Assembly: GCA_903919145.1 (NCBI GenBank)
Contig: CAIXGW010000139.1
Coordinates: 33,927 to 97,926, forward strand
Source of the DNA: an uncultured Myxococcales bacterium
GTDB taxonomy: Bacteria; Myxococcota_A; UBA9042
Direction: 5' to 3'
DNA: 64,000 bases
Shown here: one piece after another, positions 1 through 64,000 of the stretch
How the letters are laid out: the number at the start of each line of letters is the position of its first letter
How positions within the stretch are numbered: position 1 is the first letter of the stretch
Program-made: the position numbers and the translations under genes
Notes under the pieces: model-generated
Databases searched by the model: none
The model's input: only the letters and a program-made list of their open reading frames with translations
What the model was told of the DNA's origin: nothing

Positions 1-212
1 GGAGCGGCAGCGGCCACCCGCAACGCCCACGCCGCCACCGAAAACCGCCCCAAAGACAACCACGCCATCGCGCCCTCCGCACCCAAAGCCGCCCTATGCT
101 AGCACAAACGCCAGCGCTGCAAGGGGGCAACGTTCAGAGCCCATAAGCCCCCCTGCCACGGCCAGTCTGGACGCAACCATCCCACAGCCCAGCAGCCAAC
201 TGCGGACTATTC

Positions 213-1925
213 CTACAGTTTCCTAATGCGCTGCGACGCCAGCAGCCTGCCGGCGTGGGCCAGCGCCGTGTCGCCTTGCCCTTCAACCGAGCCCAGCATA
301 CGCGCCAGCTCTTCCAGGCGGCCGGCTTCGTCTAGGACTTGCAGCTCAGAGCGGGTGCGGCCGCCGGCTTCGCGTTTGACGACCTGCACGTGGCAATCGG
401 CGGCGGCAGCCACCTGAGGCAGGTGCGAGATGCACAGCACCTGCTGGCGGGCGCCGATCTCGCCCAAAAACCGCCCAAGGACCAGCCCCGTGGTGCCTGA
501 TAGGCCGGCGTCCGCTTCGTCATAGACGGCCGTCGGCAGGTGAATGCCGCCGCCGGCCAGCTGGGCCTGGGACCACGCCGCATCGCCCAGGGCCCGCTGC
601 ACGGCCAGCAAAATCCGCGACAATTCACCGCCGGAAGCCACCTGGCGCAGCGGCCCGCCGGCCTCGCCCAGGTTGGCGCACAGGTAGAGCTCGGCCTCGT
701 CTAGCCCGGTGGCCCCCGCCAGCTCGCGCAGGGTCAGATCGACCCGCACCTGCGCAGAGGGCATGCCCAGCTGGCGCACCACCTCGGCAATTCGCTCGCC
801 AAGGGGCTGGGCCGCCAGCTGCCGCCGGGCACTGAGCTCGCGGGCCAGGGCCTGTAGATGAGCCTGCTGTTTGGCCAATTGCCGCTCGAGCTCGTCGATG
901 CGCAGCTCAGTGGTGTCTTGGTCCAGCTCGGCTGCGATGGCTTGCAGCTTGGCCAGCAGTGCTTCCTCTGAGCCGCCGTGCTTTTTGAGTCCGCGCAGCA
1001 GCTGGTCCTGTCGCTCGCTCAGGCGGCCCAGCTCGCGATCGTCGCGCGGCAAAGACCGCTGCCAGGCGCTGACGTCAAAGGCCAGATCCCCAGACAGGAC
1101 CTCGATTTCTTTGGCGCGATCGGCCAGCGCCCCCAGCCGATCGTCCACCGCGGCGAGGCGCCCCAGGCTGCGGGCTGCCTTGGCCGCCTGCTCGCCAATG
1201 CCACCGTCGCCTTCCAGCAGGGCTGCGACCTCGGCGCCCACCTGCAGCAGCTGGGCGTTGGCCTTGAGGGTCTTGATCCGCCCCTGAATCTCTGCCAATT
1301 CTCCGGGCTTGGGTCCCAGCTCGGCCAGCTCTTTGTGGACAAACCGCAAGTAGTCCAAGCGATCCGCCACCTGCCGCTGCCGCGCCTGCAGCCCTTCCAG
1401 CTCGGCGGCGGTGGTCCGCCACAGGCCATGGGCGCTCTCTACTTCTTGGCGCAGCGCGCCCTGGCCGCCAAAGCGGTCGAGCAGCTCCAGGTGCGCTGCC
1501 GGCTCCAGCAGCCGGTGCTGGGCGTGCTGAGCCGACAGATCGACCAGCGGAGTGGCCACTTGCTTGAGCTGCTGCGCTGTGACCAGCCGGCCGTTCAGCC
1601 AGCAGCGGCTCTTGCCGGCGCCCTTGCCGACCGTGCGCCGCAGCACCAGCGCGCCTTGATCGTCCAAAGGCACGCCAAGGTCACTGAGCAGAGCGAGCAC
1701 CAGCGGATCGACCACTTCGTCAAAAAGTGCTTCGACTTCGCAGAACTCTCTGCCGTGGCGCACCACTTTGTCGCTGCCGCGCCCCCCCAGCACCAGCGCC
1801 AGGGCGTCCAGCAGGATCGACTTGCCCGCGCCCGTCTCGCCCGTAATGGCGGTCAGGCCCGGACCCAGCGGGAGCTCGGCCGCTTCCAGGATCGCAAAAT
1901 CGGCAATGCGCAGGCAGGTCAGCAT
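213..1925 (-). CDS. recN: DNA repair protein RecN (SMC-like ATPase)
   Basis: 570 aa ORF. N-terminal Walker A region FAILEAAELPLGPGLTAITGETGAGKSILLDAL and the long coiled-coil middle with C-terminal ATPase half are typical of RecN. Lies 11 nt downstream of der in the same orientation. Confidence 0.9.
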   Translation of the reverse strand: MLTCLRIADFAILEAAELPLGPGLTAITGETGAGKSILLDALALVLGGRGSDKVVRHGREFCEVEALFDEVVDPLVLALLSDLGVPLDDQGALVLRRTVGKGAGKSRCWLNGRLVTAQQLKQVATPLVDLSAQHAQHRLLEPAAHLELLDRFGGQGALRQEVESAHGLWRTTAAELEGLQARQRQVADRLDYLRFVHKELAELGPKPGELAEIQGRIKTLKANAQLLQVGAEVAALLEGDGGIGEQAAKAARSLGRLAAVDDRLGALADRAKEIEVLSGDLAFDVSAWQRSLPRDDRELGRLSERQDQLLRGLKKHGGSEEALLAKLQAIAAELDQDTTELRIDELERQLAKQQAHLQALARELSARRQLAAQPLGERIAEVVRQLGMPSAQVRVDLTLRELAGATGLDEAELYLCANLGEAGGPLRQVASGGELSRILLAVQRALGDAAWSQAQLAGGGIHLPTAVYDEADAGLSGTTGLVLGRFLGEIGARQQVLCISHLPQVAAAADCHVQVVKREAGGRTRSELQVLDEAGRLEELARMLGSVEGQGDTALAHAGRLLASQRIRKL

Positions 1926-1936
1926 CGGTGGGCGCC

Positions 1937-3724
1937 TCAGCCAAAGTCGTCGTCGTCGCTGACCTTGGCGTTCAGGCGGGCGAACTCGTCGTCGTCGTCC
2001 GCGTCGTCCCAGTCGTCGCTCATGTCGTCGTCGTCGTCAAACAAGTCGGCGGGCGCCTGGGCCAGCACCTGCAGCCACGCCTCTTCGTCACCCGGCTGCG
2101 TCGCTGCGGCGGCGGCCACCTGGGCATCGGTCAGCTTCTTCTTCTTGCGCTGCGGCTTCTTGCGCAGCTCCAGCCGCACCGGTGATCCGGCGAAATCCCA
2201 CTCTTCGCGGATGCGCGAGATCAGGAAGCGCTCATAAGACGGCGAGATAGCGCCCAACAGATTGACCAGAATCACAAAGCGCGGCGGCCGCACAGACAGC
2301 TGGGCGCCGTAGCTCATCTTGAGCGAGCGCCCGCGGTACGTTGGCGGCTGCAGAATCTTTTGCTGCAGGCCGATCAAGAACTTGTTGAACTGGTGGGTCG
2401 GGATCCTCCGGTTAAAGGCCTCATAGGCTTGCAGCGCCGTGTCCAGCAGCTTTTCGACCCGCTGGCCGGTCTTGGCCGAGATAAATACCTTGGGGCAGTG
2501 CGCCACAAACGGCATAACCCGCTCAAGGTCTGCTTCATAGGCCAGCACGCTCTTGCCGTCTTTGCCCTCTACGGCGTCCCACTTGTTGATGGCGACTATG
2601 CAGGCGCGGCCGCGATCTTGCACCAGCGCGGCGATCTTGGCGTCCTGGTCGGCCAGCGGCTGGGTGGCGTCCAGCAGTACCACCGCCACGTGACTTCGCT
2701 CGATGGCGCGCACGGTTTGGCTCACCGAGTACTGTTCCACCGGGTCGTGGATCGAGCGCTTGCGGCGCAGGCCCGCGGTGTCGACCAGAACCATGTCGTT
2801 GTCTTTGTAGCTCAGCGGCACGTCAATGGAGTCGCGGGTGGTGCCCGGCATGTCGGCGGTAATGACCCGCTCGCTGCCCAGCAGCTTGTTGACCAGCGTG
2901 GACTTGCCGACGTTGGGCTTGCCAACAAAGCACACCCGCACCCTCTCTACGTGGCCACCGCGGACCACCTGGCGCTCCACGGGGCGGTCGTGATCGGGCT
3001 CGTTGTCCCAGCAGCCGCGCTCGGCCAGGGCTTGGGTCAGCGCCTCCTGCAGGTCCAAGAAGCCGCGGCCGTGCTCTGCCGCAATCGGGATCACGCTGTC
3101 AAAGCCCAGCGCATACATGGCCATGGCGTCGGCCTCTAGGCTTGGCGCATCGACCTTGTTGGCGACCAGGAACACCGGCTTCTTGGTGCGGCGCAGCACC
3201 AGCGCGATTTCCTCGTCGGCTGGCAGCAGGCCTTCGCGGGCGCAGGTCATAAAAATGATGGCCTCTGCCTGGCGGATCGCCACCTCGGCCTGGCGGCGCA
3301 TCAGCGGCAGCATGCCCTCTTTCTCGCTGGGCTCGAACCCACCGGTGTCAATCAGCACGATCTGGTGGTCGCCCAAGCGGGTCAACGCCTCTTGGCGATC
3401 GCGGGTCACGCCGGGCTTGTCAAACGTAATGGCGGTGCGCTCGCCGACCATGCGATTGAAAAGCGTGGACTTGCCCACATTGGGCCGCCCAACAATAGCC
3501 ACCAGCGGCGGCTGCCAATAGACTTCTTCTTCGACTTCGGCGGCTACTGCGGCGGGCGCAGCCTCTTGGACCTCTGGGGCCGGCCGCTCACTTCGCGCCT
3601 TCTCAAAAGCGCTAAGGGCGTCGGCCTCGATGACGTGAAAGCCAAGCGGCAGCTCTTCCATGTCCTGGTCTTCGTCGTGCTGGTCGTCCAAGTCGCGGGG
3701 CTTGGGGATCTCTGGGCTGGTCAT
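1937..3724 (-). CDS. der: Ribosome-biogenesis GTPase Der/EngA (double GTPase + KH-like domain) with acidic N-terminal extension and long C-terminal basic/poly-acidic tail
   Basis: Two G-domains (GRPNVGKSTLFNRM...DTGG and GKPNVGKSTLVNKLLG...DTAG), then a KH-like C-domain. Start chosen at ATG 3724, preceded by the strong SD CCAGGAGGCATCG; the ORF track extends to 3796. C-terminus ends ...KKPQRKKKKL...DDDDDMSDDWDDADDDDEF...DDDDFG. Confidence 0.85.
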   Translation of the reverse strand: MTSPEIPKPRDLDDQHDEDQDMEELPLGFHVIEADALSAFEKARSERPAPEVQEAAPAAVAAEVEEEVYWQPPLVAIVGRPNVGKSTLFNRMVGERTAITFDKPGVTRDRQEALTRLGDHQIVLIDTGGFEPSEKEGMLPLMRRQAEVAIRQAEAIIFMTCAREGLLPADEEIALVLRRTKKPVFLVANKVDAPSLEADAMAMYALGFDSVIPIAAEHGRGFLDLQEALTQALAERGCWDNEPDHDRPVERQVVRGGHVERVRVCFVGKPNVGKSTLVNKLLGSERVITADMPGTTRDSIDVPLSYKDNDMVLVDTAGLRRKRSIHDPVEQYSVSQTVRAIERSHVAVVLLDATQPLADQDAKIAALVQDRGRACIVAINKWDAVEGKDGKSVLAYEADLERVMPFVAHCPKVFISAKTGQRVEKLLDTALQAYEAFNRRIPTHQFNKFLIGLQQKILQPPTYRGRSLKMSYGAQLSVRPPRFVILVNLLGAISPSYERFLISRIREEWDFAGSPVRLELRKKPQRKKKKLTDAQVAAAAATQPGDEEAWLQVLAQAPADLFDDDDDMSDDWDDADDDDEFARLNAKVSDDDDFG

Positions 3725-3799
3725 CGATGCCTCCTGGGCATGGCGCGGCAGCTGCGCAGGCAGCGACGGCGGGGGCGGCGGCCGCAACGGCGGCAAAAG

Positions 3800-5338
3800 C
3801 TAATCGACCAGGTAGCCGAATTCGCGAAGTTTATCCAAGCGCTCGCTCCACGACGGCTCGATGCGCACATGGACTTCAAGAAACACTTTGCGTCCGCACA
3901 GCTGTTCCATCTGCAGCCGCGCCGCCGTGGCGATCTGCTTCATCCGCGAGCCCGCCTTGCCGACCAAGATGGCCCGCTGGGCCGGCCTCTCGACGTGGAC
4001 CACCACCTGGATGTGCGACAGATCCTCAAGCTCTTCATAGACCTCGGTCTCGCAGGCCACCCCATAGGGTACCTCTTCGCGGATCTGCAGAAACACCTGC
4101 TCGCGGACCAGCTCAGCCACCAAGTAGCGCAGCGGCCGGTCGGTCAATTCGTCAGGCGCAAAGGCCATTTCGCCCACGGGCAAGTAGCCTTCGATGGCGG
4201 TGATGAGCTGGCGCAGTCCGTCGGCTGTCCACGCGCTGACTGGCACCACCGGCCCGATGTGGGGGGCCGAATTCAGAGCCTGCATCACGGCAAGCAGGTG
4301 GCGCGGCTTGACCACGTCGATCTTGTTGAGGGCGACCATCCACTTGGTGGTGTGATCGAGGATCTGGCGGATGACGCGGCGGTCGCCTGGATGCAGGTGG
4401 TCGTCCAGGGGGATGCGCTTGGGCTTGGCCTTCTTCTCCGCCGCCTGGCCTTCAGCAGCCGCTGCTGCCGGCTCGGAGCTTTCTTCTGCGTCTTCGCTGT
4501 CTTCTTCGGCTTCTGGGCCGGTGGCGGGGCCCAAGCTGCCCGGCTGGCCACCGGCGGCAATCTGCAGCGCTCGCTGGCGATCAACTTCGGCGGCCCAGCG
4601 CGCGGCCTTGACGGCGTCGATGACCAGCACGACCACATCGACAGATTCCAGAGCCTCTACGGCCTGGCCGACCATGGCCCGGTTCAGTTGCGACCGCGCC
4701 TTGTGGATGCCCGGGGTGTCGATGAGGGCGATCTGGCTGCGCGGCGTGGTCAGGATGCCGCGCAGGTTGTCGCGGGTGGTCTGGGGCCGCGGGCTGACAA
4801 TCGAGAGCTTCTCTCCCAGCAGGCGGTTGGTCAGCGTGGACTTGCCGGCGTTGGGTTGCCCGGCCAGAGTCACGGCGCCACAGCGAAAACCCTCAGGACC
4901 AACGGGTTGATCTTGCAGATCTTCGTCTGACCAGGAGGTAGCGTGGTAGTCCGGCTCGTGGGGATGCTGCGGCGGCGCGACGGCAACCGGCGGCGCCGCG
5001 GCGGCCTTGGGGGCCGGCGCGCGCCCGCGCGGGTCGCTGGCTTGCGGCGCGCCACCGTTGGCTGGACGCTGATCCGCAGAGCGCGGCGCCTGAGGCGGGC
5101 GGCTCTGTGGTGCTGCGGGGCCGCCGCGACCCGGCTCGGCGGCGGGCGGCTGCCCCGCGGCGGGGCGGGGCCGCGCCGGCTTGCGGGCAGCTGCCGCGCG
5201 CGGATCGGCGGCGGCGCCATCGCCCTTGGGCAGAGGGTCGCGGATCTTGGAGCGGGTGCTGCCTTTTTCGCGCTTGGGGCGCGGCGGGCGTTGGCTGTCA
5301 AAGGGGGGGCGTCCACCGCGGTTCACGGCAATCTCCAA
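3800..5338 (-). CDS. era: GTPase Era (G domain + C-terminal KH domain); ORF carries a ~150 aa Pro/Ala/Arg-rich N-terminal extension (start uncertain) and an acidic insertion
   Basis: G1 motif AGQPNAGKSTLTNRLLG, G-domain, then KH domain (VVVHVERPAQRAILVGKAGSRMKQI). No in-frame ATG between ORF start (TTG at 5338) and the G domain, so the true start is uncertain. Acidic insert PEAEEDSEDAEESSEP... lies between the G and KH domains. Confidence 0.8.
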   Translation of the reverse strand: MEIAVNRGGRPPFDSQRPPRPKREKGSTRSKIRDPLPKGDGAAADPRAAAARKPARPRPAAGQPPAAEPGRGGPAAPQSRPPQAPRSADQRPANGGAPQASDPRGRAPAPKAAAAPPVAVAPPQHPHEPDYHATSWSDEDLQDQPVGPEGFRCGAVTLAGQPNAGKSTLTNRLLGEKLSIVSPRPQTTRDNLRGILTTPRSQIALIDTPGIHKARSQLNRAMVGQAVEALESVDVVVLVIDAVKAARWAAEVDRQRALQIAAGGQPGSLGPATGPEAEEDSEDAEESSEPAAAAAEGQAAEKKAKPKRIPLDDHLHPGDRRVIRQILDHTTKWMVALNKIDVVKPRHLLAVMQALNSAPHIGPVVPVSAWTADGLRQLITAIEGYLPVGEMAFAPDELTDRPLRYLVAELVREQVFLQIREEVPYGVACETEVYEELEDLSHIQVVVHVERPAQRAILVGKAGSRMKQIATAARLQMEQLCGRKVFLEVHVRIEPSWSERLDKLREFGYLVD

Positions 5339-5411
5339 GGGCGCGATCTAACGCGGCGCGGGCGAATCGAAAATAAGCGAGCAAGAACAGGCGTATAGGT
5401 CCAAATGGCGC

Positions 5412-7499
5412 TTATCTGCCCCGCCTGAGGGCGCACCAGTAGAACCCATCGGGACCAAAGCGCGCAAGGGGGTGAGAGGCCAGCCATGCGCCGTTGGCGG
5501 GGCCGATGCGCTCTTCTGCGACCTTGCTAAAGCCGGGCGCTGCCGCCAGAAAAGCTGCCACCACCCCTTCATTTTCGCGGCGCAGCAGGCTGCAGGTCGC
5601 GTAGATCAACCGACCACCGGCTTTGACGTGTTGGGCAGCGCGCAGCAGGATCGCCAGCTGCTGATCGGGAAAGCGCTCGACCCAAGAGCGGTCGATGTGC
5701 CAGCGCAGCTCTGGGTTGCGGCGCAGGGCCCCGGTGCTGCTGCAAGGCGCGTCTACCAGCACCGCATCGGCAGCGGCGACCAGATCCGCCAGGGGTTTCT
5801 CCAGCTTTTCCAGCACCCGGGTCTCTACGTGGACGTGGGCGCGCTCGGCCCGGCGCTTGCACTCGGCCAAGCGATCTGGGTGGGTATCGCAGGCGACCAG
5901 TCGGCCCTTGCCGCCCATGGCCGCGGCCAAAGCCAAGGTCTTGCCGCCGGCTCCCGCGCACCAGTCGATGACCGTCTCGCCGGGTTTGGCGGCGACGGCG
6001 GCGGCAATCCGCTGGCTGCCTTCGTCCTGGATCTCCAGCCGCCCGTCCTGGTAGGGCCGGGTGGCGGTGATCCGCGCCGGCTGAAGGGACCAAAGCGCAT
6101 GGTCCAAGCCGGGGATCGCCAGCGTGGCCAGGCCCTCTTCCAGCAGCTCGGCCGCCACTTGCGGGCGCTGGGCTCGGCTGGAGTGGACGCGCAGCGTCAG
6201 GGGGGCCCGCTGGTTGAGGTAGGCCATGGCAGCCCGCGAGTGGGCCGTCCCCAGCTCCTGGTCCAGCACCTGCACCAAGTCTGGGTGAAAGCCCAGCTGC
6301 ATGGCGGTCTTGTGAGGCTCTGGCAGGCTGCGCGCCGCAAAGGCAGCAGCCCGCAGGGCAACGGTCAGCTGCGAAGGCGCCGCCGGCCAGGTCGCAGCCA
6401 CGCCGGGATTGCGCTTGGCCAGGCCGTCAAGCGCGGTGCCCTCGCCCTTTTTCGCGGCGTCGCGCGGCTGGCCCGTGGCATCCAAGTCCCCCAGGGTCAA
6501 CAGGGCCGCCAGGCCGGCCATTTTGGAGGGCAAAGCCCTTGGATCTTGGGCAGTCTTGGGTGGAGGAGTGCCGCGCAGGGCCTGCACCGCCAGCGCCAAG
6601 TGATCCAAGCGGCGCAGGGCGTACCAGTGCAGCTCAGCAACAGCCTGGCGCTCTTTGCTGCCGAGCTGCGGATGCAAGCCCAGCGCCTGCTCCAGCGCTT
6701 GGTCGGCGTAGCGCAGTTCCTGGTCCAAAGACCGGCGCAGGGCTTCGCCCAGGGTCAGGATTCCCACTGGCCGCAGGTAAAGGGGCTTCTTCTCTTCCGC
6801 TGGGTCCGGGCGCAGCTGCAGGTAGGCCGCCAACCACGCCATGGCGCGTCCGCGGTGGCTGACGGCGTGCTTGGCGTGGGCGTCTGCTTCGGCGAAAGTC
6901 GCGCCCAGGTCATCGCTCAGAAATAGCGGGTCATAGCCAAAGCCGCCTTCGCCGCGCTCTTCCTTGAGCATCTGCCCGCGGGTCTGGCCAGCAAAGGCGC
7001 GCCACGGCAAGCCGCCCTCGCCGCGGCCGCACCCCGGGCCCTCCGCCAGCGGGCCGGCGAGGACCAAGGTGCACTCAAACCAAGCCGACCTATCGTCCGC
7101 CGTGGCCAGATCCCCTAGGAGTTTTGCCCGATTCAGGGCATCGACGCCGCTGCGATCGCGGTCAGGCGCGGCACCAGCCCAGCGGGCGCTGCGCACCCCT
7201 GGCCGGCCCTGGAGAGCGGTGACGCACAAGCCAGAGTCGTCCGCCAGTACGCTGGTGGTCAGGTCCCCGGCGGCGCGCAGGTGGCTGAGGGCCGAAAGGG
7301 CCTTCTTCAGGCTGTTGGCAAGGAAGGTGTCGCCATTTTCTTCTACCTCTGGCAGCGGCGTGCGCTTGGGGGCGGCCCACTGCGCTGGGCTGATCACCTC
7401 GACGCCAATGTCGAGGCACAGGGCGGTTAGCTCATCGATTTTTTTGCCGTTGCCGCTGGCAAGCAGCAGGCGTGGACGGGCAGGGGCTGGCGAGCTCAT
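5412..7499 (-). CDS. Fusion protein: N-terminal Ham1/RdgB-type non-canonical purine NTP pyrophosphatase (~240 aa) + C-terminal RsmB/Sun-type 16S rRNA m5C methyltransferase (NusB-like + NOL1/NOP2/Sun MTase)
   Basis: N-terminus LLLASGNGKKIDEL ... FGYDPLFLSDDLGATFAE...KHAVSHRGRA is the Ham1 signature. C-terminal half has the SAM-MTase motif VIDWCAGAGGKT, catalytic VLVDAPCSSTGALRRNPE and GGRLIYATCSL (RsmB). One continuous 695 aa ORF. Its ATG at 7499 overlaps the S8 protease stop (ATGA). Confidence 0.75.
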   Translation of the reverse strand: MSSPAPARPRLLLASGNGKKIDELTALCLDIGVEVISPAQWAAPKRTPLPEVEENGDTFLANSLKKALSALSHLRAAGDLTTSVLADDSGLCVTALQGRPGVRSARWAGAAPDRDRSGVDALNRAKLLGDLATADDRSAWFECTLVLAGPLAEGPGCGRGEGGLPWRAFAGQTRGQMLKEERGEGGFGYDPLFLSDDLGATFAEADAHAKHAVSHRGRAMAWLAAYLQLRPDPAEEKKPLYLRPVGILTLGEALRRSLDQELRYADQALEQALGLHPQLGSKERQAVAELHWYALRRLDHLALAVQALRGTPPPKTAQDPRALPSKMAGLAALLTLGDLDATGQPRDAAKKGEGTALDGLAKRNPGVAATWPAAPSQLTVALRAAAFAARSLPEPHKTAMQLGFHPDLVQVLDQELGTAHSRAAMAYLNQRAPLTLRVHSSRAQRPQVAAELLEEGLATLAIPGLDHALWSLQPARITATRPYQDGRLEIQDEGSQRIAAAVAAKPGETVIDWCAGAGGKTLALAAAMGGKGRLVACDTHPDRLAECKRRAERAHVHVETRVLEKLEKPLADLVAAADAVLVDAPCSSTGALRRNPELRWHIDRSWVERFPDQQLAILLRAAQHVKAGGRLIYATCSLLRRENEGVVAAFLAAAPGFSKVAEERIGPANGAWLASHPLARFGPDGFYWCALRRGR

Positions 7500-10400
7500 T
7501 CGGCGCTCCGCACGGGTAGGGTGAGCAGGAGGGTGCGGCCGTCGTCGCCCAGCAATTCCACGCGACCGTGAACGCGAAATCCCTTGGGCGGCTGCGGCAA
7601 TGGGTCAGCGGCGCTGATGGTCCAGCGGCTGCTCTGGTAGGGGTACAGCTGAAGGTGGGCGCCAGCTTCGCCCGGTCCTTTGACCTGCAGCGCCACCGGC
7701 TTGGCCAAGATCAGCCGCTCTTTGATGTTGATTTTCCAGGGGTCCTTGCGAACTTTGGCAAAGCCGGCAGAGACTTCCAGGGTGTAGCGGCCTTCGGCGC
7801 CCTTGCGGCTCCAGCGCAGCTCGGCCCGCGGCGATCCAAAGGCCGATTCCGCCACAACTTCTCCGGCAGCGTCGCGTACGGCCACCGCCACATCGGTGCA
7901 GGTGTCGTAGAGGCGTCGGTCCAAGGTCAGCACCACCTCAGCAGAGCTGACGGCTGGCCCCAGCGTGATGGGGTGGCTCAGCTTGTCGGTCTCGGCCTTG
8001 ATCTCTTGGCTGCGCTCCCAAGCGTCAAGCTGGCCGCGGGCCGTGCCGCGCAAAACCGCCGCCCCGTGCTGGACCAGCTGGACCTTGGCCGTGGGTGCCC
8101 CGCCTGACTCCGCAGCCAGCTCGGCGCGGCCCTTCTGGGCCACCGTGCCAAAGCGAACTTCGACGTCAAAGACGCTCTCTTCGCCGGGCGCTATCCACGC
8201 TGAGGCCGTCAATTCCCAAACGCCCGGCGTCAATTCCTCGCCCTGGGCCAGCCACTCGGCATCGGTGCCATCTTTGCTGCTGGCCCAGCGCTTGACGGGT
8301 CGCTGGCGGCTGCCCTCTGGGTCGTACAGGGCCAGCGCCACCTGGCTGTGCAGGCTGCCGCGGCGCTTGAGGGTCACCACCGCCTGCTGGGCGCCGGCCG
8401 GCACGGCGATCGGCAACCGCCACACCTTGCCAGCCCGCAGCTTGACGCCCTCCCAGCGGTGCGCGTAGCCCTCTGCCGGGCTCGCCTCCCAAGGCACCAC
8501 CACGGTGACCTGGTGCACAAAGCTCGCTTCGTCTTCTGCAGCCCCCGGGTCGCGCGCCGTCAGCCGGCCGACGTAGACGCCGGGGGCCTTGAGCTTGGCT
8601 GGCAAAATCCGTACTTCAAAGGGGCTTTCTCGCTCGCCGCGCACCTGCAGCCGCGGGCGCAGGACCTGCAGCCAGTCAGCCTGGCTCTCTATGTCCAGCA
8701 CCTGGGCGAATTGGCCGCGCTGGTCGGCGCTCCAGCCCGATGGCAGGTATGCCTTCACATCAACAAAGAAAACCGCGGGATTATCGCTTTGCCAACCGGC
8801 GCGCAGGTAGGTGGCGGGCATGGTCTCCCCGTCGCCGCGCGGGGCATGGCTGGCCTGGTTCCAGCCAAGCACTTTGGACTCTGGCCGCTTGACCAGCCGC
8901 CGACCCAGGGCGATGGCCGCCGGCACGTCGATCATGCCGTGGCCCTGATCCAGCGGGCTGTAGCCAGCCAGTGGCCGGGCGCTGAACTGCAAGGCCCGCC
9001 GCACGATGCCGCTGTGCAGGCCGCGATCCAAGGCGCCGCTGCCATTGCTAGGGCCGTCTTGCAGCAGCGCTGCCCACACCAGCAGCATGGCGCCCGCGGC
9101 TTGCGGCGAGGCCATCGAGGTGCCCTGCTTGATCTCGTGGCCATCCCACACCGGGACCGAGGCGCTGGCTGCGCCTGGCGCGACCACCTCTGGTTTGGCC
9201 AGCTCGCCGCCGCGCGAGCTGAAGTTGAATAGCTCGGTCTGGTCCAGGCGGCCGCCATAAAGCGACGCGACCGCCTCTTTGGGCAGGGCCGCGCCAATGG
9301 CCATCGCCAGATCGGCTGCCGCTGGCGAGCCCACAGAGCTGAGGCCGGGCCCCTCGTTGCCGGCAGAAAAAGCGATGGTCAGCAGCGGGAATTCCTGAAC
9401 CAGCCGATCGACCTCGCGGTCCAGGTCTCCCTTGCCCTCGGTGCCGGCGGGGATGCCGTAAGAGGCGTTGACCACCACCGGCAGGCCGTGGCTGCGCGAC
9501 CACTCGCCGGCGTAGCGCAGAGCCTTGGCAAAAGCTCCGGTGGGAGTGGCGCCGCCAGAGCGGGCATTGTGGCCGATCTTGAGCGACAAAATCTGCGCGC
9601 CCGGGGCCACGCCATCCCACCCTTGGCGGCCAAACATTTGATAACCGGCGATAATTCCGGCCACATGGGTGCCGTGGCTGCCGTCGGTGAAGTGCAGCTG
9701 AGCGGTACTGGTGGCCCACGCCGGCTCAAAGGCGAGGCTCAGCTGTGTCGCCACCTTGGTCCCAGCCGGCTGGGGCGCCAGCAGTAGCTCTTGGGCCACG
9801 CGGTACGGCCGCACGCTGGGCTCTTCGGCCAAGTCGCCGTCACCATCCCAGTCGATCGCCAGCCGGGCGTCCATGGGCCCGCTGCCGGTGCGCCAGACGA
9901 CCACGGTCAGCTCGCCGTCATCGCGGCCATCTTTGTTGAGGTCGCGCAATTTCTCTGGACCAATGGATTTTTCGCGGAAACTGCCGATCCACCACTGGCC
10001 GTCAGCCGCAGCCGGCAGCTTGCCGACCGCCGCGGTCTTGCCGTTGGTGAGCAACGCGACCTGATCGGCGCCGCTGCCGCTCAAAGCCGCTGGCTGCAGG
10101 GTCACATCGCCTTGCCCAGAAAAATCGAGGGCTTCAATCACTTTTGGACGACCGTCGCTGGTGCGCTGCAAGCCCTGAGCTAGCGGATCGACGCCGGTGT
10201 CCAGGACGGCCACCACCAAGCCGCGACCATCCAGCTTTGGAAATTGCTGGATTTGGCTGCGGGCGCGCATTGCTTCGGCGGGCAGGTAGTCGCCCCAGGT
10301 CTGGCTCTGAGCGCTGGCAGGGGCAGCTGCTGGCGCCGCAGCTGCAGCTTGGGCCTGGGCCGCCGCGGGCGTCAGAGCCGTTGCACACAGCGTGATGGCA

Positions 10401-10639
10401 GCAAGCAGGGCCAGCGGCGAGGGGCCGCGCACCGTCAAGAAGCCGCGTCTGGTTTGCTTGGGGTGCAAAGGCCGGCCTGGAAGCCCAGTTTTTGCAGGGG
10501 GAGGGGCAACAGGCACAGGATCTCCCGCTTCAAAAGGTGGCCAGCCAAGGGCGCGCGCATGGTAGCGGATTTGCGCGAAAAGGCAAGCGAAAACCGCGGC
10601 ACTGCGGCCAAGCGCAGCCGGCCAGGGCGCGCAAGCCAT
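7496..10639 (-). CDS. Secreted subtilisin-like serine peptidase (MEROPS S8) with large C-terminal extension; twin-arginine (Tat) signal
   Basis: Catalytic triad motifs VAVLDTGVD (Asp), HGTHVAGIIAG (His), GTSMASPQAAGA (Ser). N-terminal TRRGFLTV Tat motif followed by a hydrophobic/Ala-rich signal region. Exact start uncertain (ORF track start 10639). Stop overlaps the downstream fusion gene start. Confidence 0.8.
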   Translation of the reverse strand: MACAPWPAALGRSAAVFACLFAQIRYHARALGWPPFEAGDPVPVAPPPAKTGLPGRPLHPKQTRRGFLTVRGPSPLALLAAITLCATALTPAAAQAQAAAAAPAAAPASAQSQTWGDYLPAEAMRARSQIQQFPKLDGRGLVVAVLDTGVDPLAQGLQRTSDGRPKVIEALDFSGQGDVTLQPAALSGSGADQVALLTNGKTAAVGKLPAAADGQWWIGSFREKSIGPEKLRDLNKDGRDDGELTVVVWRTGSGPMDARLAIDWDGDGDLAEEPSVRPYRVAQELLLAPQPAGTKVATQLSLAFEPAWATSTAQLHFTDGSHGTHVAGIIAGYQMFGRQGWDGVAPGAQILSLKIGHNARSGGATPTGAFAKALRYAGEWSRSHGLPVVVNASYGIPAGTEGKGDLDREVDRLVQEFPLLTIAFSAGNEGPGLSSVGSPAAADLAMAIGAALPKEAVASLYGGRLDQTELFNFSSRGGELAKPEVVAPGAASASVPVWDGHEIKQGTSMASPQAAGAMLLVWAALLQDGPSNGSGALDRGLHSGIVRRALQFSARPLAGYSPLDQGHGMIDVPAAIALGRRLVKRPESKVLGWNQASHAPRGDGETMPATYLRAGWQSDNPAVFFVDVKAYLPSGWSADQRGQFAQVLDIESQADWLQVLRPRLQVRGERESPFEVRILPAKLKAPGVYVGRLTARDPGAAEDEASFVHQVTVVVPWEASPAEGYAHRWEGVKLRAGKVWRLPIAVPAGAQQAVVTLKRRGSLHSQVALALYDPEGSRQRPVKRWASSKDGTDAEWLAQGEELTPGVWELTASAWIAPGEESVFDVEVRFGTVAQKGRAELAAESGGAPTAKVQLVQHGAAVLRGTARGQLDAWERSQEIKAETDKLSHPITLGPAVSSAEVVLTLDRRLYDTCTDVAVAVRDAAGEVVAESAFGSPRAELRWSRKGAEGRYTLEVSAGFAKVRKDPWKINIKERLILAKPVALQVKGPGEAGAHLQLYPYQSSRWTISAADPLPQPPKGFRVHGRVELLGDDGRTLLLTLPVRSAE

Positions 10640-10756
10640 TGGTGCGGCAGCTTGACCACACCGCCATTTGGCGTCACAGTGTTGCGTGCGCCGCTGCTGG
10701 GCGCTCTTGCCGAACCACGCACGCTGCCCGCAGCTGTTGCAAGTGGTTCTCGGAGA

Positions 10757-11710
10757 ATGACCATGGTGTTCCGCTCACCTCGCCGCCCCCGCGCGCGCTC
10801 CCTCTTGGCCTGGTTGTCTCTGGTTGCGGTGGCCTTTGCTATGGCCTGTTCTGGCCAGAGCATGAAAGACCCTGACAATGATGAGAAAAAAGAAAAGTCC
10901 CGCCCGTTCAAGTCCACCGAGGCCACCAAGGACCGCTTGGACGACAACCAGGGTGACCGCGAGGACTGGCGCTACTGGCTGGCCGAAAAAGACGGCACCG
11001 GCGAGATCCGCGTCGAAGTCAGCAAATGGGAAGACAGCACCACCCTGACCGCCATGGTGACGGTATTCGACGAAGCGGGCACGCGGCTCATCGAAAAGCC
11101 CATGAACCAGTCGTCCAATCCCAAAGTGCAAGAGCAGTTTCCCGTCGAGAGCGGCCGCAAGTACTACGCGCGCTTCAAGCTCATCAGCGGCAAGGGCGAG
11201 TACATTGCTGAGATGAGTGAGCCTTTGGACCCGTGCTCCGCCTGCACTGACAAGCAGGAGTGCCAGGAAGGCAAGTGCGTAGACAAGCCTTGCGGAGGCG
11301 GCTGCCCTGAGGGCAAGGCCTGCGACAAAGAGAAGAACGAGTGCGTCAAGGTCGAGAAGAAGGCTGAGAACAAGTGCGAAGGCGTCACCTGCCCCAAGGG
11401 CGAGGTCTGCCAGCGCGCCACGGGCAAGTGCGTTGTGCCGGTCGCCCGCCCACCGGACCCTGCCGAGCCGGCCAAGCCCACCGGCGTCGACTGCGACGTC
11501 ATTGATGCGCGCGATGCTGGAGGCGGCTCTGTCCTGACGCTTTCGGCCGGAGAGAACCGCGGCGTTCGCAAGGGCATGTCAGGCTCGGTCAAGGGGGTAA
11601 AAGGCGCCAACTTCACCGTGACCGAGGTGTACCCCAGCCGCTGCAAGGCCTCCTGCAAGGTGCCCGCCGCCAAGCTGTCTGGCAAGACCAAAGCCTCGAT
11701 CAAGCTTTGA
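10757..11710 (+). CDS. Hypothetical Cys-rich secreted lipoprotein
   Basis: ATG at 10757 (MTMVFRSPRRPRARSLLAWLSLVAVAFAMAC|SG) gives a signal peptide plus lipobox-like Cys. Lys/Glu-rich region, then a cysteine knot-like segment CSACTDKQECQEGKCVDKPCGGGCPEGKACDKEKNECV...CEGVTCPKGEVCQRATGKCV. The upstream part of the 10244 ORF is rejected as non-coding extension. Confidence 0.55.
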   Translation: MTMVFRSPRRPRARSLLAWLSLVAVAFAMACSGQSMKDPDNDEKKEKSRPFKSTEATKDRLDDNQGDREDWRYWLAEKDGTGEIRVEVSKWEDSTTLTAMVTVFDEAGTRLIEKPMNQSSNPKVQEQFPVESGRKYYARFKLISGKGEYIAEMSEPLDPCSACTDKQECQEGKCVDKPCGGGCPEGKACDKEKNECVKVEKKAENKCEGVTCPKGEVCQRATGKCVVPVARPPDPAEPAKPTGVDCDVIDARDAGGGSVLTLSAGENRGVRKGMSGSVKGVKGANFTVTEVYPSRCKASCKVPAAKLSGKTKASIKL

Positions 11711-11766
11711 GGCCCGCGGTCCATCCCCGGCTGCTGATTCGAGACGAGGCGCCACAAGCCTTGAAA

Positions 11767-13521
11767 GTGTATGCGCCACAGCCACCTCTGCAAACCCTGA
11801 CGCTGGCGCCACCGCCACTGCCCCCGCGCCGCTTGACCCAGCTCGGCCGCACCGTGGGGCTGGTGCTTGGCTTGGCGCTGGTAACAGCTTGTTGCGGAAA
11901 GCAGACACCGTCTCCAGCTATAGCGCCAGCCAGGGCTGAGCCGGCCAAGGTTGGGCCGGTCGGTGCCGGGCCAGTTGGGGCCGCTCAGGCGCCAAGACCT
12001 GCCGTACAGCCTAGAAAAGGTAAAAATCTACTGCAGTTGCCTCATGTGACTCTGGTCGCCGTGACGGACTGGCAGGCCACCCTCAAGCCGTGCGGCTGTA
12101 CCCTGGATCTACAGCGCGGCGGCGTTGAGCGGCTGGCGCATTGGCTGGAACTGCAGCGCAAGCAGGACGATTCTCTGGTGGTGGTCCATGCCGGCAGCCT
12201 GCTGCAAGAGGATGAGCCCCATACTTCGCCGGCCAAGCTGGCCCAGGTAGAGCTGCGGCGCGAGGTATTTGGTCAAGCTTTGAAACAGCTGCAGCTGTCA
12301 GCAGTCGCGCTGTCGCGCTGGGACCTGGCCCAGGGCGGTGCCACCGTTGCCGCTGCCTATCAGAAGCTGGAAGCGGTCGTGCTGACCTTGAGTCCGGCGC
12401 CGGGGCTGCAGACCCGCAAGAGCCTGCTCGTCAAGACGGCCTCTGGCGTAACGGTCGGGCTGTTGGCCGTGGACCCGGCGGATGCGCCAGAGGATTTGGC
12501 CCGCCACCAGCTGGTGGGCGCCGAAGTGCAGGTGCTGCGCCAGCAGGGAGCCCAGCTGGTCGTGGCCTTGGCCAACACCGGTCTGCGGGCTGGTCGAAAA
12601 TTAGCGCGCCAGGTCAAGGGTTTGGATGTGGTGGTCATTGGCCAGCTTGACCCCAAGACCGAGCCGAGCCTGGACCTGGACCGCGAGGGAGACGTGCTGC
12701 TGCTTCACGCCACCCGCCACGGCGCCTGGGCCGCGGCGCTGACGCTGGCGCCAGAGGGCGACGGGTCGTGGCAGGAGGCGTCGCAGTTCTTGCCCGACCA
12801 AGCCGAGGCCCTGCGCGGCCGCATCGCCGTGGCCAGCAAGCACCTGCTGGATCTCAAGGGACGGGCGTCGCTTTCGATCGAGCGGGCATTGCCAATGTAC
12901 CAGGCGCAGTTGGATGACCTGGCGGCTCGCCTCAAGGCCGCCGAGGGGGCAGCCAACCAAGAGCTTCCAGCCGGGCGCTTGGGCGCGTACCGCAGCGTTG
13001 GGCTGGACTGGTCGGCGCCCACCCAGCCCCAATTGGCGGCCCTGGTGGCGGCCTATGACGCCGAAGTGGTCAAGGTTGCCGAAAAGCTGGCATCGACGCC
13101 GCTGCCCCCCAAGGCCGGGCAAGCCAGCTATGTGGGCCAGGCAGAGTGTCTGGGCTGCCATGAAGGCGCCGCAGCCTTTGCCAAGCAGAATCCCCATGCC
13201 AAGGCTTGGAAAACCTTGGCCGATGGCGCTCGCACCCGCGACTTGGACTGCGTGCCCTGCCACACCACCGGCTGGGGAAAGCCGGGGGGAGCGGCGTTTG
13301 CCAACGTGGCAAAGTTCAAAGATGTTCAGTGCGAAGCCTGCCACGGTCCCGGGTCGCAGCACGTGGAGGACCCAGAACAAGCCGGCCTGCTGACTCCAGC
13401 CAACGCCAACGCTTGCGCTCCGTGTCACAGCCCAGAGCACTCGCCGCGCTTTGCCTTTGACTTGTACGTCCGTCAGCTCAAGGTGCTGGGCCACGGCCGC
13501 CCGCCAGTGGCCAAGCCATGA
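11767..13521 (+). CDS. Multiheme c-type cytochrome (four CXXCH motifs in the C-terminal ~130 aa) with a large uncharacterised N-terminal domain; probable lipoprotein
   Basis: Heme-binding motifs CLGCH, CVPCH, CEACH, CAPCH near the C-terminus. N-terminal RRLTQLGRTVGLVLGLALVTAC|CGK looks like a lipoprotein signal. Start is approximate (TTG/GTG candidates at 11761-11767; the ORF track begins at TTG 11707, directly after the upstream stop). Confidence 0.7.
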   Translation: MYAPQPPLQTLTLAPPPLPPRRLTQLGRTVGLVLGLALVTACCGKQTPSPAIAPARAEPAKVGPVGAGPVGAAQAPRPAVQPRKGKNLLQLPHVTLVAVTDWQATLKPCGCTLDLQRGGVERLAHWLELQRKQDDSLVVVHAGSLLQEDEPHTSPAKLAQVELRREVFGQALKQLQLSAVALSRWDLAQGGATVAAAYQKLEAVVLTLSPAPGLQTRKSLLVKTASGVTVGLLAVDPADAPEDLARHQLVGAEVQVLRQQGAQLVVALANTGLRAGRKLARQVKGLDVVVIGQLDPKTEPSLDLDREGDVLLLHATRHGAWAAALTLAPEGDGSWQEASQFLPDQAEALRGRIAVASKHLLDLKGRASLSIERALPMYQAQLDDLAARLKAAEGAANQELPAGRLGAYRSVGLDWSAPTQPQLAALVAAYDAEVVKVAEKLASTPLPPKAGQASYVGQAECLGCHEGAAAFAKQNPHAKAWKTLADGARTRDLDCVPCHTTGWGKPGGAAFANVAKFKDVQCEACHGPGSQHVEDPEQAGLLTPANANACAPCHSPEHSPRFAFDLYVRQLKVLGHGRPPVAKP

Positions 13522-13665
13522 TCAAGGGGCTGGGCAAGCTAGCACCCAAGACCGTGAATTCGATCCGGGTTACACCCGGTTCTTGTTCACGGGTCTTGGC
13601 TACTACTACTGGGTCTTCTTCCGTACCCCAAACCACGTCCGTTCCGGAACCCGGAACGAATTTGG
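13522..13665 (+). repeat. Copy A of a ~150 nt conserved intergenic element (second copy inverted at ~58420-58585); contains perfect palindrome GTTCCGGAAC followed by CCGGAACG
   Basis: By-eye alignment to the reverse complement of 58420-58585 gives about 80% identity over ~135 nt (shared blocks CCCAAGACCGT, GTTACACCCGGTT, TGTTCAC, CTTCCGTACCCCAA, CCGTTCCGGAACC). Sits exactly between the cytochrome stop (13521) and the next gene. Neither translation frame is conserved between the copies (one frame hits a stop in copy B), so it is non-coding. Confidence 0.6.
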
Positions 13666-14414
13666 GGGTTGGGGTACTAGTCAGGGCGCTGTTTGTCTTG
13701 TGGGTCATCGTCGCCGCCACCCAGCCAGGGCTCGCCTTGGCCTCTCAGGACCCGGTCGACCCGCACAGCCGGCCACCGCTGTCGACCGCAACGCCAGAAG
13801 AGCCGGCCGCGCCCAAGGATTTTCTCTACGACGGCAACCATGTTGGCCTGATGCTTGGGCCGGTGTTCAGCGGCCTGGACCGGGCCCTGCCGGGGCTGGA
13901 TCGCAACGGCACGGGGCTGCGCCTGGGCGGGCGGATCTCCGCCATTACCCAGTTCATTGACGGCGGCGTCGACCTGCAGCACGTCGAGCACGGCGGCAGT
14001 GCGGCGAGCCTGAGCCGCACCGAGCTTGGCGTACGGGTTGGCAGCCATCCGGCATTTCCCTTTGTGGTCTTCAACAGTTGGATTAACGATGTCATCAGCG
14101 GCGTCCACCTGTACGTCGGTGCGTCGGTGGGGCGGCTGGCGCTGCAGGGGCAACAGGCGGTGGCGGCGGTGGGGCTGGACGGGACCAGCGCCGTGCAGTG
14201 GCGCCCCAGCGCGCTGGTGGGCGTCGGCGCTGACTTGCCGGTGTCGCCGCGCCATCGCCCCAATGGCTGGTGGTTGACCCTGCGCTATGAGCTGCGCTGG
14301 ACTGGCTTTGGCAGCACCGCGCCGCGCCACAACCTGGACGACAGCATGGTGGGGGTACTGCTGGGCTACCGCAGCTACAACAACAGCTGGGCCCGCTGGT
14401 CTCGGCCCTTCTGA
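13662..14414 (+). CDS. Hypothetical secreted protein, possibly outer-membrane beta-barrel
   Basis: TTG at 13662 gives signal peptide (M)GVGVLVRALFVLWVIVAATQPGLALA|SQDP. Alternating hydrophobic beta-strand-like pattern and Gly-rich turns (e.g. VGSHPAFPFVVFNSW, WWLTLRYELRWTGFG). An ATG at 13518 overlapping the upstream stop exists but would make element A coding, so it is disfavoured. Confidence 0.45.
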   Translation: MGVGVLVRALFVLWVIVAATQPGLALASQDPVDPHSRPPLSTATPEEPAAPKDFLYDGNHVGLMLGPVFSGLDRALPGLDRNGTGLRLGGRISAITQFIDGGVDLQHVEHGGSAASLSRTELGVRVGSHPAFPFVVFNSWINDVISGVHLYVGASVGRLALQGQQAVAAVGLDGTSAVQWRPSALVGVGADLPVSPRHRPNGWWLTLRYELRWTGFGSTAPRHNLDDSMVGVLLGYRSYNNSWARWSRPF

Positions 14415-14458
14415 GGCCGCCCCAACGTCAAAGCGATCGCTGGGTGCTTCTGTGGGGC

Positions 14459-16321
14459 CTAGCGGCGAGCAGCGATGACAAACTCGACCCGGCGGTTCTG
14501 ACGGCGTGCTTCTTCGGTCTTGCCCGCAACAATGGGCTTTTGTAGGCCAAAACCGCGCCATTGCAGCCGGTTGGCCGGCACGCCAAGGACAACCAGCTGG
14601 TCGTGAACGGCGCGGGCGCGGGCCTGAGAAAGAGCCATGTTGTGATCGGCCGTGGCGGCGTCGTCGGTGTGGCCGTCAACAGAGAGCTTTAGAATTTCTG
14701 GGTGTTCCAGCAGCAGCAGAGCCACCTGCAGCAGCAAAGGCCGAAATTCGTCGCGGACCACTGCGCTATCGCTGTCGAATTCGATGCGCTGGGCCACGCC
14801 AATGTGCGAGCCATGCAACCTGGGCGGCGGACAGCCGTTCAGCAGGCGGTGCTCGCTCTTGGGGCCGACCACATTGGGGCAGCGGTCGTCGTCGTCGCGA
14901 ACCCCGTCACCGTCCAGATCGCCTGGACAACCGTTGATGCCCGGCTCGGCGTTGGGCCGGCCCACGTGGTCGGGGCAGGCGTCCTGGGCGTCGGCAATGC
15001 CGTCGCCGTCTCTGTCGGCTGGGCAGCCGCTGCGCTCGGCGCTGCTGGACTCGGGGCCGGCGGTGCCCGGGCAAGCGTCCAGGCTGTCGGGGACGCCGTC
15101 GCCGTCCAAATCCGGGCAGCCGTTGTGATCGCGCCGCGGACTCAGCCGGCCAGGCTGGGCGGGGCACGCGTCGGCGGCGTCGACCGCGCCGTCTCCGTCG
15201 CTGTCTGCCGGGCAGCCGTGGCCGCTGGATTCGCCATGGCGGATGCCGGGCATGGCAGGGCAGGCATCGCGGCGGTCGGCCACGCCGTCGCCGTCGCGGT
15301 CAGGGCAGCCGGGCGACTCGGCGCCCACTCCGGCGGGTCCGGGCTGGTCGGGGCAGGCGTCCAGAGGATCCGGCACGGAATCGCGGTCGCGGTCGACCAC
15401 TACCGCCGCCGCGCCGCAGCCGCCCTGGCGCAAGCCGGCAGTGGCTCGCCAGCTGACCGCGCCGGGGCCTTGCAGGCCGCCGCCGCCCATGCCGGCAAAA
15501 GCCTCCCAATTCTGGCCAAAGCAGCGAGAGCCACCCAGGGTAAACTCCGCGGCGCCGGCGCCGGCGATGCGCGACCACGCCAGCGGCGCTGCCAGAGAGG
15601 CCTCGCCCAGCAGGCCCCAGCCGTCGCCGATAGCTTGACGCAAGCCGATGCCACCTCGCGTTTCCGAGCCAAAACTGGTCGGTCCCAGCTCGACGGGCTG
15701 GCGGGCCCACACTCCCCAGTTGCCCAACGCGCTGGTGCCGCCGCGCTGCCATTCCAGAATGACGCGTACTCCGCCCGAGACACCACTGTCGCCAGCGAAA
15801 CTGCCGCTGCCGGCGCTAGGCAGGCCCAGCTCAGCGCCAAACGCCAGCTGCAGGCCGTTTTGCCTGCCCGGGACGGTCGCCAGGGCTGCTATGCGGATGT
15901 CTCCAAGGGCCGCACCTGAGGGAGGCTGCAGGCCGGCGGCGGATGCTTCGCCGCGGTTGATCACGGCCAAGGGCACGCTCAAACCGGCTGACAATCCTGG
16001 ACTAACTCGCCAGGCAGCGCCCAGCTCCAGGGTGGCAAGGTCAGAGACCACGGCCGCTTCGTTGTGCCCAGAAGCCGAGCCAAACACCAAAGGTCTTGAG
16101 GCCCAGCTGGCAAAGCCGCTGGCCTGCATCGGCGCCTGATCGGCCGCCGCCGGCGCCCACAGCGACAGCCAAGAGCCTGCCCAGGGCGCCGGCTGAAATC
16201 GTTGGAGATTCAACGCTGGCGCGGCAGCACTGGCAGGGCTGACGCCCAAGGCTGGTGCTCCAGCTCCCACCGCGACAAACAACAAGGATCGCAGGATACT
16301 GTGGTCGATGCGTAGCATCAT
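14459..16321 (-). CDS. OmpA-family outer-membrane protein with central thrombospondin type-3 (TSP3) Ca-binding repeats and C-terminal OmpA peptidoglycan-binding domain
   Basis: Six repeats of type DRDGDGVADRRDACPAMPG / DLDGDGVPDSLDACPGTAG. C-terminus NMALSQARARAVHDQLVVLGVPANRLQWRGFGLQKPIV...NRRVEFVI is the OmpA_C signature. Start ATGATG at 16321/16318 gives MMLRIDHSILRSLLFVAVGAGAPALG; the ORF track start 16399 is rejected. Confidence 0.8.
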   Translation of the reverse strand: MMLRIDHSILRSLLFVAVGAGAPALGVSPASAAAPALNLQRFQPAPWAGSWLSLWAPAAADQAPMQASGFASWASRPLVFGSASGHNEAAVVSDLATLELGAAWRVSPGLSAGLSVPLAVINRGEASAAGLQPPSGAALGDIRIAALATVPGRQNGLQLAFGAELGLPSAGSGSFAGDSGVSGGVRVILEWQRGGTSALGNWGVWARQPVELGPTSFGSETRGGIGLRQAIGDGWGLLGEASLAAPLAWSRIAGAGAAEFTLGGSRCFGQNWEAFAGMGGGGLQGPGAVSWRATAGLRQGGCGAAAVVVDRDRDSVPDPLDACPDQPGPAGVGAESPGCPDRDGDGVADRRDACPAMPGIRHGESSGHGCPADSDGDGAVDAADACPAQPGRLSPRRDHNGCPDLDGDGVPDSLDACPGTAGPESSSAERSGCPADRDGDGIADAQDACPDHVGRPNAEPGINGCPGDLDGDGVRDDDDRCPNVVGPKSEHRLLNGCPPPRLHGSHIGVAQRIEFDSDSAVVRDEFRPLLLQVALLLLEHPEILKLSVDGHTDDAATADHNMALSQARARAVHDQLVVLGVPANRLQWRGFGLQKPIVAGKTEEARRQNRRVEFVIAARR

Positions 16322-16421
16322 CGCCTCGTGCAAAGGGCTCCTCTGCACGCCGCAGTATACCGCGGTTCGGGCTTTCCTCACGATCTTGCCGGTTTCCAAA
16401 AATCGCTATTAATTCAGCAGG

Positions 16422-17381
16422 CTATTGCCACAGGCGCGCGCCAATCAGCCAGCTGCTGAGGTCGACGTCCTCTACCCAAAAACCTTCATATCCCAGGTAA
16501 AACTCTACCTGATCGACCACTGCGCCTACACTGCCCCGGGCGGTAGTGACCCAGGCACCGCCCAGCGTGCCGGCATCGCCCTGCAGCGACACGACCAGCG
16601 GCCGCATCGGGTACAGGTCCAGCCCGTACAGCAGATGCCAGCCGCGGTGGCTCTGGTCGCCACCGGGCATCCAGCGGGTGCCAAGGCCCGTCCGAAACTG
16701 CGCGTACTCACTTTGGGCAAATAGCACCGACACGGCGGCGCTGCCGATCCACAGCTGCTCGCGGCTGCCATTTGGGTTGCGCTCTTGGTAGCCGCGCAGC
16801 TCGGCGCCAAGCTCAAAGCGGTGGGCCCCGGACCACAGCACACCGACGGCGCCGCGCTGCAGAGACAGATCGGCCGCGCCGCCCTCCAGGTATAGCCGCA
16901 AGGCGGAAGCCTGGCCCAACAGCCGGCGGCCAGCTTGACCAGGGTCGCCCGGGTGCCCCCCAGAGCCGCCAGGCCCCGGTGGCGTGACCCCGGCGATGCG
17001 CAGATAACCCTGGATGCCATCGATGTACGGTGCCGCAGGGAAGGCCAATTGGCGCTCCCAGTCGTCGGCCATTCCGTGGCCGGGCAGGGTCCACGGCGAC
17101 AGCAGCCACCACCACCAATTGTCGTACAGACCCAGCGAGCCGCCGGTCCAACCTGCCGAACCAGAGCGAGAACCGCTTGAACGGCTCGACGAACTGCTGG
17201 ACGAACTGCCCGAAGATCTGCGGCTGCTGGAGCCACTGCGGACTGCCGACTTGGCCCCAGAGAGCCTTCCGGCAAACGCGGGCTGCGCAGGCAGGGCTGC
17301 CAGGACCACCGCGACCGCCAGTAGCCACGACCAGTGCCTGCGGGGGCTTGAGGGGCGCTGGATCGACGCTGAGCCTGCCAT
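16422..17381 (-). CDS. Hypothetical secreted protein with Ser-rich low-complexity linker
   Basis: ATG at 17381 preceded by AAGGTGG. Signal peptide MAGSASIQRPSSPRRHWSWLLAVAVVLAALPAQPAFA|G, then an SSSRRSSGSSSSSSSSRSSGSRSGS linker and a beta-rich C-terminal domain ending ...ARLWQ. An alternative-frame Arg-rich ORF (16526-17611) is rejected. Confidence 0.5.
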   Translation of the reverse strand: MAGSASIQRPSSPRRHWSWLLAVAVVLAALPAQPAFAGRLSGAKSAVRSGSSSRRSSGSSSSSSSSRSSGSRSGSAGWTGGSLGLYDNWWWWLLSPWTLPGHGMADDWERQLAFPAAPYIDGIQGYLRIAGVTPPGPGGSGGHPGDPGQAGRRLLGQASALRLYLEGGAADLSLQRGAVGVLWSGAHRFELGAELRGYQERNPNGSREQLWIGSAAVSVLFAQSEYAQFRTGLGTRWMPGGDQSHRGWHLLYGLDLYPMRPLVVSLQGDAGTLGGAWVTTARGSVGAVVDQVEFYLGYEGFWVEDVDLSSWLIGARLWQ

Positions 17382-17526
17382 GAAGCCACCTTTTGAAGCC
17401 ACCATGGCCCCAAGCAAACTACAACGTCCGGACCGCGTCTGCCATTCGCTCTGGAGGTCCTGCTGGCGGATTCCTTGACCGCAGCGGCTGGCGCCCTATC
17501 CTCGCCGCCGCTCGACCGAGGTCGCC

Positions 17527-18555
17527 ATGCCAAATCTTGCCCCGCCCGACTCTCTGCAACGCGACACCCAGCCCGACCTGCTGATCGCGGCGCCAGAGCT
17601 GCCGTCCGCACCGCCCCTTGCGCCCCAGCCGCCTGTGGGAGCTCCAGAGCTGCGCATGGTGGACCTGCGCGACCTGCGACCGGATCCCAACCAACCCCGC
17701 AAGTACTTTGGTGAAAAGGACCTAAAGGAGCTGGCGGCGTCGATCCGCAGCGTTGGGCTCATCCAGCCGATTGCAGTGCGGCCATCCTTTGCTGGCACCT
17801 ACACCATTGTGGCGGGCGAGCGACGCTTCCGGGCCTACCAGTGGCTGGCGGCTACCTTTCCTGAGTTTCAGCAGATTGCCGCGATTGTTCAGGACCGCAA
17901 CGACGCCGACAGTGCGCTGGCGGCCCTGATTGAGAACGTGGTCAGAGAAGACCTCAACCCGATCGAGCGGGCTGAGGCCTTGCGCGAGCTCAAAAAGCGC
18001 ATGAACGCCACCTGGGAGGGCGTGGCAGAGCGGGTGGGCATCAGCGTGCGCCATGTGCACTTTCTGACAGGAATGCTTAAGCTCAATGCGGATTTCCGCC
18101 AGGCTCTGAGCGATCAAAGCATGACCGAGAAGCACGCCCGCGCCCTGCGCAAGCTGGCCGGCGATCCCAAGGGCGCCTGGCAGTTGTTTGAGTACTTCAA
18201 GGCCCATCCGCAGCTGACCGGCGACGAGGCGATTGCCCTGGCGGCGGCGATGGGCAAGCACCCGGGTACTGCGCCCGAGGCCGCCCAAGCCCTTCTGCAG
18301 CAAGGCAAGATTGCTCCGCCCAAGCCGCGCGCGCCCAGGCTGCCTGCGTCCGATGGCAAGCCGGCGATAGACAGCCAGGCGATGGCCCAGGCGCTGCAGG
18401 GTTTGACCGCGTTCTTGGATGCCGCCACCGCCGTGGTGCCTACCGACCTGGACGTGCAGCAGCAGGCGCGCCTGCGCTTGACCGCAGAGCAGGCCCAGCA
18501 GCAGCTAGCAAGCCTGCTGGCGGCGCTGCCCTTGCAGAAGGTCTCTGAGGGCTAA
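17527..18555 (+). CDS. Orphan ParB-like protein (ParB/Srx N-terminal domain + HTH), no adjacent parA
   Basis: After a Pro-rich N-terminus comes the ParB-box region ...GLIQPIAVRPSFAGTYTIVAGERRFRAYQWL and the arginine-patch GERRFRA, then an HTH-like region GVAERVGISVRHVHFLTGMLKL. GAGG SD 8 nt upstream of ATG 17527. Confidence 0.7.
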   Translation: MPNLAPPDSLQRDTQPDLLIAAPELPSAPPLAPQPPVGAPELRMVDLRDLRPDPNQPRKYFGEKDLKELAASIRSVGLIQPIAVRPSFAGTYTIVAGERRFRAYQWLAATFPEFQQIAAIVQDRNDADSALAALIENVVREDLNPIERAEALRELKKRMNATWEGVAERVGISVRHVHFLTGMLKLNADFRQALSDQSMTEKHARALRKLAGDPKGAWQLFEYFKAHPQLTGDEAIALAAAMGKHPGTAPEAAQALLQQGKIAPPKPRAPRLPASDGKPAIDSQAMAQALQGLTAFLDAATAVVPTDLDVQQQARLRLTAEQAQQQLASLLAALPLQKVSEG

Positions 18556-18572
18556 TCCTCAGAATCGGCGCA

Positions 18573-20138
18573 TCAAAATAGCAGCAGATTCTGTGGCGGC
18601 GGTCGATCGACGACCGGGTCGACCGCGCTCAGTACAGCCTCTGCCGTGGCCGGTCCGACCCCCGGCAAGGCCAACAGCAGGGCCTTCTTGGCCGCGGCGT
18701 CCAGCCCCTCAAGCCGATCCAGGACTGCGCCTTCGCCGCCCAGCTGCTGCAGGGCCATCGCACAGTCCGCCAGCCAGGTGGCACGGCGGGCCGGTAGCGG
18801 AATGCCAGCCTGCAGCGCCAGTTGGCGGGTAGACTCGCCGCGCTGTTCGGCCGGCAGCGCCTGCAAGGCGGCACTGCTGAGCAGCTGCCGCGCCTGCGGA
18901 TGGGCCGTCAGGTCGACGCCGCCCAGGTGGCGCAGCAGCGCCGGCCACAACACGCTGGCCAGGGCGGGCTGCGGCTTCTCCGGCGCAGGCTGAGCCAAAG
19001 CGGGAAAGAACTCCTCCAGATCGTCTGCCGGGGGAGCGTCAGGCGCCTCGGGCGCTGGTCCTGCCCAAGGCGCTGAGAACAGGTCCGAGCTGTCGGGCAC
19101 GGCGCTGTCAGGCACGGCGCTGTCAGGCACGGCGTTGTCAGGCACGGCGTTGTCAGGCTCGGCGTTGTCAGGCACGGCGTTGTCAGGCACGGCGTTGTCA
19201 GAGTCGGCGTTGTCAGAGTCGGTGCGGGCTGGGCCCTGGGCGTCGTAGGGTTCAGCGTCTTCGCCTTCTGGAGGGCGGACACCGGGCAACAGCGTCACGC
19301 GCAGCTCGTGGGCCGTAGGAATGACTTCCAGCAGGTCGTTCTGAGCGCGCAGCAGATCGGACAGCGTGCGGTGGCCCAAGGCGCGGTGGCGAAAACCCGG
19401 CATGGCCTGCTGAAGCAAATTGCCAATGGCACCAGTGGTCATGGCACCGCGCTGCCCAAGCATTTCCATCAGCAAAGCGCGAACTTGCTCAATGGTTGGG
19501 GAGCGCGGTGGGGCCTGGTCCGCTGGCCGGGAGTCCGCCGTCAGAGCGCTTGAGCCCTGAGCGTTGGCCGGCTCGGCGCTGGACCTGTCGCTGACTGGCT
19601 TGGTGCCGCCTGATCGGTCGCTGTCTTCGCGGTCGGCAGAGGCGGGCTCGGCAGCTGGGCGGTCTCCGCTGGCCCGGTCGGAGGCGAGCCTGTCGCTCAG
19701 CGACCTGTCAAAGTCCAGGCGCTCGAAACGATCACAGGCGGCGACCAGGGTGTCGGCCACTGACCGGCCCTTGGGGGCCACGCCAATGACGATTTTGCCG
19801 CGCGACCGCAACTTCTGGGCCAGCGGCACAAAATCGGAGTCGCCCGTCGCCAGGACGTAGACTTGCACGCTGGGCGTCAGGCTGAGGAACTCCATGACAT
19901 CGACCACGATCGCGATGTCGGCCGAGTTCTTGCCGCCGGTGCGCAGGATTTGGGTCGGCACGCCCCCGACGTCCAGGGTGGTGTCCCAGTGCTGGCCATA
20001 GCCGCGCCGCCAGTCGCCGTAGACCGCCAGATGGCAGACCCGGCCCTGGGTGGCGCCGAAGTCGGCCACCGAGCGGATGAATTGACCGCCGACATTTTCC
20101 ATGTCAACGAAGATGGCCACCAGGGCTGTGCTGACCAT
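18573..20138 (-). CDS. NYN-domain (LabA/PIN-like RNase fold) protein with OST-HTH/LOTUS-like domain and a (VPDNA)n pentapeptide repeat tract
   Basis: N-terminus IFVDMENV...YGDW...KNSADIAIVVDVMEF...VYVLATGDSDFVPLAQKLRSRGKIVIGV is the NYN signature. Mid-region IEQVRALLMEMLGQRGAMTTGAIGNLLQQ is LOTUS-like. Residues ~300-350: DSDNADSDNAVPDNAVPDNAEPDNAVPDNAVPDSAVPDSAVPDS, encoded by a 15 bp tandem DNA repeat (~19075-19215). Confidence 0.75.
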   Translation of the reverse strand: MVSTALVAIFVDMENVGGQFIRSVADFGATQGRVCHLAVYGDWRRGYGQHWDTTLDVGGVPTQILRTGGKNSADIAIVVDVMEFLSLTPSVQVYVLATGDSDFVPLAQKLRSRGKIVIGVAPKGRSVADTLVAACDRFERLDFDRSLSDRLASDRASGDRPAAEPASADREDSDRSGGTKPVSDRSSAEPANAQGSSALTADSRPADQAPPRSPTIEQVRALLMEMLGQRGAMTTGAIGNLLQQAMPGFRHRALGHRTLSDLLRAQNDLLEVIPTAHELRVTLLPGVRPPEGEDAEPYDAQGPARTDSDNADSDNAVPDNAVPDNAEPDNAVPDNAVPDSAVPDSAVPDSSDLFSAPWAGPAPEAPDAPPADDLEEFFPALAQPAPEKPQPALASVLWPALLRHLGGVDLTAHPQARQLLSSAALQALPAEQRGESTRQLALQAGIPLPARRATWLADCAMALQQLGGEGAVLDRLEGLDAAAKKALLLALPGVGPATAEAVLSAVDPVVDRPPPQNLLLF

Positions 20139-20144
20139 GGCTGG

Positions 20145-20426
20145 CTACACCAGGGCTTCGCGCAGGCGCTTTTCAATCGATCCCTGAAGCTTCTGGGCAT
20201 CGACCCCAGCCAGGCGAGCGGCCATCCCGAGCTCGACCTGCACGTGAACGGCCGTGTCGGTCACGCTGACTTCGCCGCCCACACCAATGCCCTTGATCTT
20301 GGCCTTGGGGCCGGACCACTCCAGCTTGGCGCGGTACTTGGCAAGCATTTCTTCAAACTGGGCCAAACGCTTGACGGCGGCATCGCGACCAAGGGTGTGA
20401 GCCTGCTGGACATTGACTTGGGCCAT
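20145..20426 (-). CDS. Small (93 aa) conserved protein, resembles the ~90 aa 'putative polyhydroxyalkanoic acid system protein' family (from memory, unverified)
   Basis: ATG 20426 preceded by GGAGGAATCG. Sequence MAQVNVQQAHTLGRDAAVKRLAQFEEMLAKYRAKLEWSGPK...GIGVGGEVSVTDTAVHVQVELGMAARLAGVDAQKLQGSIEKRLREAL. Stop TAG lies 6 nt before the NYN gene ATG, so probably co-transcribed. The long ORF-track version (20145-20804) is rejected. Confidence 0.55.
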   Translation of the reverse strand: MAQVNVQQAHTLGRDAAVKRLAQFEEMLAKYRAKLEWSGPKAKIKGIGVGGEVSVTDTAVHVQVELGMAARLAGVDAQKLQGSIEKRLREALV

Positions 20427-20593
20427 CGATTCCTCCGCTGCGTGTGACAACTTGTGTGCAACCGTACTATGTCGCGGCACTAATCTCAATCGACCTTGTA
20501 TCCCATGCGCGCCGGTCCGCACGCCCGTGCTTGCTGTGCGCTCGCCGGGGTGACAGGCTTGCCGGCGGCCATGCTTTGGCCAGGTGGATGGCG

Positions 20594-23017
20594 ATGGCGG
20601 CGAGGCGCGATGAAACCCCGATGCTTCCGGGCCTTGAAGGGCCTGCGCCGCCGCGCCCCAAGCGCACCGCGCCGCAGGCGCCCCAGGCCGCTGCAGCCGG
20701 CCAGCGCTTTGCCGTGATCGCCGACGTGGCGGTGGCGCAGGGGTTGGACGCGTTGAGCTACGGCGTGCCAGAGGCGCTGCTGGCGACCGCCGTGGCCGGT
20801 GCACGGGCCACGGTGCCCCTGCGCGGCAAGCTGGCGGTGGGGCTGATTGTGCAGGTCAGACCAGCAGTTCTTGGTGACCCGCTGCTGGCCAAGCTGCGGC
20901 CGCTGCTGGCGGTGCCCGGCGATTCGCCGCCGCTGCCGGCAGAATTGCTGGAGACCGTGCGGTTTCTGGCGCGCTACTACCACACCCCGCTGGGCTCGGC
21001 CGCGCGGGCCTGTCTGCCGGCGGCGCTGCGCCGCACTGGTGTGGGGGCCGATCGCGCGGCCGACAAGCAAGAACCGTGGGTTGGCGCCACCTGGCTGCGG
21101 CCCTGGCCAGACGATCTGGGCCGCGCTGAGACCCGGGTGCTGCACCGAATCGAAGCCGAAGGCAGCCTGCCGCTAGCGGAATTGCGTCGCAAGTCGCCCC
21201 CAGAGCCGGCGGCACCTGCAGCAGAGGGGGCCGACGCTGTTGCGGCAACCGCTGGGCCCGCCAGGGCCAAGAGCGCTGCGGCGCCCACCGAGCTGCTGCA
21301 AGGGCTTGAGCGCCGCGGGCTGGTCCGGCTGTGGCAGCAGCGGGTCCTGCGCGACCCCCTTGGCATGCGCGAACCCGTCCCCACCGACCAACCGCTGCCG
21401 CTGACGGCCGACCAGGCGGTGGCGGTGTTGGCGCTGCAGCAGGCCATAGAAACGCAGAAATTCTCTGGCTTCTTGCTGCACGGTGTCACCGGATCGGGCA
21501 AGACCGAGGTCTATTTGCAGGCGATCGCCTTGGCACTGGCCCACGGCCGCGGCGCGATTGTGCTGGTACCAGAGATCGCCCTGACCCCGCAGCTGGTCCG
21601 GCGTTTTCGGGCGCGCTTTGGCGATCAGGTGGCGGCCCTGCACTCGGCGATGTCGGAGGGCGAGCGGCTGGACCAGCTTGACCTGGTGCAGGGCGGGCAG
21701 CGGCGCATCGTCATCGGTCCGCGCTCTGCCTTGTTTGCGCCGATGGCCAACGTGGGGGTGCTGGTAGTCGACGAGTGCCATGACGGTTCTTTTAAGCAGC
21801 AGGCAGGGTTGCGCTACCACGCCCGCGACGTGGCCCTGGTGCGGGCGCGCGCGGCCGGCGCGGTGTGCGTCCTGGGCTCAGCGACGCCAGGCTGCGAAGA
21901 GGTAGCGCTGGCCCAAAGCGGACGCTTGACGACGCTGAGCCTGCCGGCAAGAGCGGTGGCGCTGTCGCTGCCGACTGTCAAGGTCATCGACTTGCGCACA
22001 GCCGAGCGACTGCGCGACATCGAGTCCGACCGGCCAAGCATGCTGTCCCACGAGCTGCTGGCGGCCATCTCGGCGACGGTGGCGCGCGGCGAACAGGTCA
22101 TTTTGCTGCACAACCGCCGCGGTTATGCGACGTCGATGGTCTGCGCGGCCTGTGGCACGGCAGTCGAGTGCCCCGAGTGTGCGGTGTCTTTGACCTTGCA
22201 CAAGGGCTCTGGACGCCTGCGCTGCCACTGGTGCGACCTGTCTTTGCCCATGGGGATGAGCTGCCCGACCTGTGGGGCGCGCAACCTGCTGGGCGTCGGC
22301 GCGGGGACGGAGCGCATTGAAGTGACTCTGAGCGCCGAGCTGCCCCACGTGAAGATGGCCCGGTTTGACCGCGACACGGCGTCGGGGCAGCGGCTGCACG
22401 AGACCTTGGGGCGATTTCGCAACCGCGAGCTCGACCTGCTGGTGGGCACCCAGATGCTGGCCAAAGGCCATGATTTTCCAGCAGTGACCTTGGTTGGGGT
22501 GATCCTGGCAGAGGCCGGCCTGGGCATCGCCGATTTCCGGGCTGCAGAGCGGACTTTTCAGCTGCTGACCCAGGTGGCCGGGCGGGCAGGGCGCGGCCAT
22601 CGGCCCGGCACGGTGCTGGTGCAGACGCATCAGCCAGACCACGTGGCCATTCGCTACGCCTTGAACCAAGATCACCAAGGGTTTACCGCTCAGGAACTCG
22701 ACAGCCGCCGCCGATCGGCCTACCCGCCCTATGCCCACCTTGCGCTCCTGGAAGCCCGCCACGCTGACGACCAGCTGGCTCGGGCGGCGATGCAGCATGC
22801 GGTGGCGGCTTTGGAGAGCTGGGGCGCCCAGGTGCGCGGCCCGGTGATGGCTCAGATGGCCAGGGTCAGAAATATTTGGAGGATCCACGCGCTGTTGCGC
22901 AGCGACGACCGGCCGCCCCTTCACCAGTGGCTGACGCGTCTGCGCGCCGAAGTGCTGCCGCTGCTGCCGGCCGCCGTCGAATTCACCATCGACGTCGATC
23001 CAGCCAGTTTTGGCTAG
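20594..23017 (+). CDS. priA: Primosomal protein N' (PriA helicase)
   Basis: Walker A LLHGVTGSGKTEVY, DEAH-type VVDECHDGSF, Cys-rich zinc-binding region CAACGTAVECPECAVSLTLHKGSGRLRCHWCDLSLPMGMSCPTCGARNL, C-terminal winged helix. Start at ATG 20594 (AGGTGG SD 6 nt upstream); 20588 is also possible. The 5' extension of the ORF track to 20444 is rejected. Confidence 0.9.
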   Translation: MAARRDETPMLPGLEGPAPPRPKRTAPQAPQAAAAGQRFAVIADVAVAQGLDALSYGVPEALLATAVAGARATVPLRGKLAVGLIVQVRPAVLGDPLLAKLRPLLAVPGDSPPLPAELLETVRFLARYYHTPLGSAARACLPAALRRTGVGADRAADKQEPWVGATWLRPWPDDLGRAETRVLHRIEAEGSLPLAELRRKSPPEPAAPAAEGADAVAATAGPARAKSAAAPTELLQGLERRGLVRLWQQRVLRDPLGMREPVPTDQPLPLTADQAVAVLALQQAIETQKFSGFLLHGVTGSGKTEVYLQAIALALAHGRGAIVLVPEIALTPQLVRRFRARFGDQVAALHSAMSEGERLDQLDLVQGGQRRIVIGPRSALFAPMANVGVLVVDECHDGSFKQQAGLRYHARDVALVRARAAGAVCVLGSATPGCEEVALAQSGRLTTLSLPARAVALSLPTVKVIDLRTAERLRDIESDRPSMLSHELLAAISATVARGEQVILLHNRRGYATSMVCAACGTAVECPECAVSLTLHKGSGRLRCHWCDLSLPMGMSCPTCGARNLLGVGAGTERIEVTLSAELPHVKMARFDRDTASGQRLHETLGRFRNRELDLLVGTQMLAKGHDFPAVTLVGVILAEAGLGIADFRAAERTFQLLTQVAGRAGRGHRPGTVLVQTHQPDHVAIRYALNQDHQGFTAQELDSRRRSAYPPYAHLALLEARHADDQLARAAMQHAVAALESWGAQVRGPVMAQMARVRNIWRIHALLRSDDRPPLHQWLTRLRAEVLPLLPAAVEFTIDVDPASFG

Positions 23018-23230
23018 GAGCCAAGACCGTTCCTTGGATGCGGGTCACACCTGATTCTTGTTTACCGACCTTGGTTTGGCTGTTGGGCCTTGCTTGATAG
23101 CCAAAGACCTTGGGACAGCCGGCAGCGCCGCGCCCAGACCTGCTCTCTGGCGGGCGCAGCGACCCAACCTGGCAGCCCCGGCGCCCGCCTGAGAGCCTCG
23201 CCGCCCCTGCCCAACTGCCTTGGCTTATTG

Positions 23231-23236
23231 TATACT
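23231..23236 (+). promoter_or_regulatory. Candidate -10 hexamer TATACT (AT-rich island in GC-rich DNA) ~85 nt upstream of the alpha-2-macroglobulin start
   Basis: CTTGGCTTATTGTATACTCGCC is a rare A/T-rich hexamer in a 70% GC intergenic region. The -35 is poor (TGCCCA at 17 nt spacing). Weak, sequence-only call. Confidence 0.2.
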
Positions 23237-23320
23237 CGCCGACCGCGATGCCGACGCCCGCGGCACGCCCCTGCGGCGCCGATCCGTTCCACAGTTGACT
23301 TGCCGTTCCAAGAGGTTTCC

Positions 23321-26300
23321 ATGAATCCCAAGCCCCAAGCGCGCCCCAGCGGTACCGGTCGCCGCGGCTCTTCTGCGGCACGGCTGGCCTGGCTCATCGC
23401 CCTTGCCACAGCGACGGCCTGCCAGCGCTCGGCTGAGCCGGCCAAGCCGGGCGCTGAGGCTGCCGCAGGAGGCGCAGCGGTAGCGCCGAGCAAGGGTGGG
23501 GCGCCCAGCCTGGCTGCGGCGCTGCCCGGGGTTCCGACCATGACCTTTGCGATGCCGCGCGGCGACCAGCAGCAGCTGCCGGCGATGGGCGCGGTGGCCT
23601 TTGACCAGCCCGTGGTCGCCCTGTCGGCCGTGGATGGCCCGGGCTTGGCCACCCAGGTCAGCCTGGACCCGCCCGTGCCCCTGCGTACCCAGTGGATGGG
23701 CACATCGACGCTGGGGTTTTGGCCCACCAAGCGCCTGGCGGGCGCCACTGCTTACAAGGTTAGCGTCCAAGGCGTTACCACCACGGCTGGAGCCAAGGTC
23801 GCTGATGTTTCGTGGGCTTTTGCGACACCGCCCGCCTCGGTCGCCCGCACCTGGCCCGCCGATGGCTCCGATCAGGTTCAGCCTGGCACCTTGATTCTGG
23901 TGGCGTTTGACCAGCCGGTGGACGCCGCCAGCGTGCAAGCTGCTGCTCACCTGGAGTCAGACGGCAAGCCGCTGCCGCCGCTCAAGGCGCGCGAAGCCAC
24001 CGCAGAAGAGCGCAGCCGCTGGGCCAGCGAAGAGGCGCTTAAGCCCGTGCTCGACCGCTTGGTGGTGCTTCAACCCGCCCAGGCGCTGCCGGCGCCGGCC
24101 AAAGTGGCTTTGATTGTTGGCCCAGGCGTGCGCAGCAAAGAGGGCCCCCTGCCTTCGACCAAGCCGTTTCGGCTGAACTTTGCCACCTTGGGGCCCATGG
24201 AGATCCTGTCTGCCGGCTGCGCCGAGCCCTGCGACCCCGATGCCTGGGCGCCCGTCAACGTGCAGTTCAACAACAGCTTGCCAGAAAACCAGAGCGCCCC
24301 GATGGAGAAGCTGGTGGCGATCTCGCCCTCTCCGGGGCCGCACCGCGTCTCTTGCTGGGGCCAGACCTGCCAGATCGTAGAGACTTCGGACGCACGGCCC
24401 CTGTCTGCCACCGGCCAGCCCGTCTTGTTCTGGAAGCCGGGGGTTGTCTACACCCTGTCCGTGCAGCCGGGCATTGTCGATCGCCACGGCCAAAAATTGA
24501 CCAAGGGCCGCACCGTTACCTTCACCATGGGCCACCGCCGGCCCGATTTGACGCTGATGACCAACGGCTCGGTGGCAGAGACGGCCCAGACGCCGCACCG
24601 CCTGGCCGTGACCCTGCGCAACCTCAAGACTGTGGAGGTCCGCGCCAAGGTGGTGGACCGCAGCAGCCTGGCCGCCGTCCTAAAGGGCATCCATCACACC
24701 GAAGATCCGACGCCGGCTGGTCGGGCTCCGGCGCAAAACCGCGTGGTCTACGACCAGATTCTGCCAATGCGCCCTTCGGTCAAGGCCGACGAAGACGAGC
24801 GCCGCGTCATCGAAGTCGACGCCCCCCTGGGTGGGGCGGGCAAGACCGGTGCAGTGGCGATTCAGGTCAGCTCGCCTGATGTCAAGCAGACCATCGAGCG
24901 GCTGGTTCAGGTGACCGACTTGCACCTGCTGGCCAAGCTCAGCAAGGATTCCTCGGTTTTCTGGGTCACTTCTTTGGCCACTGGCAAGCCCATGGCCGGC
25001 GTCGATGTCGCGGTGCAGTCGGGCGTGGGCAAAGAAATCTGGCGCGGCAAGACCAACGCCGACGGCCTGGTCACCGGCCCCGGCGACCTGGGTCCGGCGC
25101 CGCAGCGCTATGACGAGCCTGAGAACGGCGAAGGCGATGACTCGGCCGCGACCCCAGAGAAGCTGCCCAACATCGCCACCGCGGCGCTGGGCAGCGACTG
25201 GTCTTTCATGCGCCTGGACGGCAACGCTCGCACGGGATCCACCTGGGAGCACGAGGGATCCTTTGACCAGGAAGGCGACGGCCGCGGCTACCTCTTTGTA
25301 GACAAGAACATCTACAAGCTGGGAGAGACTGTTCACATCAAGGGCATCGTGCGCCGTCTGGGTGGCCAGGGGCTGGTGCTGCCCAAGGCCGGCGCCCCAG
25401 GGTTTGTCACCCTGCACGGGCCCAGCGAACAAGAGCTCGGCAAGGCTGCGATCAAGCTCAGCGAGTTTGGCACCTTCTCTGCGGAGCTGCCGGTGTCGAT
25501 GGCGGGCGGCTACGGCAGCTGGCAGATCAAGGCCCAGGTCGATGGCGTGGACCTGAGCGGCGGCTTTGAGGTGCTGGTGTACCGGACCCCCAAGTTCAAG
25601 TCCGAGGCCAAGACATCCACGCCGCACGTGGTGGTGGGCGAGGCGGCCCAAGGGACGGTCTCTGCAGCGTATTACAGCGGTGGGCCCCTGGCTGCGGCGC
25701 CGGTGGTGGCCAGTGGCTCAGGCTGGGGCGACCAATTTGTGCCGCCCGGCTGGAGCGAATTTGAGTTTGGCGCCGACATCTACGACGCCGCTGCGGCGCC
25801 GGGTGGCGATCGATTTGCCGACGAAAGCAAAGGACAATTGGATGCCAAGGGGGCGTGGAATTGGTCGCTGCCGACCGACAAGACGGCGACGCGCCGCTCG
25901 ATCCCGGTAGAGGTCGAGCTGGCCATCACCGATCCCAACGGTCAGCCGCTGGCCGCCAAGACGCGTTTTTGGATCCATCCAGCGGCGGTCCATGGCGGTG
26001 TGCAGCTCAAGCGCTCGATGGTCGAGTCGGGCCAGCCCATGCAGCTGGACATGATCGCTGTGGATCACCTGGGCAAGGCCGTCAGCGGTGCCGCCCTGGA
26101 GGTCGCGGTGGTGCGGCGCGTGTACAAGCAGGCCCAGCAGGTGGGCATTGGCGGCGCCGTCGACTGGAGTGTGACGCCCGTCGATGAAGAAATCGGCGGC
26201 TGCAAAGCCACTTCTGGGGCAGCGCCCGTGGCTTGCGTGGTGACCAGCAAAGACCCCGGCTTGTACCTGCTGACCCTGACGGCCAAGGACAGCCAGGGCC

Positions 26301-29167
26301 GCATCAGCCGCGCCCGGGCGAGCGCAGTCGTTTACGGCAAGGGCTCGCAGTTTTGGGATCAGTCCAGCGAGCGCTCAGAGATGCTGGTGGCCGACCAGAA
26401 GAGCTACAAGGTCGGAGAAACGGCCAAGATCCTGATCAAGAATCCCCTTCCGGGGGCCAGGGCCCTGGTCTCGATCGAGCGCGCCAGCGTGCTAGAGACG
26501 CGCATGCTGGACCTGCCTGGGGCCACCGCCACCTTTGACATTCCCATCCTGGCCCGCCACCAGCCCAATTTCTTTGTGGCGGTGGCCATCATGGGCGGCC
26601 GGGCTGCCCCTGCGGTGGTCGGCAAGGAAGACACTGGCGCGCCCCAGCTCAAGATCGCCTACCTGCCGATCCGCGTCGACACGGCCGACCGCCACCTCAA
26701 AGTTGAGGTCAAGCCCGCGCAACCGCGCTACCGGCCTCAGGAAGAAGTGACCGTCGATGTGCAGCTCTCTGACGCAGCCGGCAAGCCCGTGGCTGGCGAA
26801 GTCACGCTGTGGGCCGTCGACGAAGGCGTGCTGGCCCTGACCGGCCATGCGACCCCAGACCCCATGGAGAGCCTGCTGGCCCCGGCCTATCTCGGCGTGC
26901 GCAGCTACGCCACCATAGAGGACCTGATCAAGGGCAAAGTGGGCGACGAGAAAGGTCAAGACGGCGGCGGCGGCGGCTTTGGCGTGGCAGCGCGCGGTGA
27001 TTTCCGCGACGTGCCGGTGTGGCTACCCGACCTCAAGGCAGGTCCAGATGGCAAGGCCCAGGCCAAGTTCAAGCTACCAGACAACCTGACCACTTTCCGG
27101 GTGATGGCCGTGGCGGTCGCTGGGGCCAGCCAGGGCGGCGCCGGTCAGGGCCAGGTCCAGGTAGACAAGCCGTTGATGCTGCTGACGACCTGGCCGCGGC
27201 AGGTCCACGTGGGAGACGAGTTTGAGGTCGCGCTGGTGGTGCGCAACCGCTCTGAAGGGCCGCTGGACGGCCAGGCCACGCTGCTGCTCAAGCCCGAAGG
27301 CGGCCAGGCGGCGCTGGTCGGCGAGGCGCAAAAAGCCCTGACTCTGGCCAAAGATGCCAGCCAGGAGCTGGTCTTTCGCGTCAAAGCGACGGCGGCGGGC
27401 AAGGTCAAGCTGGCGGTGCTGGCCAAGGGCGGCGCCCAGCAGGACGGCGTAGAAGACTCCGTGGAGATTGTCGATCCCGCCCCGACCGAGAGTGTGGCGA
27501 CCTGGGGCCAGGGCGAGACCTCTCTGCAAGAAGCGCTGCAGAAGAATCCCTTGGCGCGGCCAGGGGTAGGCGGCCTACAGGTGCAGGCGGCGGGCACCGC
27601 GCTCATCGGCCTGACCGGCGCGCTGCAGTTCTTGGTCGAGTATCCCTACGGCTGCACCGAGCAGGTGGCGTCGCAGCTGCTGGCGCTGCTGTGGCTGGAG
27701 AAGCTGGCCAAGAGCTACGACGTGCTGCCCGACCAGCAGAAGAAAGCCAAGGATATGGCACAGCTCGCCGTAGACAAGCTGCAGAGCCGTCGGGCCAGCG
27801 GATCGGCGGGTCTGGTGCTGTGGCCCGAGGCCGAGAGCCCAGACACTGCGGCCACGGCCTGGTCGCTGCGGGTCCTGCAACAAGCCAAGCAAGCCGGCTA
27901 TCGGGTTGACGAAGGCCTTCTGCGCGACGGCGCGGCCTGGCTGCGGACGCGGCTGGATACCAAGATGCTGGGAATGCAAGAGAATCCTCAGCAGTTTGAG
28001 CCGCAGCGGGCGTTGGTGCTTTCGACGCTGGCGCTGCTGGGCCAGCCGGCCGCGGGCTACCTGGACGAGTTGTTTGCCAAGCGCGCCGAGCTGCCCGTCT
28101 CGGCGCAGCTGCTGTTGGCCGAGGCGGCGGCCGCGGACCGCGCTGGCGGTGGCAACAAGGCCCAGGTGCTGGTGCAGGAGCTGACCCGCGCGCTGGTGGT
28201 CGACGCGGCGACCGCTCACTTGCCAGACAGCGGCGACGACTGGGGGGTGTGGTCTAGTGAGCAGCGTATCAACGCTCAGCTTTTGGGTGTGATGCTGCAG
28301 GCGGCGCCGGCCCACCCGATGCTGCCGCGGCTGGTGCGCTGGTTGTTGGACAGTCGGCAGAATGAGCGCTGGGGCTCGACCCAGGAAAACGCCTGGGCCC
28401 TGCAGGGGCTGGGCGTGTGGATGACGGCCAATGAGAGCGCCCGCGCCGACTTTGGGCTGCAGGTGCTGGTGGGCGGCAAGCAGATAGGCCAGGGCAAGGT
28501 GCTGGCGCGCTCGCTGGATCCGCTCAAATTCACCATGGGCCACCAAGATCTGCCCAGCGGCGTGGTGCCGGTGGTGCTGCAAAAGGACCCAGGCGGCACG
28601 CTGCACTACCAGGTGCGCTACACCTACGCGCTGCCGCCCGAGGCCGATTACCCCAAGAACCACGGGCTGTTTGTCAAGCGTCTGGTCATCGACGAGCAGG
28701 GGCGGGTGCAGCCCCAGAGCATTGCCCGCGGTCAGCAGGTCCTGGTGGCGGTGGCGGTGGCGGCCGACCGCGATCGGCCAGACGTGGCGATTGTCGACCA
28801 GCTGCCGGCAGGCTTGGAGCCGGTCGAGGGCAGCCTGGCCACGGGAGTCAAGGCGGTGGCCGACTCTCTGCAGCGCCTGCAGGGCAGCCTGGTGGGCGTC
28901 GGCTTGCAGGACCTGGAGCCGGGCCTTCAAAGCGGTGATCCGCGCCAGCCGCCGCCGGTGGCCGAGGGCAGCTATGACCGCCGTGAGCTGGCAGGGCGAG
29001 AAGTTCGCTGGTTTATCCATCACTTGCCCCAGGGCGTGCACATCTACACCTACGTGGCGCGCGCGGCGGTGCGCGGCCAGTTCATCGGCCGCGGCGTCAA
29101 GGCAGAGGGCATGTACCGGCCAGACGTCTTTGGCACCTCTGGGCCCAACCGCCTGGCCATCGACTAG
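23321..29167 (+). CDS. Bacterial alpha-2-macroglobulin family lipoprotein (YfhM/ECAM-like), thioester motif CTEQ
   Basis: ATG 23321 preceded by AGAGG. Lipoprotein signal RLAWLIALATATAC|QRS. Thioester region EYPYGCTEQVASQLLALLWL (C-x-E-Q at 27653-27664). ~1948 aa with MG-domain-like repeats. Immediately followed by pbpC, the conserved pairing. Confidence 0.9.
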   Translation: MNPKPQARPSGTGRRGSSAARLAWLIALATATACQRSAEPAKPGAEAAAGGAAVAPSKGGAPSLAAALPGVPTMTFAMPRGDQQQLPAMGAVAFDQPVVALSAVDGPGLATQVSLDPPVPLRTQWMGTSTLGFWPTKRLAGATAYKVSVQGVTTTAGAKVADVSWAFATPPASVARTWPADGSDQVQPGTLILVAFDQPVDAASVQAAAHLESDGKPLPPLKAREATAEERSRWASEEALKPVLDRLVVLQPAQALPAPAKVALIVGPGVRSKEGPLPSTKPFRLNFATLGPMEILSAGCAEPCDPDAWAPVNVQFNNSLPENQSAPMEKLVAISPSPGPHRVSCWGQTCQIVETSDARPLSATGQPVLFWKPGVVYTLSVQPGIVDRHGQKLTKGRTVTFTMGHRRPDLTLMTNGSVAETAQTPHRLAVTLRNLKTVEVRAKVVDRSSLAAVLKGIHHTEDPTPAGRAPAQNRVVYDQILPMRPSVKADEDERRVIEVDAPLGGAGKTGAVAIQVSSPDVKQTIERLVQVTDLHLLAKLSKDSSVFWVTSLATGKPMAGVDVAVQSGVGKEIWRGKTNADGLVTGPGDLGPAPQRYDEPENGEGDDSAATPEKLPNIATAALGSDWSFMRLDGNARTGSTWEHEGSFDQEGDGRGYLFVDKNIYKLGETVHIKGIVRRLGGQGLVLPKAGAPGFVTLHGPSEQELGKAAIKLSEFGTFSAELPVSMAGGYGSWQIKAQVDGVDLSGGFEVLVYRTPKFKSEAKTSTPHVVVGEAAQGTVSAAYYSGGPLAAAPVVASGSGWGDQFVPPGWSEFEFGADIYDAAAAPGGDRFADESKGQLDAKGAWNWSLPTDKTATRRSIPVEVELAITDPNGQPLAAKTRFWIHPAAVHGGVQLKRSMVESGQPMQLDMIAVDHLGKAVSGAALEVAVVRRVYKQAQQVGIGGAVDWSVTPVDEEIGGCKATSGAAPVACVVTSKDPGLYLLTLTAKDSQGRISRARASAVVYGKGSQFWDQSSERSEMLVADQKSYKVGETAKILIKNPLPGARALVSIERASVLETRMLDLPGATATFDIPILARHQPNFFVAVAIMGGRAAPAVVGKEDTGAPQLKIAYLPIRVDTADRHLKVEVKPAQPRYRPQEEVTVDVQLSDAAGKPVAGEVTLWAVDEGVLALTGHATPDPMESLLAPAYLGVRSYATIEDLIKGKVGDEKGQDGGGGGFGVAARGDFRDVPVWLPDLKAGPDGKAQAKFKLPDNLTTFRVMAVAVAGASQGGAGQGQVQVDKPLMLLTTWPRQVHVGDEFEVALVVRNRSEGPLDGQATLLLKPEGGQAALVGEAQKALTLAKDASQELVFRVKATAAGKVKLAVLAKGGAQQDGVEDSVEIVDPAPTESVATWGQGETSLQEALQKNPLARPGVGGLQVQAAGTALIGLTGALQFLVEYPYGCTEQVASQLLALLWLEKLAKSYDVLPDQQKKAKDMAQLAVDKLQSRRASGSAGLVLWPEAESPDTAATAWSLRVLQQAKQAGYRVDEGLLRDGAAWLRTRLDTKMLGMQENPQQFEPQRALVLSTLALLGQPAAGYLDELFAKRAELPVSAQLLLAEAAAADRAGGGNKAQVLVQELTRALVVDAATAHLPDSGDDWGVWSSEQRINAQLLGVMLQAAPAHPMLPRLVRWLLDSRQNERWGSTQENAWALQGLGVWMTANESARADFGLQVLVGGKQIGQGKVLARSLDPLKFTMGHQDLPSGVVPVVLQKDPGGTLHYQVRYTYALPPEADYPKNHGLFVKRLVIDEQGRVQPQSIARGQQVLVAVAVAADRDRPDVAIVDQLPAGLEPVEGSLATGVKAVADSLQRLQGSLVGVGLQDLEPGLQSGDPRQPPPVAEGSYDRRELAGREVRWFIHHLPQGVHIYTYVARAAVRGQFIGRGVKAEGMYRPDVFGTSGPNRLAID

Positions 29168-29170
29168 TCC

Positions 29171-31600
29171 TTGCTGGGGCCGCGCCTTCGCCAGTGGCTC
29201 GCCAAGGCCACACCCCGTCGGCTCCGCTTGGCAGCGTGGCTGCTGGTGCTGGGCCTTGGCTTGGCGGCGCTGTGGTTGCTGCTGCGCGGCGGCTGGCTGG
29301 CGCCGGCCAATCCCCAAGCCGAGCTGCACCAGCGCTTTGGCACCACCCGGCTACTGGACCGCCATGGGCGCACTTTGCAAGCCTGGAGTGGCGCAGAGTC
29401 GACCCGCCACCGCCGGCTGCGCTTGGCTGACGTCTCGCCCAAGCTCATCGCCGCCACTTTGGCCCTGGAAGATCAGCGCTTCTGGCAGCATCCGGGCGTC
29501 GATCCCCTGGCGATGGCGCGCGCCGCCGCCCACAACCTGCGCGCTGGGCGGGTCGTCTCGGGGGCTTCGACGCTGACCCAGCAGCTGTGCAAGTGGTTGC
29601 AGCCGCGCCCGCGCACGGTGGGCGCCAAGGCGCTGGAGGCCCTGACGGCTCTGCACCTCGAAACGCGGCTCAGCAAGGCAGAAATCCTAGAGCTGTACCT
29701 GTCTTATGCGCCCTACGGCGGAGTTCAGCGCGGCGCGGTGCAGGCGTCGCAGGCCTGGCTCGGCAAGCCGGCGGCCGACCTGACCTGGGCTGAAGCGGCG
29801 TGGCTGGCGGTGCTGCCGCGGTCGCCGGCGCGGCTGAACCCGGCGGTGCGGCCCCAGGCGGCCTTTGGCGACCAGCGAGCCCTGCTGCGCGCCATGGCGG
29901 CAAAAAGCCTTCTGACCCCAGAGGAATTGCAGCAGGCCTTGGCCCAGCCCATTGAGGTGGTGACGGACCCGCGGCCGCTGCGGGCACCGCACCTGGCGGA
30001 GCACATTGCCGCCACGTTGCCGGCTGAGCTGGCCGCGCGGGCCACCGCGGTGCTGACGACCGTAGATGGCGACTTGCAGCAGGCCATTGAGCTGCGCACC
30101 CGCGCCCACTTGCTGCGCCTTGCCGACCGCGACATTGGCAATGCGGCGGTGGTGGTCCTTGACAACCAGACGGCCGAGGTCCTGGCGCTGGTCGGCTCGG
30201 CCAACTACGCCGATGACGCGCGTGGCGGGGCCAACAACGGCGCTTTGGCGCTGCGCCAGCCCGGCTCGACCATCAAAGCCTTTACCTACGCTGCGGCGTT
30301 TGACCGCGGCTGGTCGCCTGCTCGGGTGCTCATGGACTTGGCGGCGCAGTTCGCCACCCCCCAGGGGCTGTGGAGTCCTCGCAATTACGGACACATCGAG
30401 CACGGGCCGGTGCGGGCCCGGCAGGCGCTGGCCTCCTCTCTCAACCTGCCGGCGGTGCGGCTGCTGGACCGCCTGGGCGTGGCGGTGCTGCGTCAAGTGC
30501 TTGATAAGCTAGGATTTGCTTCTCTGGCGCGCGACTCGGCCCACTACGGGCTGGCGCTGACCTTGGGCGACGGTGAGGTGAGCCTGTTGGAGCTGACGTC
30601 GGCCTTTGCCGTTCTGGCGCGCGGTGGCCTGCACCGTCAGGGCCGGCTGGTGCAGGCGGTCACCGATGCCCAGGGTCGGCGCTGGGAATTGCCGCAGGCC
30701 CCGCCTGTTCAGGTGTTTTCGGCCCAGGCGGCGTGGCAGGTGTTTGACATTCTAAGCGATCCGGCGGCGCGCCAGCTGGCTTTTGGCCGCGGCAGCGTCT
30801 TGGAGATGCCCATCCCCGCCGCTGTCAAAACTGGTACCTCCAAGGGGTTTCGCGACAACTGGGCGGTCGGCACCTCTAGCCGCTACACCGTTGGCGTGTG
30901 GGCGGGCCACTTCGACGGCCGGCCGATGCAAGATGTCTCTGGCGTGACCGGCGCAGCTCCGCTGCTGCGCGAAGTGCTGCTGTACCTGCACTCGGCCACC
31001 GCAGCCCAGCCCGTGGCGCGCCCGGCCGGGATGGCGCCGCACAAGATCTGCCCCCTGTCAGGCGAGCTGGCCGGCGAGCACTGTCCGCAGTCGCTGCAAG
31101 AGTGGCTGACGCCGGCGCAGGTGGGCCAGCCCTGCTCCTGGCACCGGCGGATAGCGGTAGACAAGCGCAACGGCCTGCGCGCCGGGCCGGAGTGCCAGGC
31201 CGAGCACGTTGACCACGCCACCGTTGTTGAATTGCCGGGGGAATTGCTGGCTTGGGCCCAAGGCCGGCTGCCGCTGGCGCCCCAGCAGAACTCGCCGCTG
31301 TGCCAGAGCGCCGCTCCACCCAGCGCCGCCGTGGTCATCGATGTGCCGGCGCACGCTGCCCGTTACCAGGTCAACCCGCGCATGCCGTTGGCTGAGCAGG
31401 CGATCGGCCTAAAGGCAAGATCCTCTTGGCCGCAGGCTCAGTTGCGCTGGAGTGTTGATGGCGCGCCGCTGCCACCGCCGCCGCCCGGTCGGCCGTTGCT
31501 GTGGCCGCTGCAGCCCGGCGAGCACCTGTTTCGCTGCGAGGCCCTGGATGAGCAGGGCCGGGTGCTGGGCAGGGCGCGCGCAGAGGTCGCAGTCGACTGA
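29171..31600 (+). CDS. pbpC: Penicillin-binding protein 1C (glycosyltransferase GT51 + transpeptidase), membrane anchored
   Basis: GT51 motifs LEDQRFWQHPGVDP and RVVSGASTLTQQLCK. TPase motifs GSTIKAF (SxxK), SSLN (SxN), KTGTS (KTG). N-terminal TM helix LRLAAWLLVLGLGLAALWLLL. TTG start 3 nt after the A2M stop. Confidence 0.85.
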   Translation: MLGPRLRQWLAKATPRRLRLAAWLLVLGLGLAALWLLLRGGWLAPANPQAELHQRFGTTRLLDRHGRTLQAWSGAESTRHRRLRLADVSPKLIAATLALEDQRFWQHPGVDPLAMARAAAHNLRAGRVVSGASTLTQQLCKWLQPRPRTVGAKALEALTALHLETRLSKAEILELYLSYAPYGGVQRGAVQASQAWLGKPAADLTWAEAAWLAVLPRSPARLNPAVRPQAAFGDQRALLRAMAAKSLLTPEELQQALAQPIEVVTDPRPLRAPHLAEHIAATLPAELAARATAVLTTVDGDLQQAIELRTRAHLLRLADRDIGNAAVVVLDNQTAEVLALVGSANYADDARGGANNGALALRQPGSTIKAFTYAAAFDRGWSPARVLMDLAAQFATPQGLWSPRNYGHIEHGPVRARQALASSLNLPAVRLLDRLGVAVLRQVLDKLGFASLARDSAHYGLALTLGDGEVSLLELTSAFAVLARGGLHRQGRLVQAVTDAQGRRWELPQAPPVQVFSAQAAWQVFDILSDPAARQLAFGRGSVLEMPIPAAVKTGTSKGFRDNWAVGTSSRYTVGVWAGHFDGRPMQDVSGVTGAAPLLREVLLYLHSATAAQPVARPAGMAPHKICPLSGELAGEHCPQSLQEWLTPAQVGQPCSWHRRIAVDKRNGLRAGPECQAEHVDHATVVELPGELLAWAQGRLPLAPQQNSPLCQSAAPPSAAVVIDVPAHAARYQVNPRMPLAEQAIGLKARSSWPQAQLRWSVDGAPLPPPPPGRPLLWPLQPGEHLFRCEALDEQGRVLGRARAEVAVD

Positions 31601-31651
31601 TTGGCGGTCCACTGAGTCGCGGTCCACTGAGTCGGGGTCGACAGGCAGAGG

Positions 31652-32233
31652 TCAGCCCAGCCCGAGCTGGCGCTCCAGATCTTCCAGCACGACCGATAGT
31701 TGCTGGTCATCGGTCAGCCAATCGCAGGCGTCCCACTGGCGCAGGTCCAGGACGGCCTGCGCCACCTCGTGAGGCTGCTGCAGCGCGGCCCGCTGGCCCA
31801 GCAGCACCTGCAGGGAAGGCCAGCGCTGGTCGCTGTGGCGCAGCTGCGGCCGGAGGTGGTGGCAGACCAGACTCCAGCCCGCGTCGTCGGCAAACACGGC
31901 TGCTGCCTGCAGTTCTTGGGGGCCCGCCCACACCGCCACCAGCGGCGGATGGCCCAGCCGCCGCAGCGCGGCAGCGGCCCACAGGGCACCGTCTAGCACG
32001 CCGATCTGGCGGTCGCGCAGCACGCTCAAGGGCGAACGCAGCCAACCCTGCTCGCTCACAGGGAATTGGTCAAGCCAGCCCTGGATTTGCGCCGGCGTCG
32101 CCAGCTCTTGCAGCTGGGCAATCGCCGCATCGGGCCACTGTGAAGTCAGCGCGTCAAAGTCTACCTGCACGGGCACCTCCGCCCGCCATTGCAGCGCATG
32201 GCGCGGCTGCTGGCAACCTACTTGACCCACCAT
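31652..32233 (-). CDS. Hypothetical protein
   Basis: ORF convergent with pbpC. Start placed at ATG 32233 (MVGQVGCQQ...) so that a divergent promoter region remains before ilvE. No recognisable motifs and no clear SD, so existence and start are low confidence. Confidence 0.35.
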   Translation of the reverse strand: MVGQVGCQQPRHALQWRAEVPVQVDFDALTSQWPDAAIAQLQELATPAQIQGWLDQFPVSEQGWLRSPLSVLRDRQIGVLDGALWAAAALRRLGHPPLVAVWAGPQELQAAAVFADDAGWSLVCHHLRPQLRHSDQRWPSLQVLLGQRAALQQPHEVAQAVLDLRQWDACDWLTDDQQLSVVLEDLERQLGLG

Positions 32234-32400
32234 CGCCGCGGCGACAGAAACCGCAGCGGCGATTGCGCATAGGTAGCATGGGGTTGAGCCGCGCGATGCG
32301 CCCACGCTTGCGGTCGCGATTGCCAGCCCTTTGGCAGTGCGGGTATCCTGCTGTGCGCGCCGGACCTGCCGAGGGTCCACCCAGCGCGCCGGAGGACCCG

Positions 32401-33345
32401 ATGACGACCCAGCCCCCCGGCGTGCAGGTGTGGCTCAACGGCCAGGTGGTCAGCGCAGAGCAGGCCCGGCTGCCGCATCTGACCCACTCGTTTCACTATG
32501 GTCTGGCGGCCTTTGAGGGCATTCGCGCCTACCAGACCCGCCCCGGTCGCGGCGCCATCTTCCGCCTCAAGGACCACATCCGCCGCCTGATGGAGAGCTG
32601 CCGCGTCACTACGCTGGACCGCGGCCTGAAGTGGACCACCGACGATTTGACCCAGGGCTGCATTGCGGCTCTTCAGGCAAACTCCTTGGATTCTGGGTAT
32701 TTGCGCCCGGTTGTCTACATCGCCGACGGCGCAATGGGCATCGGTGCAGCCAACAATCCCATCCACGCCATGATCGCCGCCTGGAAGTGGGGCGCGTACC
32801 TGGGAGAAGAGGGGCTCAAGAACGGCATTCGCTGCCGCATCTCTTCCTTTCAGCGGCCCGGCCACGCCACGGTGATGTCCAAAGCCAAGATCAACGGCCA
32901 GTACGTCAACTCGATCCTGGCCAAGAGAGAGGCCGCAGCCAGCGGCTATGACGAAGCCATCTTGCTCAACGAGCAGGGCTACATCACTGAAGCGTCTGGG
33001 GAAAACGTGTTCATGGTCCAGGCCGGCAAGCTGGTGACGCCGCCCCTTGGCATGAACATCCTGGGCGGCATCACCCGGCTGACGGTACTGCAGATCGCCC
33101 GCGACATGGGCATTGAGACGGTAGAGCGAGCCTTTGCCCGAGACGAATTGTACTGCGCCGACGAAGTGTTCTTGACGGGAACCGCCGCGGAAGTGACGCC
33201 AGTCAGAGAGGTCGATGGCAGGATGATCGGCATTGGGTCGCGCGGTGCGATCACCGAGCTCATGCAGCAGGAGTATTTTGAGACCGTGCAGGGCCGCCGC
33301 GATGACAAGTACGGTCACTGGCTAACCTACTACGATGTGACCTAG
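32401..33345 (+). CDS. ilvE: Branched-chain amino acid aminotransferase (PLP fold type IV)
   Basis: ATG 32401 preceded by GGAGGACCCG. Sequence VWLNGQVVSAEQARLPHLTHSFHYGLAAFEGIRAY..., ...EASGENVFMVQAGKLVTPP...LGGITR..., 314 aa. The upstream part of the ORF track (32140-) is rejected. Confidence 0.85.
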   Translation: MTTQPPGVQVWLNGQVVSAEQARLPHLTHSFHYGLAAFEGIRAYQTRPGRGAIFRLKDHIRRLMESCRVTTLDRGLKWTTDDLTQGCIAALQANSLDSGYLRPVVYIADGAMGIGAANNPIHAMIAAWKWGAYLGEEGLKNGIRCRISSFQRPGHATVMSKAKINGQYVNSILAKREAAASGYDEAILLNEQGYITEASGENVFMVQAGKLVTPPLGMNILGGITRLTVLQIARDMGIETVERAFARDELYCADEVFLTGTAAEVTPVREVDGRMIGIGSRGAITELMQQEYFETVQGRRDDKYGHWLTYYDVT

Positions 33346-33350
33346 GTGAC

Positions 33351-33446
33351 TGTGAGCGGTTGTCAGGGTGAGCGGTTGGCAGTGTGAGCGGTTGGCAGTG
33401 TGAGCGGTTGTCAGTGCGAGCGGTTGTCAGTGCGAGCGGTTCTGAG
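33351..33446. repeat. Tandem direct repeat, 6 x 16 bp (consensus TGTGAGCGGTTGTCAG), intergenic between ilvE and the next gene
   Basis: Read directly: TGTGAGCGGTTGTCAG / GGTGAGCGGTTGGCAG / TGTGAGCGGTTGGCAG / TGTGAGCGGTTGTCAG / TGCGAGCGGTTGTCAG / TGCGAGCGGTTCTGAG. Starts 6 nt after the ilvE stop. Confidence 0.9.
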
Positions 33447-33451
33447 CGAAT

Positions 33452-35110
33452 TTGGACGATTGGGGGATTGCGGTGGCCTTGTTCGAGCGCTTTGAGCGGT
33501 GGCAGACGGAGGATTTTGACGCGTTTTTGGAGCCCAAGTGGGCCTCGAATCGCTTCAACGTCGAGCGCGGGCGGGTGCGCGAGCGCTTGCGCTCGGCCTT
33601 TGAACAGATCGGCGAGGGCCACCCGCAACTGCTGAGCGGCCTGGAGGTCTGGGTCAGCCGCCAGGATCCCTGTTTTTTCAACCAGCACAGCGTCCGGCAG
33701 CTGCTGGCGGTGGTGGTAAGGCCGCAGGCGCACAGGGAGGTGCTGGAGCACGCCGACCCGCGCCTCTCGGCCACCCAGCCGGACCGCTGCCACGCCCACG
33801 CCGGCCTGCGCATCGACGCCACCAGTGTCGAGCTGCTGCTGGCGGTGCCGGAAGAGGCCCACTTTGACCTGGCGATGAGCGAAGAAGCTCGCCAGGGTCT
33901 GAGCGAGTTTGGGTTGCTGCTGGGCCAGGCCGACGTACAATTCCAGGGTGGCCTAAGGGTCTCGCGCACGTTTGACCGGCAAGAAGCCCTGGACTGGCCC
34001 GATCCGCTGGCGCAGCTGGTCGAGTGGCTAGAGCTGGCGGCGCCGCTGCTGCGGCAATTGCTCAGGCCGGTCGCGGCGGAGCCGCAGTCTTACAGCGAAG
34101 CGGCTGGCAGCGCGCCGGCGGCGGAGCGCCAAGAGGGCTTGGGCCCTGATGACCCGGCTCGTGCGGCCCCGCGCTCTTCTCTGCCGCCGTTGGGGCCGGC
34201 GATGCGGCCCTCTTTGCAGCTGGGCCCCGCTGGCCGGCCGCAGGCGCGCCTGGCCAGCGCCTTTGCCGAAACCCCAGCTGCTGCCAGCCTTTCTGCTGGC
34301 ACCCAGGTCACCACCCAGGGCGCGGCGCCAGCCAGCGCCGCTGCGCCGCAGCCTCAAGCCTGGACCCGCCAGCCCTACCGTCCGCAGATGCCGGCGCCCC
34401 AGCGCCAGCGCGCGACCCAAGACCGGCCCGACCTCGATCGCATCCTACCGCTGGGCGCCAAGCAGGCGCTGCAGGAGCTGCTGCAAGACGAGCAGCAACG
34501 CCGCCAACCCGAGCCGCCGCGCGACCCGCGGCCCCCCGTTGCCGAGCGCCGGCCGGATGCCCGGCAAGACCACCGCCAGGACCCGCGCCAGGACCCGCGC
34601 CAAGACCAGCGTCCAGACCACCGCCAGGACCAGCGTCCAGACCAGCGTCCGCCGCAGGGCCGGCCTGATCTGCGACCGGACCTTCGCCAAGAGCCGCGCC
34701 AGGAGACGCGCGGTGACCAGCGGCAGGATCCTCGGCTTGAAGCGCGGCGCCCCGACCAGCGCTCAGACCCCCGCCAGGACCAGCGGCGGGACGTTCGCGG
34801 TGACCCGCGCGGCGATTCCCGCGGCGACCAGCGGCGCGACCCCCGCCAGGACCCCCGCCAGGACCAGCGCCAGGACCCCCGACAGGACCCGCGGCAGGAC
34901 CCGCGCAACGCGCCGCGCGCCCAGCCGCCGCAGGCGCCCGCACCAGCCGACCGCCCGCAGACGCCGCCGATTGGCACGGCAGTGGTGCTGACCGGCGGTC
35001 TGCTGGCCGGCAAAGAGGGCGTGTTTGTGGCGATGAGAGGGCCCAACGTCAGGGTCAAAGTCGGTGTCCTGGAATTTGAGGTGGCGCCGTACCAGGTGCG
35101 GGTGAAATAG
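33452..35110 (+). CDS. Hypothetical protein: ~220 aa N-terminal domain, ~330 aa disordered Arg/Gln/Asp/Pro tract with degenerate RQDPR/RPDQR pentapeptide repeats, short C-terminal beta domain
   Basis: 552 aa ORF (TTG start per track; true start uncertain). Middle: ...RQDHRQDPRQDPRQDQRPDHRQDQRPDQRPPQGRPDLRPDLRQEPRQETRGDQRQDPR... C-terminus GTAVVLTGGLLAGKEGVFVAMRGPNVRVKVGVLEFEV. Stop is 3 nt before the next gene. Confidence 0.5.
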   Translation: MDDWGIAVALFERFERWQTEDFDAFLEPKWASNRFNVERGRVRERLRSAFEQIGEGHPQLLSGLEVWVSRQDPCFFNQHSVRQLLAVVVRPQAHREVLEHADPRLSATQPDRCHAHAGLRIDATSVELLLAVPEEAHFDLAMSEEARQGLSEFGLLLGQADVQFQGGLRVSRTFDRQEALDWPDPLAQLVEWLELAAPLLRQLLRPVAAEPQSYSEAAGSAPAAERQEGLGPDDPARAAPRSSLPPLGPAMRPSLQLGPAGRPQARLASAFAETPAAASLSAGTQVTTQGAAPASAAAPQPQAWTRQPYRPQMPAPQRQRATQDRPDLDRILPLGAKQALQELLQDEQQRRQPEPPRDPRPPVAERRPDARQDHRQDPRQDPRQDQRPDHRQDQRPDQRPPQGRPDLRPDLRQEPRQETRGDQRQDPRLEARRPDQRSDPRQDQRRDVRGDPRGDSRGDQRRDPRQDPRQDQRQDPRQDPRQDPRNAPRAQPPQAPAPADRPQTPPIGTAVVLTGGLLAGKEGVFVAMRGPNVRVKVGVLEFEVAPYQVRVK

Positions 35111-35113
35111 GCT

Positions 35114-36076
35114 ATGCATTCAGTGCAGATGGCTCGGGTGGTGCGGCGCTGGCCGCTGGGTTACAGCCACGGAGCAGACGCAGCACAGGACCGGCCGGCC
35201 CATGTGCGCGCTGGATCCGGCCTGGCGCTGTGGCGCGGTCAACTGGCCGTGGTGCAAGACGACGCCCTCTTTGTCGCCTTGGTTGACCTGGCTCACCTGG
35301 GCGCCGGCGCTCCCGCTGTGGCGGCGCTGCCGCTGCCGCACGGCGAAGACGGCACACGGCAGTTTGGCGGGGACAGGCCCAACAAGCACCTCAAGCCCGA
35401 CCTGGAGTCGGCAGTCGCCTTGCCAGACGGGCGGTTGCTGCTGCTGGGCTCGGGGTCGACGGGGCGGCGCCAGACCTGGTACCTCGTTGACGCGGCAGGC
35501 GCAGAGCCGGCGGTGACCTTGGTCGATGCCTCTGAAGTCTATGACAAAATTCGCGCGCTGCCGGGGGCGCTCACCGCTGAGCTGAACCTGGAAGGGGCGG
35601 CGCTGTGGCGCGATAGACTGTGGCTGGCCCAGCGCAGCAACGGCGTGGCGGCGGGGGATCAGCCCAGACAAGATGCTCTGCTGTCTATGGATTGGCAGAG
35701 TCTGTTGACCTGGCTACAGGGCGGCGGTCCCGTCCCCACGGTTGAGCTGGAGCAGCAGGTTTCGCTGGGCCAGCTGGGCGGGGTGCGGCTGACCCTGACG
35801 GACTTGTGCGGCGGCGGTGATCGCCTGTGGTGGCTGGCGGCCGCCGAGGACTCGCCGGATGCCTACCAAGACGGCGCGGTCCGCGGTTCTGTACTCGGCT
35901 GGCTAGACGAGGCCGGTCTGCACCAGCTGGACCTGGTAGACCAAGCGGGTCAGCCGCTGACCAGCAAGTGCGAAGGGTTGGCCATCGACCCCGGCGATGC
36001 GCGGCGCCTCTGGGCAGTGGTCGACTGCGACGACTGGGCCGTGGCTGCCGAGCTGCTGGAGCTGTTGGTGGGCTGA
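35114..36076 (+). CDS. Hypothetical protein (no signal peptide), co-oriented with flanking hypotheticals
   Basis: ATG 35114 lies 3 nt after the upstream stop. 320 aa with no motifs I can name. Fold guess (beta-propeller/esterase-like) is too weak to call. Confidence 0.45.
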   Translation: MHSVQMARVVRRWPLGYSHGADAAQDRPAHVRAGSGLALWRGQLAVVQDDALFVALVDLAHLGAGAPAVAALPLPHGEDGTRQFGGDRPNKHLKPDLESAVALPDGRLLLLGSGSTGRRQTWYLVDAAGAEPAVTLVDASEVYDKIRALPGALTAELNLEGAALWRDRLWLAQRSNGVAAGDQPRQDALLSMDWQSLLTWLQGGGPVPTVELEQQVSLGQLGGVRLTLTDLCGGGDRLWWLAAAEDSPDAYQDGAVRGSVLGWLDEAGLHQLDLVDQAGQPLTSKCEGLAIDPGDARRLWAVVDCDDWAVAAELLELLVG

Positions 36077-36179
36077 GAGAACCCGCAGCGGGCCGGCGCG
36101 GCTGGAGTTTTCAACCCATTGGTGGCATCCTACCTTGGCGTAGTTGGCCTGACCGGTCGGCCGCAGGCAGGAGGATGCA

Positions 36180-36788
36180 GTGACTATCGGGATCGCAGTG
36201 ATGATCGCGGTCTGCTTGGTGGTCGCCCTTGTGGTGGTCCTTAAGTGGCGCGGCAAGCCGGCAGACGCAGCGGATCAAGCGCCTGCAGGCTCTGCCAAAA
36301 GTGCAGGGACCGACCCTTCTTTGGCCGGTTCAACCGTGCCGGCCCGCTCGGCGGCTCCCGCCCAGGCACCCGCTGCACCTCCTGCGGTCAAGGCGCCGGT
36401 GGCTCTTCAGCTGCCCGACGTTGCCGCTCCCACGGGCTCCTATCAGCGGGTCAGTTGCTCCACGCAAAACGGCGTCCACGGCGCCATGCCTCCCTTTGGC
36501 ACCCTCTCTTGCACCGATGGCGTGCTGGTGTTTGAGGCGACCTCGCGGGTGGTGACAAAGGCTTCGGCCGTGGGGGGCGACGGCTCTGCCACCTTGCAGT
36601 CGCTGGGCGCTGTAGAGCGTGGCAACTATCGCTTTGAAATCACAATGGATACCGTGCAGCGCATCGACATGAAGGGCAGCACCGCCGCGGTCCACTGCGA
36701 CGCCGGCTTGTTTGAGTTTGAAGCCCTGGGCAACGCCGGACCCAACCTGCGGGCTTGGCTGGTGGCGCAAGGGCTTGAGATCGCCTAG
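36180..36788 (+). CDS. Hypothetical membrane-anchored protein (single N-terminal TM helix)
   Basis: GTG 36180 preceded by GGCAGGAGGATGCA (AGGAGG SD). N-terminus MTIGIAVMIAVCLVVALVVVLKWRGK, then Ala/Pro-rich linker and a ~120 aa C-terminal domain. Confidence 0.5.
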   Translation: MTIGIAVMIAVCLVVALVVVLKWRGKPADAADQAPAGSAKSAGTDPSLAGSTVPARSAAPAQAPAAPPAVKAPVALQLPDVAAPTGSYQRVSCSTQNGVHGAMPPFGTLSCTDGVLVFEATSRVVTKASAVGGDGSATLQSLGAVERGNYRFEITMDTVQRIDMKGSTAAVHCDAGLFEFEALGNAGPNLRAWLVAQGLEIA

Positions 36789-36884
36789 AAGCCTGACGCC
36801 GCAGCCGCGACATTCAAGCAGAACCTGCTAAATCCCCTCAATAAATCCATAGATCCGCGCGCAGCCATGGTCAGTCGTGCGGGT

Positions 36885-37163
36885 TCAGTGCACGGCGGCC
36901 TCGCCCGGCGCGCGAACGGTGCGTCCAGCAGCTTGGGGGATTAGCCGCACCTGAAACAGCGGTCCCGCGGACCCACGGGTTTTCTTGACCTCGGCATCGC
37001 TGCGGGTCACTGCGGCGGGGTCGGCTTGGCTGGTCTTGCCGTCGCCGCGCTGCAAGAGGGCGCTTGGCGGCGCGGTTGCCTTGATCTGGGTGGAGCTGCT
37101 GCAGGCGCTGGCAGCCACGGCCAAGGCCAGCAACAGGGGCATCGTCTCATTTGCGCGGATCAT
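36885..37163 (-). CDS. Small hypothetical lipoprotein (~92 aa)
   Basis: MIRANETMPLLLALAVAASAC|SSSTQ is a signal peptide plus lipobox-like Cys. Short and unrecognised, so low confidence. Confidence 0.3.
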   Translation of the reverse strand: MIRANETMPLLLALAVAASACSSSTQIKATAPPSALLQRGDGKTSQADPAAVTRSDAEVKKTRGSAGPLFQVRLIPQAAGRTVRAPGEAAVH

Positions 37164-37387
37164 CGGAACTCCGGGTCGGGCGCGCTGCTGTTTTCGCGGC
37201 GCCTGGGTGAGACGCACCGGCCGGCCGCTGGGTCTGAGCGATCCCGAGGGGCCGTGCAGCAGTCAGCGAAGTTGAGCTGGCCGCGACCTTGCCGCGTCGC
37301 GGGTGCTCGCACCAGTCCGGCCCCCTGCCCAGGGCGAGGGGGCTGGCTTGGCCGCCCTGCGCGGGACCCAGAAGCTGGTGCCGCTGC

Positions 37388-37416
37388 TTGAAATCTGCGG
37401 GTGCAAAAGCTATTTT
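37388..37416 (+). promoter_or_regulatory. Sigma-70-like promoter candidate TTGAAA-17 nt-TATTTT upstream of the giant Cys-rich lipoprotein gene
   Basis: CTTGAAATCTGCGGGTGCAAAAGCTATTTTG. -35 matches TTGACA at 5/6, 17 nt spacer, -10 matches 4/6. Lies ~100 nt upstream of ATG 37518. Sequence-only call. Confidence 0.25.
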
Positions 37417-37517
37417 GGGCGCTGGCTGCCGCTTTCCCAGTGCAAAGAGTGCTTGGCTTTTTTGGCCTGCGCACCTGGATCGCCGGGCGAGGCGGCGATG
37501 CCCAAGGGAGCAAGGCC

Positions 37518-40500
37518 ATGAGTGTCGCGCGTCGGCAAGAGGGCCCCCTAGCAGAGGGGCACAGGATGGGGGCGACGCGGGCCGGCCCTGTGCAGCGGCG
37601 ACCTTGGGCTTGGCTGGCGCTGTCCTTGGCCCTCTGCGCGGCGATCGCTGGGGGGTGTGAAGGCAAGTTCCTGACAGCCGAGCAGATCGACCAGCGCTTG
37701 GATGCGGCTGGGACGGCCGCCGATGGCGCGGATGTCGCTGGATTGGAGGGCGACGCCGACTCGCAGGCGGACACGCTGGCGGCTGCGGATTCAGACGGCG
37801 CCGGCTCTTCCGACTCAGCTGGCGAGACCGCCAGCGGCTGTGTCAGCGCTGCCGACTGCAGCGATGGCAACCCTTGCACCACCGATGCGTGCCCTGCGTC
37901 CGGAACCTGCGAGCACACTGCCATCGCCGACGGCGGCACCTGTGACGACGGCAATGCCTGCACCGCCGGCGAATTCTGCGCCGCTGGCAAGTGCGGCGGT
38001 GGCACCGTCAAACACTGCGACGACAACAACGTCTGTACCGCCGACGCCTGCCTGCCCGCCAAGGGCTGCACCCACACCGACGACGACGGCGCGACCTGCG
38101 ATGACGCCGACCCCTGCACAGTGGGCGACAAGTGTCTGGCCGGCCAATGCCAAGCCCAGCCCAAAGACTGCGGCAATGACGCGTGCACCACTGCCAAGTG
38201 CGTCAACGGCGTGTGCAAGTCCGCCAGCAAGGTCGACGGCTTGGACTGCGACGACAAAGATGGCTGCACCAGCGGCGACAAGTGCCAAGACGGCCTGTGC
38301 GTCGGCGCCCAAAAGACCCTCTGTGACGACAAAAATCCATGCTCAATAGATAGTTGTGTGGGCACCCTGGGCTGCCAGTTTGCGCTGGTCGATGGGCCGT
38401 GCAGCGACGGCGATGCTTGCACCCTGGGCGACACCTGTGCTGGCGGGACCTGCGCAGCCGGGGCGACCAAGGCCTGCGATGACGGCAATCCCTGCACCCA
38501 AGACCTGTGCCAGCCAGTGGATGGCAGCTGTGCCGTGACGCCGACCGCCGGCCCCTGCAGCGACGGCAATGCCTGCACCACCGGCGATGGCTGCGCGGCC
38601 GGCGCGTGCTCTGCGGGCAAGCTGGCGGGCTGCGATGACAACAATCCGTGTACGGTCGACAGCTGCGACGCCAATTCTGGCTCCTGCACGGCGCTTTTCA
38701 ACACCGCCGGCTGCGAGGACGGCGATGCGTGTACCGTGGGCGACAGCTGCAGCGGCGGCGAGTGCAAGGCCGGTGCGGTCAAGCCCTGCGCCGACAGCGA
38801 CACCTGCACCAGCGACGCTTGCGACGCCAAGACTGGCGCGTGCCAACACAGCAAAATCAATGGCTGCGGCGAGTTTTGCGCCAGCGTGGCCGACTGCAAG
38901 GCCGGCAACGTGTGCAATCAAGTGGCATGCCTGAGCGGCAAGTGCGCGTTCCTGCCCACCACGGCCATCTGCGACGATGGCGATGCTTGCACGCTGGCCG
39001 ATCAGTGCGGCGCCGGAGCCTGCCAGCCCGGCAGCCCCAAGAATTGCGACGACGGCAAGCCCTGCACCACCGACAGCTGCCAGGCCGGCACCTGCAACCA
39101 CGCCAACAACAGCGACCCGTGCTCGGACAACAACGCATGCACCCAGGGCGATCTCTGCAAAGGCGGCGCCTGCGGCTCAGGCAAGGCCAAGGCCTGCGAC
39201 GACGGCAATCCCTGCACCAGCGACAGCTGCGACGTCAGCAGTGGCGACTGTCAGGCAACGGCCAACAGCGAAGCCTGCGACGACAAAAACCCCTGCACCA
39301 GCACCGACAGCTGCCAGCTGGGCCAGTGCGCCGCCGGCACCCCAGTGAACTGCGACGACGGCAACCTCTGCACCCACGACAGCTGCGACGGCAAGACCGG
39401 CACCTGCGTCCACGCCAACAACAGCGCGCCGTGCAGCGACGGCAATGCCTGCTCCGAGGGCGACGTCTGTGCCCAGGGCAGCTGCGCCAGCGGGGCCGCC
39501 AAGGTGTGCCAGGACGGCAATGCCTGCACCAACGATGCCTGCGATCCGCTCAGCGCCGCCTGCCTTTACACCCCCAACGCCGCGCCCTGCAGCGACGGCG
39601 ACGCCTGCACCATCGGCGACAGCTGTGCGGCAAGCGGCTGCAAAGCGGGGGCCGCCAAGGTCTGCGCCGACAGCGACACCTGCACCAACGACACCTGCGA
39701 TTCTGCTAGCGGCAACTGCGTTTACAAGCCGATTACCGGCTGCGGCGGCAACTGCACCAAGCCCAGCGACTGCGGCGACGCCAACCCATGCACCGACGAC
39801 TCCTGCGTCAGCGGCAAGTGCGCCTTTCCAGCCAATACGGCCGCGTGCAGTGACGGCAACGCCTGTACCGTCAGTGACCTGTGCAGCGGCGGAACCTGCA
39901 AGGCGGGCGCGACCAAGGCCTGCAGCGACGGCAATCCGTGCACGGCCGACGCCTGTGACAACAAGAGCGGCGACTGCGGCCACACCCCCAATGTCGCCGG
40001 CTGCGATGACGGCAACGCCTGCACGGCGGGAGACGTCTGCGGCGGCGGTGCGTGCAAGGCTGGCAAGGCCACCGACTGCAGCGACGGCAATCCGTGCACC
40101 GACGACGCCTGCGATCCCACCAGCGGCAACTGCAAGTCCAGCTCCAACACAGCGACTTGTACCGACGGCAATGCCTGCACCAGCGGCGACGTCTGTGCCG
40201 GTGGCACCTGCAAGCCCGGCGCGGCCAAGGGTTGCGATGACGGCAACCCCTGCACCAATGACGCCTGCGACCCGCTGAGCGGCGTTTGCTCCAAGGTGGC
40301 CAACTCTGCCCAATGCAGCGACGCCAATGACTGCACCCAAGGCGATTTGTGCTCCGCTGGCGTGTGCAAGCCCGGGGCGGCCAAGGCCTGCGACGACAAG
40401 AACGTCTGTACCCAAGACAGCTGCGACGCCGCCAGCGGAGCGTGCGTGGCCGCGCCCAACGCCGCGCCCTGCGACGACGGCAGCAAGTGCACCCAGGCCG

Positions 40501-43500
40501 ACAAGTGCACAGCCGGCAGCTGCCAGCCGGGCACCGCCAAAGTCTGCGACGACGGCCAGGCTTGCACGATCGACAGCTGCAGCCCAGGCGACGGCAGCTG
40601 CGTGTTTGCACCCAAGATCGGCTGTGGCGGCAACTGCAACACCGCCAGCGACTGCAGCGATGGCAACGGCTGCACCGACGACCAGTGCGCTGCCGGCAAG
40701 TGCGCGTTTCCCAACAACACTGCCAGCTGCACGGACAACAACCCGTGCACCCTGCAAGATGCCTGCAGCGGCGGCACCTGCAAGGCCGGCAGCGCCAAGA
40801 CCTGTGACGACAGCAATCCCTGCACCAATGACAGCTGCAATGCCACCACCGGCCTGTGCAATTATGTAGGAAATACAGCAGGGTGTTCGGACAGCGACGC
40901 TTGCACCGCCCCGGACCTGTGCGCCAACAGCAATTGCACACCGGGGGCCAAGAAGACCTGCACAGACAACAACCCGTGCACCAATGATAGCTGCAATCCC
41001 GCCACCGGCGCTTGCGTCAACGCCAACAACAGCGCCGTATGCAACGACAACAACGCCTGCACGTCTGGCGACATCTGCAGCGGCGGCAGCTGCGCTGGCC
41101 CCGTGACCGTGGGCTGCGACGACGGCAAGCTGTGCACAACGGACAGCTGCGACCCGGCCGGCGGCTGCAAGACCGTCAACAACAGCTCGCCGTGCAATGA
41201 CAACAACCTCTGCACCACCGGCGACACCTGCTCGGGCGGCGGCTGCGTGGGCGGGTCCGCACCGGTGTGCAATGACAACAACGCGTGCACCACCGATAGC
41301 TGTGCTGCGGCCATTGGATGCAAGTTCGACGCCAATACCAACGCTTGCGAAGACGGCAACAAGTGCACCCTCAACGACGTCTGCAGCGCTGGAACCTGCA
41401 GCGCCGGCTCGGGCAAGACCTGCACGGACAGCGACACCTGCACGACCGACAGCTGCGATCCAGCCAGCGGATCCTGCGTCTACAAGCCCATCATCGGCTG
41501 CGGCGGCTACTGCGACAGCAGCGCCAACTGCAATGACGGCAACCTCTGCACCGACGACGCCTGCGTGGCCGGAAAGTGCACCAACACTGCCAATACCGCT
41601 AATTGCACTGACAATGACGCCTGCACCACCGGCGACAAGTGCAGCGGCGCAGCCTGCAAGCCCACCGGCACGCTGACCTGCAGCGACGGCAACGTCTGCA
41701 CCAGCGACAGCTGTGTCAAGGCCACTGGTTGCAGCTTTGTCAACAATAGTGCCAGCTGCACAGACAACAATGCCTGTACTACCGGCGACTTGTGCTCGGG
41801 CGGTGCCTGCCTGGGCGGCGCCCCGCCCAGCTGCGAGGACAACAACGGCTGCACGACGGACAGCTGCGACAAGGGCAAGGGCTGCCAGAACCTGGCCAAC
41901 AACGCGCCCTGCGACGATGGCGACGCCTGCACCGCCAATGAGCAATGCGCCAAAGGCAATTGCGTGGCCACCACCGACGTGCTGTGCACTGACAACAACG
42001 CGTGCACCAACGACTCCTGCGACAAAGCCCAGGGCTGCGTGTTCACCAACGTCAGCAACGGCGCCGGCTGCGACGACGGCAAGCCCTGCTCGCTGGGCGA
42101 CAGCTGCCTGGCGGGGCAGTGCAAGGCTGGAGTGGCGGTGTGGGTAGACAGGCTGGCCGGCTCTGTTCCAGCCCCCAACAGCGGCGCTGGCGGCGGCAGC
42201 TATGCGGAGGGCACCGGCGAAAAGGCGGCCTTCAACACCCCCATGGGCATCGCGTTTCACCCAGGGGTCAATGTCCTGGTCGTGGCTGATACCTATAACC
42301 ACCTGATCCGAAAGGTGACGTTGCAGGGAAAGGTCAGCGATATCGCGGGTGTAGCCGGCAAGGGCAGCTATGCCGATGGCCAGGGCAGCAATGCGGCGTT
42401 CAACCTGCCAATGGGCGTCGCCGTGAGACCAGATGGGCAGATCCTGGTCGCTGACACGGGCAACCACCTGATCCGCGCAGTGATGATCGATGGCACCGTT
42501 ACCACTGTAGCTGGTACAGGCAGCGGCGGCAGTCAGGATGGCAGCGTCAAGTCGGCCACCTTCGTAGGGCCGCGCGGCGTGGCGGTCAGCGTGGGAGGTG
42601 TTGCTGCCATCGCGGACACGGGCAATCACATGATTCGCCTGATAAAGCTTAGTGAGGGGCTGGTGGTGACGCTGGCCGGATCTCCCTCAGCTGGGTTCAA
42701 AGACGGCATGGGCAGCGCCGCGCAGTTCAACACTCCCGTTGGCGTGGCCTTTGACACAGCGGGTCGCCTCTACGTGGCGGACCAAAGCAATCACCGGATT
42801 CGCCAAGTCCTGCCCAGCGGACAGGTCTTGACGGTAGCCGGCGATGGCACGGCGGGCATGGCCGACAGCACCAACCCCCTGTTGGCCAAGTTCAACTTCC
42901 CGGCCGGGGTGCTTGTGGCGCCCACGGGGCTGTTTGTGGCTGACAGCTTCAATGGCCGCATCCGCCGCGGCGCAGCCAATGGCGTGGCCACGCTGGCCGG
43001 CTCAGGCACTGGGGCCGTCGATGGGCTCGCGGCCAGCGCCACCTTCTACCTGCCCCAGAGCCTTGCGGCCGATAGCGGCGGCTACCTCTACGTCGCCGAT
43101 GTCTACAACCACTTGATCCGGCGGGTGCGCGACTCCAGTGGGGGGTGCACCATCAATGGCCAGTGCGTCGTGGGCGGCTGGTGGAAGCCGGGAGCCAGCT
43201 GCTACCGCTGCGAGGCAGCCTCCTCTGCCACCGCCTGGACGGGCAAGCCCAACGGCGCGCCGTGTGATGACGGGCTGCTCTGCACCGCTGAAGACCTCTG
43301 CAACTACAAGTCGGGGCCGGTGGCGTGCAACGGCACGGTGGTCACCTGCAACGACGGCAATGCGTGCACCAACGACTCTTGCAGTGCGGCCACCGGGGCG
43401 TGCCAGAACCTGGCCGGCAGCGGCGCCTGCGACGACGGCAGCCCCTGCACCTATCCCGACACGTGCAGCGGCGGCAGCTGCGGGGCCGGCACCCAAAATG

Positions 43501-44876
43501 GCTGCGCCGACGGCAATCCCTGCACCGAAGACCTGTGCAACAAGACCGCCAACACCTGCGAAAACCCGCCGGTCAGCTACGGAATCTCTTGCACGGCGAT
43601 GGGCAAAGAAGGGTCGGCCTTCTGCGCTGGGACCAAGTGCACCTCGCTGGAGCAGAGCGCCAACATCGTCATTACCGGAGGGGCTACGCTGTCGCGCCTG
43701 ACCTCGGTGGACCGCGGCCCTGACAAAGAGCTTTACGTCAGCGGCTTTGGCGCCAATCCCCTGATGGCCGGGGGCCTTTCGGCGATCTACAAAGTCGCCA
43801 CTGCCAGCTCGCCGCCGTCTGTGGCGCTGAGCTACTCTGGCAGCCATGAGATCTGGACGGTGGTGCGGCGCTTGGCCAGCGGCGGATTTGGCACCGTGGG
43901 CGGCACTGCGGATAGCGCGGCCTTGCTGTGGGGGCTGAGCAACGGCACCTGGGCGCCCACCGCCGGCCCGGGGAGCCTGGGCAGCCGGTCCTTGCGCGAA
44001 GCCAGCGTCTACCTGGCCTCGGACGGCAGCGAGAACTATCTGTTTGGCGGAGCCACCGACACCGGCGGCAACCCGACCTCGCTGTACCGGGCGCGGTGGA
44101 CCGGCTCGGGTTGGTCCACGGCCAGCGGCAGCGGCGAAATGGCGCTGTTCAACTCTGCGCCAGCCAACGCAGGCGAGTGTGCCACCAAGCGGATCGGCGC
44201 TCCCATCGCCGGGCTGGCCACCTACTCGGCCACGGAGGGCTACGTCGCCAGCAACTGGGGCTCAGCGGCGCCCCTGGCCCAGGTGGCGCTGTGGGACGCC
44301 AACAGCACGGTGAGCACGACTTGTGCGACCTATGCCCCAGGCGGCTCTGTGTTCTATGGCACGGGCGCCAACTACCTGGGAGTGCAGGGCACGGCCACTG
44401 CGGTCGCGGCGACCAGCGCGTCGCGGGCGCTGTTGGTCGGCACCCAGGGGACTGCGCCGTTCATCTACCGGCGCACGGCCAACGGCTGGACGGCCGAGTC
44501 ACCGGCGCCGCTGCCGCCGTCTGGCTTGCCTGCCTGGAACGCTGGCAACTATGCGCCCAGCAGCGTCTGGCTGGGGGCCAGCGATGCCTGGGTGGTGGGG
44601 ACCCTCAAGTTCAGCGGCTGTGCCTATGTGTTTGCCCTGCACGCCTCGATGGGCGCCACCACCGCAGTGTGGGACAAGCTGTTGGTGACCACCAACACCG
44701 TCGTGGGCTGCTCCGCCTCGGCCAGCAGCCACGTCAGCGCCACCAAGGTGTGGGGCGACCCGACCGATGGCGCGATCTACATCACCGGCTCAGCGCCCAC
44801 CGACAGTACCGGCAAGACCTGGGTCAATTCCGGTGGGTCGATGGGCCAGGTCGGCATCCTGTGGCGAATCAAGTAG
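37518..44876 (+). CDS. Giant (~2450 aa) secreted lipoprotein built from several dozen ~40 aa Cys-rich repeats (Myxococcus-type cysteine-rich repeat), a six-blade NHL-repeat beta-propeller and a ~450 aa C-terminal domain
   Basis: ATG 37518 (AAGGGAG upstream) or 37566. Signal/lipobox WAWLALSLALCAAIAGGC|EG. Repeat unit, e.g. CSDGNPCTTDACPASGTCEHTAIADGGTCDDGNACTAGEFCAAGKCGGGTVKHCDDNNVCTADAC, iterated ~35 times. NHL motifs NHLIRKV / NHLIRAV / NHMIRLI / NHRIRQV / NGRIRRG / NHLIRRV. More Cys repeats after the propeller. Confidence 0.8.
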   Translation: MSVARRQEGPLAEGHRMGATRAGPVQRRPWAWLALSLALCAAIAGGCEGKFLTAEQIDQRLDAAGTAADGADVAGLEGDADSQADTLAAADSDGAGSSDSAGETASGCVSAADCSDGNPCTTDACPASGTCEHTAIADGGTCDDGNACTAGEFCAAGKCGGGTVKHCDDNNVCTADACLPAKGCTHTDDDGATCDDADPCTVGDKCLAGQCQAQPKDCGNDACTTAKCVNGVCKSASKVDGLDCDDKDGCTSGDKCQDGLCVGAQKTLCDDKNPCSIDSCVGTLGCQFALVDGPCSDGDACTLGDTCAGGTCAAGATKACDDGNPCTQDLCQPVDGSCAVTPTAGPCSDGNACTTGDGCAAGACSAGKLAGCDDNNPCTVDSCDANSGSCTALFNTAGCEDGDACTVGDSCSGGECKAGAVKPCADSDTCTSDACDAKTGACQHSKINGCGEFCASVADCKAGNVCNQVACLSGKCAFLPTTAICDDGDACTLADQCGAGACQPGSPKNCDDGKPCTTDSCQAGTCNHANNSDPCSDNNACTQGDLCKGGACGSGKAKACDDGNPCTSDSCDVSSGDCQATANSEACDDKNPCTSTDSCQLGQCAAGTPVNCDDGNLCTHDSCDGKTGTCVHANNSAPCSDGNACSEGDVCAQGSCASGAAKVCQDGNACTNDACDPLSAACLYTPNAAPCSDGDACTIGDSCAASGCKAGAAKVCADSDTCTNDTCDSASGNCVYKPITGCGGNCTKPSDCGDANPCTDDSCVSGKCAFPANTAACSDGNACTVSDLCSGGTCKAGATKACSDGNPCTADACDNKSGDCGHTPNVAGCDDGNACTAGDVCGGGACKAGKATDCSDGNPCTDDACDPTSGNCKSSSNTATCTDGNACTSGDVCAGGTCKPGAAKGCDDGNPCTNDACDPLSGVCSKVANSAQCSDANDCTQGDLCSAGVCKPGAAKACDDKNVCTQDSCDAASGACVAAPNAAPCDDGSKCTQADKCTAGSCQPGTAKVCDDGQACTIDSCSPGDGSCVFAPKIGCGGNCNTASDCSDGNGCTDDQCAAGKCAFPNNTASCTDNNPCTLQDACSGGTCKAGSAKTCDDSNPCTNDSCNATTGLCNYVGNTAGCSDSDACTAPDLCANSNCTPGAKKTCTDNNPCTNDSCNPATGACVNANNSAVCNDNNACTSGDICSGGSCAGPVTVGCDDGKLCTTDSCDPAGGCKTVNNSSPCNDNNLCTTGDTCSGGGCVGGSAPVCNDNNACTTDSCAAAIGCKFDANTNACEDGNKCTLNDVCSAGTCSAGSGKTCTDSDTCTTDSCDPASGSCVYKPIIGCGGYCDSSANCNDGNLCTDDACVAGKCTNTANTANCTDNDACTTGDKCSGAACKPTGTLTCSDGNVCTSDSCVKATGCSFVNNSASCTDNNACTTGDLCSGGACLGGAPPSCEDNNGCTTDSCDKGKGCQNLANNAPCDDGDACTANEQCAKGNCVATTDVLCTDNNACTNDSCDKAQGCVFTNVSNGAGCDDGKPCSLGDSCLAGQCKAGVAVWVDRLAGSVPAPNSGAGGGSYAEGTGEKAAFNTPMGIAFHPGVNVLVVADTYNHLIRKVTLQGKVSDIAGVAGKGSYADGQGSNAAFNLPMGVAVRPDGQILVADTGNHLIRAVMIDGTVTTVAGTGSGGSQDGSVKSATFVGPRGVAVSVGGVAAIADTGNHMIRLIKLSEGLVVTLAGSPSAGFKDGMGSAAQFNTPVGVAFDTAGRLYVADQSNHRIRQVLPSGQVLTVAGDGTAGMADSTNPLLAKFNFPAGVLVAPTGLFVADSFNGRIRRGAANGVATLAGSGTGAVDGLAASATFYLPQSLAADSGGYLYVADVYNHLIRRVRDSSGGCTINGQCVVGGWWKPGASCYRCEAASSATAWTGKPNGAPCDDGLLCTAEDLCNYKSGPVACNGTVVTCNDGNACTNDSCSAATGACQNLAGSGACDDGSPCTYPDTCSGGSCGAGTQNGCADGNPCTEDLCNKTANTCENPPVSYGISCTAMGKEGSAFCAGTKCTSLEQSANIVITGGATLSRLTSVDRGPDKELYVSGFGANPLMAGGLSAIYKVATASSPPSVALSYSGSHEIWTVVRRLASGGFGTVGGTADSAALLWGLSNGTWAPTAGPGSLGSRSLREASVYLASDGSENYLFGGATDTGGNPTSLYRARWTGSGWSTASGSGEMALFNSAPANAGECATKRIGAPIAGLATYSATEGYVASNWGSAAPLAQVALWDANSTVSTTCATYAPGGSVFYGTGANYLGVQGTATAVAATSASRALLVGTQGTAPFIYRRTANGWTAESPAPLPPSGLPAWNAGNYAPSSVWLGASDAWVVGTLKFSGCAYVFALHASMGATTAVWDKLLVTTNTVVGCSASASSHVSATKVWGDPTDGAIYITGSAPTDSTGKTWVNSGGSMGQVGILWRIK

Positions 44877-44895
44877 CTGCTCACGGCCTGCGCCG

Positions 44896-44918
44896 ATTGT
44901 TGTCTCAACAGAAACAAT
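44896..44918 (+). terminator. AT-rich hairpin ATTGTT-(11 nt)-AACAAT 20 nt after the giant gene stop; possible intrinsic terminator or attenuator
   Basis: GATTGTTGTCTCAACAGAAACAATGCTGTGCCGATTTGCC is a 6 bp perfect stem followed by a U-containing stretch. Unusual A/T composition for this genome. Confidence 0.25.
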
Positions 44919-45024
44919 GCTGTGCCGATTTGCCTCTGGCGGAAAGCAAAGAATCCGGCATCCTGTGGACGGCGGCGCGATGCCGCCTCGCCGCAGCTCC
45001 CAACCCGCGCACCAAGAGGCAACG

Positions 45025-46275
45025 ATGAGCAACATCTCGCGACGCAAGGCCTTGGCTCGGCTAGCCGCCACCGGCGCGGGGTCTGGCGCGGCCCTGCTGG
45101 CTGCCAGCGCCTGCACCACCCCGCAAGGAGAAAGGCCCGCCATGAAGACTGACCCCAGCTCGCCGCCGCAGCAGGCGGCCCCAGCGCAGCCCGCGCCCAC
45201 TGCCGCAAAACCGCCTGCCACAGGTCCGGCTGCCACCGAGCCGGCGGCTGCGGAGTCGATGGTCGACGCGGTGGTGCGGTTGGTCGACCTGGGGGCGCCG
45301 CCGTGGCCGACCCAGGATCCTTTTCTGTTTTGCGTGCACCACAACGACGCCTATCCCGCAGGCAACGGGGCCTTTGGCCCAGCCGTGTCGCTGGCGGGGC
45401 GGCAGATCGGCCAGGATTTCGCCAACAAAGACGGCTGGAACATGTACCACGGCGAGCGGGTGCCCGGCTTTCCGTCTCATCCCCACCGCGGGTTTGAGAC
45501 AGTGACGGTGGTGCGCAAGGGCTTGGTCGATCACAGCGACTCGCTGGGCGCCGCGGCCCGCTACGGCCAGGGCGATGTGCAGTGGCTGACGGCCGGACGG
45601 GGCATCCAGCACGCCGAGATGATGCCGCTGCTGGCTCAGGATGGGCCCAATCCGCTGGAGCTGTTTCAGATTTGGCTCAACCTTCCGGCCAAGGACAAGA
45701 TGGCCGAGCCGCACTTCACCATGCTGTGGGGGCCGGCGATTCCGCGGCGGACCTATGCCGACAGCGCGGGGCGGACCACCGAGCTGGTGGTCATGGCGGG
45801 CAGCCACGACGGCCTGGTGCCGCCGCCGCCGCCGCCCAACTCCTGGGGCGCCAAGCCCGAGTCGGATCTGGCGATTTGGACCCTCAAGCTGGCGCCGGGG
45901 GCCCAGTGGACCCTTCCCGCCGCCAAGCCGGGCACGATGCGCAGCCTGTACTTCTACAAGGGCCAGACGCTGCAGCTGGGGCCTCGCCAGGTGCCGGTGG
46001 GTAAGGTGGCACAGATGAAGGGCGACGTGGCGGTCACCCTGGTCAACGGTCCGCAAGAGACCGAGCTGCTGCTGCTGCAGGGGCGGCCGATTGGCGAGCC
46101 GGTGTCTTCCTACGGGCCGTTTGTGATGAACACCCGGGCCGAGATCGAGCAGGCCTTTGCCGACTACCAGCGGACCCGCTTTGGCGGCTGGCCGTGGCCA
46201 GACAGTGCGCCGGTGCACGGCACCCAGGGGCGGTTTGCCCGCCGACCCGATGGCAAGGTAGAGAAGGCCAGCTGA
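45025..46275 (+). CDS. Pirin-family (bicupin) protein with Tat signal and lipobox (predicted periplasmic lipoprotein)
   Basis: ATG 45025 preceded by AAGAGGCAACG. N-terminus MSNISRRKALARLAATGAGSGAALLAASAC is a Tat motif (SRRKAL) plus lipobox. Cupin motifs HPHRGFETVTVVRKG ... GDVQWLTAGRGIQHAEM. Pro/Ala-rich linker follows the signal. The 5' extension of the ORF track (44767-) is rejected. Confidence 0.85.
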   Translation: MSNISRRKALARLAATGAGSGAALLAASACTTPQGERPAMKTDPSSPPQQAAPAQPAPTAAKPPATGPAATEPAAAESMVDAVVRLVDLGAPPWPTQDPFLFCVHHNDAYPAGNGAFGPAVSLAGRQIGQDFANKDGWNMYHGERVPGFPSHPHRGFETVTVVRKGLVDHSDSLGAAARYGQGDVQWLTAGRGIQHAEMMPLLAQDGPNPLELFQIWLNLPAKDKMAEPHFTMLWGPAIPRRTYADSAGRTTELVVMAGSHDGLVPPPPPPNSWGAKPESDLAIWTLKLAPGAQWTLPAAKPGTMRSLYFYKGQTLQLGPRQVPVGKVAQMKGDVAVTLVNGPQETELLLLQGRPIGEPVSSYGPFVMNTRAEIEQAFADYQRTRFGGWPWPDSAPVHGTQGRFARRPDGKVEKAS

Positions 46276-46383
46276 GCCCGGCGCAGCCGAAGGTACCCAT
46301 TTCGGTCCGGGCTGCTGCGGGTTCTGCTGGGCAGGCCCGGTGCTGTCAGACCTCGGACCCCATTCATGGGTCTTTCGCCGCCC

Positions 46384-47058
46384 CTAGTTGTCGGGCGATG
46401 CCTTCTGCCTCGACACCGCCGCGGTAAAGCCAGAGACCGCCCAGTCCGGCCGGGGCAGCTCGATCGCCCGACCGGTGGTGCCAAAGGCCTTTCCGCCCAG
46501 GCGAGACAGCGGGTCCAGCACCAGCGGGTCGATGCCCTGCAGGTGGTCGCTCCAGATGGCGTCATCCACGTGAAAGCACAGCACTTCAACAAGGACCAGA
46601 GCCTGGGTTGCCGGCGTGCCCACCCACACGATCTGACTCAGCTTGGCTTCCATCTGCACCGGGCACTCGCGGATCCGCGGCGGCCGCACGTGGACGCTCG
46701 GCAGCGCCGTCAGCCCACAGTGCTGCAGCTCCGACACGCCAGGGGGCAGCTCTGCCGCGGCGCCGTTGACCGCTTCGGCCAGCGCCACCGGGGCAATGTG
46801 AACCACCAACTCGCCGTTGGCCTGGATGTTGGCCAGCGTGTCCTTGGGCTGCAGTGCCCCTTGCCAGTTGCGCTGGCCGATCGACAGCGCCAGCAGCGGC
46901 GGTCGGCTCGACACCGCAGTAAAGAACGAGAAAGGCGCCAAGTTGACCACGCCCTGGCCATCTACGGTGGTCACAAAGGCGATGGGCCGCGGCACAACGG
47001 CTGAAATCAACAGCGCATAGGCGTCTTTGGCTGAGATCTGGCTGGCGTCAAAGCGCAT
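46384..47058 (-). CDS. Flavin reductase-like FMN-binding domain protein
   Basis: ATG 47058 preceded by GGAG. MRFDASQISAKDAYALLISAVVPRPIAFVTTVDGQGVVNLAPFSFFTAVSSRPPLLALSI is the flavin-reductase family signature. 224 aa. The long N-terminal extension in the ORF track is rejected. Confidence 0.8.
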   Translation of the reverse strand: MRFDASQISAKDAYALLISAVVPRPIAFVTTVDGQGVVNLAPFSFFTAVSSRPPLLALSIGQRNWQGALQPKDTLANIQANGELVVHIAPVALAEAVNGAAAELPPGVSELQHCGLTALPSVHVRPPRIRECPVQMEAKLSQIVWVGTPATQALVLVEVLCFHVDDAIWSDHLQGIDPLVLDPLSRLGGKAFGTTGRAIELPRPDWAVSGFTAAVSRQKASPDN

Positions 47059-47110
47059 GGCGGTGGCTCCGCAGCAAGTGGGGTAGAAGCAGCGGCCGGC
47101 TCGGCACGGG

Positions 47111-50100
47111 TCAGTAGTTGTTCTTGGTCCACTTGAGGCGGTACGGACGCACGTTGTGCTTGTCCTTTGAGGTCTTGCCCTTGACCTTGACCAAAAAGTA
47201 GCCCTTGAAGTCCTGGTTGGGCACGTTGGCAAAGGCATAGCACGAGTCGGCGGCATCACCGGCATTGGCGCTAGAACAGCTGGCATAGCTGCCGTCAGCA
47301 TTGGTGATTTCCAGGTCATAGTTGATGCCGGTGGGCAAGCCAGAGATGGTCACCGTGTAGCCGGTCCAGTAGCCAAAGATCGGCAAGCGGTAGTAGTCGA
47401 CGTCGCCCTGGCGGTCGATAAACGCCTGGATGTCGCCCTGGGGCCCGGCCAGAATCGGCGCCTTGGCAGGGTCGCCATTGGGTTCGTAGGAGTCGTACTG
47501 GCCGTTGAATTGCATGGGGTTAAGGTACATTCGGTCGCCCCACCAGTCGATTCGTTCGGGGCTCCAGCTGTTCTCGCCAAGTTCATAGCAAGCCATGTAC
47601 TGCCCGTCGCCAAACATCACCTCCATGCGGCCATCGTGGTCCATGTCGGCCACCGTAGAGCTCTGGACGCCGCCGCCCTTGGTGGGCACCGGCCAGCCGG
47701 GCACTGACTTGCCGTTGGCGCCCACGATGTTGTTGCCCGCCAGCTGCTCCATGACGCCATCGCCGTTGAGGTCGGCAAACACCGAGCCGTAGTCGGCGCC
47801 CCAGCTCCACTTGCCGCTGTGGGTCAGGTCCATGGGCAGGCCGCTCAAGTTGCCGCTGGCCAGCACGTTGCCGGTGGCGTCGAGCAGGTAGCCGCCGTTG
47901 GGCGGGAACACCAGCTCGGTCTTGCCGTTGCCGCTGTAGTCGAGCACCGCGGCGCTAGAGGTCCACCAGTACTTTTGGCCAGTGGCCCAGCACTTGTCTG
48001 GATTGGCCGGATCAAGGGGGCAGAAGCGCTTGAAGCTGTCAGAAGCTTTGTCATAGCGCCACGCGTAGATGCGCCCGTCTGGGTGGTCGCCTTCGGATCC
48101 GGAGCCGTAGCCCGAGCCAGCCATCACTTCCAGCACGCCGTCGCCGTCCAGGTCGACCATCACCGGCGAGTAGATTTCCCAGGCGCCCGCGGCGTCGGTG
48201 ACCAAGGTGTGGACCTTGCCCGGGCCCCACTTGCCGTTGCCATCCCAGGTGCCGGCGTTGAGCACGTAGCCAGACCAGATCGAGGTGGCCACGTCAGGCA
48301 CGCCGTCGCCGGTGACGTCTCCTACCGCGGCGCTGCCGTAGCTGCCGCTGATGTCAGCCCTCTTGCCGTTGCGGTCGTAGACGCCGTTCAGGCAGACCAC
48401 GTCCCAGTCAAAATCGGGGCGCGCATCCAGCTGGGCTACCGTGGGCCGCCACCATGAGCTGCTGCAGCCGGGCAGGTCGATCTTCTTTTCGCCCAAGGCG
48501 TTCAGGACCTGGGCGCGGCAGCCCACAATCAGGTCGCCAGTGCCGTCATTGTCAAGATCGACGGGAGCCACCGGGCACTGCACGTCGCCGGGGCCCATAA
48601 AGACTGGCCACTTGCCGGCACACGGCGTGGGGCAGGTCTGGTCCTTGCTGCCATTGCAGTCGTTGTCTTTGCCGTCGCACAAGTCCAAGGCACCTGGGTA
48701 GATGGTGACGTCGGAGTCGTCGCAGTCCCAGTCGGGCGAGCCGTCGCTCTTGACGTCCTTGGCCGTGGCCCAACCGACCGGCACATTGCACTTCTCCTGC
48801 TTGGCGGCGTTGGCCGAGGCAAAGCTGTCGCCGTCATTGTCCTTGTAGATGAGCTGCACCGAAAGGCCATCGTCGATCAGGCTGTTGCAGTCATCGTCCA
48901 GGTCGTTGCAGACTTCCTTGGCGCCGGGGGACATGTTCTTGTTGAAGTCGTTGCAGTCTCCGGACTCGGCGGTGTAGCCCTTGGGGGCCGTGCAGGCGAG
49001 CTGCGACGTGACCGAGCCGTAGCCGTCGCCGTCGTTGTCTTTGTAGAAAGCGATCAAGGTGTTTTCGTCAGCCTGGCTGTTGCAGTTGTCATCGACGCCG
49101 TTGCAGGTCTCTGCCTTGCCCGGATAGACCGCGGCCTCGTTGTCATTGCAGTCGCCGGTCTTGTTGGCTGTCCACTCGCCTGTGGCTTTGCAGTAGCACA
49201 CGGCGGTGACGTTGGCGCCAAACTGGTCTTTGTCTTTGTCTGGATAGAAGTTGCTGCAGCCGGTGGCGCCAATCGGGTCGGTCTGGCCGTCGCAGTTGTC
49301 GTCTGCGCCGTTGCACACTTCGGCGGCGCCTGGCTTGGCGTTGGCGCTGCCGTCGTTGCAGTCGCCGCCCACAAAGGCGGTGTAGGGGTACTTGGCGGCC
49401 CCAAGGCACTGCTTGTCGCCGTCGATGCCGTAGCCGTCCTGGTCGCCGTCTTTGAAGTAGTCGCTGCAGCCCTGGCAGCCCGACTCGTCGGTCTGGCCGT
49501 TGCAGTTGTTGTCCTTGGTGTCCAAGCACTTTTCGGTCTGGGCGGGGTACACGGCCGGGTCGGTGTCCAGGCAGTCGCCGCCCTGCTTGGCGGTGTAATT
49601 GCCGGCCGGCGAGCAGGAGCACTTGGCGGCGCCGATGCCCGCGCCATCGCCATCGACATCGCTGTAGAATTGAATGCATCCTTTGGCATTTTCGTCATTT
49701 TCGCTGCCGTTGCAGTTGTCGTCCTTGCCGTTGCCGCAGGTCTCTGGCTGGGCTGGGTGCACCGCGCCGTCCAGGTCGTTGCAGTCGCCCGCCTGGCTGG
49801 CCACAAAGGTGCCGGTCTTGGCGCAGAGGCACTTCTCGCTGCCCGAACCCCAGCTGTCGCCGTCGCCATCGGCAAACAACTTGATGCAACCGCTGGCATT
49901 TTCTTCATCGGTGGCGCCATTGCAGTTGTCGTCTGCCTGGTTGCAGGCCTCGGCGGCGCTGGGGTACACCTTGGCGTTGCCGTCGTCGCAGTCGCCGCCT
50001 TTTTGGGCCTTGTACTTGCCGCTAGACATGGTCAGGCACTTCTTGTCGCCGTCGATGCCAAAGCCGTCGCCGTCGCCGTCCAGGAACAACACCGTGCAGC

Positions 50101-52621
50101 CCAGGCAGTTTTCTTCGTCGGTCTGGCCATTGCAGTCGTTGTCTTTGGTGTCGCTGCATTTTTCGGCCTGGTTGGGCGCAATGGCCGGGTCCTTGTCATT
50201 GCAGTCGCCGGCGGTCTTGGCGCTGACTTCGCTGGTCGCAGTGCACAGGCAGCTGCCGGCGCCGTCGCCCACGCCATCGCCATCGCCGTCGGCATAGAAC
50301 TTGTTGCAGCCCTGGGCATCCACGTCGTTCTCGCTGCCGTTGCAGTTGTCGTCTTTGCCGTTGCCGCACAATTCCTTGGCCTTGGGGTGGATGGCCGCGT
50401 CGGCGTCATTGCAGTCGCCGCCGCCGCTGGCGCTGTAGGGGGCGGTGGCGCCGCACAGGCACTTGACCAGGGTCACGCCAAAGCCGTCGGCGTCTTCGTC
50501 GAAGTAGAAGGCCTTGCAGCCCTCCGCGTCGGCTTCGTCAATGCCGCTGTCGCAGTCGTCGTCTACGCCGTTGCACACCTCCTTGGCGAGCTTGCTGATG
50601 GCCTTGTTGGCGGGCTGGCAGTCGCTGGCGTTGGGGTCGCCGTCGCCGTCCTTGTCGGGGTCGCAGGCGTCGCCCAGGCCGTCTTCGTCCAGGTCTTTTT
50701 GGTCGGTGTTGGCCACGGCCGGGCAGTTGTCCACCGCTGTCACCTGCGGGCACCCCGCGGCATTGTTGACCACCATGTCGGCGTCGCTGTCGCAGTCGCA
50801 GGCGTCGCCCTGCAGGTCAGTGTCGGCGTCGGCCTGGGCCGGATTGGCAGCCCACGGACAGTTGTCCACGCTGTTGGCCACGCCGTCGGAGTCCCAGTCG
50901 TTCTCGCAGACATCGCCGATCTTGTTGGCATTGACGTCGGCCTGGTCGGCGTTGGACTTGCCGGGGCAGTTGTCGGCGCCGTTGGCCACGCCGTCGCCGT
51001 CCATGTCGGCGTCGCAGGGGTCGCCAGCCAGGTCTTCGTCCAGGTCGGTCTGGCTTGGGTTGGCGGCCAGCGGGCAATTGTCTTTGAGGTCGGCGATGCT
51101 GTCATTGTCGTCATCGTCGTCGCAGGCGTCGCCCTGGCCATCTTTGTCTTGGTTGGCTTGGTCGGTGTTGGGGGCCATGGGGCAATTGTCCAGTCCATTG
51201 GCCACGGTGTCCGAGTCCTGGTCGCCGTCGCACGCGTCGCCAGCGCCATCGCCATCGCCATCCAACTGGTCGGAGTTGGCGGCCAAGGGGCAGTTGTCCT
51301 GGGTCACATCCCCCGGGCAGGCCACGGCGGGGCTGATAGTTCCGGAATTGGCTGGCAGAGGATTGGCGATGCCGTCGCCGTCGCCGTCGCAGTCGCAGGC
51401 GTTGCCCAGGCCGTCGCCGTCGCCGTCTGCCTGGGTGGCGTTGGCCGCCAGCGGGCAATTGTCTTCATTGTCAAAGATCTTGTCATTGTCGTCATCGGGG
51501 TCGCAGGCATCGCCCTGGCCGTCTCCGTCGGTGTCGGTCTGGTCGGCGTTGAGGGTGACCGGGCAATTGTCGGCGGCGTCGCTGGCTCCATCGCCGTCGT
51601 CATCGGCATCCACGCAGTCGGCCTGCGGATCGCCATCGCTGTTGACAAACCCTTCATCTGTCTGCCCAGAGCAGTTGTCGTCAATGTCATTGCACACTTC
51701 CGCCGCGGCACCGGCACCTTGGCACAGCACCTGGCCGCCCACGCACTGGGTCTTGCCCTTGCACTCGCCATAGACGTTCTTGATGGGGCAGTCGACGGCG
51801 GCTACCTCTTCGTCGGTGCCGCCGTCGCAGTCGTCGTCCTTGAGATTGCAGGACTCTGCCTCAGGAATCTGGCCGCCACAGCTGCCCTCGGTGCCGGCGG
51901 TGCAGGTGTAGCTGCCGGCGCAGGTGCCAAAGGCGTTGCTGTTCTTGCAGGCGCCGCTCTTGCCATCGGCACAGCTGCACTGGTTGCCCGGTGGCACGCA
52001 CACGTCGCTGCCCGCCGCCTGCTTGGTGCAGGTGAAGCCGGCGCCGACGCAGCTCTTGCCCTCGCCGCAGGGCTGCACGCAGTGGCTGCCTTTGCCCAGG
52101 TCGACGCACAGGCCCTTGTTGCCCTTGCCCAGGTCGCAGTCGGCGTCTTTGGCGCAAGGCAGGCACTGAAAGGGCGCGCGGTGCAAGCACAAATTCATGA
52201 TGTCGCCGCCTGCAGTGGTCTGCAGGCACTCGTAGTCGCTGGGGCACGCGGTGATGCACGGCTGAGCGCACTCTTTGCCGGCGGGGGTCATCTGGCACAC
52301 CAGCGATGCGCAATCCTCATTGTTTTGGCAGGGGATGCTCTTGTAAGGGACATCCGCGGCCCCCAGATCGATGGCCTGGACGTCTGAACCGGCCGTGTCC
52401 TCTTCCACTTCGGGCTCGGCGCTGTCCAGGGCGTCGGCTTGCCCGTCGGCATCGGCCACTACCGCTGGCGTGCCCTCTACCTTGGTTTCGTCGCTGCAAC
52501 CCGGAGCTGCCAACCCGATGGCCGCAAGGGCCGCCAGCAAGCGAACCAGCCGGAAAAAGCTGAGGTAGGGCAGGGTGTTGGTCTTGGGGCAAGAGGCCGG
52601 GGTGGGCCGCTGAGAGGGCAT
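47111..52621 (-). CDS. Giant (~1836 aa) secreted lipoprotein with many thrombospondin type-3 (TSP3) Ca-binding repeats, MopE-like putative metal-binding CNG-DDNCNG motifs, FG-GAP/VCBS-like segments and a C-terminal beta domain
   Basis: ATG 52621. Signal/lipobox LVRLLAALAAIGLAAPGC|SDET. TSP3-type repeats DxDxDGxxDxxDNCPxxxNxxQxDxD (e.g. DADDDGDGASDAADNCPVTLNADQTDTDGDGQGDACD). Recurring CNGADDNCDGQTDP / CGNGKDDNCNGSENDVDAQGC / CDGKDNDCNGSKDQ motifs. Antisense ORFs across it are rejected. Confidence 0.8.
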   Translation of the reverse strand: MPSQRPTPASCPKTNTLPYLSFFRLVRLLAALAAIGLAAPGCSDETKVEGTPAVVADADGQADALDSAEPEVEEDTAGSDVQAIDLGAADVPYKSIPCQNNEDCASLVCQMTPAGKECAQPCITACPSDYECLQTTAGGDIMNLCLHRAPFQCLPCAKDADCDLGKGNKGLCVDLGKGSHCVQPCGEGKSCVGAGFTCTKQAAGSDVCVPPGNQCSCADGKSGACKNSNAFGTCAGSYTCTAGTEGSCGGQIPEAESCNLKDDDCDGGTDEEVAAVDCPIKNVYGECKGKTQCVGGQVLCQGAGAAAEVCNDIDDNCSGQTDEGFVNSDGDPQADCVDADDDGDGASDAADNCPVTLNADQTDTDGDGQGDACDPDDDNDKIFDNEDNCPLAANATQADGDGDGLGNACDCDGDGDGIANPLPANSGTISPAVACPGDVTQDNCPLAANSDQLDGDGDGAGDACDGDQDSDTVANGLDNCPMAPNTDQANQDKDGQGDACDDDDDNDSIADLKDNCPLAANPSQTDLDEDLAGDPCDADMDGDGVANGADNCPGKSNADQADVNANKIGDVCENDWDSDGVANSVDNCPWAANPAQADADTDLQGDACDCDSDADMVVNNAAGCPQVTAVDNCPAVANTDQKDLDEDGLGDACDPDKDGDGDPNASDCQPANKAISKLAKEVCNGVDDDCDSGIDEADAEGCKAFYFDEDADGFGVTLVKCLCGATAPYSASGGGDCNDADAAIHPKAKELCGNGKDDNCNGSENDVDAQGCNKFYADGDGDGVGDGAGSCLCTATSEVSAKTAGDCNDKDPAIAPNQAEKCSDTKDNDCNGQTDEENCLGCTVLFLDGDGDGFGIDGDKKCLTMSSGKYKAQKGGDCDDGNAKVYPSAAEACNQADDNCNGATDEENASGCIKLFADGDGDSWGSGSEKCLCAKTGTFVASQAGDCNDLDGAVHPAQPETCGNGKDDNCNGSENDENAKGCIQFYSDVDGDGAGIGAAKCSCSPAGNYTAKQGGDCLDTDPAVYPAQTEKCLDTKDNNCNGQTDESGCQGCSDYFKDGDQDGYGIDGDKQCLGAAKYPYTAFVGGDCNDGSANAKPGAAEVCNGADDNCDGQTDPIGATGCSNFYPDKDKDQFGANVTAVCYCKATGEWTANKTGDCNDNEAAVYPGKAETCNGVDDNCNSQADENTLIAFYKDNDGDGYGSVTSQLACTAPKGYTAESGDCNDFNKNMSPGAKEVCNDLDDDCNSLIDDGLSVQLIYKDNDGDSFASANAAKQEKCNVPVGWATAKDVKSDGSPDWDCDDSDVTIYPGALDLCDGKDNDCNGSKDQTCPTPCAGKWPVFMGPGDVQCPVAPVDLDNDGTGDLIVGCRAQVLNALGEKKIDLPGCSSSWWRPTVAQLDARPDFDWDVVCLNGVYDRNGKRADISGSYGSAAVGDVTGDGVPDVATSIWSGYVLNAGTWDGNGKWGPGKVHTLVTDAAGAWEIYSPVMVDLDGDGVLEVMAGSGYGSGSEGDHPDGRIYAWRYDKASDSFKRFCPLDPANPDKCWATGQKYWWTSSAAVLDYSGNGKTELVFPPNGGYLLDATGNVLASGNLSGLPMDLTHSGKWSWGADYGSVFADLNGDGVMEQLAGNNIVGANGKSVPGWPVPTKGGGVQSSTVADMDHDGRMEVMFGDGQYMACYELGENSWSPERIDWWGDRMYLNPMQFNGQYDSYEPNGDPAKAPILAGPQGDIQAFIDRQGDVDYYRLPIFGYWTGYTVTISGLPTGINYDLEITNADGSYASCSSANAGDAADSCYAFANVPNQDFKGYFLVKVKGKTSKDKHNVRPYRLKWTKNNY

Positions 52622-52788
52622 GGAAACCTGCTTGAAAAAGGGACGGCGAGCGCTACGGCAGCCAAGCAGGGCAGCATGCACAGCGGGTACCGATGGGTCA
52701 ATTCGATTCACCACCGGTCGGTCACGCCAATTGCCTCCCGGATCGCCTGACGCAGAGGGGCAGGATGCGCGACCCTGCCCAACGCTTT

Positions 52789-52798
52789 GGCAATTGCC
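52789..52798. promoter_or_regulatory. Perfect 10 bp palindrome GGCAATTGCC 69 nt upstream of zwf (plus a 9/10 copy GCCAATTGCC at 52726-52735 and a GGGCAGG-N9-CCTGCCC hairpin between them); candidate operator
   Basis: Read directly from sequence. The identical 10-mer recurs 58 nt upstream of glgP (60797-60806). See findings. Confidence 0.3.
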
Positions 52799-52866
52799 GG
52801 GGGCGGCCTGGGGTGCATTTACTCGCGCGGGTCCATGCGGTACGGTCAGATGCACAGGAGGCCCGC

Positions 52867-54369
52867 ATGTCCATCGTCCCCGCAGCGCCGCTGCCGCCCG
52901 CCCAGGTCGTGATTTTTGGTGCGTCTGGCGACCTGACGGCGCGCAAGCTGATCCCCGCCCTGGCCGACAGCGCCCGCGCCGGCTCTTTTCGCTGCCCGGT
53001 GCAGGTCATTGGCGTTGCCCGCAGCCCCAAGACCGACGTTTCTTGGCGCGCCGAGCTGCAGCAGTGGCTCACACCCGAGCAGCTAGAGGTGTGGCCGACG
53101 CTGGCTCCCAACATCCACTACGTCGCCATTGGCGAGAGTGCGGCTGGCGATTTTGAGCGGCTCAAGGGCGAGCTCGACCGCTTGGCCGGGCCAGAGGTGG
53201 AGCGAGTCGGCCGCCTGTTCTACCTTGCCATCAAACCTGAACTTTTTGGCAGCACGGTCGAGCAGCTGGCTGCCCAGGGCATGCTGGCGTGCGACCAGGT
53301 GCGCGTCGATGGCTGGCGGCGGGTGGTCATAGAGAAGCCTTTTGGCCGCGACCTGGTGACGGCTCAGTGGCTCAACATCACCCTGCGCAAGCACCTGCGC
53401 GAAGACCAGATCTACCGGATTGACCACTACCTGGGCAAAGAGACCGTGCAGAACGTGCTGGCCTTTCGCTTTCAAAATGCCATCTTTGAGCCCATTTGGA
53501 ACCGCAGCCATGTCGAGTCGGTCGAGATCAGCGTCTGCGAAGAGCTGGGCATGGAGTCCGGCCGCGGTCGCTACTACGACACCGCCGGGGCGCTGCGCGA
53601 TATGGTCGCCAACCACCTGCTGCAGCTGCTGTGTCTGGTGGCCATGGAGCCGCCGGCCAGCCTAGACGCCGATGCGGTCCGCAGTGAAAAAGTCAAGGTT
53701 CTTGATTCATTGGATGTCTACCACAGCCCAGAGGACGTGTGGCAGCACGTGGTACGCGGCCAGTACAGCGCCACCCACAACCAGCCGGGCTACCTGCAGG
53801 AAGAAGGCGTGGCTGGCGAATCGCAGACAGAGACCTATGTGGCCCTGGTAGCGCGTCTGCACAACTGGCGCTGGAACGGCGTCAAATTCTTCTTGCGGAC
53901 CGGCAAAAAACTCAAGCAGCGCTACACCGAGATCATCGTGCGTTTTCGGGTGCCGCCGGTGGACCTGTTTCAGGGTCCGATTCACGCCGATGTCTGCCGG
54001 TTGCGCCCCAACGCGCTCAGCTTTCGCATTCAGCCTGAAGAGGGCATCCGCTTGCATTTTCTGGTCAAGCAGCCGGGTACGGGCCATCTGATGAGGCAGG
54101 CGCACCTTGGGTTTGACTACAAAGAGCTGTTTGGAGCTGCGACGCCGCCGGCCTACCAGCGCCTGCTGATGGATGCCTTGCACGGCAACGCCACCCTGTT
54201 TACCCGCGGAGACGAGGCTGAGGCCGCCTGGCGCTTCTGCGACGCCATCCGCCAGGGCTGGGAAGCCCCGGGGGCGCCGCCGCCGGCCCAGTACGCCAGC
54301 GGCTCGTGGGGGCCGGCAGAGGCAGACGAGCTGTTTCAGGGCTGCGAAGGGATCTGGGGGATACCATGA
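52867..54369 (+). CDS. zwf: Glucose-6-phosphate 1-dehydrogenase
   Basis: ATG 52867 preceded by CACAGGAGGCCCGC. NADP-binding VIFGASGDLTARKLIPAL, active-site RIDHYLGKE, 500 aa. Stop overlaps the pgl ATG (ATGA). Confidence 0.9.
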   Translation: MSIVPAAPLPPAQVVIFGASGDLTARKLIPALADSARAGSFRCPVQVIGVARSPKTDVSWRAELQQWLTPEQLEVWPTLAPNIHYVAIGESAAGDFERLKGELDRLAGPEVERVGRLFYLAIKPELFGSTVEQLAAQGMLACDQVRVDGWRRVVIEKPFGRDLVTAQWLNITLRKHLREDQIYRIDHYLGKETVQNVLAFRFQNAIFEPIWNRSHVESVEISVCEELGMESGRGRYYDTAGALRDMVANHLLQLLCLVAMEPPASLDADAVRSEKVKVLDSLDVYHSPEDVWQHVVRGQYSATHNQPGYLQEEGVAGESQTETYVALVARLHNWRWNGVKFFLRTGKKLKQRYTEIIVRFRVPPVDLFQGPIHADVCRLRPNALSFRIQPEEGIRLHFLVKQPGTGHLMRQAHLGFDYKELFGAATPPAYQRLLMDALHGNATLFTRGDEAEAAWRFCDAIRQGWEAPGAPPPAQYASGSWGPAEADELFQGCEGIWGIP

Positions 54370-55151
54370 TCATCGTTCATGAATGTACGCCCATGCCCGC
54401 CGAGATGGGCGTGCCAACCGTGCATGTGGTGCCCGACGTCGCCGCGGCTGCCGGACCGTGGATCGCCAAAGCGGTGACCCAGGTGATCCAGCAGACCGGC
54501 CGCTGCCGGCTGGCCCTGGCCGGTGGTTCGACGCCTGGGCCGACCTATCGGTGGCTGCGCGACCACCTTGCCACCGAGCTCTACGGCCAGCTGTGGGTGA
54601 CCCTGACCGACGAGCGCGCGCTGCGCTATGACGCGCTGCCGCCCGAGCGCTGGGCTGAGCTGCCGGCCGACTCCAACCTGCGCCTGGTGATGGCCGAGTG
54701 GCTGGCCCACGTTGGCATGGACCCGCGGCGGATTCTGCCGCTGACCTTGGGTGGGGCGGCGGGGCCAGAGTGTGTGCGCTTTGGCCAAGAATTCATGCAG
54801 AAAATCGGCGGAGGCATCGACGTGGCCGTGCTGGGCGTCGGAGCCGATGGCCACATCGCGTCGCTGTTTCCCGGCCATCCGGCGCTGGACGTCCAGGACA
54901 TCTGCTTGGTGGTGCATGACAGCCCCAAGCCACCCGCGGAGCGCATCTCTCTGACAGGCATGGTGTTGCATGGCGCCAGCCACGTGGTGGTGCTGGCAGA
55001 GGGCAAGGCCAAGGCAGAGGTTTTGGGCGCCGTGTACCGCGGTGATCGCCAGCTGCCGGTCGGTCGGCTGCTGCCCCACCGCGACCTGCACTGGGTAGTA
55101 GACAGGGCGCTGGGCAAGGCGCTGGTGGCTGGCGAACTGGAGGATAGATGA
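54366..55151 (+). CDS. pgl: 6-phosphogluconolactonase
   Basis: LALAGGSTPGPTY ... VDVAVLGVGADGHIASLFPGHPAL is the 6PGL/glucosamine-6-P isomerase fold signature. ATG overlaps the zwf stop; its own stop overlaps the gnd ATG. Confidence 0.85.
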   Translation: MIIVHECTPMPAEMGVPTVHVVPDVAAAAGPWIAKAVTQVIQQTGRCRLALAGGSTPGPTYRWLRDHLATELYGQLWVTLTDERALRYDALPPERWAELPADSNLRLVMAEWLAHVGMDPRRILPLTLGGAAGPECVRFGQEFMQKIGGGIDVAVLGVGADGHIASLFPGHPALDVQDICLVVHDSPKPPAERISLTGMVLHGASHVVVLAEGKAKAEVLGAVYRGDRQLPVGRLLPHRDLHWVVDRALGKALVAGELEDR

Positions 55152-56563
55152 GCGAGATGGCGGACATTGGGGTGATTGGCTTGGGCGTGATGGGCGCAGC
55201 TCTGGCGCGCAACCTGAACAGCCGCGGCATGAAAGTGGCGGTGTGGAACTTGGAGGCCCCAGCGGCCGAACGCTTTATGAGCGATCACGGCGCCTTGGGA
55301 TTTGTCCGCGCCCACAGCCTGGCCGAGCTGGTGCAGCGGCTGCAGCCGCCGCGGGCGATCCTGCTGATGGTCACGGCCGGGCCGGCGGTGGATGCCGTGC
55401 TGGGCAGCTTGGCGCCGCACTTGCAGCTGGGCGACACCGTGGTCGACGGTGGCAACAGCCTATACACCGACACCCAGCGCCGCGACACCTGGTGCCGCGA
55501 CCACGGCTTTTCTTTTGTAGGCATGGGCGTTTCTGGCGGCGAGCAGGGCGCGCTGCTGGGCCCAGCCATGATGCCCGGCGGCGATCCCGCCAGCTGGACC
55601 CGTGTCGGGCCGCTGCTGGAGCGGGCCTGTGCGGTGTCAGACAGCGGCCCGTGCATCGCCTGGTGCGGCAGCGGCGGCGCCGGGCACTTTGTCAAAATGG
55701 TGCACAACGGCATTGAGTACGGTGACATGCAGCTGATTGCCGAGGCGTGGTCGCTGCTGCGCGCCGCCGGCCGCCGCCCCACCGCGATGGCAGAGCTGTT
55801 TGGCCACTGGAACCAAGGGGTGCTCAAGTCCTATCTCATGGAGATCACCAGCCAGATTGTCGACCGCCGCGACCCCAAGGGCATCGGCCCGCTGCTGGAC
55901 CAGATCGCCGACATCGCCGGCCAAAAAGGCACCGGGCGCTGGACCGCCGTGGAGGCCCTGCAGCTGGGCGTGCCGATTCCAACGCTGACCGCTGCGGTAG
56001 AAACCCGAGCATTGTCAGGTGATTCGGCAAGGGTCCCCCTGTCTTTGGCCTACGGGCCGCGGCCGCTACAGCCGCCCGACATTGCCGACCAGGACCTGGA
56101 GCAGGCTCTGCTGGCCTGCAAATTGGCCAGCTACAGTCAAGGCTTTCAGCTGCTCGCCGCTGCCAGTCGCAGCTATGGCTTTGGCACCGACCTGGCCAGC
56201 GTGGCGCGGATCTGGACGGCGGGCTGCATCATCCGCGCCGGGCTGCTGGAGGCGATTCGCCATGCCTTTGGCCGCGATCCGGCGCTGCCGGTGCTGGTGC
56301 TGGACCCAGAGATCGGCGCGCTGTGGGCCAACGCCCTGCCGGGGCTGCGGCGCACGGTGGCGCAGGCGGCGCTGGCTGGGGTGCCGGTGCCGGCGATGTC
56401 CGCGAGCTTGGCCTGGGCCGACGGGCTGTGCACCGCCCACGGCAGCGCAGCGCTGCTGCAAGCCCAGCGCGACTGGTTTGGCGCGCACACCTATCGGCGC
56501 CGCGACCAGCCCGACCAGCCCATTCACAGCGACTGGGCCGCCCTGCCGCGGGTCGAGGACTGA
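55148..56563 (+). CDS. gnd: 6-phosphogluconate dehydrogenase, decarboxylating
   Basis: ADIGVIGLGVMGAALARNLNSRGMKVAVWN (Rossmann), GMGVSGGEQGALLGPAMMPGG, HNGIEYGDMQLIAEAW; 471 aa. Confidence 0.9.
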   Translation: MSEMADIGVIGLGVMGAALARNLNSRGMKVAVWNLEAPAAERFMSDHGALGFVRAHSLAELVQRLQPPRAILLMVTAGPAVDAVLGSLAPHLQLGDTVVDGGNSLYTDTQRRDTWCRDHGFSFVGMGVSGGEQGALLGPAMMPGGDPASWTRVGPLLERACAVSDSGPCIAWCGSGGAGHFVKMVHNGIEYGDMQLIAEAWSLLRAAGRRPTAMAELFGHWNQGVLKSYLMEITSQIVDRRDPKGIGPLLDQIADIAGQKGTGRWTAVEALQLGVPIPTLTAAVETRALSGDSARVPLSLAYGPRPLQPPDIADQDLEQALLACKLASYSQGFQLLAAASRSYGFGTDLASVARIWTAGCIIRAGLLEAIRHAFGRDPALPVLVLDPEIGALWANALPGLRRTVAQAALAGVPVPAMSASLAWADGLCTAHGSAALLQAQRDWFGAHTYRRRDQPDQPIHSDWAALPRVED

Positions 56564-56601
56564 TAGGCCCGGGAGCCAGCTGCGGCCAGGCGCCTGCGGT
56601 G

Positions 56602-57831
56602 CTACAGCCTGACCGAAAAAGGCGAGGCGTGCGTCTGGCCCTGCCAGGCTGGCGCAGTGGCGTTGGTCACCACCCGGCCCAAGCGGGCCATGCCTTCTTC
56701 GATCGACGCCGGCTGGCAATTGGAAAAGTTCAGCCGCATGAAGTCGTAGTGCTTCTCATTGGCAAAGAAGCTGCTGCCCGGCACAAAGGCGACCTTGTCG
56801 GCAATGGCGTCGGCAAAGAGGTCTTCGGCGCGGATCTCATTGGGCAGCTGTAGCCACACAAACATGCCGCCGTCGGGGCGGGTCCAGTGGGTTCCCGCGG
56901 GCATGTGGCGGGCCAGGCTGGTGAGCATGGTGGTGCAGCGGTGGCCGTAGGTCTGGCGCAGGACCGTCAGATGACCTTCAAAATCAAAGGTCTGCAGCAG
57001 GCGATGCAGGGCCCGCTGCGACAGGCTGCTGGTGTGCAGGTCGCACGACTGCTTGGCCACCGCCATGGCGCGGATGACCTCGCGGGGGCCGTTGGCAAAA
57101 CCGATGCGCAGACCCGGCGCCAGCGTCTTGGAGAACGAGCTCAGCCGCAGCACCACGCCGTGGCCGTCCAGGGCTAGCAAGCTGGGCAGGTGTTCGCCGC
57201 GGAAGCGCAGCTCGCCGTAGGGATCGTCTTCGATAATGGCGATGCCGTGCTTGGTCGCGATCTCCAGCAGGCGAATGCGCCGCTCCAGGGTCAGCGTGGT
57301 GCCCTTGGGGTTTTGGAAACACGGAACCAGGTAGATCACCCGCACTTTCTCGCGCTCCACCAACGCCTCTAGCTGGTCCACGCACATGCCGTCGTCGTCG
57401 CTGGCCACCGAAGCAAAGCGGGCACCGTAGCCCTCAAAGGCTTGCAGCGCCGCCAGATAGCTGGGTTCTTCGACCGCCACCACCGTGCCCGGATCGATCA
57501 GGACCCGCGCCGCCAGATCGATGCCCTGCTGAGAACCACTTGTAATAAGAGTAGATTCGACATCGGTGGTGACGCCATGGCTGCGCAGCCGGTCGACCAG
57601 CCACGCGCGCAGGCCAGGCAGGCCCTCTGTGGTCGAGTACTGCAGCGCGGCTTTGCCTTCCTGGGCAAACACTTCGGCGTGAGCGGCGGCCATGGCTTCA
57701 ATCGGAAACAACTCTGGCGCCGGCAGGCCGCCGGCAAAAGACAGAATCTCTGGGTGCTCCGTGACCTTGAGAATCTCTCGGACCAAAGAGGGTTTGGCGC
57801 TCTGGGCCCGGTGCGATAGCGTCAGATTCAT
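56602..57831 (-). CDS. PLP-dependent aminotransferase (class I/II; 2-aminoadipate/aromatic aminotransferase-like), translationally coupled to upstream Lrp/AsnC regulator
   Basis: ATG 57831 overlaps the Lrp stop (ATGA). ...LSFAGGLPAPELFP..., LVPCFQNPKGTTLTLERR, LRLSSFSKTLAPGLRIGF (PLP-Lys region), 409 aa. The N-terminal extension of the ORF track is rejected. Confidence 0.8.
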   Translation of the reverse strand: MNLTLSHRAQSAKPSLVREILKVTEHPEILSFAGGLPAPELFPIEAMAAAHAEVFAQEGKAALQYSTTEGLPGLRAWLVDRLRSHGVTTDVESTLITSGSQQGIDLAARVLIDPGTVVAVEEPSYLAALQAFEGYGARFASVASDDDGMCVDQLEALVEREKVRVIYLVPCFQNPKGTTLTLERRIRLLEIATKHGIAIIEDDPYGELRFRGEHLPSLLALDGHGVVLRLSSFSKTLAPGLRIGFANGPREVIRAMAVAKQSCDLHTSSLSQRALHRLLQTFDFEGHLTVLRQTYGHRCTTMLTSLARHMPAGTHWTRPDGGMFVWLQLPNEIRAEDLFADAIADKVAFVPGSSFFANEKHYDFMRLNFSNCQPASIEEGMARLGRVVTNATAPAWQGQTHASPFSVRL

Positions 57832-58304
57832 TTGGATCTCCAATGAGCGGTTTCCGGGGCAACTCGGACCAAAGTCTCCTCCTTGACGGATCGGAGCACA
57901 ATGGTGGTGTGGGTCGAGGTGACGCCGGGCAGCAGCCGCAGGGCGCCGACCAGCAATTCGTCCAGGGTGGTGGGGCTGGTGGTCTTGACCTTGAGAAGGT
58001 ATGAATCCTCGCCAGCGACCCGGTGGCACTCCAGCACTTCATCCATGGCGCCAATGGCAGTCGCAAAGTCGTCAAAGTAGCGCGGATGGTCGATGGACAC
58101 GGCCACAAAGGCGGTGATCTCTTTGCCCAGCATCACCGCGTCGACCTTGGCGGCGTAACCGCGGATCGCCCCGCGCTCCTCCAGCTTGCGGATTCTCTCG
58201 GCCACGGATGGCTGCGAAAGGCCGACCTCGCGCGCCAATTCCTGTTGGGTGGCGCGGCCTTCTTGCTGCAGTCTCTCTAGGATGTGGGTGTCAATCGCGT
58301 CCAT
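57828..58304 (-). CDS. Lrp/AsnC-family transcriptional regulator
   Basis: MDAIDTHILERLQQEGRATQQELAREVGLSQPSVAERIRKLEERGAIRGY (HTH) + RAM domain ...AFVAVSI...ECHRVAGEDSYLLKV; 158 aa. No obvious SD. Confidence 0.85.
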   Translation of the reverse strand: MDAIDTHILERLQQEGRATQQELAREVGLSQPSVAERIRKLEERGAIRGYAAKVDAVMLGKEITAFVAVSIDHPRYFDDFATAIGAMDEVLECHRVAGEDSYLLKVKTTSPTTLDELLVGALRLLPGVTSTHTTIVLRSVKEETLVRVAPETAHWRSK

Positions 58305-58419
58305 ATTGCCAATGTACTATCGTCAACAGGGCCCGTCCAGCTATAAATGATAGTGTGGTGACGACAGCGCGAGCCCTCTGCGCACTCTGGGGGTGGGCCC
58401 GCGGAGGTTGGCAAGCACC

Positions 58420-58585
58420 CCCCACGGCAAGTTCTTTTCCGGTTCCGGAACGGGGGTGGGTTGGGGTACGGAACAAGGCCCAGCAGTAGGACCCAGGACC
58501 TGTGAACATCAACCGGGTGTAACGCGGGTTGCAGGAACGGTCTTGGGTACCGGCTTGCCTTGGGGCCCCAGGATCGCCAAGCTGC
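58420..58585 (-). repeat. Copy B (inverted) of the ~150 nt conserved intergenic element (copy A at 13522-13665); lies in the divergent region between the Lrp/AsnC gene and the radical SAM/SPASM gene
   Basis: Reverse complement aligns to copy A at about 80% identity. Contains GGTTCCGGAACGG (same GTTCCGGAAC palindrome) and a possible enclosing stem GGCAAGC...GCTTGCC. Ends ~10 nt before the GAGGAA SD of the radical SAM gene. Confidence 0.6.
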
Positions 58586-58593
58586 AGGTCCTG

Positions 58594-60000
58594 AGGAACG
58601 CCATGGACGCCATCGACCACTCCCTTGCTTCTGCCGGCTGCGCGCCCTTGCCGCCACTGCTGCCCTTGGTCGATCAGAAGCGCCAGCTGGTGACGGCCGC
58701 TTTGCGCGCCCTGCTGGGGCTGCCGGACCACGTGCCGCTGCAATGGCGCGACCAGGCGGCGGCGGCGGGGCTGGAGCGCGGGCCAGAGCCGGCCTGGTTC
58801 TATCTGCTGGAGATCGGCGCTGCGCCGCAGCAGCTGCAGCTTGAGCTGGCTTCGGCCGCCGGCCCTCAAGCGGCGTACTTTCGCGGCCAGCGGCTGACCC
58901 TGGGCCATCGCGCGCTGCCGGCGGAGGCGCAGGCGATCTGGCAAGCGCTGGTGCGGCGGGCCAGGGCCGTCGACAGCGGCGCCGCGCCAGGGGCCTTGCT
59001 CGACCAGCTGCAGCAGGCGCGCCGGGCCTATGCGCCCTACCACGGTCTTGACGATCAGGAGTTCCACAGCCTGTCTGGCACGGAAGCCTTGCTGCGCCTG
59101 GGTTTTCGCTGCAACCAGGACTGCAGCTTCTGCTGGCAAGGCAGAGAATGGCCCGAGCCCGACCTGCCGATCCTGCTGACCTGGTTGGACCAGCTGGCCG
59201 GCCTGGGGGCCCAGAGCCTGGTGCTGACCGGTGGCGAGCCGACGCTCTACCTGGACAAGCTGCGCGCCGTGGCCGATCGCGCCAGGCAGGTGCATGGATT
59301 GCGCGTCTACGTGCAGAGCAATGGCATCCGCCTGCGCCAGCCAGCGGTGCTGCAGGCCCTGCAAGCTGCGGAAGTCAGCGGCGTGCTGCTTAGCTATCAC
59401 AGCGCCGACGCACAGATTTCCGACGAGATGACCCGCGCGCCCGGCACCCATCGGTTGACCGAGCAGGGCATTGCGGCAGCGCTGAGGGCTGGGCTGGAGG
59501 TCGACCTCAACGTGGTGGTAGAGCGGCGCACTTTGCCCGGCCTGGTAGAGCGCTCGCTGCGGATTCTGCAGGAGTTTGTGCCGCTGCGCCGCCAGCCCTC
59601 GCAGCTGGGGGCCACCTTCTCCTTTCCCACCGACTACCGCGATCCCGCCATCTACGCCAAAGAAGTGGCGCCGCTGGATGAAGTCGGCCCCCTGCTGGCC
59701 CGCGCTCTGCAGCTGCTCAAGGGCGCCGGGGTGCGGGTCTCGCCGCTTGGGGGCTGTGGATTTCCGCTGTGTGTCCTGGCCACGGCGCCAGAGTGCATCG
59801 AGCTGGGGTGGATGAAAAAGCTGGCCCCAGAGCACCTGCGCAGTCGACAGCACCCGCCGGTGTGCGAGAGCTGTCAGCTGCGCGCTTGGTGCCTGGGGCC
59901 GCGCCGCGATTATCTGCAACACCACGGCAGTCGTGGGCTATTGCCCTTTGCGCGCGTGCCGCCGGAAATTGGCGGGCAACTGCAGCGCGGTTCTGCGTGA
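58594..60000 (+). CDS. Radical SAM enzyme with C-terminal SPASM/twitch-like Cys cluster and an unrecognised ~185 aa N-terminal domain
   Basis: ATG 58594 preceded by CTGAGGAACGCC. Radical SAM cluster motif CNQDCSFC at ~aa 188; GGEPTLY glycine-rich SAM motif. C-terminal cysteines GGCGFPLC ... APEC ... VCESCQLRAWC. The 5' extension of the ORF track (58393-) covers repeat copy B and is rejected. Confidence 0.75.
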   Translation, partial: RNAMDAIDHSLASAGCAPLPPLLPLVDQKRQLVTAALRALLGLPDHVPLQWRDQAAAAGLERGPEPAWFYLLEIGAAPQQLQLELASAAGPQAAYFRGQRLTLGHRALPAEAQAIWQALVRRARAVDSGAAPGALLDQLQQARRAYAPYHGLDDQEFHSLSGTEALLRLGFRCNQDCSFCWQGREWPEPDLPILLTWLDQLAGLGAQSLVLTGGEPTLYLDKLRAVADRARQVHGLRVYVQSNGIRLRQPAVLQALQAAEVSGVLLSYHSADAQISDEMTRAPGTHRLTEQGIAAALRAGLEVDLNVVVERRTLPGLVERSLRILQEFVPLRRQPSQLGATFSFPTDYRDPAIYAKEVAPLDEVGPLLARALQLLKGAGVRVSPLGGCGFPLCVLATAPECIELGWMKKLAPEHLRSRQHPPVCESCQLRAWCLGPRRDYLQHHGSRGLLPFARVPPEIGGQLQRGSA

Positions 60001-60028
60001 GACGGCAAACCATCGCGGTTTCGGGCCG

Positions 60029-60060
60029 GGAGCCTGTCTGAACTGTGCCCTACAGGCTCC
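60029..60060. terminator. Hairpin with perfect 9 bp stem GGAGCCTGT-(14 nt)-ACAGGCTCC between convergent radical SAM and hsp20 genes; possible bidirectional terminator (no U-tract)
   Basis: Read directly from sequence at 60029-60060; immediately followed by the 18 bp tandem repeat array. Confidence 0.3.
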
Positions 60061-60063
60061 GAG

Positions 60064-60127
60064 ATCACTGTCTTGGCTCAGGTCACTGTCTTGGCTCAGG
60101 TCACTGTCTTGGCTCTGGTCACTGGCC
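60064..60127. repeat. Tandem direct repeat, 3.5 x 18 bp (GTCACTGTCTTGGCTCAG), in the 67 nt gap between the radical SAM stop and the hsp20 stop
   Basis: ATCACTGTCTTGGCTCAG / GTCACTGTCTTGGCTCAG / GTCACTGTCTTGGCTCTG / GTCACTGGCC, read directly. Confidence 0.9.
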
Positions 60128-60131
60128 CGCC

Positions 60132-60572
60132 TCAGTTCATGGCCTTGATGGTGACCTTGCGCGGCTGAGCCTCGGCCTTCTTGGGCAGCTCGATGCGCAG
60201 CACGCCGTCTTTGACCGTGGCCATGATGTGGTCGGCCTGCACGTTGTTGGGCAGGGTGAACGACCGCGTGAAGGAGCCGTAGCTGCGCTCGATGCGGTGG
60301 TAGCTGTCTTTCTTCTCTTCTTTCTCAAGCTTGCGCTCGCCGCTGACCGTCAGCGTCTGGGCTTCGACATCGATGTGCATGTCGTCGAGCTTGACCTCGG
60401 GCAGGTCGAACTTGAGCGTGTACTTGTCGGTGTCTTCGTAGATGTCCACAGTGGGTTGAAACTGCTTGACCTGCGCGCCGCGGTAGCCTTCGGTGCGAGT
60501 GTCGAGCATCTTCTGCAGCTCGCCTTGCAGGGTGTCAATGTCAGACCAGGGGTTCCAGCGCATCAGAGTCAT
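60132..60572 (-). CDS. Small heat-shock protein, Hsp20/alpha-crystallin family
   Basis: ATG 60572 preceded by CCGGAGGATGAG. Alpha-crystallin domain ...FQPTVDIYEDTDKYTLKFDLPEVKLDDMHIDVEAQTLTVSGERK...SYGSFTRSFTLPNNVQADHIMATVKDGVLRIELPK; 146 aa. Confidence 0.9.
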   Translation of the reverse strand: MTLMRWNPWSDIDTLQGELQKMLDTRTEGYRGAQVKQFQPTVDIYEDTDKYTLKFDLPEVKLDDMHIDVEAQTLTVSGERKLEKEEKKDSYHRIERSYGSFTRSFTLPNNVQADHIMATVKDGVLRIELPKKAEAQPRKVTIKAMN

Positions 60573-60796
60573 CTCATCCTCCGGTTGGGCGGCCAGCTCA
60601 CTTGGGCGGACCGCCATGGTTCCACAGGTAGAACGGCTGCCGGCTTCCAACCGCAGGGCCCGCTGACCGTTCGACGTGGAGATAGGCAAGGACGGTTTGA
60701 TCGGAAGTCAAGGGGTATTCGTATTGAATATCAAGCCGTTGTGAGAGGGTCTGGCTGAACCTATCAAGTAAATCCGTCGCTCGCTGGCCGTCAAGG

Positions 60797-60806
60797 GGCA
60801 ATTGCC
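60797..60806. promoter_or_regulatory. Perfect 10 bp palindrome GGCAATTGCC 58 nt upstream of glgP (same motif as upstream of zwf); overlaps a second inverted repeat TTGCC-N7-GGCAA
   Basis: Read directly: AAGGGGCAATTGCCAACCGCCGGCAACAGG, in the hsp20/glgP divergent intergenic region. Confidence 0.3.
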
Positions 60807-60863
60807 AACCGCCGGCAACAGGGCCACCATCAGGGACACTGTCTAGCAAACGCGGAGGGCGCA

Positions 60864-63410
60864 ATGTCCGCTGGCAACCAACCGTTGAATTCTGTGAAAC
60901 AAGGTCCCGCTCCTGCTGCCCAACCCCCAGACGCCGCGGCCGCTGCCGACCTGCGGGCCCCGATTCGGCTGGGAATGGACCCGCCGTCGATCCGCCACGA
61001 CTTCCTGCACAACTTGTTCACCCGCCAAGCAAAATTTGCCGAGGTCGCCACCAGGAATGACCACTACTTGGCGCTGGCGTGGACGGTCCGCGATCGCCTG
61101 CTGCAGCGGTGGATCAGCTCGGCCCGCACCTACCGCGACAAAGAGAGCCGGACGGTGGTCTATCTGTCGGCCGAGTACCTGATCGGCCCCCAGCTCGAGC
61201 ACAACCTGCTGAATCTGGGGATCCGCCAGCAAGCGGCCGAAGCGCTGCAGTCGCTGGGCATCGACCTGGAGCAGCTGATTGACCATGAAGAGGAACCTGG
61301 GCTGGGCAATGGCGGCCTGGGTCGCTTGGCCGCCTGCTACATGGACTCGCTGGCGACGCTGGGCATGCCGGCCATTGGCTACGGCATCCGCTATGAGTAC
61401 GGGATCTTTGACCAGCGCATTGTCGACGGGTGGCAGGTCGAGCGCACCGATCGCTGGCTGCACCTGGGCAATCCCTGGGAAATTCCGCGCTACCAGATCG
61501 ACCACCTGGTGGGCTTTGGTGGCCACGTCGACAACGGCCACGACGCGCAGGGCCACTTCCGCCCACAGTGGGTGCCCGAGCGGCGGATCCGCGGGGTGGC
61601 CTATGACACGCCGGTGCTGGGATATGGTCGCGAAAACGCCAATTTCCTGCGGCTGTGGACCGCCCAGGCCGAAGAGGACTTTGACATTGCCGCCTTCAAC
61701 ACCGGCGATTACATCGGCGCCGTGCACCAGAAGGTGGCCAGTGAAAATGTCACCAAAGTCCTTTACCCCAATGACAATTCCCTAGCTGGCAAGCAGCTGC
61801 GGCTAGAGCAGCAGTACCTGTTCATCAGCTGCTCTCTGCAGGACATGATCCGGATCTATCGGCAAAAGAGCCCAGATCTCAGAGGTATATCCAGAAAGTA
61901 CGCCGTCCAGCTCAATGACACGCACCCGGCGTTGGCCATCGCCGAGCTGATGCGCCTGCTGGTCGATGTCCACGCCATGGGCTGGGACGACGCCTGGAAG
62001 GTCACGGTCGCCACCTGTGCCTACACCAACCACACGCTGCTGCCCGAAGCGCTGGAGACCTGGCCGCTGGACCTGCTGCGCCGGCTGCTGCCGCGGCATG
62101 TGCAGATCATCTTTGAGATCAACCAGCGCTTTCTTGCCGAAGTGCGCGCCCGCTTTCCCGGCGATCATCACCTGGTGCGGCGGGTGTCGCTCATCGACGA
62201 GGAGGGCCAGCCGCGGGTCCGCATGGCCCACTTGGCGGTGGTGGGCTGCCACAAAGTCAATGGCGTGGCGGCGCTGCATTCAGAGCTGCTCAAGCAGACG
62301 GTGCTCGCTGACTTTGCCAAGCTGTTTCCCGAGCGTTTTACCAACGTGACCAATGGCGTTACCCCGCGGCGCTTTGTGCAATTGGCCAACCCAAAGCTGT
62401 CTGCGCTGATCAACGAGGCGATTGGACCGGGGTGGGAGATCGATCTGGAGAGGCTGCGCCAGCTGGAGCCGCTGGCTGAAGACGCGGCGTTTCGCGATCG
62501 CTGGCGCGCCGTCAAGCAGGCCAACAAGCACCGCCTGACCGACTTCTTGCAGAGCCACGTGGGGCTGGGGTTTGATCCCCACACGCTGCTGGACTGCCAG
62601 ACCAAGCGCATTCACGAGTACAAGCGTCAGCATCTCAACTTATTGCGGGTGATCGTTGCCTACGACCGCCTGCGCCGCGGGCTGGACGAAGACGCGCCGC
62701 CGCGCACGGTCATGCTGGGTGGCAAGGCGGCGCCGGGCTACCTGATGGCCAAGCTGATCATCCGCCTGGCCCACGGCGTGGCCGAGGTGCTGGACCGCAA
62801 TCCGCTGGTCAGAGAGCGGCTGCGGGTGGTGTTTGTGCCCGACTTCAACGTCAAGGTCGGCCAAGTGCTCTATCCGGCCGCCGATCTGAGCGAGCAGATC
62901 TCTACCGCCGGCAAAGAGGCCAGTGGGACGGGCAACATGAAGTTCGCCCTCAATGGCGCCCTGACCATTGGCACGCTGGACGGCGCCAACGTCGAGATCC
63001 GCGACCTGGTGGGGCCAGAGAACTTCTTTCTGTTTGGCCAGAACGCCGCTCAGGTGGTAGAGACCCGCCGCGGAGGCTACCGGCCTCAGGACTACGCCGA
63101 GCGCAACCCCGAGCTGCGGCTGGCCCTGCAGCTCATCTCCAGCGGCCATTTCTCCAGGGGCGACGCGGATATGTACGAGCCGCTGGTCAAAGAGCTGCTT
63201 GGCCGCGATGAGTTCTTGGTCCTGGCCGACTTTGACGCCTACTGGGCAGCCCAGGGCCAGGTCGACGCGCTGTGGGCGGATTCTGCTGCGTGGACGCGGG
63301 CTTCGATCCTCAACTGCGCTCGCACCGGCTGGTTCAGCTCCGACCGGTCGATGCGCGACTATGCCGAGCGGATCTGGAAGATCGAGGCAGAGACTGTGGA
63401 GATCGGTTAA
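60864..63410 (+). CDS. glgP: Glycogen/maltodextrin phosphorylase (GT35)
   Basis: ATG 60864 preceded by CGCGGAGGGCGCA. PLP-binding signature EASGTGNMKFALNGALTIGTLDGANVEI; ...GKAAPGYLMAKLIIRL...; 848 aa. Confidence 0.9.
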   Translation: MSAGNQPLNSVKQGPAPAAQPPDAAAAADLRAPIRLGMDPPSIRHDFLHNLFTRQAKFAEVATRNDHYLALAWTVRDRLLQRWISSARTYRDKESRTVVYLSAEYLIGPQLEHNLLNLGIRQQAAEALQSLGIDLEQLIDHEEEPGLGNGGLGRLAACYMDSLATLGMPAIGYGIRYEYGIFDQRIVDGWQVERTDRWLHLGNPWEIPRYQIDHLVGFGGHVDNGHDAQGHFRPQWVPERRIRGVAYDTPVLGYGRENANFLRLWTAQAEEDFDIAAFNTGDYIGAVHQKVASENVTKVLYPNDNSLAGKQLRLEQQYLFISCSLQDMIRIYRQKSPDLRGISRKYAVQLNDTHPALAIAELMRLLVDVHAMGWDDAWKVTVATCAYTNHTLLPEALETWPLDLLRRLLPRHVQIIFEINQRFLAEVRARFPGDHHLVRRVSLIDEEGQPRVRMAHLAVVGCHKVNGVAALHSELLKQTVLADFAKLFPERFTNVTNGVTPRRFVQLANPKLSALINEAIGPGWEIDLERLRQLEPLAEDAAFRDRWRAVKQANKHRLTDFLQSHVGLGFDPHTLLDCQTKRIHEYKRQHLNLLRVIVAYDRLRRGLDEDAPPRTVMLGGKAAPGYLMAKLIIRLAHGVAEVLDRNPLVRERLRVVFVPDFNVKVGQVLYPAADLSEQISTAGKEASGTGNMKFALNGALTIGTLDGANVEIRDLVGPENFFLFGQNAAQVVETRRGGYRPQDYAERNPELRLALQLISSGHFSRGDADMYEPLVKELLGRDEFLVLADFDAYWAAQGQVDALWADSAAWTRASILNCARTGWFSSDRSMRDYAERIWKIEAETVEIG

Positions 63411-63464
63411 TCATTTGGCCGCCGGCTTGGCTTTGCTGAGACCGTGCGCTAGTTTGCCGCCACG

Positions 63465-64000
63465 ATGACGCAAGACCCGCCGCCCCCCTTGACCGCCGCC
63501 CTCCGCCCTTCTCTGACCGAAGATGGCCGGCGCATTCGTGCGCGGCTGCGCAAGCAGGCCACCCACCGGGCTCTGGTTGACGCCGCTGCGCGGGCCTTTG
63601 GCGAGGCTGGCTATCTGGCCACGCCGCTAGAGCAGATCTGCGCCTATGCGCGCGTCACCAAGGGCACCTTCTACGAGCACTTTCCTAGCAAGGCTGACGT
63701 TTTTGGCGCCGTGCTAGACGACTTGGTCGCGCGCTTGACCCAGGCCGTGCAAGGGGTAGAGCTGGGGCCCGCTGCAGCGCCACCGCAGCAGCAGCTGGCG
63801 GGCAACCTGCTCAGAGTCCTGGCGGTTCTGCTGGCCGATCGCCAGGCGGCGCGGCTGCTGTTGCTCGAGGCCGGCCAGGAGCCGCAGGTGCGCGGCAAAG
63901 TCCAGGCGCTGCAAGACTTTGCCCGCGGGATGATGAGGCAGGCGCTCATCGACGGCAGCCCCGCTGGCCTGGTGCGGCCGCTGCACGCCGAGCTGGCCTC
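63465..64000 (+). CDS. TetR/AcrR-family transcriptional regulator (3'-truncated by window end)
   Basis: ATG 63465. HTH region RALVDAAARAFGEAGYLATPLEQICAYARVTKGTFYEHFPSKADVF. No stop before 64000. No obvious SD, so the start is uncertain. Confidence 0.65.
   Translation, partial: MTQDPPPPLTAALRPSLTEDGRRIRARLRKQATHRALVDAAARAFGEAGYLATPLEQICAYARVTKGTFYEHFPSKADVFGAVLDDLVARLTQAVQGVELGPAAAPPQQQLAGNLLRVLAVLLADRQAARLLLLEAGQEPQVRGKVQALQDFARGMMRQALIDGSPAGLVRPLHAELA

Follow-up and report, generated by a model that had tools for sequence, protein, structure and literature searches.

Six 16-bp units stand head to tail behind an ilvE-like gene in the genome of an uncultured Myxococcales bacterium. The window, as the whole analysed stretch of 64,000 nucleotides is called here, also carries other tandem arrays. 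An earlier sequence-only reading had proposed three roles for the array: a set of iterons, an operator array for a repeat-binding regulator, or a promoter spacer of variable length for the genes downstream. The question is whether the array performs any such function for its neighbours or is an ordinary minisatellite.

Structure and setting of the array

Six units are found by pattern search of the 64-kb window (≤3 mismatches), at 33351–66, 33367–82, 33383–98, 33399–414, 33415–30 and 33431–46, with 0, 2, 1, 0, 1 and 3 mismatches, respectively. The chance expectation is 0.81, and a count of six is reached by 0 of 100 shuffles. TRF calls the array at 33351–33441 (period 16, 5.7 copies, 93% matches, 0 indels, score 147) with the consensus unit TGTGAGCGGTTGTCAG. 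The unit order is A, B', B, A, C, C*, where A is the consensus, B' is GGTGAGCGGTTGGCAG, B is TGTGAGCGGTTGGCAG, C is TGCGAGCGGTTGTCAG and C* is the degenerate sixth unit, TGCGAGCGGTTCTGAG. Units differ by T/G at position 1, T/C at position 3 and T/G at position 13. The sense strand is characterized by 47% G and 15% C. A CRISPR array is ruled out, the units being contiguous and abutting without unique spacers. Six 16-bp repeats behind ilvE, and the single substitutions listed between them, had been reported by the sequence-only reading, and TRF and the pattern search bear it out. The interval 33346–33451, which it had given to the array, is the gap from one open reading frame to the next; the array itself is shorter (Table 1).

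Table 1. Coordinates of the array, of the features flanking it and of the two sibling arrays in the window.
Feature	Coordinates	Strand	Basis
Sibling array, 15 bp × 3.6, after PBP1C	31586–31639	+	TRF, sequence
ilvE-like branched-chain aminotransferase gene, 314 aa from ATG 32401, TAG stop at 33343–45	32401–33345	+	Pfam
5-nt linker GTGAC, stop codon to first unit	33346–33350	+	Sequence
Minisatellite	33351–33446	+	TRF, pattern search, unit lists and composition
26-nt leader of the downstream gene, with SD-like GGGGGA	33447–33472	+	Spacers of L041, L043, L044 and L002 compared with the window
Downstream gene, 545 aa from GTG 33473	33473–35110	+	N-terminus conserved in L002, L003 and L004; L038 gene call
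Sibling array, 18-bp units, after the Hsp20 gene	60065–60134	−	TRF, sequences, Pfam for Hsp20

The gene upstream of the array encodes an ilvE-like class IV aminotransferase (Pfam PF01063 Aminotran_4, E = 9e-53). The exact 314-aa product is also called on independent contigs. The array starts 5 nt past the stop codon of this gene. The downstream gene begins at GTG 33473 and not at TTG 33452, which opens the longest ORF, because the N-terminus MALFERFERW is kept in relatives and the gene called on contig L038 is 545 aa long. The SD-like GGGGGA is located at 33462–67. With this homology-based start the spacer is 127 nt long, 96 nt of it array, and 26 nt lie between the array end and the start codon, not 6 nt as first believed. 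In the relatives whose spacers were read, conservation appears confined to the ~30 nt that precede the start codon.

The genes around the array are PBP1C, ilvE, DUF6929 and proteins without a family match. No Pfam or NCBIfam match is found for the downstream gene (33473–35110), and the first 200 aa of its product gave no match in a word-index homology search. The gene contains coding PRQD-type repeats of 12, 24 and 36 nt at 34567–34968, and its product varies in length among relatives (545, 536 and 526 aa). The middle gene of the three-gene block belongs to DUF6929/DUF6910 and the third is without a family match, so that the description of all three as hypotheticals stands for two of them and falls for the middle one. 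Beyond the block, at 37401–44876, a 2491-aa cysteine-rich repeat protein with DGNxCT-type motifs is encoded, with 156-nt DNA repeats at 39425–40133. Cysteine-rich repeat proteins of the DGNxCT type are typical of Myxococcota.

No sigma-70-like promoter is found in or flanking the array by consensus scan, from which the promoter types of this host may differ; the nearest such site lies upstream of ilvE, at 32320–32349. A scan of the spacer between ilvE and the next gene finds no intrinsic-terminator-like site. With neither promoter nor intrinsic terminator in the spacer, ilvE and the downstream gene may therefore reasonably be taken as co-transcribed.

Alleles in the population and the locus in relatives

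Population contigs were found by means of the exact ilvE protein, and related loci by ilvE homology. Over 10.8 kb, contig L038 differs from the window by 8 mismatches and a single gap (99.78% identity). This sole indel is one 16-bp array unit, and the allele reads A B' B A C* (5 units). Contig L039, at 99.9% identity, departs from the window at a single position in 1.1 kb, within array unit 5, and its allele reads A B' B A A C*, six units with a different fifth unit, in a contig that ends inside the array. A fourth contig shows a gap of 111 nt between ilvE and the next gene, as does L038 (gene coordinates only). The array is the most variable spot of its region, holding the only indel in 10.8 kb and the only mismatch in 1.1 kb.

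Three alleles (window, L038 and L039), each one step apart, are distinguished in short-read metagenome assemblies of different samples, so that the copy numbers are assembly-level ones and that of L039 comes from a contig broken inside the array. Read from the sequences, the L039 allele is derivable from the L038 allele by duplication of unit A, and the window allele from the L038 allele by duplication of the 16 nt GTCAGTGCGAGCGGTT. Single-step alleles of this kind support the earlier attribution of the unit differences to slippage-mediated turnover. The comparison of unit number across genomes that had been suggested yields 5 versus 6 units in near-identical contigs and no array in relatives.

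The array is a real, copy-number-polymorphic minisatellite. Its tandem unit falls within the ~7–100 bp usual for a VNTR or minisatellite and is of high identity; copy number differs by a whole unit between close strains, as represented by metagenome assemblies; and the unit is local, specific to one locus and not dispersed in the 64-kb window searched.

The nearest relatives are uncultured freshwater Myxococcota from Lake Mendota, Lake Baikal and Alinen. No tandem array is present in the ilvE spacer of any of the eight related loci read (L002, L003, L004, L041, L042, L043, L044 and L049). These array-free spacers are ~60–130 nt long, with the exception of L049 (318 nt). By gene coordinates, the gap between ilvE and the next gene is 84 nt in L045, 25 nt in L048, 211 nt in L050, 59 nt in L051 and 19 nt in L052, and TRF detects no intergenic array in these five loci. 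The same downstream gene follows ilvE in those relatives whose downstream N-terminus was read; in others a co-oriented gene follows. Relatives free of the array include L043, with an ilvE protein 99% identical to that of the window, and L041 and L042 (96%). Because the closest of them belong to different species (ilvE nucleotide identity 84–88%), the age of the array is only loosely bounded.

L043 and the window share 87.6% nucleotide identity in ilvE (69% at third positions), 84% in the downstream gene and ~77% in the DNA of the locus. A recombination breakpoint at the array was considered in view of the 99% identity of the ilvE protein against ~77% of the locus DNA, and was rejected: the difference reflects ordinary purifying selection, and no breakpoint is present. 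Upstream of ilvE, where the window has the PBP1C block, L043 (984–1585) carries a gene for a PemK-type toxin together with a small partner ORF. Synteny is therefore not conserved upstream of ilvE, whereas downstream it is.

In L041 a single-copy GCGAGCGGGGTTGGCGG lies ~10 nt past the ilvE stop codon and resembles the unit, GCGAGCGGTTGGCAG. This look-alike would fit a local origin of the array. The long spacer of L049 (10955–11272) is of lower GC content and contains long palindromes (TAGGAGCCTGTCGGA...TCCGACAGGCTCCTA). To judge by their sequence, these palindromes look like inserted MITE/REP-like elements, and their stem appears to resemble the hairpin at 60029–60060 of the window.

Sibling arrays and stop codons

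The two sibling arrays of the window contain stop codons. In the array at 31586–31639 the first unit consists of the last 12 nt and the TGA stop of the PBP1C gene (29171–31600). This array is absent from L041 and identical in L038. The convergent spacer after PBP1C is 6 nt long in L041 versus 51 nt in the window, a difference of exactly three units. In the array at 60065–60134 the first, degenerate unit holds the TGA stop of the Hsp20 gene (60132–34). This array is also polymorphic, with one unit fewer in L047, from another sample. It is followed by a hairpin, GGAGCCTGT...ACAGGCTCC (60029–60060), probably a shared terminator for the convergent genes. The stem is not a repeated family: it is not found in the other loci at loop sizes of 3–30 nt.

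Two further arrays of this kind are found in relatives. The array of L003 (13712–13827, 17 bp × 6.8) begins with a unit composed of the last 14 nt and the TAG stop of a Ser/Thr kinase gene. In L049 (7537–7617, 17 bp × 4.8) the first unit holds the TAG stop of a metallophosphoesterase gene; this array is absent in L048.

Circularised units were compared by local alignment against 3000 random unit pairs from the window. Those of four arrays, the three in the window and that of L003, are mutually unrelated (p = 0.24–0.48), in agreement with the earlier view that the array behind ilvE has no relation to the others in the window. A core CAGTG...TGAGC in common with the array at 60065 had nevertheless been pointed out, with gaps of 0–2 nt. 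The core is present with gaps of 0 and 3 nt, and 24% of random unit pairs align with a score at least as high as its 14 (27–48% for the other pairs of arrays), so that it is put down to chance. Possession of a different unit by each array would argue against a common binding factor.

Myxococcota loci contain, in 118 kb, 9 arrays with a period of 10–40, ≥3 copies and ≥80% matches; unrelated control loci contain 2 in 534 kb. Three further loci of the clade (53 kb) contain no additional non-coding arrays; the richness in arrays is therefore strongest in the window's own genome. Positions relative to genes were established by manual inspection and from the gene calls of the fetched contigs. In ~236 kb of the clade there are five non-coding arrays, and each begins between −16 and +6 nt from a stop codon. 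The first unit takes in the stop codon in 4 of 5 arrays; in Y. pestis the corresponding share with stop-codon overlap is 10 of 58 (Fisher p = 0.007). The comparison was made post hoc, on five arrays that were ascertained differently from those of Y. pestis. This excess is a lead, not a finding.

A coding array is also present in the window, at 19091–19216 (15 bp × 8.4, 93% matches), within the minus-strand ORF 18573–20138, where each unit encodes 5 aa. It is unrelated to the intergenic arrays.

Origin, persistence and alternative explanations

The array is probably a hypermutable minisatellite (VNTR) confined to this lineage, with slippage as the source of its turnover in unconstrained DNA past a stop codon. 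The grounds for this reading are polymorphism by whole units, the lack of the array in relatives and a unit that is specific to the locus and has its look-alike in the L041 spacer, together with the absence of any binding-site, origin, promoter or RNA signature. The array would have arisen when a short segment of the ancestral spacer between ilvE and the next gene was duplicated in tandem. Whole 16-bp units would since have been gained and lost by slipped-strand mispairing in replication, or by unequal recombination. It would persist because no other part of a compact genome is under so little constraint as the stretch between the stop codon and the ~26-nt leader with its SD; a repeat whose length is not a multiple of three would harm neither protein at that position, and only the ~26 nt before the next start would have to retain the SD. 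Survivorship would account for the place beside the stop codon, because an array whose period is not a multiple of three cannot last inside an ORF unless its first unit provides the stop codon. The array is probably carried passively on a transcript running from ilvE into the downstream gene, with no sequence-specific function. Slippage as the mechanism, co-transcription with ilvE and neutrality are what we infer for this locus; against neutrality it may be said that the array ends within 26 nt of a start codon.

Searches for a known element gave the following results. No copies of the 16-bp unit besides the six of the array are present in the 64-kb window (≤3 mismatches). A scan of public metagenome contigs with a unit-dimer pattern returned one chance match, in an unrelated low-GC coding region, and did not recover the window's own locus either. 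Within the scope of the window and of the contigs scanned, membership in a dispersed repeat family is rejected; the metagenome scan does not bear on the rest of the window's genome. Rfam gives 0 matches at the gathering score for the whole window and 0 at E ≤ 1 for 33200–33600, and a known structured RNA is rejected, there being no covariance-model match. The sense RNA of the array folds no better than shuffles (z = −0.32). DnaA boxes number 0 in the window. No AT-rich stretch occurs at the array, where GC content is 56–60%. No replication or regulator gene is found among the Pfam- or NCBIfam-annotated neighbours.

A tunable cis-element for the downstream genes (33473–36788) is an unlikely alternative. 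A change in unit number would in that case affect how long the intercistronic RNA is or how it folds, or would shift the elements of a weak promoter relative to each other, and expression would change stepwise, as at a contingency locus. The array does lie directly upstream of the leader and SD of a gene with conserved linkage to ilvE, its copy number varies in the population, and its units hold TTGTCA, a 5/6 match to the −35 consensus; a candidate promoter would consist of TTGTCA in unit 5, 18 nt, and then GAATTT. The hand-found −10 candidate, however, matches 2 of 6 positions, and the consensus scan gives no promoter in or beside the array, which leaves the earlier idea of a variable promoter spacer without its promoter. 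Relatives function without the array and with spacers of unrelated sequence, and the fold of the sense RNA is not distinctive. Known contingency loci mostly have units of 1–7 nt within promoters or ORFs, which also counts against this explanation.

It is quite improbable that the lineage generates 15–18-bp arrays preferentially at stop codons by a specific process, with the array behind ilvE as one product of it and not of random slippage. Such a process might involve fork stalling or template switching at R-loops where ribosomes release nascent RNA. Selection for an extended 3' untranslated spacer might be involved instead. The stop-codon positions of the five non-coding arrays, and their higher share than in Y. 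pestis, are thin evidence in its favour.

Very improbable is a Rho-loading (rut-like) site on the antisense strand, at which antisense transcripts that enter ilvE from the downstream gene would end. On its antisense strand the array is C-rich, G-poor (47% C and 15% G over 96 nt) and exceptionally unstructured (z = +3.83; all 200 shuffles fold better). Rut sites are in general C-rich, G-poor and unstructured. In the array, however, these properties follow from the composition of one arbitrary unit, and the skew is missing in the sibling arrays at 31586 and 60065. Nor is the array present in relatives, and no antisense promoter was identified.

An assembly artefact, whether of the array as a whole or of its copy-number differences, is scarcely to be believed. 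Short-read assemblers can collapse or expand short tandem repeats, and contig L039 breaks inside the array. Against this, besides the window, two assemblies of different samples (L038 and L039) show the array with its units in the same order, and the fourth contig shares the 111-nt spacing of L038. The array is, at 96 nt, shorter than a typical read, and its unit variants make most k-mers unique. The second array of the window, at 60065, shows the same behaviour of ±1 unit. The artefact that had been named beforehand as a possible refutation is accordingly set aside by recurrence.

Binding sites for a sequence-specific protein, that is, replicon iterons or the operator array of a regulator, are the least credible proposal: six direct repeats of 16 bp do have the length of typical protein sites, but the context is one of chromosomal housekeeping genes with no rep, initiator or regulator gene nearby, no AT-rich unwinding region and no DnaA box, the unit is unique in the window, the array is absent from every orthologous spacer read, the eight listed above, and copy number is not fixed.

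Comparison with known systems and significance

Plasmid and chromosomal iterons resemble the array behind ilvE as direct repeats of ~16–22 bp in an array. The latter differs from them in contiguous units without phased spacing, in the absence of an initiator gene, AT-rich element or DnaA box, and in not being conserved in relatives. REP/BIME-type elements likewise stand directly past a stop codon in an intergenic spacer; the array, unlike these, is not palindromic, forms no stable hairpin above background and is not dispersed. MIRUs are ~40–100 bp long. They too are tandem repeats between co-oriented genes, variable in number and tolerated as the flanking ORFs stay intact. MIRUs, unlike the array, are a longer, dispersed, apparently mobile family of shared sequence with an internal ORF coupled to the flanking gene; the array has a 16-bp unit at one locus, a local origin and no ORF. 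Membership in the MIRUs is rejected, the unit being of 16 bp, restricted to one locus and accompanied by TGA stops in all three sense frames. MIRUs are described as inserted at start codons and as carrying an internal ORF under translational coupling (PMC12548453).

The closest parallel in kind is provided by VNTR/MLVA loci of Yersinia pestis, in which 84% of motifs are 7–21 bp long and 54.5% of VNTRs are intergenic (PMC3689786). The array behind ilvE has a unit in the same 7–21 bp range, an intergenic position beside a stop codon and whole-unit variation among near-identical strains. In Y. pestis 10 of 88 VNTRs take in an ORF's stop codon, the protein being expected to be little affected, and the same survey lists motifs of 17–19 bp at the 3' ends of ORFs that hold the stop codon (PMC3689786). 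These motifs are similar to the sibling arrays of the window, where the stop likewise lies inside the unit. A stop-codon-adjacent VNTR pattern such as that of the window is already on record for Y. pestis. VNTRs near start codons are less variable in that species, which is read as selection on promoter regions (PMC3689786). The present host differs from Y. pestis in being an uncultured freshwater Myxococcota, and the genome of the window looks unusually rich in such arrays.

The array behind ilvE is of little biological import in itself: it adds one VNTR to those known from bacteria, and nothing points to a role in regulation, in replication or at the RNA level. Comparison with relatives moves the start of the downstream gene to GTG 33473. 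The array is also a likely site of assembly breaks, as in L039, which ends inside it. Together with the sibling arrays at 31586 and 60065, it could mark strains of an uncultured freshwater Myxococcota population.

Follow-up and report, generated by a model that had tools for sequence, protein, structure and literature searches.

The palindromic 10-mer GGCAATTGCC, present a short distance upstream of both glgP and the zwf-pgl-gnd operon in a 64-kb stretch of DNA from an uncultured member of the Myxococcota (the whole of which is referred to here as the window), is probably a genuine cis-element linked to glgP. The chances are about even that it also governs zwf-pgl-gnd in the present genome, and a regulon shared by zwf and glgP is plausible. 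The explanation as a whole, namely that the 10-mer would be the site of a dimeric regulator controlling glgP and that zwf-pgl-gnd would since have been added to the same control, is offered tentatively, its prospects falling a little short of even.

Palindromic sites upstream of zwf and glgP

There are exactly two copies of GGCAATTGCC in the window, at 52789-52798 and 60797-60806, and, as the initial annotation had reported, they are positioned 69 and 58 nt from the ATG codons of zwf (52867) and glgP (60864), respectively. These distances are similar, one helical turn apart, and GGAGG-type ribosome binding sites precede both start codons. The 9/10 copy (52726-52735) and the inverted repeat that it had placed between the zwf-side site and the lipoprotein gene are also present, and its calls for zwf-pgl-gnd, glgP and a divergent gene for a giant lipoprotein were borne out by Pfam; the GC content, which it had given as ~70%, is actually ~67%. 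The sites and genes of the region are as follows.

47111-52621, minus strand: MopE/TSP3 lipoprotein, 1836 aa, divergent from zwf (Pfam)
52726..52735, no strand assigned: 9/10 copy GCCAATTGCC, 105 nt from the lipoprotein ATG
52758..52780: inverted repeat GGGCAGG-N9-CCTGCCC, between both zwf-side copies; of a kind common in the window
52789..52798, no strand assigned: perfect palindrome GGCAATTGCC, 69 nt 5′ of the zwf ATG and 168 nt from the divergent lipoprotein ATG
52867..56563, plus strand: zwf-pgl-gnd operon, putative target (Pfam, public gene calls)
52867-54369, plus strand: zwf (G6PD) (Pfam)
54366-55151, plus strand: pgl (6-phosphogluconolactonase) (Pfam)
55148-56563, plus strand: gnd (6PGD) (Pfam)
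56602-57831, minus strand: aminotransferase (Pfam, public gene calls)
57828..58304, minus strand: Lrp/AsnC-family regulator, candidate, co-transcribed with the aminotransferase
58603-60000, plus strand: radical-SAM protein (Pfam, public gene calls)
60132-60617, minus strand: hsp20 (Pfam, public gene calls)
60797..60806, no strand assigned: perfect palindrome GGCAATTGCC, 58 nt 5′ of the glgP ATG and ~180 nt from the divergent hsp20 ATG
60816..60825, no strand assigned: degenerate copy GGCAACAGGG (6/10), aligned by eye with the 9/10 site GGCAATAGCC of locus L168
60864..63410, plus strand: glgP (glycogen phosphorylase), the target with the best support from relatives
63465..64000, plus strand: TetR-family regulator, candidate, clipped by the window end; 238 aa at full length in L175

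Stop and start codons overlap within zwf-pgl-gnd, and the TetR gene starts 54 nt past the end of glgP. Extension of the locus past the window end adds ~850 bp; the other assemblies of the same species (L081, L082, L175 and L176) are >99.9% identical to the window and uninformative.

With its flank, the copy at 52789-52798 reads TTGGCAATTGCC and has 12 nt in common with the glgP copy, in the opposite orientation. This 12-nt identity, GGCAATTGCCAA, inverted in one perfect copy relative to the other, is the sole exception to the absence of any consensus wider than 10 bp when the flanks of all copies were compared by eye. The centres of GCCAATTGCC and of the perfect zwf-side copy are 63 bp apart (~6 helical turns), a spacing that would allow cooperative binding. 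The GGGCAGG-N9-CCTGCCC repeat is unremarkable and was set aside, as 65 comparable 7-bp inverted repeats occur in the window, ~1 per kb.

Occurrence expected by chance

The expected count of GGCAATTGCC in the window is 0.07 from base composition and 0.16 from dinucleotide shuffles, with at least two copies present in 3 of 100 shuffles. The ~0.1 copies expected according to the initial annotation is a fair figure for a single word, but ignores the 1024 palindromes implicitly tested. Palindromic 10-mers that are repeated number 24 in the window vs 21-29 in Markov simulations, and those with at least four A/T positions 5 vs 2-4; since such recurrence matches the simulations, the count alone carries no meaning and it is the placement that matters. 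With maximal ORFs, intergenic DNA makes up ~5% of the window, and both exact copies and the 9/10 copy are inside that share. Sequences with ≤1 mismatch are intergenic in 4 of 15 cases in the window, four of the coding ones being copies of a single repeated unit, GGCAATTGTC, in the gene for the giant lipoprotein, and a palindromic 10-mer common to two intergenic regions was obtained in 45 of 1,000 simulations (4.5%). This intergenic-sharing result (P = 0.045) is post hoc and suggestive. At ≤2 mismatches there is no intergenic excess in the window (4 of 84). Across ~2 Mb of other retrieved loci, the exact 10-mer has a frequency of only about one per 300 kb. The sole further intergenic match at ≤1 mismatch, GGCAATCGCC at 32117-32126, has a broken centre and is located between the PBP1C and class IV aminotransferase genes, the second of which has an uncertain true start.

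Recurrence upstream of glgP in related genomes

GlgP has closer relatives than Zwf, with 80% identity at L168 and 77% at L166, L167 and L172, and the window, L168 and L166/L172 lineages are roughly equidistant from one another. For the test in relatives, the motif and the target region were set in advance from the window, with L168 and L166/L172 as two independent related lineages. In 144 kb of related Myxococcota loci, 3 of the 13 matches with ≤1 mismatch fall within 1.6 kb of glgP-upstream DNA, an enrichment with a binomial P of 4e-4 and, when measured against 1.1 Mb of other GC-rich loci, a Poisson P of 8e-5. It is mainly because of this recurrence upstream of glgP that the element is judged likely to be real.

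L168 retains, as syntenic orthologs, both the aminotransferase-Lrp/AsnC gene pair and the TetR gene and, as it has neither the radical-SAM gene nor hsp20, its Lrp/AsnC gene and glgP are divergent over 380 bp. Three motif-like sites are present in these 380 bp: GGCAATTGCT (9/10), GGCAATTCTG (7/10) and GGCAATAGCC (9/10). GGCAATAGCC is 59 nt before the glgP start codon, a distance as in the window, and GGCAATTCTG is the positional ortholog of the window site at 60797, with the left half (GGCAATT) and the left flank, CGTCAAGGGG, kept and the right half diverged. In L166, L167 and L172, where the neighbourhood differs, two small ORFs flank a perfect GGGCAATTGCCC, located 260 nt upstream of glgP; in L166, the palindrome is 21 nt before an ORF start. 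This L166 palindrome is within TTGCCCGGGCAATTGCCC (L166 9729-9746), three alternating copies of TTGCCC and its complement that give two overlapping 12-bp palindromes, of which L173 and L174 keep only the second dyad, through symmetric substitutions.

The GlgP proteins of L173 and L174 are 98% identical to that of L166, and the orthologous place in both loci reads GGACAACTGTCC, with 3 changes in 12 positions, a frequency equal to the neutral-like rate of far-upstream non-coding DNA (26%); the 61 nt directly 5′ of glgP contain a single difference between L166 and L173/L174. As two of the three mirror each other (GGGC..GCCC to GGAC..GTCC), the dyad is retained, and the position that varies symmetrically also varies in the 9/10 copy of the window. 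Such changes could reflect a tolerated position, a structural constraint or nothing. The glgP-side pattern, as read from these alignments, is best described as recurrence with turnover and not as positional conservation: within the control region, individual sites would be replaced, with no lasting change in how many there are or how close they are to the start codon. The operator proposed in the initial annotation is thus upheld as a putative cis-element tied to glgP that recurs in L168 and in L166/L172, but not as a positionally conserved one. The matches listed in a metagenome scan with GlgP are all loci of 56-64% identity, and none of those listed has a promoter-proximal motif.

The zwf loci of relatives

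The nearest Zwf is 72% identical to that of the window, and the nearest matches in the genome collection are from uncultured Myxococcales MAGs; proteins identical to those of the window are encoded on ENA/NCBI contigs. The gaps upstream of zwf in L001, L083, L084, L085, L170 and L171 (68-72% identity) contain no copy of the 10-mer with ≤2 mismatches. In the five loci other than L170 (68-71% identity), zwf-pgl-gnd comes after a co-directional gene and adjoins a cytochrome oxidase cluster, whereas the operon of L170 faces a gene for a P-type ATPase. A half-site, TTTGGCAAT, which comprises the left half with its flank as in the window, is present only in L171, 47 nt before the zwf start. Footprinting of both promoters in relatives, as first suggested for this DNA, recovers the motif upstream of glgP, but not at these six zwf loci, which have a different upstream context. 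As the upstream context differs, the zwf promoter region of the window is presumably lineage-specific or new and, with six zwf loci lacking the motif, the case for a shared regulon is drawn from the present genome alone. The L168-lineage contig ends at the aminotransferase gene, which places its zwf locus outside the comparison. An array of ~33-nt tandem repeats (accagtacttcaccggaggtgtgcagacc) is present upstream of zwf in L170 (6230-6560).

Promoters, RNA elements and operator classes

A scan for consensus sigma-70 promoters called none at either palindrome. Weak candidates are visible by eye, TTGCCA-N17-CACCAT for glgP and TTGCCG-N18-TTTACT for zwf, the right half of the 60797-60806 palindrome, TTGCCA, being -35-like. 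A sigma-54 promoter (TGGCAC-N5-TTGC) was rejected on spacing, as TGGCAATTGCC has TGGCA and TTGC 1 nt apart, not 5. LacI/GalR-type operators are 14-16-bp palindromes with a central CG step, and this class was rejected since the centre here is AATT, not CG, the half-sites abut and no LacI-family protein was found in the window. A HexR/RpiR operator was rejected as no RpiR/SIS protein was found with Pfam and NCBIfam in selected ORFs of the window and in the gene calls of L081 and L175. Sigma-32 promoters have the consensus CTTGAAA-N13-15-CCCCATnT, and a sequence resembling such a heat-shock promoter, CTTGATATTCAATACGAATACCCCTTGACTT, is present upstream of hsp20 (60707-60737, minus strand), ~90 nt before the hsp20 start and separate from the palindrome.

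Candidate regulators

Only three proteins with domains of DNA-binding regulators were found in the window plus its 850-bp extension: an Lrp/AsnC, a TetR and a ParB/Noc-like protein. The RpiR/HexR-, LacI- and GntR-family regulators that had been suggested for the site are not encoded nearby; the only regulators in its neighbourhood are TetR and Lrp/AsnC. The TetR protein matches only generic TetR models (TetR_N) and is far below every equivalog cut-off. An ortholog with 79% identity is encoded downstream of glgP in L168, and the TetR gene and the site are both present in the window and in L168; L166/L172 have the site without a TetR gene within 10 kb. With only 54 nt between glgP and tetR, the predicted operator upstream of glgP would also autoregulate TetR. 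In L168, tetR is separated from glgP by a 580-bp non-coding insert that contains a ~70-nt direct repeat (L168 4830-4960). Also in L168, GGCCAATTGGAC (5089-5100), with the palindromic core CCAATTGG, is located ~110 nt before the TetR start codon; this might be taken as a weak hint of TetR autoregulation, and is not significant alone.

In L168, the Lrp/AsnC gene and glgP are transcribed divergently, and the 380 bp between them contain four half-sites (three GGCAAT and one ATTGCC). In the window, the region upstream of the Lrp/AsnC gene (58305-58602) has no match to the 10-mer with ≤2 mismatches, and contains a lone ATTGCC that touches the start codon. Co-transcription with the aminotransferase suggests a role for this regulator in amino-acid metabolism. 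The window (58307-58324) and L168 (1709-1726) share an identical 18-nt block, GCCAATGTACTATCGTCA, 2-3 nt before the Lrp/AsnC start codon and amid diverged surroundings; it may be the regulator's own promoter or operator. In the L166 lineage, in which the site is present, the DNA up to 10 kb from glgP includes neither a TetR nor an Lrp gene, and a regulator encoded elsewhere is therefore equally possible. We list the TetR gene as the first candidate binder and Lrp/AsnC as the second.

Other features of the window

The radical-SAM and hsp20 genes, positioned between Lrp/AsnC and glgP, are absent from the closest relative (window 58603-60617; L168 1706-2085), and other assemblies of the same species break at ~59311 and ~60678; together, these suggest a recent or polymorphic insertion. 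The two genes converge on a gap with an 18-nt tandem repeat, TCACTGTCTTGGCTCAGG, in 3.3 copies with 97% matches (60065-60124). Two genes encode giant cysteine-rich proteins: one of 2491 aa with 17 Dicty_CTDC repeats plus NHL repeats (37401-44876, plus strand) and one of 1836 aa with 10 MopE and 5 TSP3 repeats and a lipoprotein signal (47111-52621, minus strand). Both of these repeat genes have a strong A/T skew, and the second has an internal DNA repeat that bears GGCAATTGTC four times. At 23090-31600, the gene directly after that for a bacterial alpha-2-macroglobulin (2025 aa) encodes a penicillin-binding protein of the PBP1C type; A2M-PbpC is a known gene pairing.

Proposed mechanism

In the explanation that we favour, GGCAATTGCC would be recognized by a homodimeric regulator with control over glgP in a clade of uncultured Myxococcota. 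A relocation in the present genome would have brought zwf-pgl-gnd alongside the glgP neighbourhood and, in its new divergent promoter region, the operon would have gained one perfect and one 9/10 copy of the site; glycogen breakdown and the oxidative pentose-phosphate branch would then probably answer to the same protein. Perfect dyads centred on AATT are typical sites for helix-turn-helix dimers with contacts to outer GGC/GCC triplets, and from the dyad symmetry and the AATT core we infer that a protein may bind at the palindrome, as a dimer. It would presumably act at or just upstream of the -35 region: the -35-like TTGCCA and TTGCCG, together with the distance of 58-69 nt between sites and start codons, make repression by promoter occlusion the favoured mode. 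Alternatively, if the zwf promoter were TTTACT-N17-TACGGT, the site centre would be near -60, the position of an activator. With palindromic sites in divergent intergenic regions, the lipoprotein gene and hsp20 could equally well be the targets.

Alternative explanations

All recurrence of the motif in relatives is upstream of glgP, the six related zwf loci do not have it, and the zwf-side sites, between two divergent genes, are 105 and 168 nt away from where the lipoprotein gene starts. This would also fit a glgP-linked site that is real and zwf-side copies that are incidental, or that serve the divergent lipoprotein gene, with no shared regulon. We regard that as unlikely, however, given that two high-quality copies in a 245-bp region are improbable against a background of ~0.05 matches per kb, that the proximal copies are at near-equal distances from zwf (69 nt) and glgP (58 nt), and that L171 retains TTTGGCAAT 47 nt before the zwf start. 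It could also be mere coincidence that the same 10-mer is present in two unrelated promoters, the matches in relatives being equally due to chance. Repeated palindromic 10-mers are the rule in the window (24 observed; 21-29 simulated), at least two copies of this one arise in 3 of 100 shuffles, the intergenic-sharing P of 0.045 was applied post hoc, matches with ≤2 mismatches have no intergenic enrichment (4 of 84), and the site is gone in L173 and L174 and half gone in L168. Set against these are the pre-set test in relatives, with P ~1e-4 to 4e-4, and the scarcity of the exact 10-mer, found only ~once per 300 kb in ~2 Mb of other loci, which make coincidence quite unlikely.

A core promoter element, rather than an operator, might also account for the shared bases, either with TTGCC(A/G) as the -35 hexamer of rightward promoters or, in a variant, with CGTCAAGGGGCAATT as part of a leftward promoter, TTGACG-N17-TTACTT on the other strand. 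Consistent with this, the leftward hexamers and their spacing are conserved between the window and L168, L168 conserves only the left half and the left flank, and the conserved blocks, ATCAAGTAA and GTCAAGGGG, have a diverged spacer of near-constant length between them, as promoter hexamers would. A -35 hexamer would, however, cover no more than 6 of the 10-12 bases in common and would leave the dyad symmetry, the second zwf-side copy and the extra L168 copies unexplained; with the L166 palindrome, 21 nt before an ORF start, too near for a -35 and the promoter scan empty at both sites, we consider a promoter element improbable. The symmetric nature of two of the three substitutions in L173 and L174, which preserves pairing, would be expected of a small RNA or DNA hairpin retained for its structure and not for its sequence. 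Such a hairpin is nevertheless highly improbable, as the stem has only 3-4 bp with a 4-nt loop, the predicted RNA fold of the zwf leader is no better than that of shuffled sequence (z = 0.73), there is no Rfam match at gathering score anywhere in the window, and the positions relative to genes vary among lineages. The reading that we retain is the dimeric-regulator site at glgP with later addition of zwf-pgl-gnd.

Comparison with known regulatory systems

In Pseudomonas and other Proteobacteria, zwf-pgl-eda/edd-glk are preceded by operators of HexR, a regulator of the RpiR family, and there, as proposed here, a palindromic site in the zwf promoter links the oxidative branch with other central carbon genes through one dimeric repressor. 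The HexR motif, a palindrome of the TGTA-N-TACA type and rich in A/T, is longer than GGCAATTGCC and differs from it in sequence. The hexR gene usually adjoins zwf, and glgP is not a classical HexR target; in contrast, the surroundings of zwf and glgP here encode no RpiR/SIS protein. The element resembles HexR in functional logic, but is not a member of the HexR system.

TetR-family repressors can control an adjacent gene through a short palindromic operator, as exemplified by the 12-bp site of SlmA and the 14-16-bp sites of KstR and RutR, and the 10-12-bp perfect palindrome is similar to these; a TetR gene directly follows glgP, an order kept in L168. TetR genes are, however, more often divergent from their targets, whereas this one is downstream of glgP and not divergent, and the motif in L166 is present without TetR within 10 kb. 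An Lrp/AsnC protein would be in keeping with the location of its gene between the zwf operon and glgP, and the multiple sites and 63-bp phasing fit an oligomer that wraps DNA. Lrp-type sites are 13-15 bp, with an odd centre, and much more A/T-rich; here, the site is shorter and even-centred, the partner gene encodes an aminotransferase, and the Lrp/AsnC gene is absent near glgP in L166.

In a literature search, the 10-mer GGCAATTGCC was seen only in primers and oligonucleotides, never as an operator, and a search on the regulation of Myxococcus glgP gave nothing relevant. The octamer GCAATTGC was found in one operator only, the Fur-type operator of Magnetospirillum feoAB1, as the tail of a 25-bp footprint with the symmetry TTGCAAATCATTTGCAA and an unrelated architecture (PMC4506495).

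Implications

The kind of element described here, a short palindromic operator, is ordinary, and the proposed regulon is based on 64 kb of this genome. That a novel regulator-operator pair in an uncultured Myxococcota family couples glgP to the pentose-phosphate operon, with zwf recruited only after a rearrangement beside the glgP neighbourhood, is possible rather than probable; if true, it would show, on a small and datable scale, a regulon growing by the gain of sites, and relatives that have the zwf operon elsewhere, without the site, would make it a clean example of an operon joining a regulon. The 10-mer is a concrete, testable sequence, for which GGCAGCTGCC is a mutated version of the site, and there are two concrete candidate proteins. 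Glycogen turnover is linked to development and survival in cultured relatives and, if the element is real, it would be the first cis-regulatory handle on the use of stored carbon in a myxobacterial lineage known only from metagenomes.

Follow-up and report, generated by a model that had tools for sequence, protein, structure and literature searches.

A radical SAM (rSAM) gene in the window, the whole 64-kb stretch of DNA analysed here, encodes a real but uncharacterised enzyme with a previously undescribed N-terminal domain. We consider it likely that this enzyme stands alone: an rSAM protein with a private N-terminal domain and a C-terminal extension that carries five conserved cysteines, with flanking elements that are unrelated to it and with no peptide substrate encoded next to it. 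Uncharacterised rSAM families are very common. In the biosynthesis of natural products, cofactors and the envelope, some of the most demanding chemistry falls to rSAM enzymes that have auxiliary clusters, and the Myxococcota are rich in such products. Since the present family is rare, belongs to one phylum and has an N-terminal domain without precedent, characterising a member could bring to light a reaction, or a mode of substrate recognition, that is new.

The rSAM gene and its neighbours

The open reading frame and the stop codon at 60000 that an earlier note on this DNA had described are present in the frame given there. The start is different. It had been placed at 58594, for a protein of 468 aa, but the codon at 58594 is AGG and lies three codons before ATG 58603, so that the earlier start is 9 nt too early and the protein has 465 aa. 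A GAGGAA box is found 8 nt ahead of this ATG, and both the box and the ATG are kept in the orthologues at loci L001 and L002. A database protein of 465 aa (P0001) is 100% identical to the window protein.

The assignment to the radical SAM superfamily was borne out. With PF04055 the window protein reaches 60.4 bits, where the cut-off is 29.5, and Radical_SAM is the sole domain that Pfam finds in it. Together with this score above the gathering threshold, the protein shows the CX3CX2C motif, a SAM-binding GGE motif and the partial TIM-barrel fold of the superfamily. The cysteine cluster pointed out in the earlier note, FRCNQDCSFCWQ, is indeed a CX3CX2C motif; it supplies C170, C174 and C177, which are invariant in 32 homologues.

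The positions of the gene, its domains and the surrounding features are given in Table 1. Pfam assignments of the window neighbours were taken from the syntenic orthologous loci. The gene order aminotransferase, Lrp/AsnC, rSAM, hsp20, glycogen phosphorylase is the same in the window as at L001 (80% protein identity) and L002 (73%), and the divergent Lrp/AsnC-aminotransferase pair, coupled through its ATGA overlap, and the convergent hsp20 gene were found as previously described. The Lrp/AsnC neighbourhood is kept only among close relatives. The control region between Lrp/AsnC and rSAM hardly differs between the window, L001 and L002 and is presumably regulatory. In the lineage of the window the rSAM gene is probably co-regulated with the Lrp/AsnC-aminotransferase pair by way of this shared region.

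Table 1. Positions of the rSAM gene, its domains, its neighbours and the flanking elements in the window
Feature	Position	Strand	Size or residues	Basis and remarks
Class I/II aminotransferase	56602-57831	-		Start overlaps Lrp stop (ATGA)
Lrp/AsnC regulator	57828-58304	-		Divergent from rSAM; identified by synteny with, and Pfam at, L001 and L002
Divergent control region, Lrp/AsnC to rSAM (putative)	58305..58365	.	~70 nt	ACTATC...GATAGT inverted repeat; TATAAA-like box
Upstream element insertion	58420..58555 in copy 58409-58559	+	~140 nt	Hairpin-forming, dispersed; three copies in the window
rSAM gene	58603..60000	+	465 aa + stop codon	ORF; PF04055 match; identity to P0001
Family-specific N-terminal alpha/beta domain	58603..59082	+	Residues ~1-160	No library match; AF2 model
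rSAM partial-barrel core	59083..59622	+	Residues ~161-340	CX3CX2C at 59110-59133; GGEPT at residues 210-214
C-terminal extension	59623..59997	+	~125 aa, residues ~341-465	Conserved Cys at 59755-59892; putative single auxiliary Fe-S site
Hairpin	60029-60061	.	9-bp stem	Convergent intergenic spacer; fold; region absent from orthologues
18-bp tandem repeat	60065-60124	.		TRF: period 18, 3.3 copies, 97% matches, score 113
hsp20	60132-60572	-	146 aa	Convergent with rSAM; from the ATG matching orthologues

The N-terminal domain

The earlier note had described an unrecognised N-terminal domain of ~185 aa. That it is unrecognised holds: neither Pfam nor NCBIfam has a match for the isolated N-terminal 176 aa, with E values up to 10 allowed, and no fold match for the domain was found in the PDB. 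Its length had to be revised, since strand beta-1 of the core begins at residue 161 and the domain is therefore ~160 aa long. The AF2 model (pLDDT 86-91) predicts a helix, four strands and two helices, with residues 1-20 disordered. Whether the domain might be RRE-like had been put forward as a point to check by structure prediction. The domain shows no similarity to the RiPP recognition element (RRE), a PqqD-like winged helix of three strands followed by three helices.

A profile of the domain searched against 1.84 billion representatives recovered 107 clusters at 50% identity. The domain is essentially private to this rSAM family, because nearly all of the 107 proteins are 430-490 aa long and carry it at the N-terminus. 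Exceptions are fusion proteins. P0080 (822 aa, locus L056) combines an extra N-terminal domain and an Asp/Asn beta-hydroxylase domain with the N-domain and rSAM, P0114 (867 aa) joins a B12-binding rSAM to the N-domain and rSAM, and P0082 (966 aa) has two rSAM domains. When the N-domain HMM was applied to neighbouring paralogous rSAMs none was detected, and hhalign recorded a hairpin motif common to the domain and these paralogues at only E~0.01.

The C-terminal cysteines

All of the C-terminal cysteines listed in the earlier note are present, and five conserved ones remain after alignment; the cysteine of 'APEC', present in the window protein, is not conserved across the 32 homologues. In this alignment every sequence has C390, C421, C424 and C430, and at least 90% have C385, which gives the pattern C385-x4-C390, C421-x2-C424-x5-C430. 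The conserved set suggests an auxiliary Fe-S cluster.

The SPASM label that had been attached to the protein did not survive. Neither the whole protein, searched at E<=1, nor its last 139 aa, searched at E<=10, gave a match to SPASM in Pfam or NCBIfam (PF13186 / TIGR04085). The SPASM motif, CX9-15GX4C...CX2CX5CX3C...C, has seven cysteines for two auxiliary clusters, and the window protein has five only: the fourth cysteine of CX2CX5CX3C is replaced by Arg or Pro and the conserved downstream cysteine is missing. From the spacing of the five cysteines we infer that they would fit one auxiliary cluster, either twitch-like or of a SPASM type reduced to its CX2CX5C part. A twitch domain would agree with the cysteine count, and among solved structures the closest relatives are twitch enzymes; the C-terminal region itself is unalignable by profile. 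The window protein probably works in the manner of a twitch/SPASM-clade rSAM enzyme and lies outside every SPASM family.

Compared with the SPASM maturases anSME, PqqE, CteB and SuiB, the window enzyme is without a SPASM profile match, an RRE and an adjacent precursor gene. A profile search of the PDB returned BlsE (E 2e-21), GDGT-MAS, SkfB, MoaA and PqqE, matched over the core only. Likeness to the twitch enzymes BlsE, MoaA, BtrN and SkfB ends at the core (query positions 145-315); unlike them, the window protein has an extra N-terminal domain and no sugar or cofactor pathway context. We take its Cx4C...Cx2Cx5C spacing to differ from that of MoaA and BtrN as well.

In NCBIfam the window protein gave 40 matches, all of them below threshold. 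The best was HxsC (TIGR03977) with 64.9 bits against a cut-off of 267.9 (E 5e-18), followed by MoaA, HxsC4, AhbD, TrsS, viperin, PqqE, Tes and BlsE, matched over a core of ~150 residues. The window protein stays below the equivalog cut-off of HxsC, and the best-scoring member of its family reaches only E 1.5e-24. HxsC is the sole NCBIfam match to the window protein whose alignment carries on across the C-terminal region, pairing residues 164-431 with positions 29-286 of the 292 in the profile; the C-terminal part of the alignment lacks significance on its own, because the isolated C-terminal 139 aa match nothing. Both proteins have an rSAM core and a second Cys cluster with CxxC, C342/C345 in HxsC (PMC13128918), and HxsC is without the N-terminal domain of the window protein. 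In the His-Xaa-Ser antiphage system HxsB and HxsC mature the exported effector HxsA, and the HXS operon consists of HxsB (a second rSAM), HxsC, HxsD and the HxS-repeat protein HxsA (PMC13128918). BLAST with rSAM paralogues found just the window gene in the 64 kb and no paired HxsB-like second rSAM. Judged by this search for a paired second rSAM and by the clustering of partner genes in 45 loci, the window locus does not appear to contain an HXS operon. Membership in a defence system was rejected, as a PADLOC scan gave core-level viperin matches only. A search of the literature found no usable account of DUF483 or of the TIGRFAM Hxs models.

Partner genes and the probable type of substrate

From 45 loci we collected and clustered two sets of open reading frames: those no shorter than 90 aa that lie up to 7 kb from the gene, and those of 20-120 aa that lie up to 2 kb from it. 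No gene within 7 kb is conserved family-wide in these loci; synteny was seen within sub-clades only. The RODEO-style survey of small open reading frames that had been recommended was negative too. Clustering by blastp-short of the frames within 2 kb yielded low-complexity noise and close-relative synteny only, with no conserved ORF of 20-120 aa at the 45 loci. The enzyme therefore does not look like an RRE-dependent RiPP maturase, as it has no RRE and no conserved adjacent precursor gene in these loci.

We believe that the substrate is more likely non-ribosomal, or a protein encoded at a distance, than a peptide from an adjacent gene. We lean towards a non-peptide substrate because both an RRE and a precursor gene are lacking, because the best solved profile relative is the sugar-modifying twitch enzyme BlsE, and because distant members of the family sit in a glycan- or lipid-flavoured context (a weak PMT_2 match, SGNH-like, GFO_IDH_MocA and UDP-GlcNAc 2-epimerase genes). 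In the mechanism that we propose on computational grounds, the core [4Fe-4S] cluster would cleave SAM by the standard reductive route to give a 5'-deoxyadenosyl radical, and this radical would take a hydrogen atom from a substrate that has the N-domain on one side of it and the open side of the barrel on the other. One auxiliary Fe-S cluster would be bound by the C-terminal cysteines and may serve electron transfer or substrate ligation. The N-domain could be a substrate-binding lid or a recruitment module. Candidate substrates would be non-ribosomal (a sugar, a lipid or an envelope precursor) or a distally encoded protein recognised through the N-domain.

Family members in multi-rSAM clusters

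Further rSAM genes occur within 7 kb at ~13 of the 45 loci. One sub-branch, with 33-43% identity to the window protein, resides in larger clusters (L005, L009-L012, L035, L039 and L056). Among their products are other rSAMs, in some cases joined to GFO_IDH_MocA or a 2Fe-2S ferredoxin, as well as DUF483-like and SGNH-like proteins and a protein of ~670 aa that matches GT-C (PMT_2) weakly. They also encode a protein of ~184 aa that has a signal peptide and, at its C-terminus, a membrane anchor. In other lineages the cluster context includes UDP-GlcNAc 2-epimerase. The members from the uncharacterised multi-rSAM clusters of Polyangia MAGs (L005, L006 and L056; 33-43% identity) have the N-domain and the C-terminal Cys pattern of the window protein. 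The 64-kb window has none of their partner genes, which code for the 184-aa protein, the GT-C-like protein of ~670 aa, the DUF483-like protein and further rSAMs. The window copy is an orphan relative to the clustered members.

The gene for the ~184-aa protein is divergent from rSAM and lies 112-256 nt upstream of it at five loci (L005, L009-L012), and at three more loci the domain is fused or encoded directly upstream. In P0080 of L056 and at L035 the 184-aa domain is part of one polypeptide with the N-domain and rSAM. Aligned by hhalign, the N-domain and the 184-aa family gave a probability of 80% and an E of 1.3e-5 over 88 columns, which suggests that the two domains are homologous. The 184-aa family is tiny and unannotated, with 36 clusters, and no relative of it was found in the PDB.

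These arrangements give rise to an alternative in which the enzyme is a protein maturase acting at a distance. It would modify a member of the 184-aa family, or another distal protein, before export, and the N-domain would pair with the homologous domain. The divergent gene for an exported protein upstream of rSAM, the fusions and the hhalign result all argue for this alternative, as does the best NCBIfam match, HxsC, a maturase of an exported protein; maturation of exported HxsA by HxsB and HxsC would be a parallel (PMC13128918). We nevertheless regard it as unlikely. No gene of the 184-aa family is present in the window or beside the closest relatives L001, L002, L007 and L008, the association is seen at only ~8 of 47 loci, the 184-aa family has just 36 clusters, and homology between a domain of an enzyme and its own substrate would be unusual. 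A further point against it is that the fusion protein P0080 also carries a domain of the Asp/Asn beta-hydroxylase type, a family that includes lipid hydroxylases (LpxO).

It is quite improbable, in our estimate, that the N-domain is a new recruitment module, distinct from the RRE, that pseudo-homodimerises with the exported membrane-anchored protein, or that these genes belong to a new multi-rSAM envelope pathway. If this were so, the enzyme would capture that protein, or a relative of it encoded at a distance, and modify it radically prior to export, and Myxococcota would have a new system of rSAM-matured envelope proteins or a new multi-rSAM pathway for modifying the envelope. Clustered members of the L005/L056 type, with the 184-aa protein encoded nearby, are the better entry point for experiments.

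Cofactor enzymes and distribution of the family

For the stand-alone enzyme that we favour, a housekeeping role as a divergent cofactor or nucleotide-sugar enzyme of the MoaA, PqqE, NirJ/AhbD or BlsE type is very unlikely. It is true that 32 of 32 members match the MoaA, PqqE, AhbD, NirJ2 and BlsE models at E values from 1e-17 to 1e-27, and that BlsE, MoaA and PqqE are among the profile matches in the PDB. However, these matches span the ~150-residue core only and fall 4- to 10-fold under the curated cut-offs; the MoaA, PqqE, AhbD, NirJ and BlsE models score 25-51 bits, against cut-offs of 284-650, over residues ~166-312 only. Neither the N-terminal nor the C-terminal domain corresponds to those of the MoaA, PqqE, NirJ, AhbD or BlsE families, and the partner genes moaC, pqqA-D, nir and ahb are not conserved nearby. 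Rarity and restriction to one phylum are also unlike housekeeping cofactor genes. A place in a well-characterised subfamily had been named at the outset as a result that would count against a peptide-modifying enzyme; the window protein lies outside all such subfamilies, with every NCBIfam score below its cut-off, and in all 32 relatives every match is likewise far under.

The family is small, rare and confined to Myxococcota. Strong full-length matches are nearly all to MAGs titled Myxococcota, delta-proteobacteria or Polyangiaceae. A word-indexed search returned 48 database relatives of the window protein, and a genome scan with one genome per species found 49 loci in 185,579 species. A few strong full-length matches stand under bin names that are plainly wrong, and the weakest matches, which are limited to the core, come from outside Myxococcota.

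Elements flanking the gene

The earlier note drew attention to a tandem repeat, a hairpin and an upstream element that it called conserved, and all three are present in the sequence. The 18-bp unit occurs 3 times in the window, at a single site, against 0.09 occurrences expected by chance, and the repeat starts 65 nt past the rSAM stop codon. It is absent from all 57 fetched loci, L001 and L002 included. In these two orthologues only 36-45 nt separate the stop codon of rSAM from that of hsp20, and this spacer has neither hairpin nor repeat. A consensus scan of the rSAM-hsp20 spacer revealed no intrinsic terminator with a T-run, and the folding energy of the spacer is ordinary (z -0.6 and -0.8).

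The upstream element folds into a long hairpin and has further copies in the window at 13533-13683 and 23021-23074. It is absent from 57 related loci, and Rfam gave no match to it or to the whole window. Alignment shows a clean gap of ~140 nt in both L001 and L002 where the window carries this dispersed element; the gap is bordered by the ~70-nt control region and by a conserved stretch of ~60 nt ahead of the ATG. Since L001 and L002 keep the gene order yet are without the repeat-plus-hairpin and the upstream element, all three are, on this comparison of loci, recent lineage-specific non-coding insertions unrelated to the enzyme.

This bears on the proposal that the enzyme is a RiPP maturase whose precursor is a peptide encoded by the 18-bp repeat, a reading that we find scarcely credible. 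Both repeat-spanning frames exist as they had been read. One runs from GTG 60045..60758 and encodes 237 aa with DHCLGSGHCLGSGHCLGSGHW (the 'DHCLGSG' frame), a Cys/His-rich hexapeptide repeat; the other, the TVLAQV frame, runs from TTG 60073..60168 and encodes 31 aa, MAQVTVLAQVTVLALV...LRG. The Cys/His-rich repeat and the position of the unit close behind the rSAM gene made the proposal attractive, as did the absence of stop codons from the repeat in each of the three forward frames. The 237-aa frame, however, simply reads through hsp20 in antisense in a genome rich in GC, no small ORF is kept near the gene in 45 loci, and the enzyme is without an RRE and without a SPASM profile match. The proposal fails because relatives show no conservation of the repeat or of an ORF, an outcome specified beforehand as one that would refute it, and the repeat peptide was rejected as a substrate on the absence of the repeat from the orthologues and from all fetched loci. 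Its appeal is an artefact that goes back to a non-coding repeat peculiar to the strain, and RiPP mining at the window locus would be wasted effort. The window carries other short-period tandem repeats besides the 18-bp repeat, and such repeats are therefore common in this genome.

Intergenic elements upstream of the radical SAM gene

The divergent Lrp/AsnC and radical SAM (rSAM) genes are separated by a block of ~60 nt (58305-58365) that is nearly unchanged in three genomes whose proteins are 73-80% identical. The block contains an inverted repeat, ACTATC(N27)GATAGT, together with a TATAAA-like box, and is probably an operator and promoter common to both genes.

A dispersed element also lies upstream of the rSAM gene, where it is a clean insertion relative to the two orthologous loci. 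Three copies are present in the window, each ~55-150 nt in length and 66-77% identical, with a long conserved hairpin formed by CCAAGACC...GGTCTTGG around CCGGGTGTAACCCGG. Neither a search of Rfam nor one of 57 related loci gave a match. The element could represent a small RNA gene or a mobile sequence of the MITE or REP type.

Features in the window and in loci of the same rSAM family
Feature	Position	Strand	Remark
Dispersed intergenic element, copy 1	58409-58559	+	upstream of rSAM gene
Dispersed intergenic element, copy 2	13533-13683	-	
Dispersed intergenic element, copy 3	23021-23074	-	
Tandem repeat, 15-bp unit, about 10 copies	19061-19240		inside long ORF
Tandem repeat, 12-bp unit, many copies	34519-34941		inside long ORF
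Giant ORF, 2491 aa	37401-44876	+	dozens of degenerate Cys-rich repeats
Giant ORF, 1914 aa	47111-52855	-	dozens of degenerate Cys-rich repeats
rSAM paralogues close to family members	L012:11536-14040, L019:14003-15493, L035:6362-8413		recurring hairpin motif
Multi-rSAM clusters	L005:1-13037, L006:1-17320, L056:1-18469		Polyangia metagenome-assembled genome loci

Paralogous enzymes and multi-rSAM clusters

The motif in the paralogous rSAMs, roughly 'L.L.L....A.aRT..F.l.YR', aligns with the same part of the family's N-terminal domain, although weakly (hhalign, E~0.01). A broader domain superfamily in rSAM enzymes of Myxococcota may have this motif as its core.

The Polyangia clusters, which constitute an uncharacterised multi-rSAM system, carry 2-4 radical SAM genes, among them rSAM-GFO_IDH_MocA and rSAM-ferredoxin fusions. 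They also encode DUF483-like and SGNH-like proteins, a GT-C-like membrane protein of ~670 aa and a protein of 184 aa that has both a signal peptide and a membrane anchor.

Repetitive sequences in the window

Short-period tandem repeats are evidently frequent in the source genome, and the 18-bp repeat 3' of the rSAM gene is therefore less significant. The repeat units of the 2491-aa ORF are ~150-156 nt long with the pattern C..DG..C....D.C, and those of the 1914-aa ORF recur every 210 nt and contain D-x-D-x-DG-like motifs. Both products look like secreted repeat proteins of a kind typical of Myxococcota.

Follow-up and report, generated by a model that had tools for sequence, protein, structure and literature searches.

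A copy-number-variable 18-bp tandem repeat, probably seeded at the hsp20 stop codon, between convergent radical SAM and hsp20 genes of an uncultured bacterium

Results and discussion

The gap between the 3′ ends of convergent genes for a radical SAM (rSAM) protein and a small heat-shock protein (hsp20) holds an array of directly repeated 18-bp units. We consider it very likely that this array is a lineage-specific, copy-number-variable minisatellite (VNTR), which is expected to be neutral or nearly so and was probably seeded at the hsp20 stop codon. It consists of tandem units far above chance expectation, its copy number varies between conserved flanks, and it is absent from distant relatives. 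The locus is thus most likely of a known kind, an ordinary bacterial VNTR, for which the functional proposals found no support. Its biological weight is small, adding one more VNTR in an uncultured, probably Myxococcota, lineage.

The rSAM-hsp20 gap and its array

All coordinates refer to the window, i.e., the 64-kb stretch of DNA analyzed here, unless a contig is named (Table 1). The product of the rSAM ORF matches the Pfam family Radical_SAM (E 3.7e-16) and is 100% identical to a database protein of 465 residues (P0001), from the length of which we derived the start coordinate of the gene. The hsp20 product matches Pfam HSP20 (E 1.6e-27). The 131-nt gap between the two genes (60001-60131) belongs to a neighborhood of aminotransferase, Lrp, rSAM, hsp20 and glycogen phosphorylase (glgP) genes, the order of which is syntenic in three lineages.

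Table 1. Genes, repeats and related features in the window and on two contigs of relatives (L003 and L004)
Feature	Position	Strand	Remarks
15-bp array, 8.4 copies	19091-19216		93% matches; inside a 521-aa ORF (18573-20138, -)
Class IV aminotransferase gene	32401-33345	+	
Second intergenic array, 16 bp, 5.7 copies	33351-33441		TGTGAGCGGTTGTCAG; 5 nt after the class IV aminotransferase stop
Nested 12-, 24- and 36-bp repeats	34565-34968		inside ORF 33452-35110
156-bp repeats	39425-40133		inside ORF 37401-44876 (2491 aa)
rSAM gene	58603-60000	+	465 aa; convergent with hsp20; stop at 59998-60000
Perfect 9-bp inverted repeat	60029-60037 / 60052-60060	.	GGAGCCTGT / ACAGGCTCC; loop 14 nt; 28 nt after the rSAM stop
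Three near-perfect 18-bp units	60064-60117	.	ATCACTGTCTTGGCTCAG, GTCACTGTCTTGGCTCAG, GTCACTGTCTTGGCTCTG; variable part of the array
Degenerate fourth unit	60118-60135	.	GTCACTGGCCCGCCTCAG; in-register consensus match 14/18; includes the hsp20 stop codon
Putative array seed	60131-60148	-	hsp20 stop and last codons (..KAMN*); 13/18 in register
hsp20 gene	60132-60572	-	146 aa; stop at 60132-60134; GGAGGA upstream of ATG
21-bp near-perfect duplication, 2.0 copies	L003 921-962		GGGCCTAGAGGCTGACGGAGA; convergent gap beside the aminotransferase gene
21-bp near-perfect array, 4.7 copies	L004 8456-8560		GGGTCGTCGAGCGAACGGCTC; at the extreme 5′ end of a predicted MFS transporter gene (7207-8565, -)

An earlier note on this DNA had described an 18-bp tandem repeat in the gap, which was confirmed by TRF and by counting the 18-mer. 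TRF called a repeat at 60065-60124 with a period of 18, 3.3 copies, 97% matches and a score of 113. Allowing up to three mismatches, the 18-mer occurs three times in the window, each time within the array, against 0.03 occurrences expected, and none of 100 shuffles reached three. The same note had counted 3.5 units ending at the hsp20 stop. Whereas the repeat stands, its extent had to be revised to about four units, of which the fourth holds the stop codon. In CRISPR arrays, unique spacers of roughly equal length lie between the repeats. We rejected a CRISPR array here because the 18-bp units abut directly, with a start-to-start spacing of 18 bp, leaving no spacers between them.

Copy number differs between assemblies

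The comparison of copy number among assemblies, which had been proposed as a check, revealed variation. A contig of 899 bp from a separate ENA metagenome (L001, ERZ27313229) encodes the exact hsp20 protein. Over about 360 bp aligned with the window, both flanks of the array are 100% identical, and L001 carries exactly one 18-bp unit fewer. L001 retains both distinctive edge units (the A-initial unit and the CTCTG unit), and the perfect middle unit is missing. The suspected recent expansion or contraction is thereby borne out, as the two sequences differ by exactly one unit between identical flanks. The contig L019 (ERZ18636414) has one synonymous SNP in hsp20 and stops inside the array after two units. 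On the ERZ1426635 contig the gap appears to be 131 nt, as in the window, judged from gene coordinates. We also searched for further alleles through contigs encoding the exact Lrp, glgP and aminotransferase proteins, and those contigs with DNA end before the gap. The number of units changes in whole-unit steps within an otherwise single sequence type, with two alleles (the window and L001) fully sequenced at this array.

Short-read metagenome contigs of the species (L019-L025) repeatedly end near the locus, at about 59940-60720 of the window. Their end points lie inside rSAM, inside the array, or in the hsp20-glgP intergenic region, where the L019 scaffold has a run of N. Such repeated contig ends suggest strain-level heterogeneity around the locus, and arrays of this kind help to explain why short-read assemblies of the organism are fragmented.

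The array is absent from relatives and from other genomes

The closest syntenic relatives of the locus were found on the contigs L002 and L003, which carry rSAM homologs of 80% and 73% identity, respectively, in the order aminotransferase, Lrp, rSAM, convergent hsp20 and glycogen phosphorylase. Their rSAM-hsp20 gaps measure 36 nt in L002 and 45 nt in L003, and both the hairpin and the 18-bp unit are absent from these two gaps. The C-terminus of hsp20 (..TIK[A/P]MN*) is conserved in both relatives, indicating that the array leaves the hsp20 protein unaltered.

The search for the 18-mer beyond the locus, which the earlier note had recommended, returned matches at the level of chance. Among 185,579 GTDB species genomes (596 Gb), a set from which the source species is apparently absent, we found 13 single matches in unrelated taxa, about as many as expected by chance, and none of the 13 was in tandem. 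A 24-nt version of the unit had no match in JGI metagenomes or in viral contigs, and no further unit was found in the 64-kb window or in about 40 kb of other contigs from the same species. Judging from these comparisons, the array is young, lineage-specific and local.

Apparent origin at the hsp20 terminus

The fourth unit extends the repeat into the hsp20 gene. A match to the consensus as good as that of the fourth unit (at least 14 of 18 positions) has an empirical frequency of 1.6e-5 elsewhere in the window. On the minus strand, the end of hsp20 reads AAG GCC ATG AAC TGA G, and the unit reads AAG ACA GTG ACC TGA G. For this putative seed, the 13/18 match at 60131-60148 has a frequency of 9.5e-5 per position and rotation, and 23 of the 36 nt past the last good unit match in register against 9.4 ± 2.7 under the null, in a comparison for which the register window was picked after inspection of the data. 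The strictly next unit after the fourth one (60136-60153) matches at only 9 of 18 positions.

This similarity suggests that a duplication across the hsp20 stop codon may have given rise to the array. An 18-bp segment comprising the hsp20 stop and the last four codons would have been duplicated in tandem, and the downstream, untranslated copy would then have drifted to the sequence of the present unit. Recently, the resulting unit was amplified and trimmed in whole-unit steps, either by replication slippage or by unequal recombination. The apparent duplication across a stop codon presents a small, clean example of how an intergenic minisatellite could be seeded.

Does the array have a function?

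Because the array lies outside both ORFs and away from promoters, gain and loss of units are expected to be neutral or nearly so, and the array would for this reason persist as a polymorphism. We infer neutrality from the position of the array and its lack of conservation. The earlier note had considered several functional readings, all of which are weakened by the absence of the element from the two closest syntenic relatives. Contingency loci, such as those of Neisseria, Haemophilus and Campylobacter, resemble the array in the slippage-driven gain and loss of units. They act through the reading frame or promoter spacing, with repeats in the 5′ coding region or the promoter, whereas the array here has a unit length that is a multiple of three and follows the stop codons of both genes, away from any promoter. 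Since it resides behind both 3′ ends, changes in unit number cannot shift a frame or a promoter, which leaves the reading as a contingency locus unsupported.

The array might be a 3′-UTR element of the hsp20 or rSAM mRNA, exerting copy-number-dependent stability or titrating a protein or an sRNA, a reading that we regard as quite unlikely. As the array starts right at the hsp20 stop codon, an hsp20 transcript extending to the hairpin 70 nt further on would include it. The GUGACCU (7 nt) of each unit complements AGGUCAC in the last hsp20 codons, and the inverted repeats I1 and I2 are complementary at 75% over 16 nt, although such a complementarity over 16 nt is unremarkable. A search of Rfam with 59000-61500 at E ≤ 10 produced no meaningful match, only microRNA, lncRNA and intron noise. 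RNA folding of the array compared with shuffles gave z-scores of +0.36 and +1.25, of which the latter belongs to the hsp20 sense strand and indicates less structure than in the shuffles; the whole gap scored about -1.1 on both strands. Moreover, copy number varies within the species, and the syntenic relatives lacking the element have hsp20 with the same C-terminus.

The more specific suggestion of a thermosensor or stability element in the hsp20 3′-UTR fared no better, as neither an Rfam match nor structure in excess of the shuffles was found. Known hsp RNA thermometers are structured 5′-UTR elements. The ROSE, fourU and Hsp17 types, like the array, are associated with genes of the hsp20 family, but they reside in a structured 5′-UTR and mask the Shine-Dalgarno sequence, whereas the array lies on the 3′ side without unusual predicted structure or an Rfam match.

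We find it quite improbable that the array is a copy-number-tunable 3′-UTR module on the hsp20 mRNA, operating through 3′-end stability or through AGGUCAC/GUGACCU pairing. Were it one, slippage would generate heritable, graded variation in the output of the small heat-shock protein, and the duplication of gene 3′ ends, stop codon included, might recurrently yield 3′-UTR repeats and C-terminal extensions in the clade. An effect of copy number on hsp20 expression, if real, would be an unusual 3′-side analogue of contingency loci; nothing points in this direction.

With its three to four 18-bp direct repeats, the array also matches the format of many binding-site arrays, and an Lrp/AsnC regulator gene is located 1.7 kb from the array. 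One could thus imagine protein-binding repeats, iteron-like or for a transcription factor, e.g., a roadblock or a nucleoid-protein site between the convergent genes. This explanation is very doubtful, however, because the space between two 3′ ends offers no promoter as a target of regulation; a scan found no promoter-like site. In addition, neither the rest of the window nor other contigs of the same species contain the motif, relatives with the same Lrp gene do without the array, and the 18-bp period is out of helical phase. Plasmid iterons, which the earlier note had named, are likewise small arrays of direct repeats of about 17-22 bp. They are, however, conserved binding sites flanking a rep gene or origin, whereas the array here is chromosomal, in a housekeeping context, unconserved and variable; with neither a replication gene nor a plasmid context among the neighboring genes, the iteron reading has no support.

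The hairpin beside the array

The gap also contains a hairpin, which is a feature separate from the array. The perfect 9-bp stem with a 14-nt loop, reported earlier, was found as described. Stems of 9 bp or more that pair perfectly around loops of 3-20 nt occur 7 times in the window, against 10.7 ± 3.4 under a first-order Markov null. As their number is not beyond chance, we rejected the hairpin as a statistically exceptional feature. Folding gave minimum free energies of -17.2 (plus strand) and -19.2 kcal/mol (minus strand), with z-scores of -0.7 and -1.8. As a GC-rich stem-loop between two gene ends it resembles intrinsic (Rho-independent) terminators, from which it differs by its long loop (14 nt), a stem unexceptional for GC-rich sequence and the lack of a U-tract after the hairpin on either strand; a terminator scan of the locus returned 0 sites. 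Lacking a U-tract, the hairpin might perhaps still serve one or both transcripts as a terminator-like or 3′-end-protecting stem-loop.

Alternatively, the hairpin and the array together could be the remnant of a small mobile or REP/MITE-like insertion, as the gap exceeds those of the relatives by about 90 nt and holds a stem reminiscent of terminal inverted repeats. This alternative is very unlikely. The 64-kb window contains neither a second copy of the hairpin at up to three mismatches nor another copy of the unit, other contigs of the same species yielded no second copy either, the hairpin had no match in viral contigs, and no target-site duplication is recognizable. The matches in register with the end of hsp20 instead suggest a local origin.

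A second polymorphic array and the question of assembly

The window contains a second intergenic array, made up of 16-bp units. It is polymorphic as well, with one unit missing in L027 and a SNP in one unit in L028; judged from gene coordinates, the gap on the ERZ1426635 contig is shortened as in L027. The gene downstream of this array starts at about 33473; owing to its place upstream of a gene, the 16-bp array is more likely than the hsp20 array to be capable of influencing expression. As the 16-bp array behaves alike, intergenic arrays that change by single units appear to be a habit of the organism, not a peculiarity of the hsp20 locus. The two arrays together offer ready strain markers for tracking the population across metagenomes. 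We rejected a kinship of the 18-bp and 16-bp units, which share CAGTG..TGAGC, because 32% of shuffles reach the best local alignment score. We also rejected the seeding of the 16-bp array from the terminus of its upstream gene, for which the in-register identity is only 4-7 of 16 positions.

The earlier note had assumed that arrays of this kind are rare in the intergenic DNA of GC-rich bacteria. The second array in the window and a density of 0.12 arrays per kb in related loci do not bear this out. Nor do the tandem arrays of GC-rich Burkholderia pseudomallei, about 70% of which are intergenic (PMC1853098).

It is highly unlikely that misassembly produced the array or the difference in copy number, a concern also raised at the outset. 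Every sequence used derives from short-read metagenome assembly, one contig breaks off within the array, and around the locus the species is represented by fragmented contigs. The array was, however, seen in three independent assemblies (the window, L001 and L019). Its length of 54-72 bp is shorter than both typical reads and a k of 141, as inferred from the contig names (k141_...), which makes an assembly collapse unlikely. Furthermore, the deletion in L001 comprises exactly one unit with both distinctive edge variants kept, and the second array in the window differs between contigs in the same manner.

Of the 39 indels in mutation-accumulation lines of Myxococcus xanthus, 27 added or removed a single unit of a tandem repeat, a 16-nt motif being among those affected, and the authors attributed these single-unit indels to strand slippage (PMC11069108). 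The M. xanthus 16-nt repeat (CAGAGCCTCGAAATCA) comes likewise from a myxobacterial, GC-rich genome and has a unit of similar length (16 vs. 18 and 16 bp). It differs in sequence and locus, and its change was observed experimentally in a cultured strain, whereas we compared natural samples.

VNTR loci of this type are used in MLVA typing, e.g., of Burkholderia pseudomallei, Xanthomonas and Yersinia pestis. The hsp20 array shares with them head-to-tail units of about 6-20 bp, a mostly intergenic location and whole-unit changes between identical flanks, and differs in its low copy number (2-3 perfect units) and in being known from metagenome assemblies only. The VNTRs of B. pseudomallei mutate faster than 1e-5 per locus and generation, and unit changes have been attributed to slipped-strand mispairing (PMC1853098).

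The rSAM family and arrays near it

The rSAM gene belongs to an uncharacterized family with conserved C-terminal Cys motifs, found mainly in Myxococcota MAGs, from which the best-named homologs also come. In three lineages (the window, L002 and L003), the gene is kept beside a divergent Lrp/AsnC regulator gene and an aminotransferase gene. A more distant relative with 56% identity is located on L004 (GCA_964586155.1, CAZPHC010000010.1), where the downstream convergent gene encodes DJ-1, not hsp20. The rSAM/DJ-1 gap of L004 (6375-6489) contains a short stem, a 12-bp repeat in 2 copies and a 14-bp array in 3.2 copies (GGCACTTCGCGTCG). These repeats are unrelated in sequence to the 18-bp unit, and the 14-bp array cannot encode a repeated peptide because of its unit length.

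Prompted by L004, we surveyed the family for a link between arrays and rSAM genes. From JGI metagenomes 59 loci were fetched, and TRF was run on 53 usable loci, including L002-L004. In only 2 of the 53 loci does an array start less than 200 nt downstream of the rSAM gene, corresponding to 0.19 arrays per kb compared with 0.12 per kb over all 366 kb. We rejected the link, as this is no meaningful enrichment; the arrays next to rSAM genes may reflect coincidence or a clade-wide habit.

The unit corresponds to six codons, and the rSAM protein is distantly similar to the peptide maturase HxsC (E 8e-18), which together would allow a repetitive precursor peptide (..SLSWLRSLSWLRSLSWLW.. or ..GHCLGSGHCLGSGH..) matured by the adjacent enzyme; we dismiss such a RiPP precursor as effectively refuted by the missing ORF, since every ORF crossing the 131-nt gap starts inside rSAM or runs antisense through hsp20 and none is contained in it, and by the lack of conservation, the 80% and 73% relatives keeping the enzyme with gaps of only 36-45 nt, quite apart from the weak HxsC score (64 bits against a cut-off of 268) and the scarcity of nearby arrays in the family, where one of the two has a 14-bp unit that is not a multiple of three.

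Further repeats in the window and clade

Several repeats in the window lie inside ORFs (Table 1). The 15-bp array would encode a repeated pentapeptide linker. The nested 12-, 24- and 36-bp repeats encode a run of (D/E)PRQ- or RPDQ-like tetrapeptides, forming a highly charged low-complexity tail of an ORF product with no Pfam or NCBIfam match. The 156-bp repeats encode Cys-rich modules of about 52 residues (..DGNACT.GD.C....C..), which presumably resemble myxobacterial cysteine-rich repeats. On L004, the 21-bp array at the 5′ end of the MFS transporter gene would encode a repeated heptapeptide, or would belong to the leader should translation in fact start further downstream. The 21-bp duplication on L003 appears to be a further young array of the clade located at the 3′ end of a gene.
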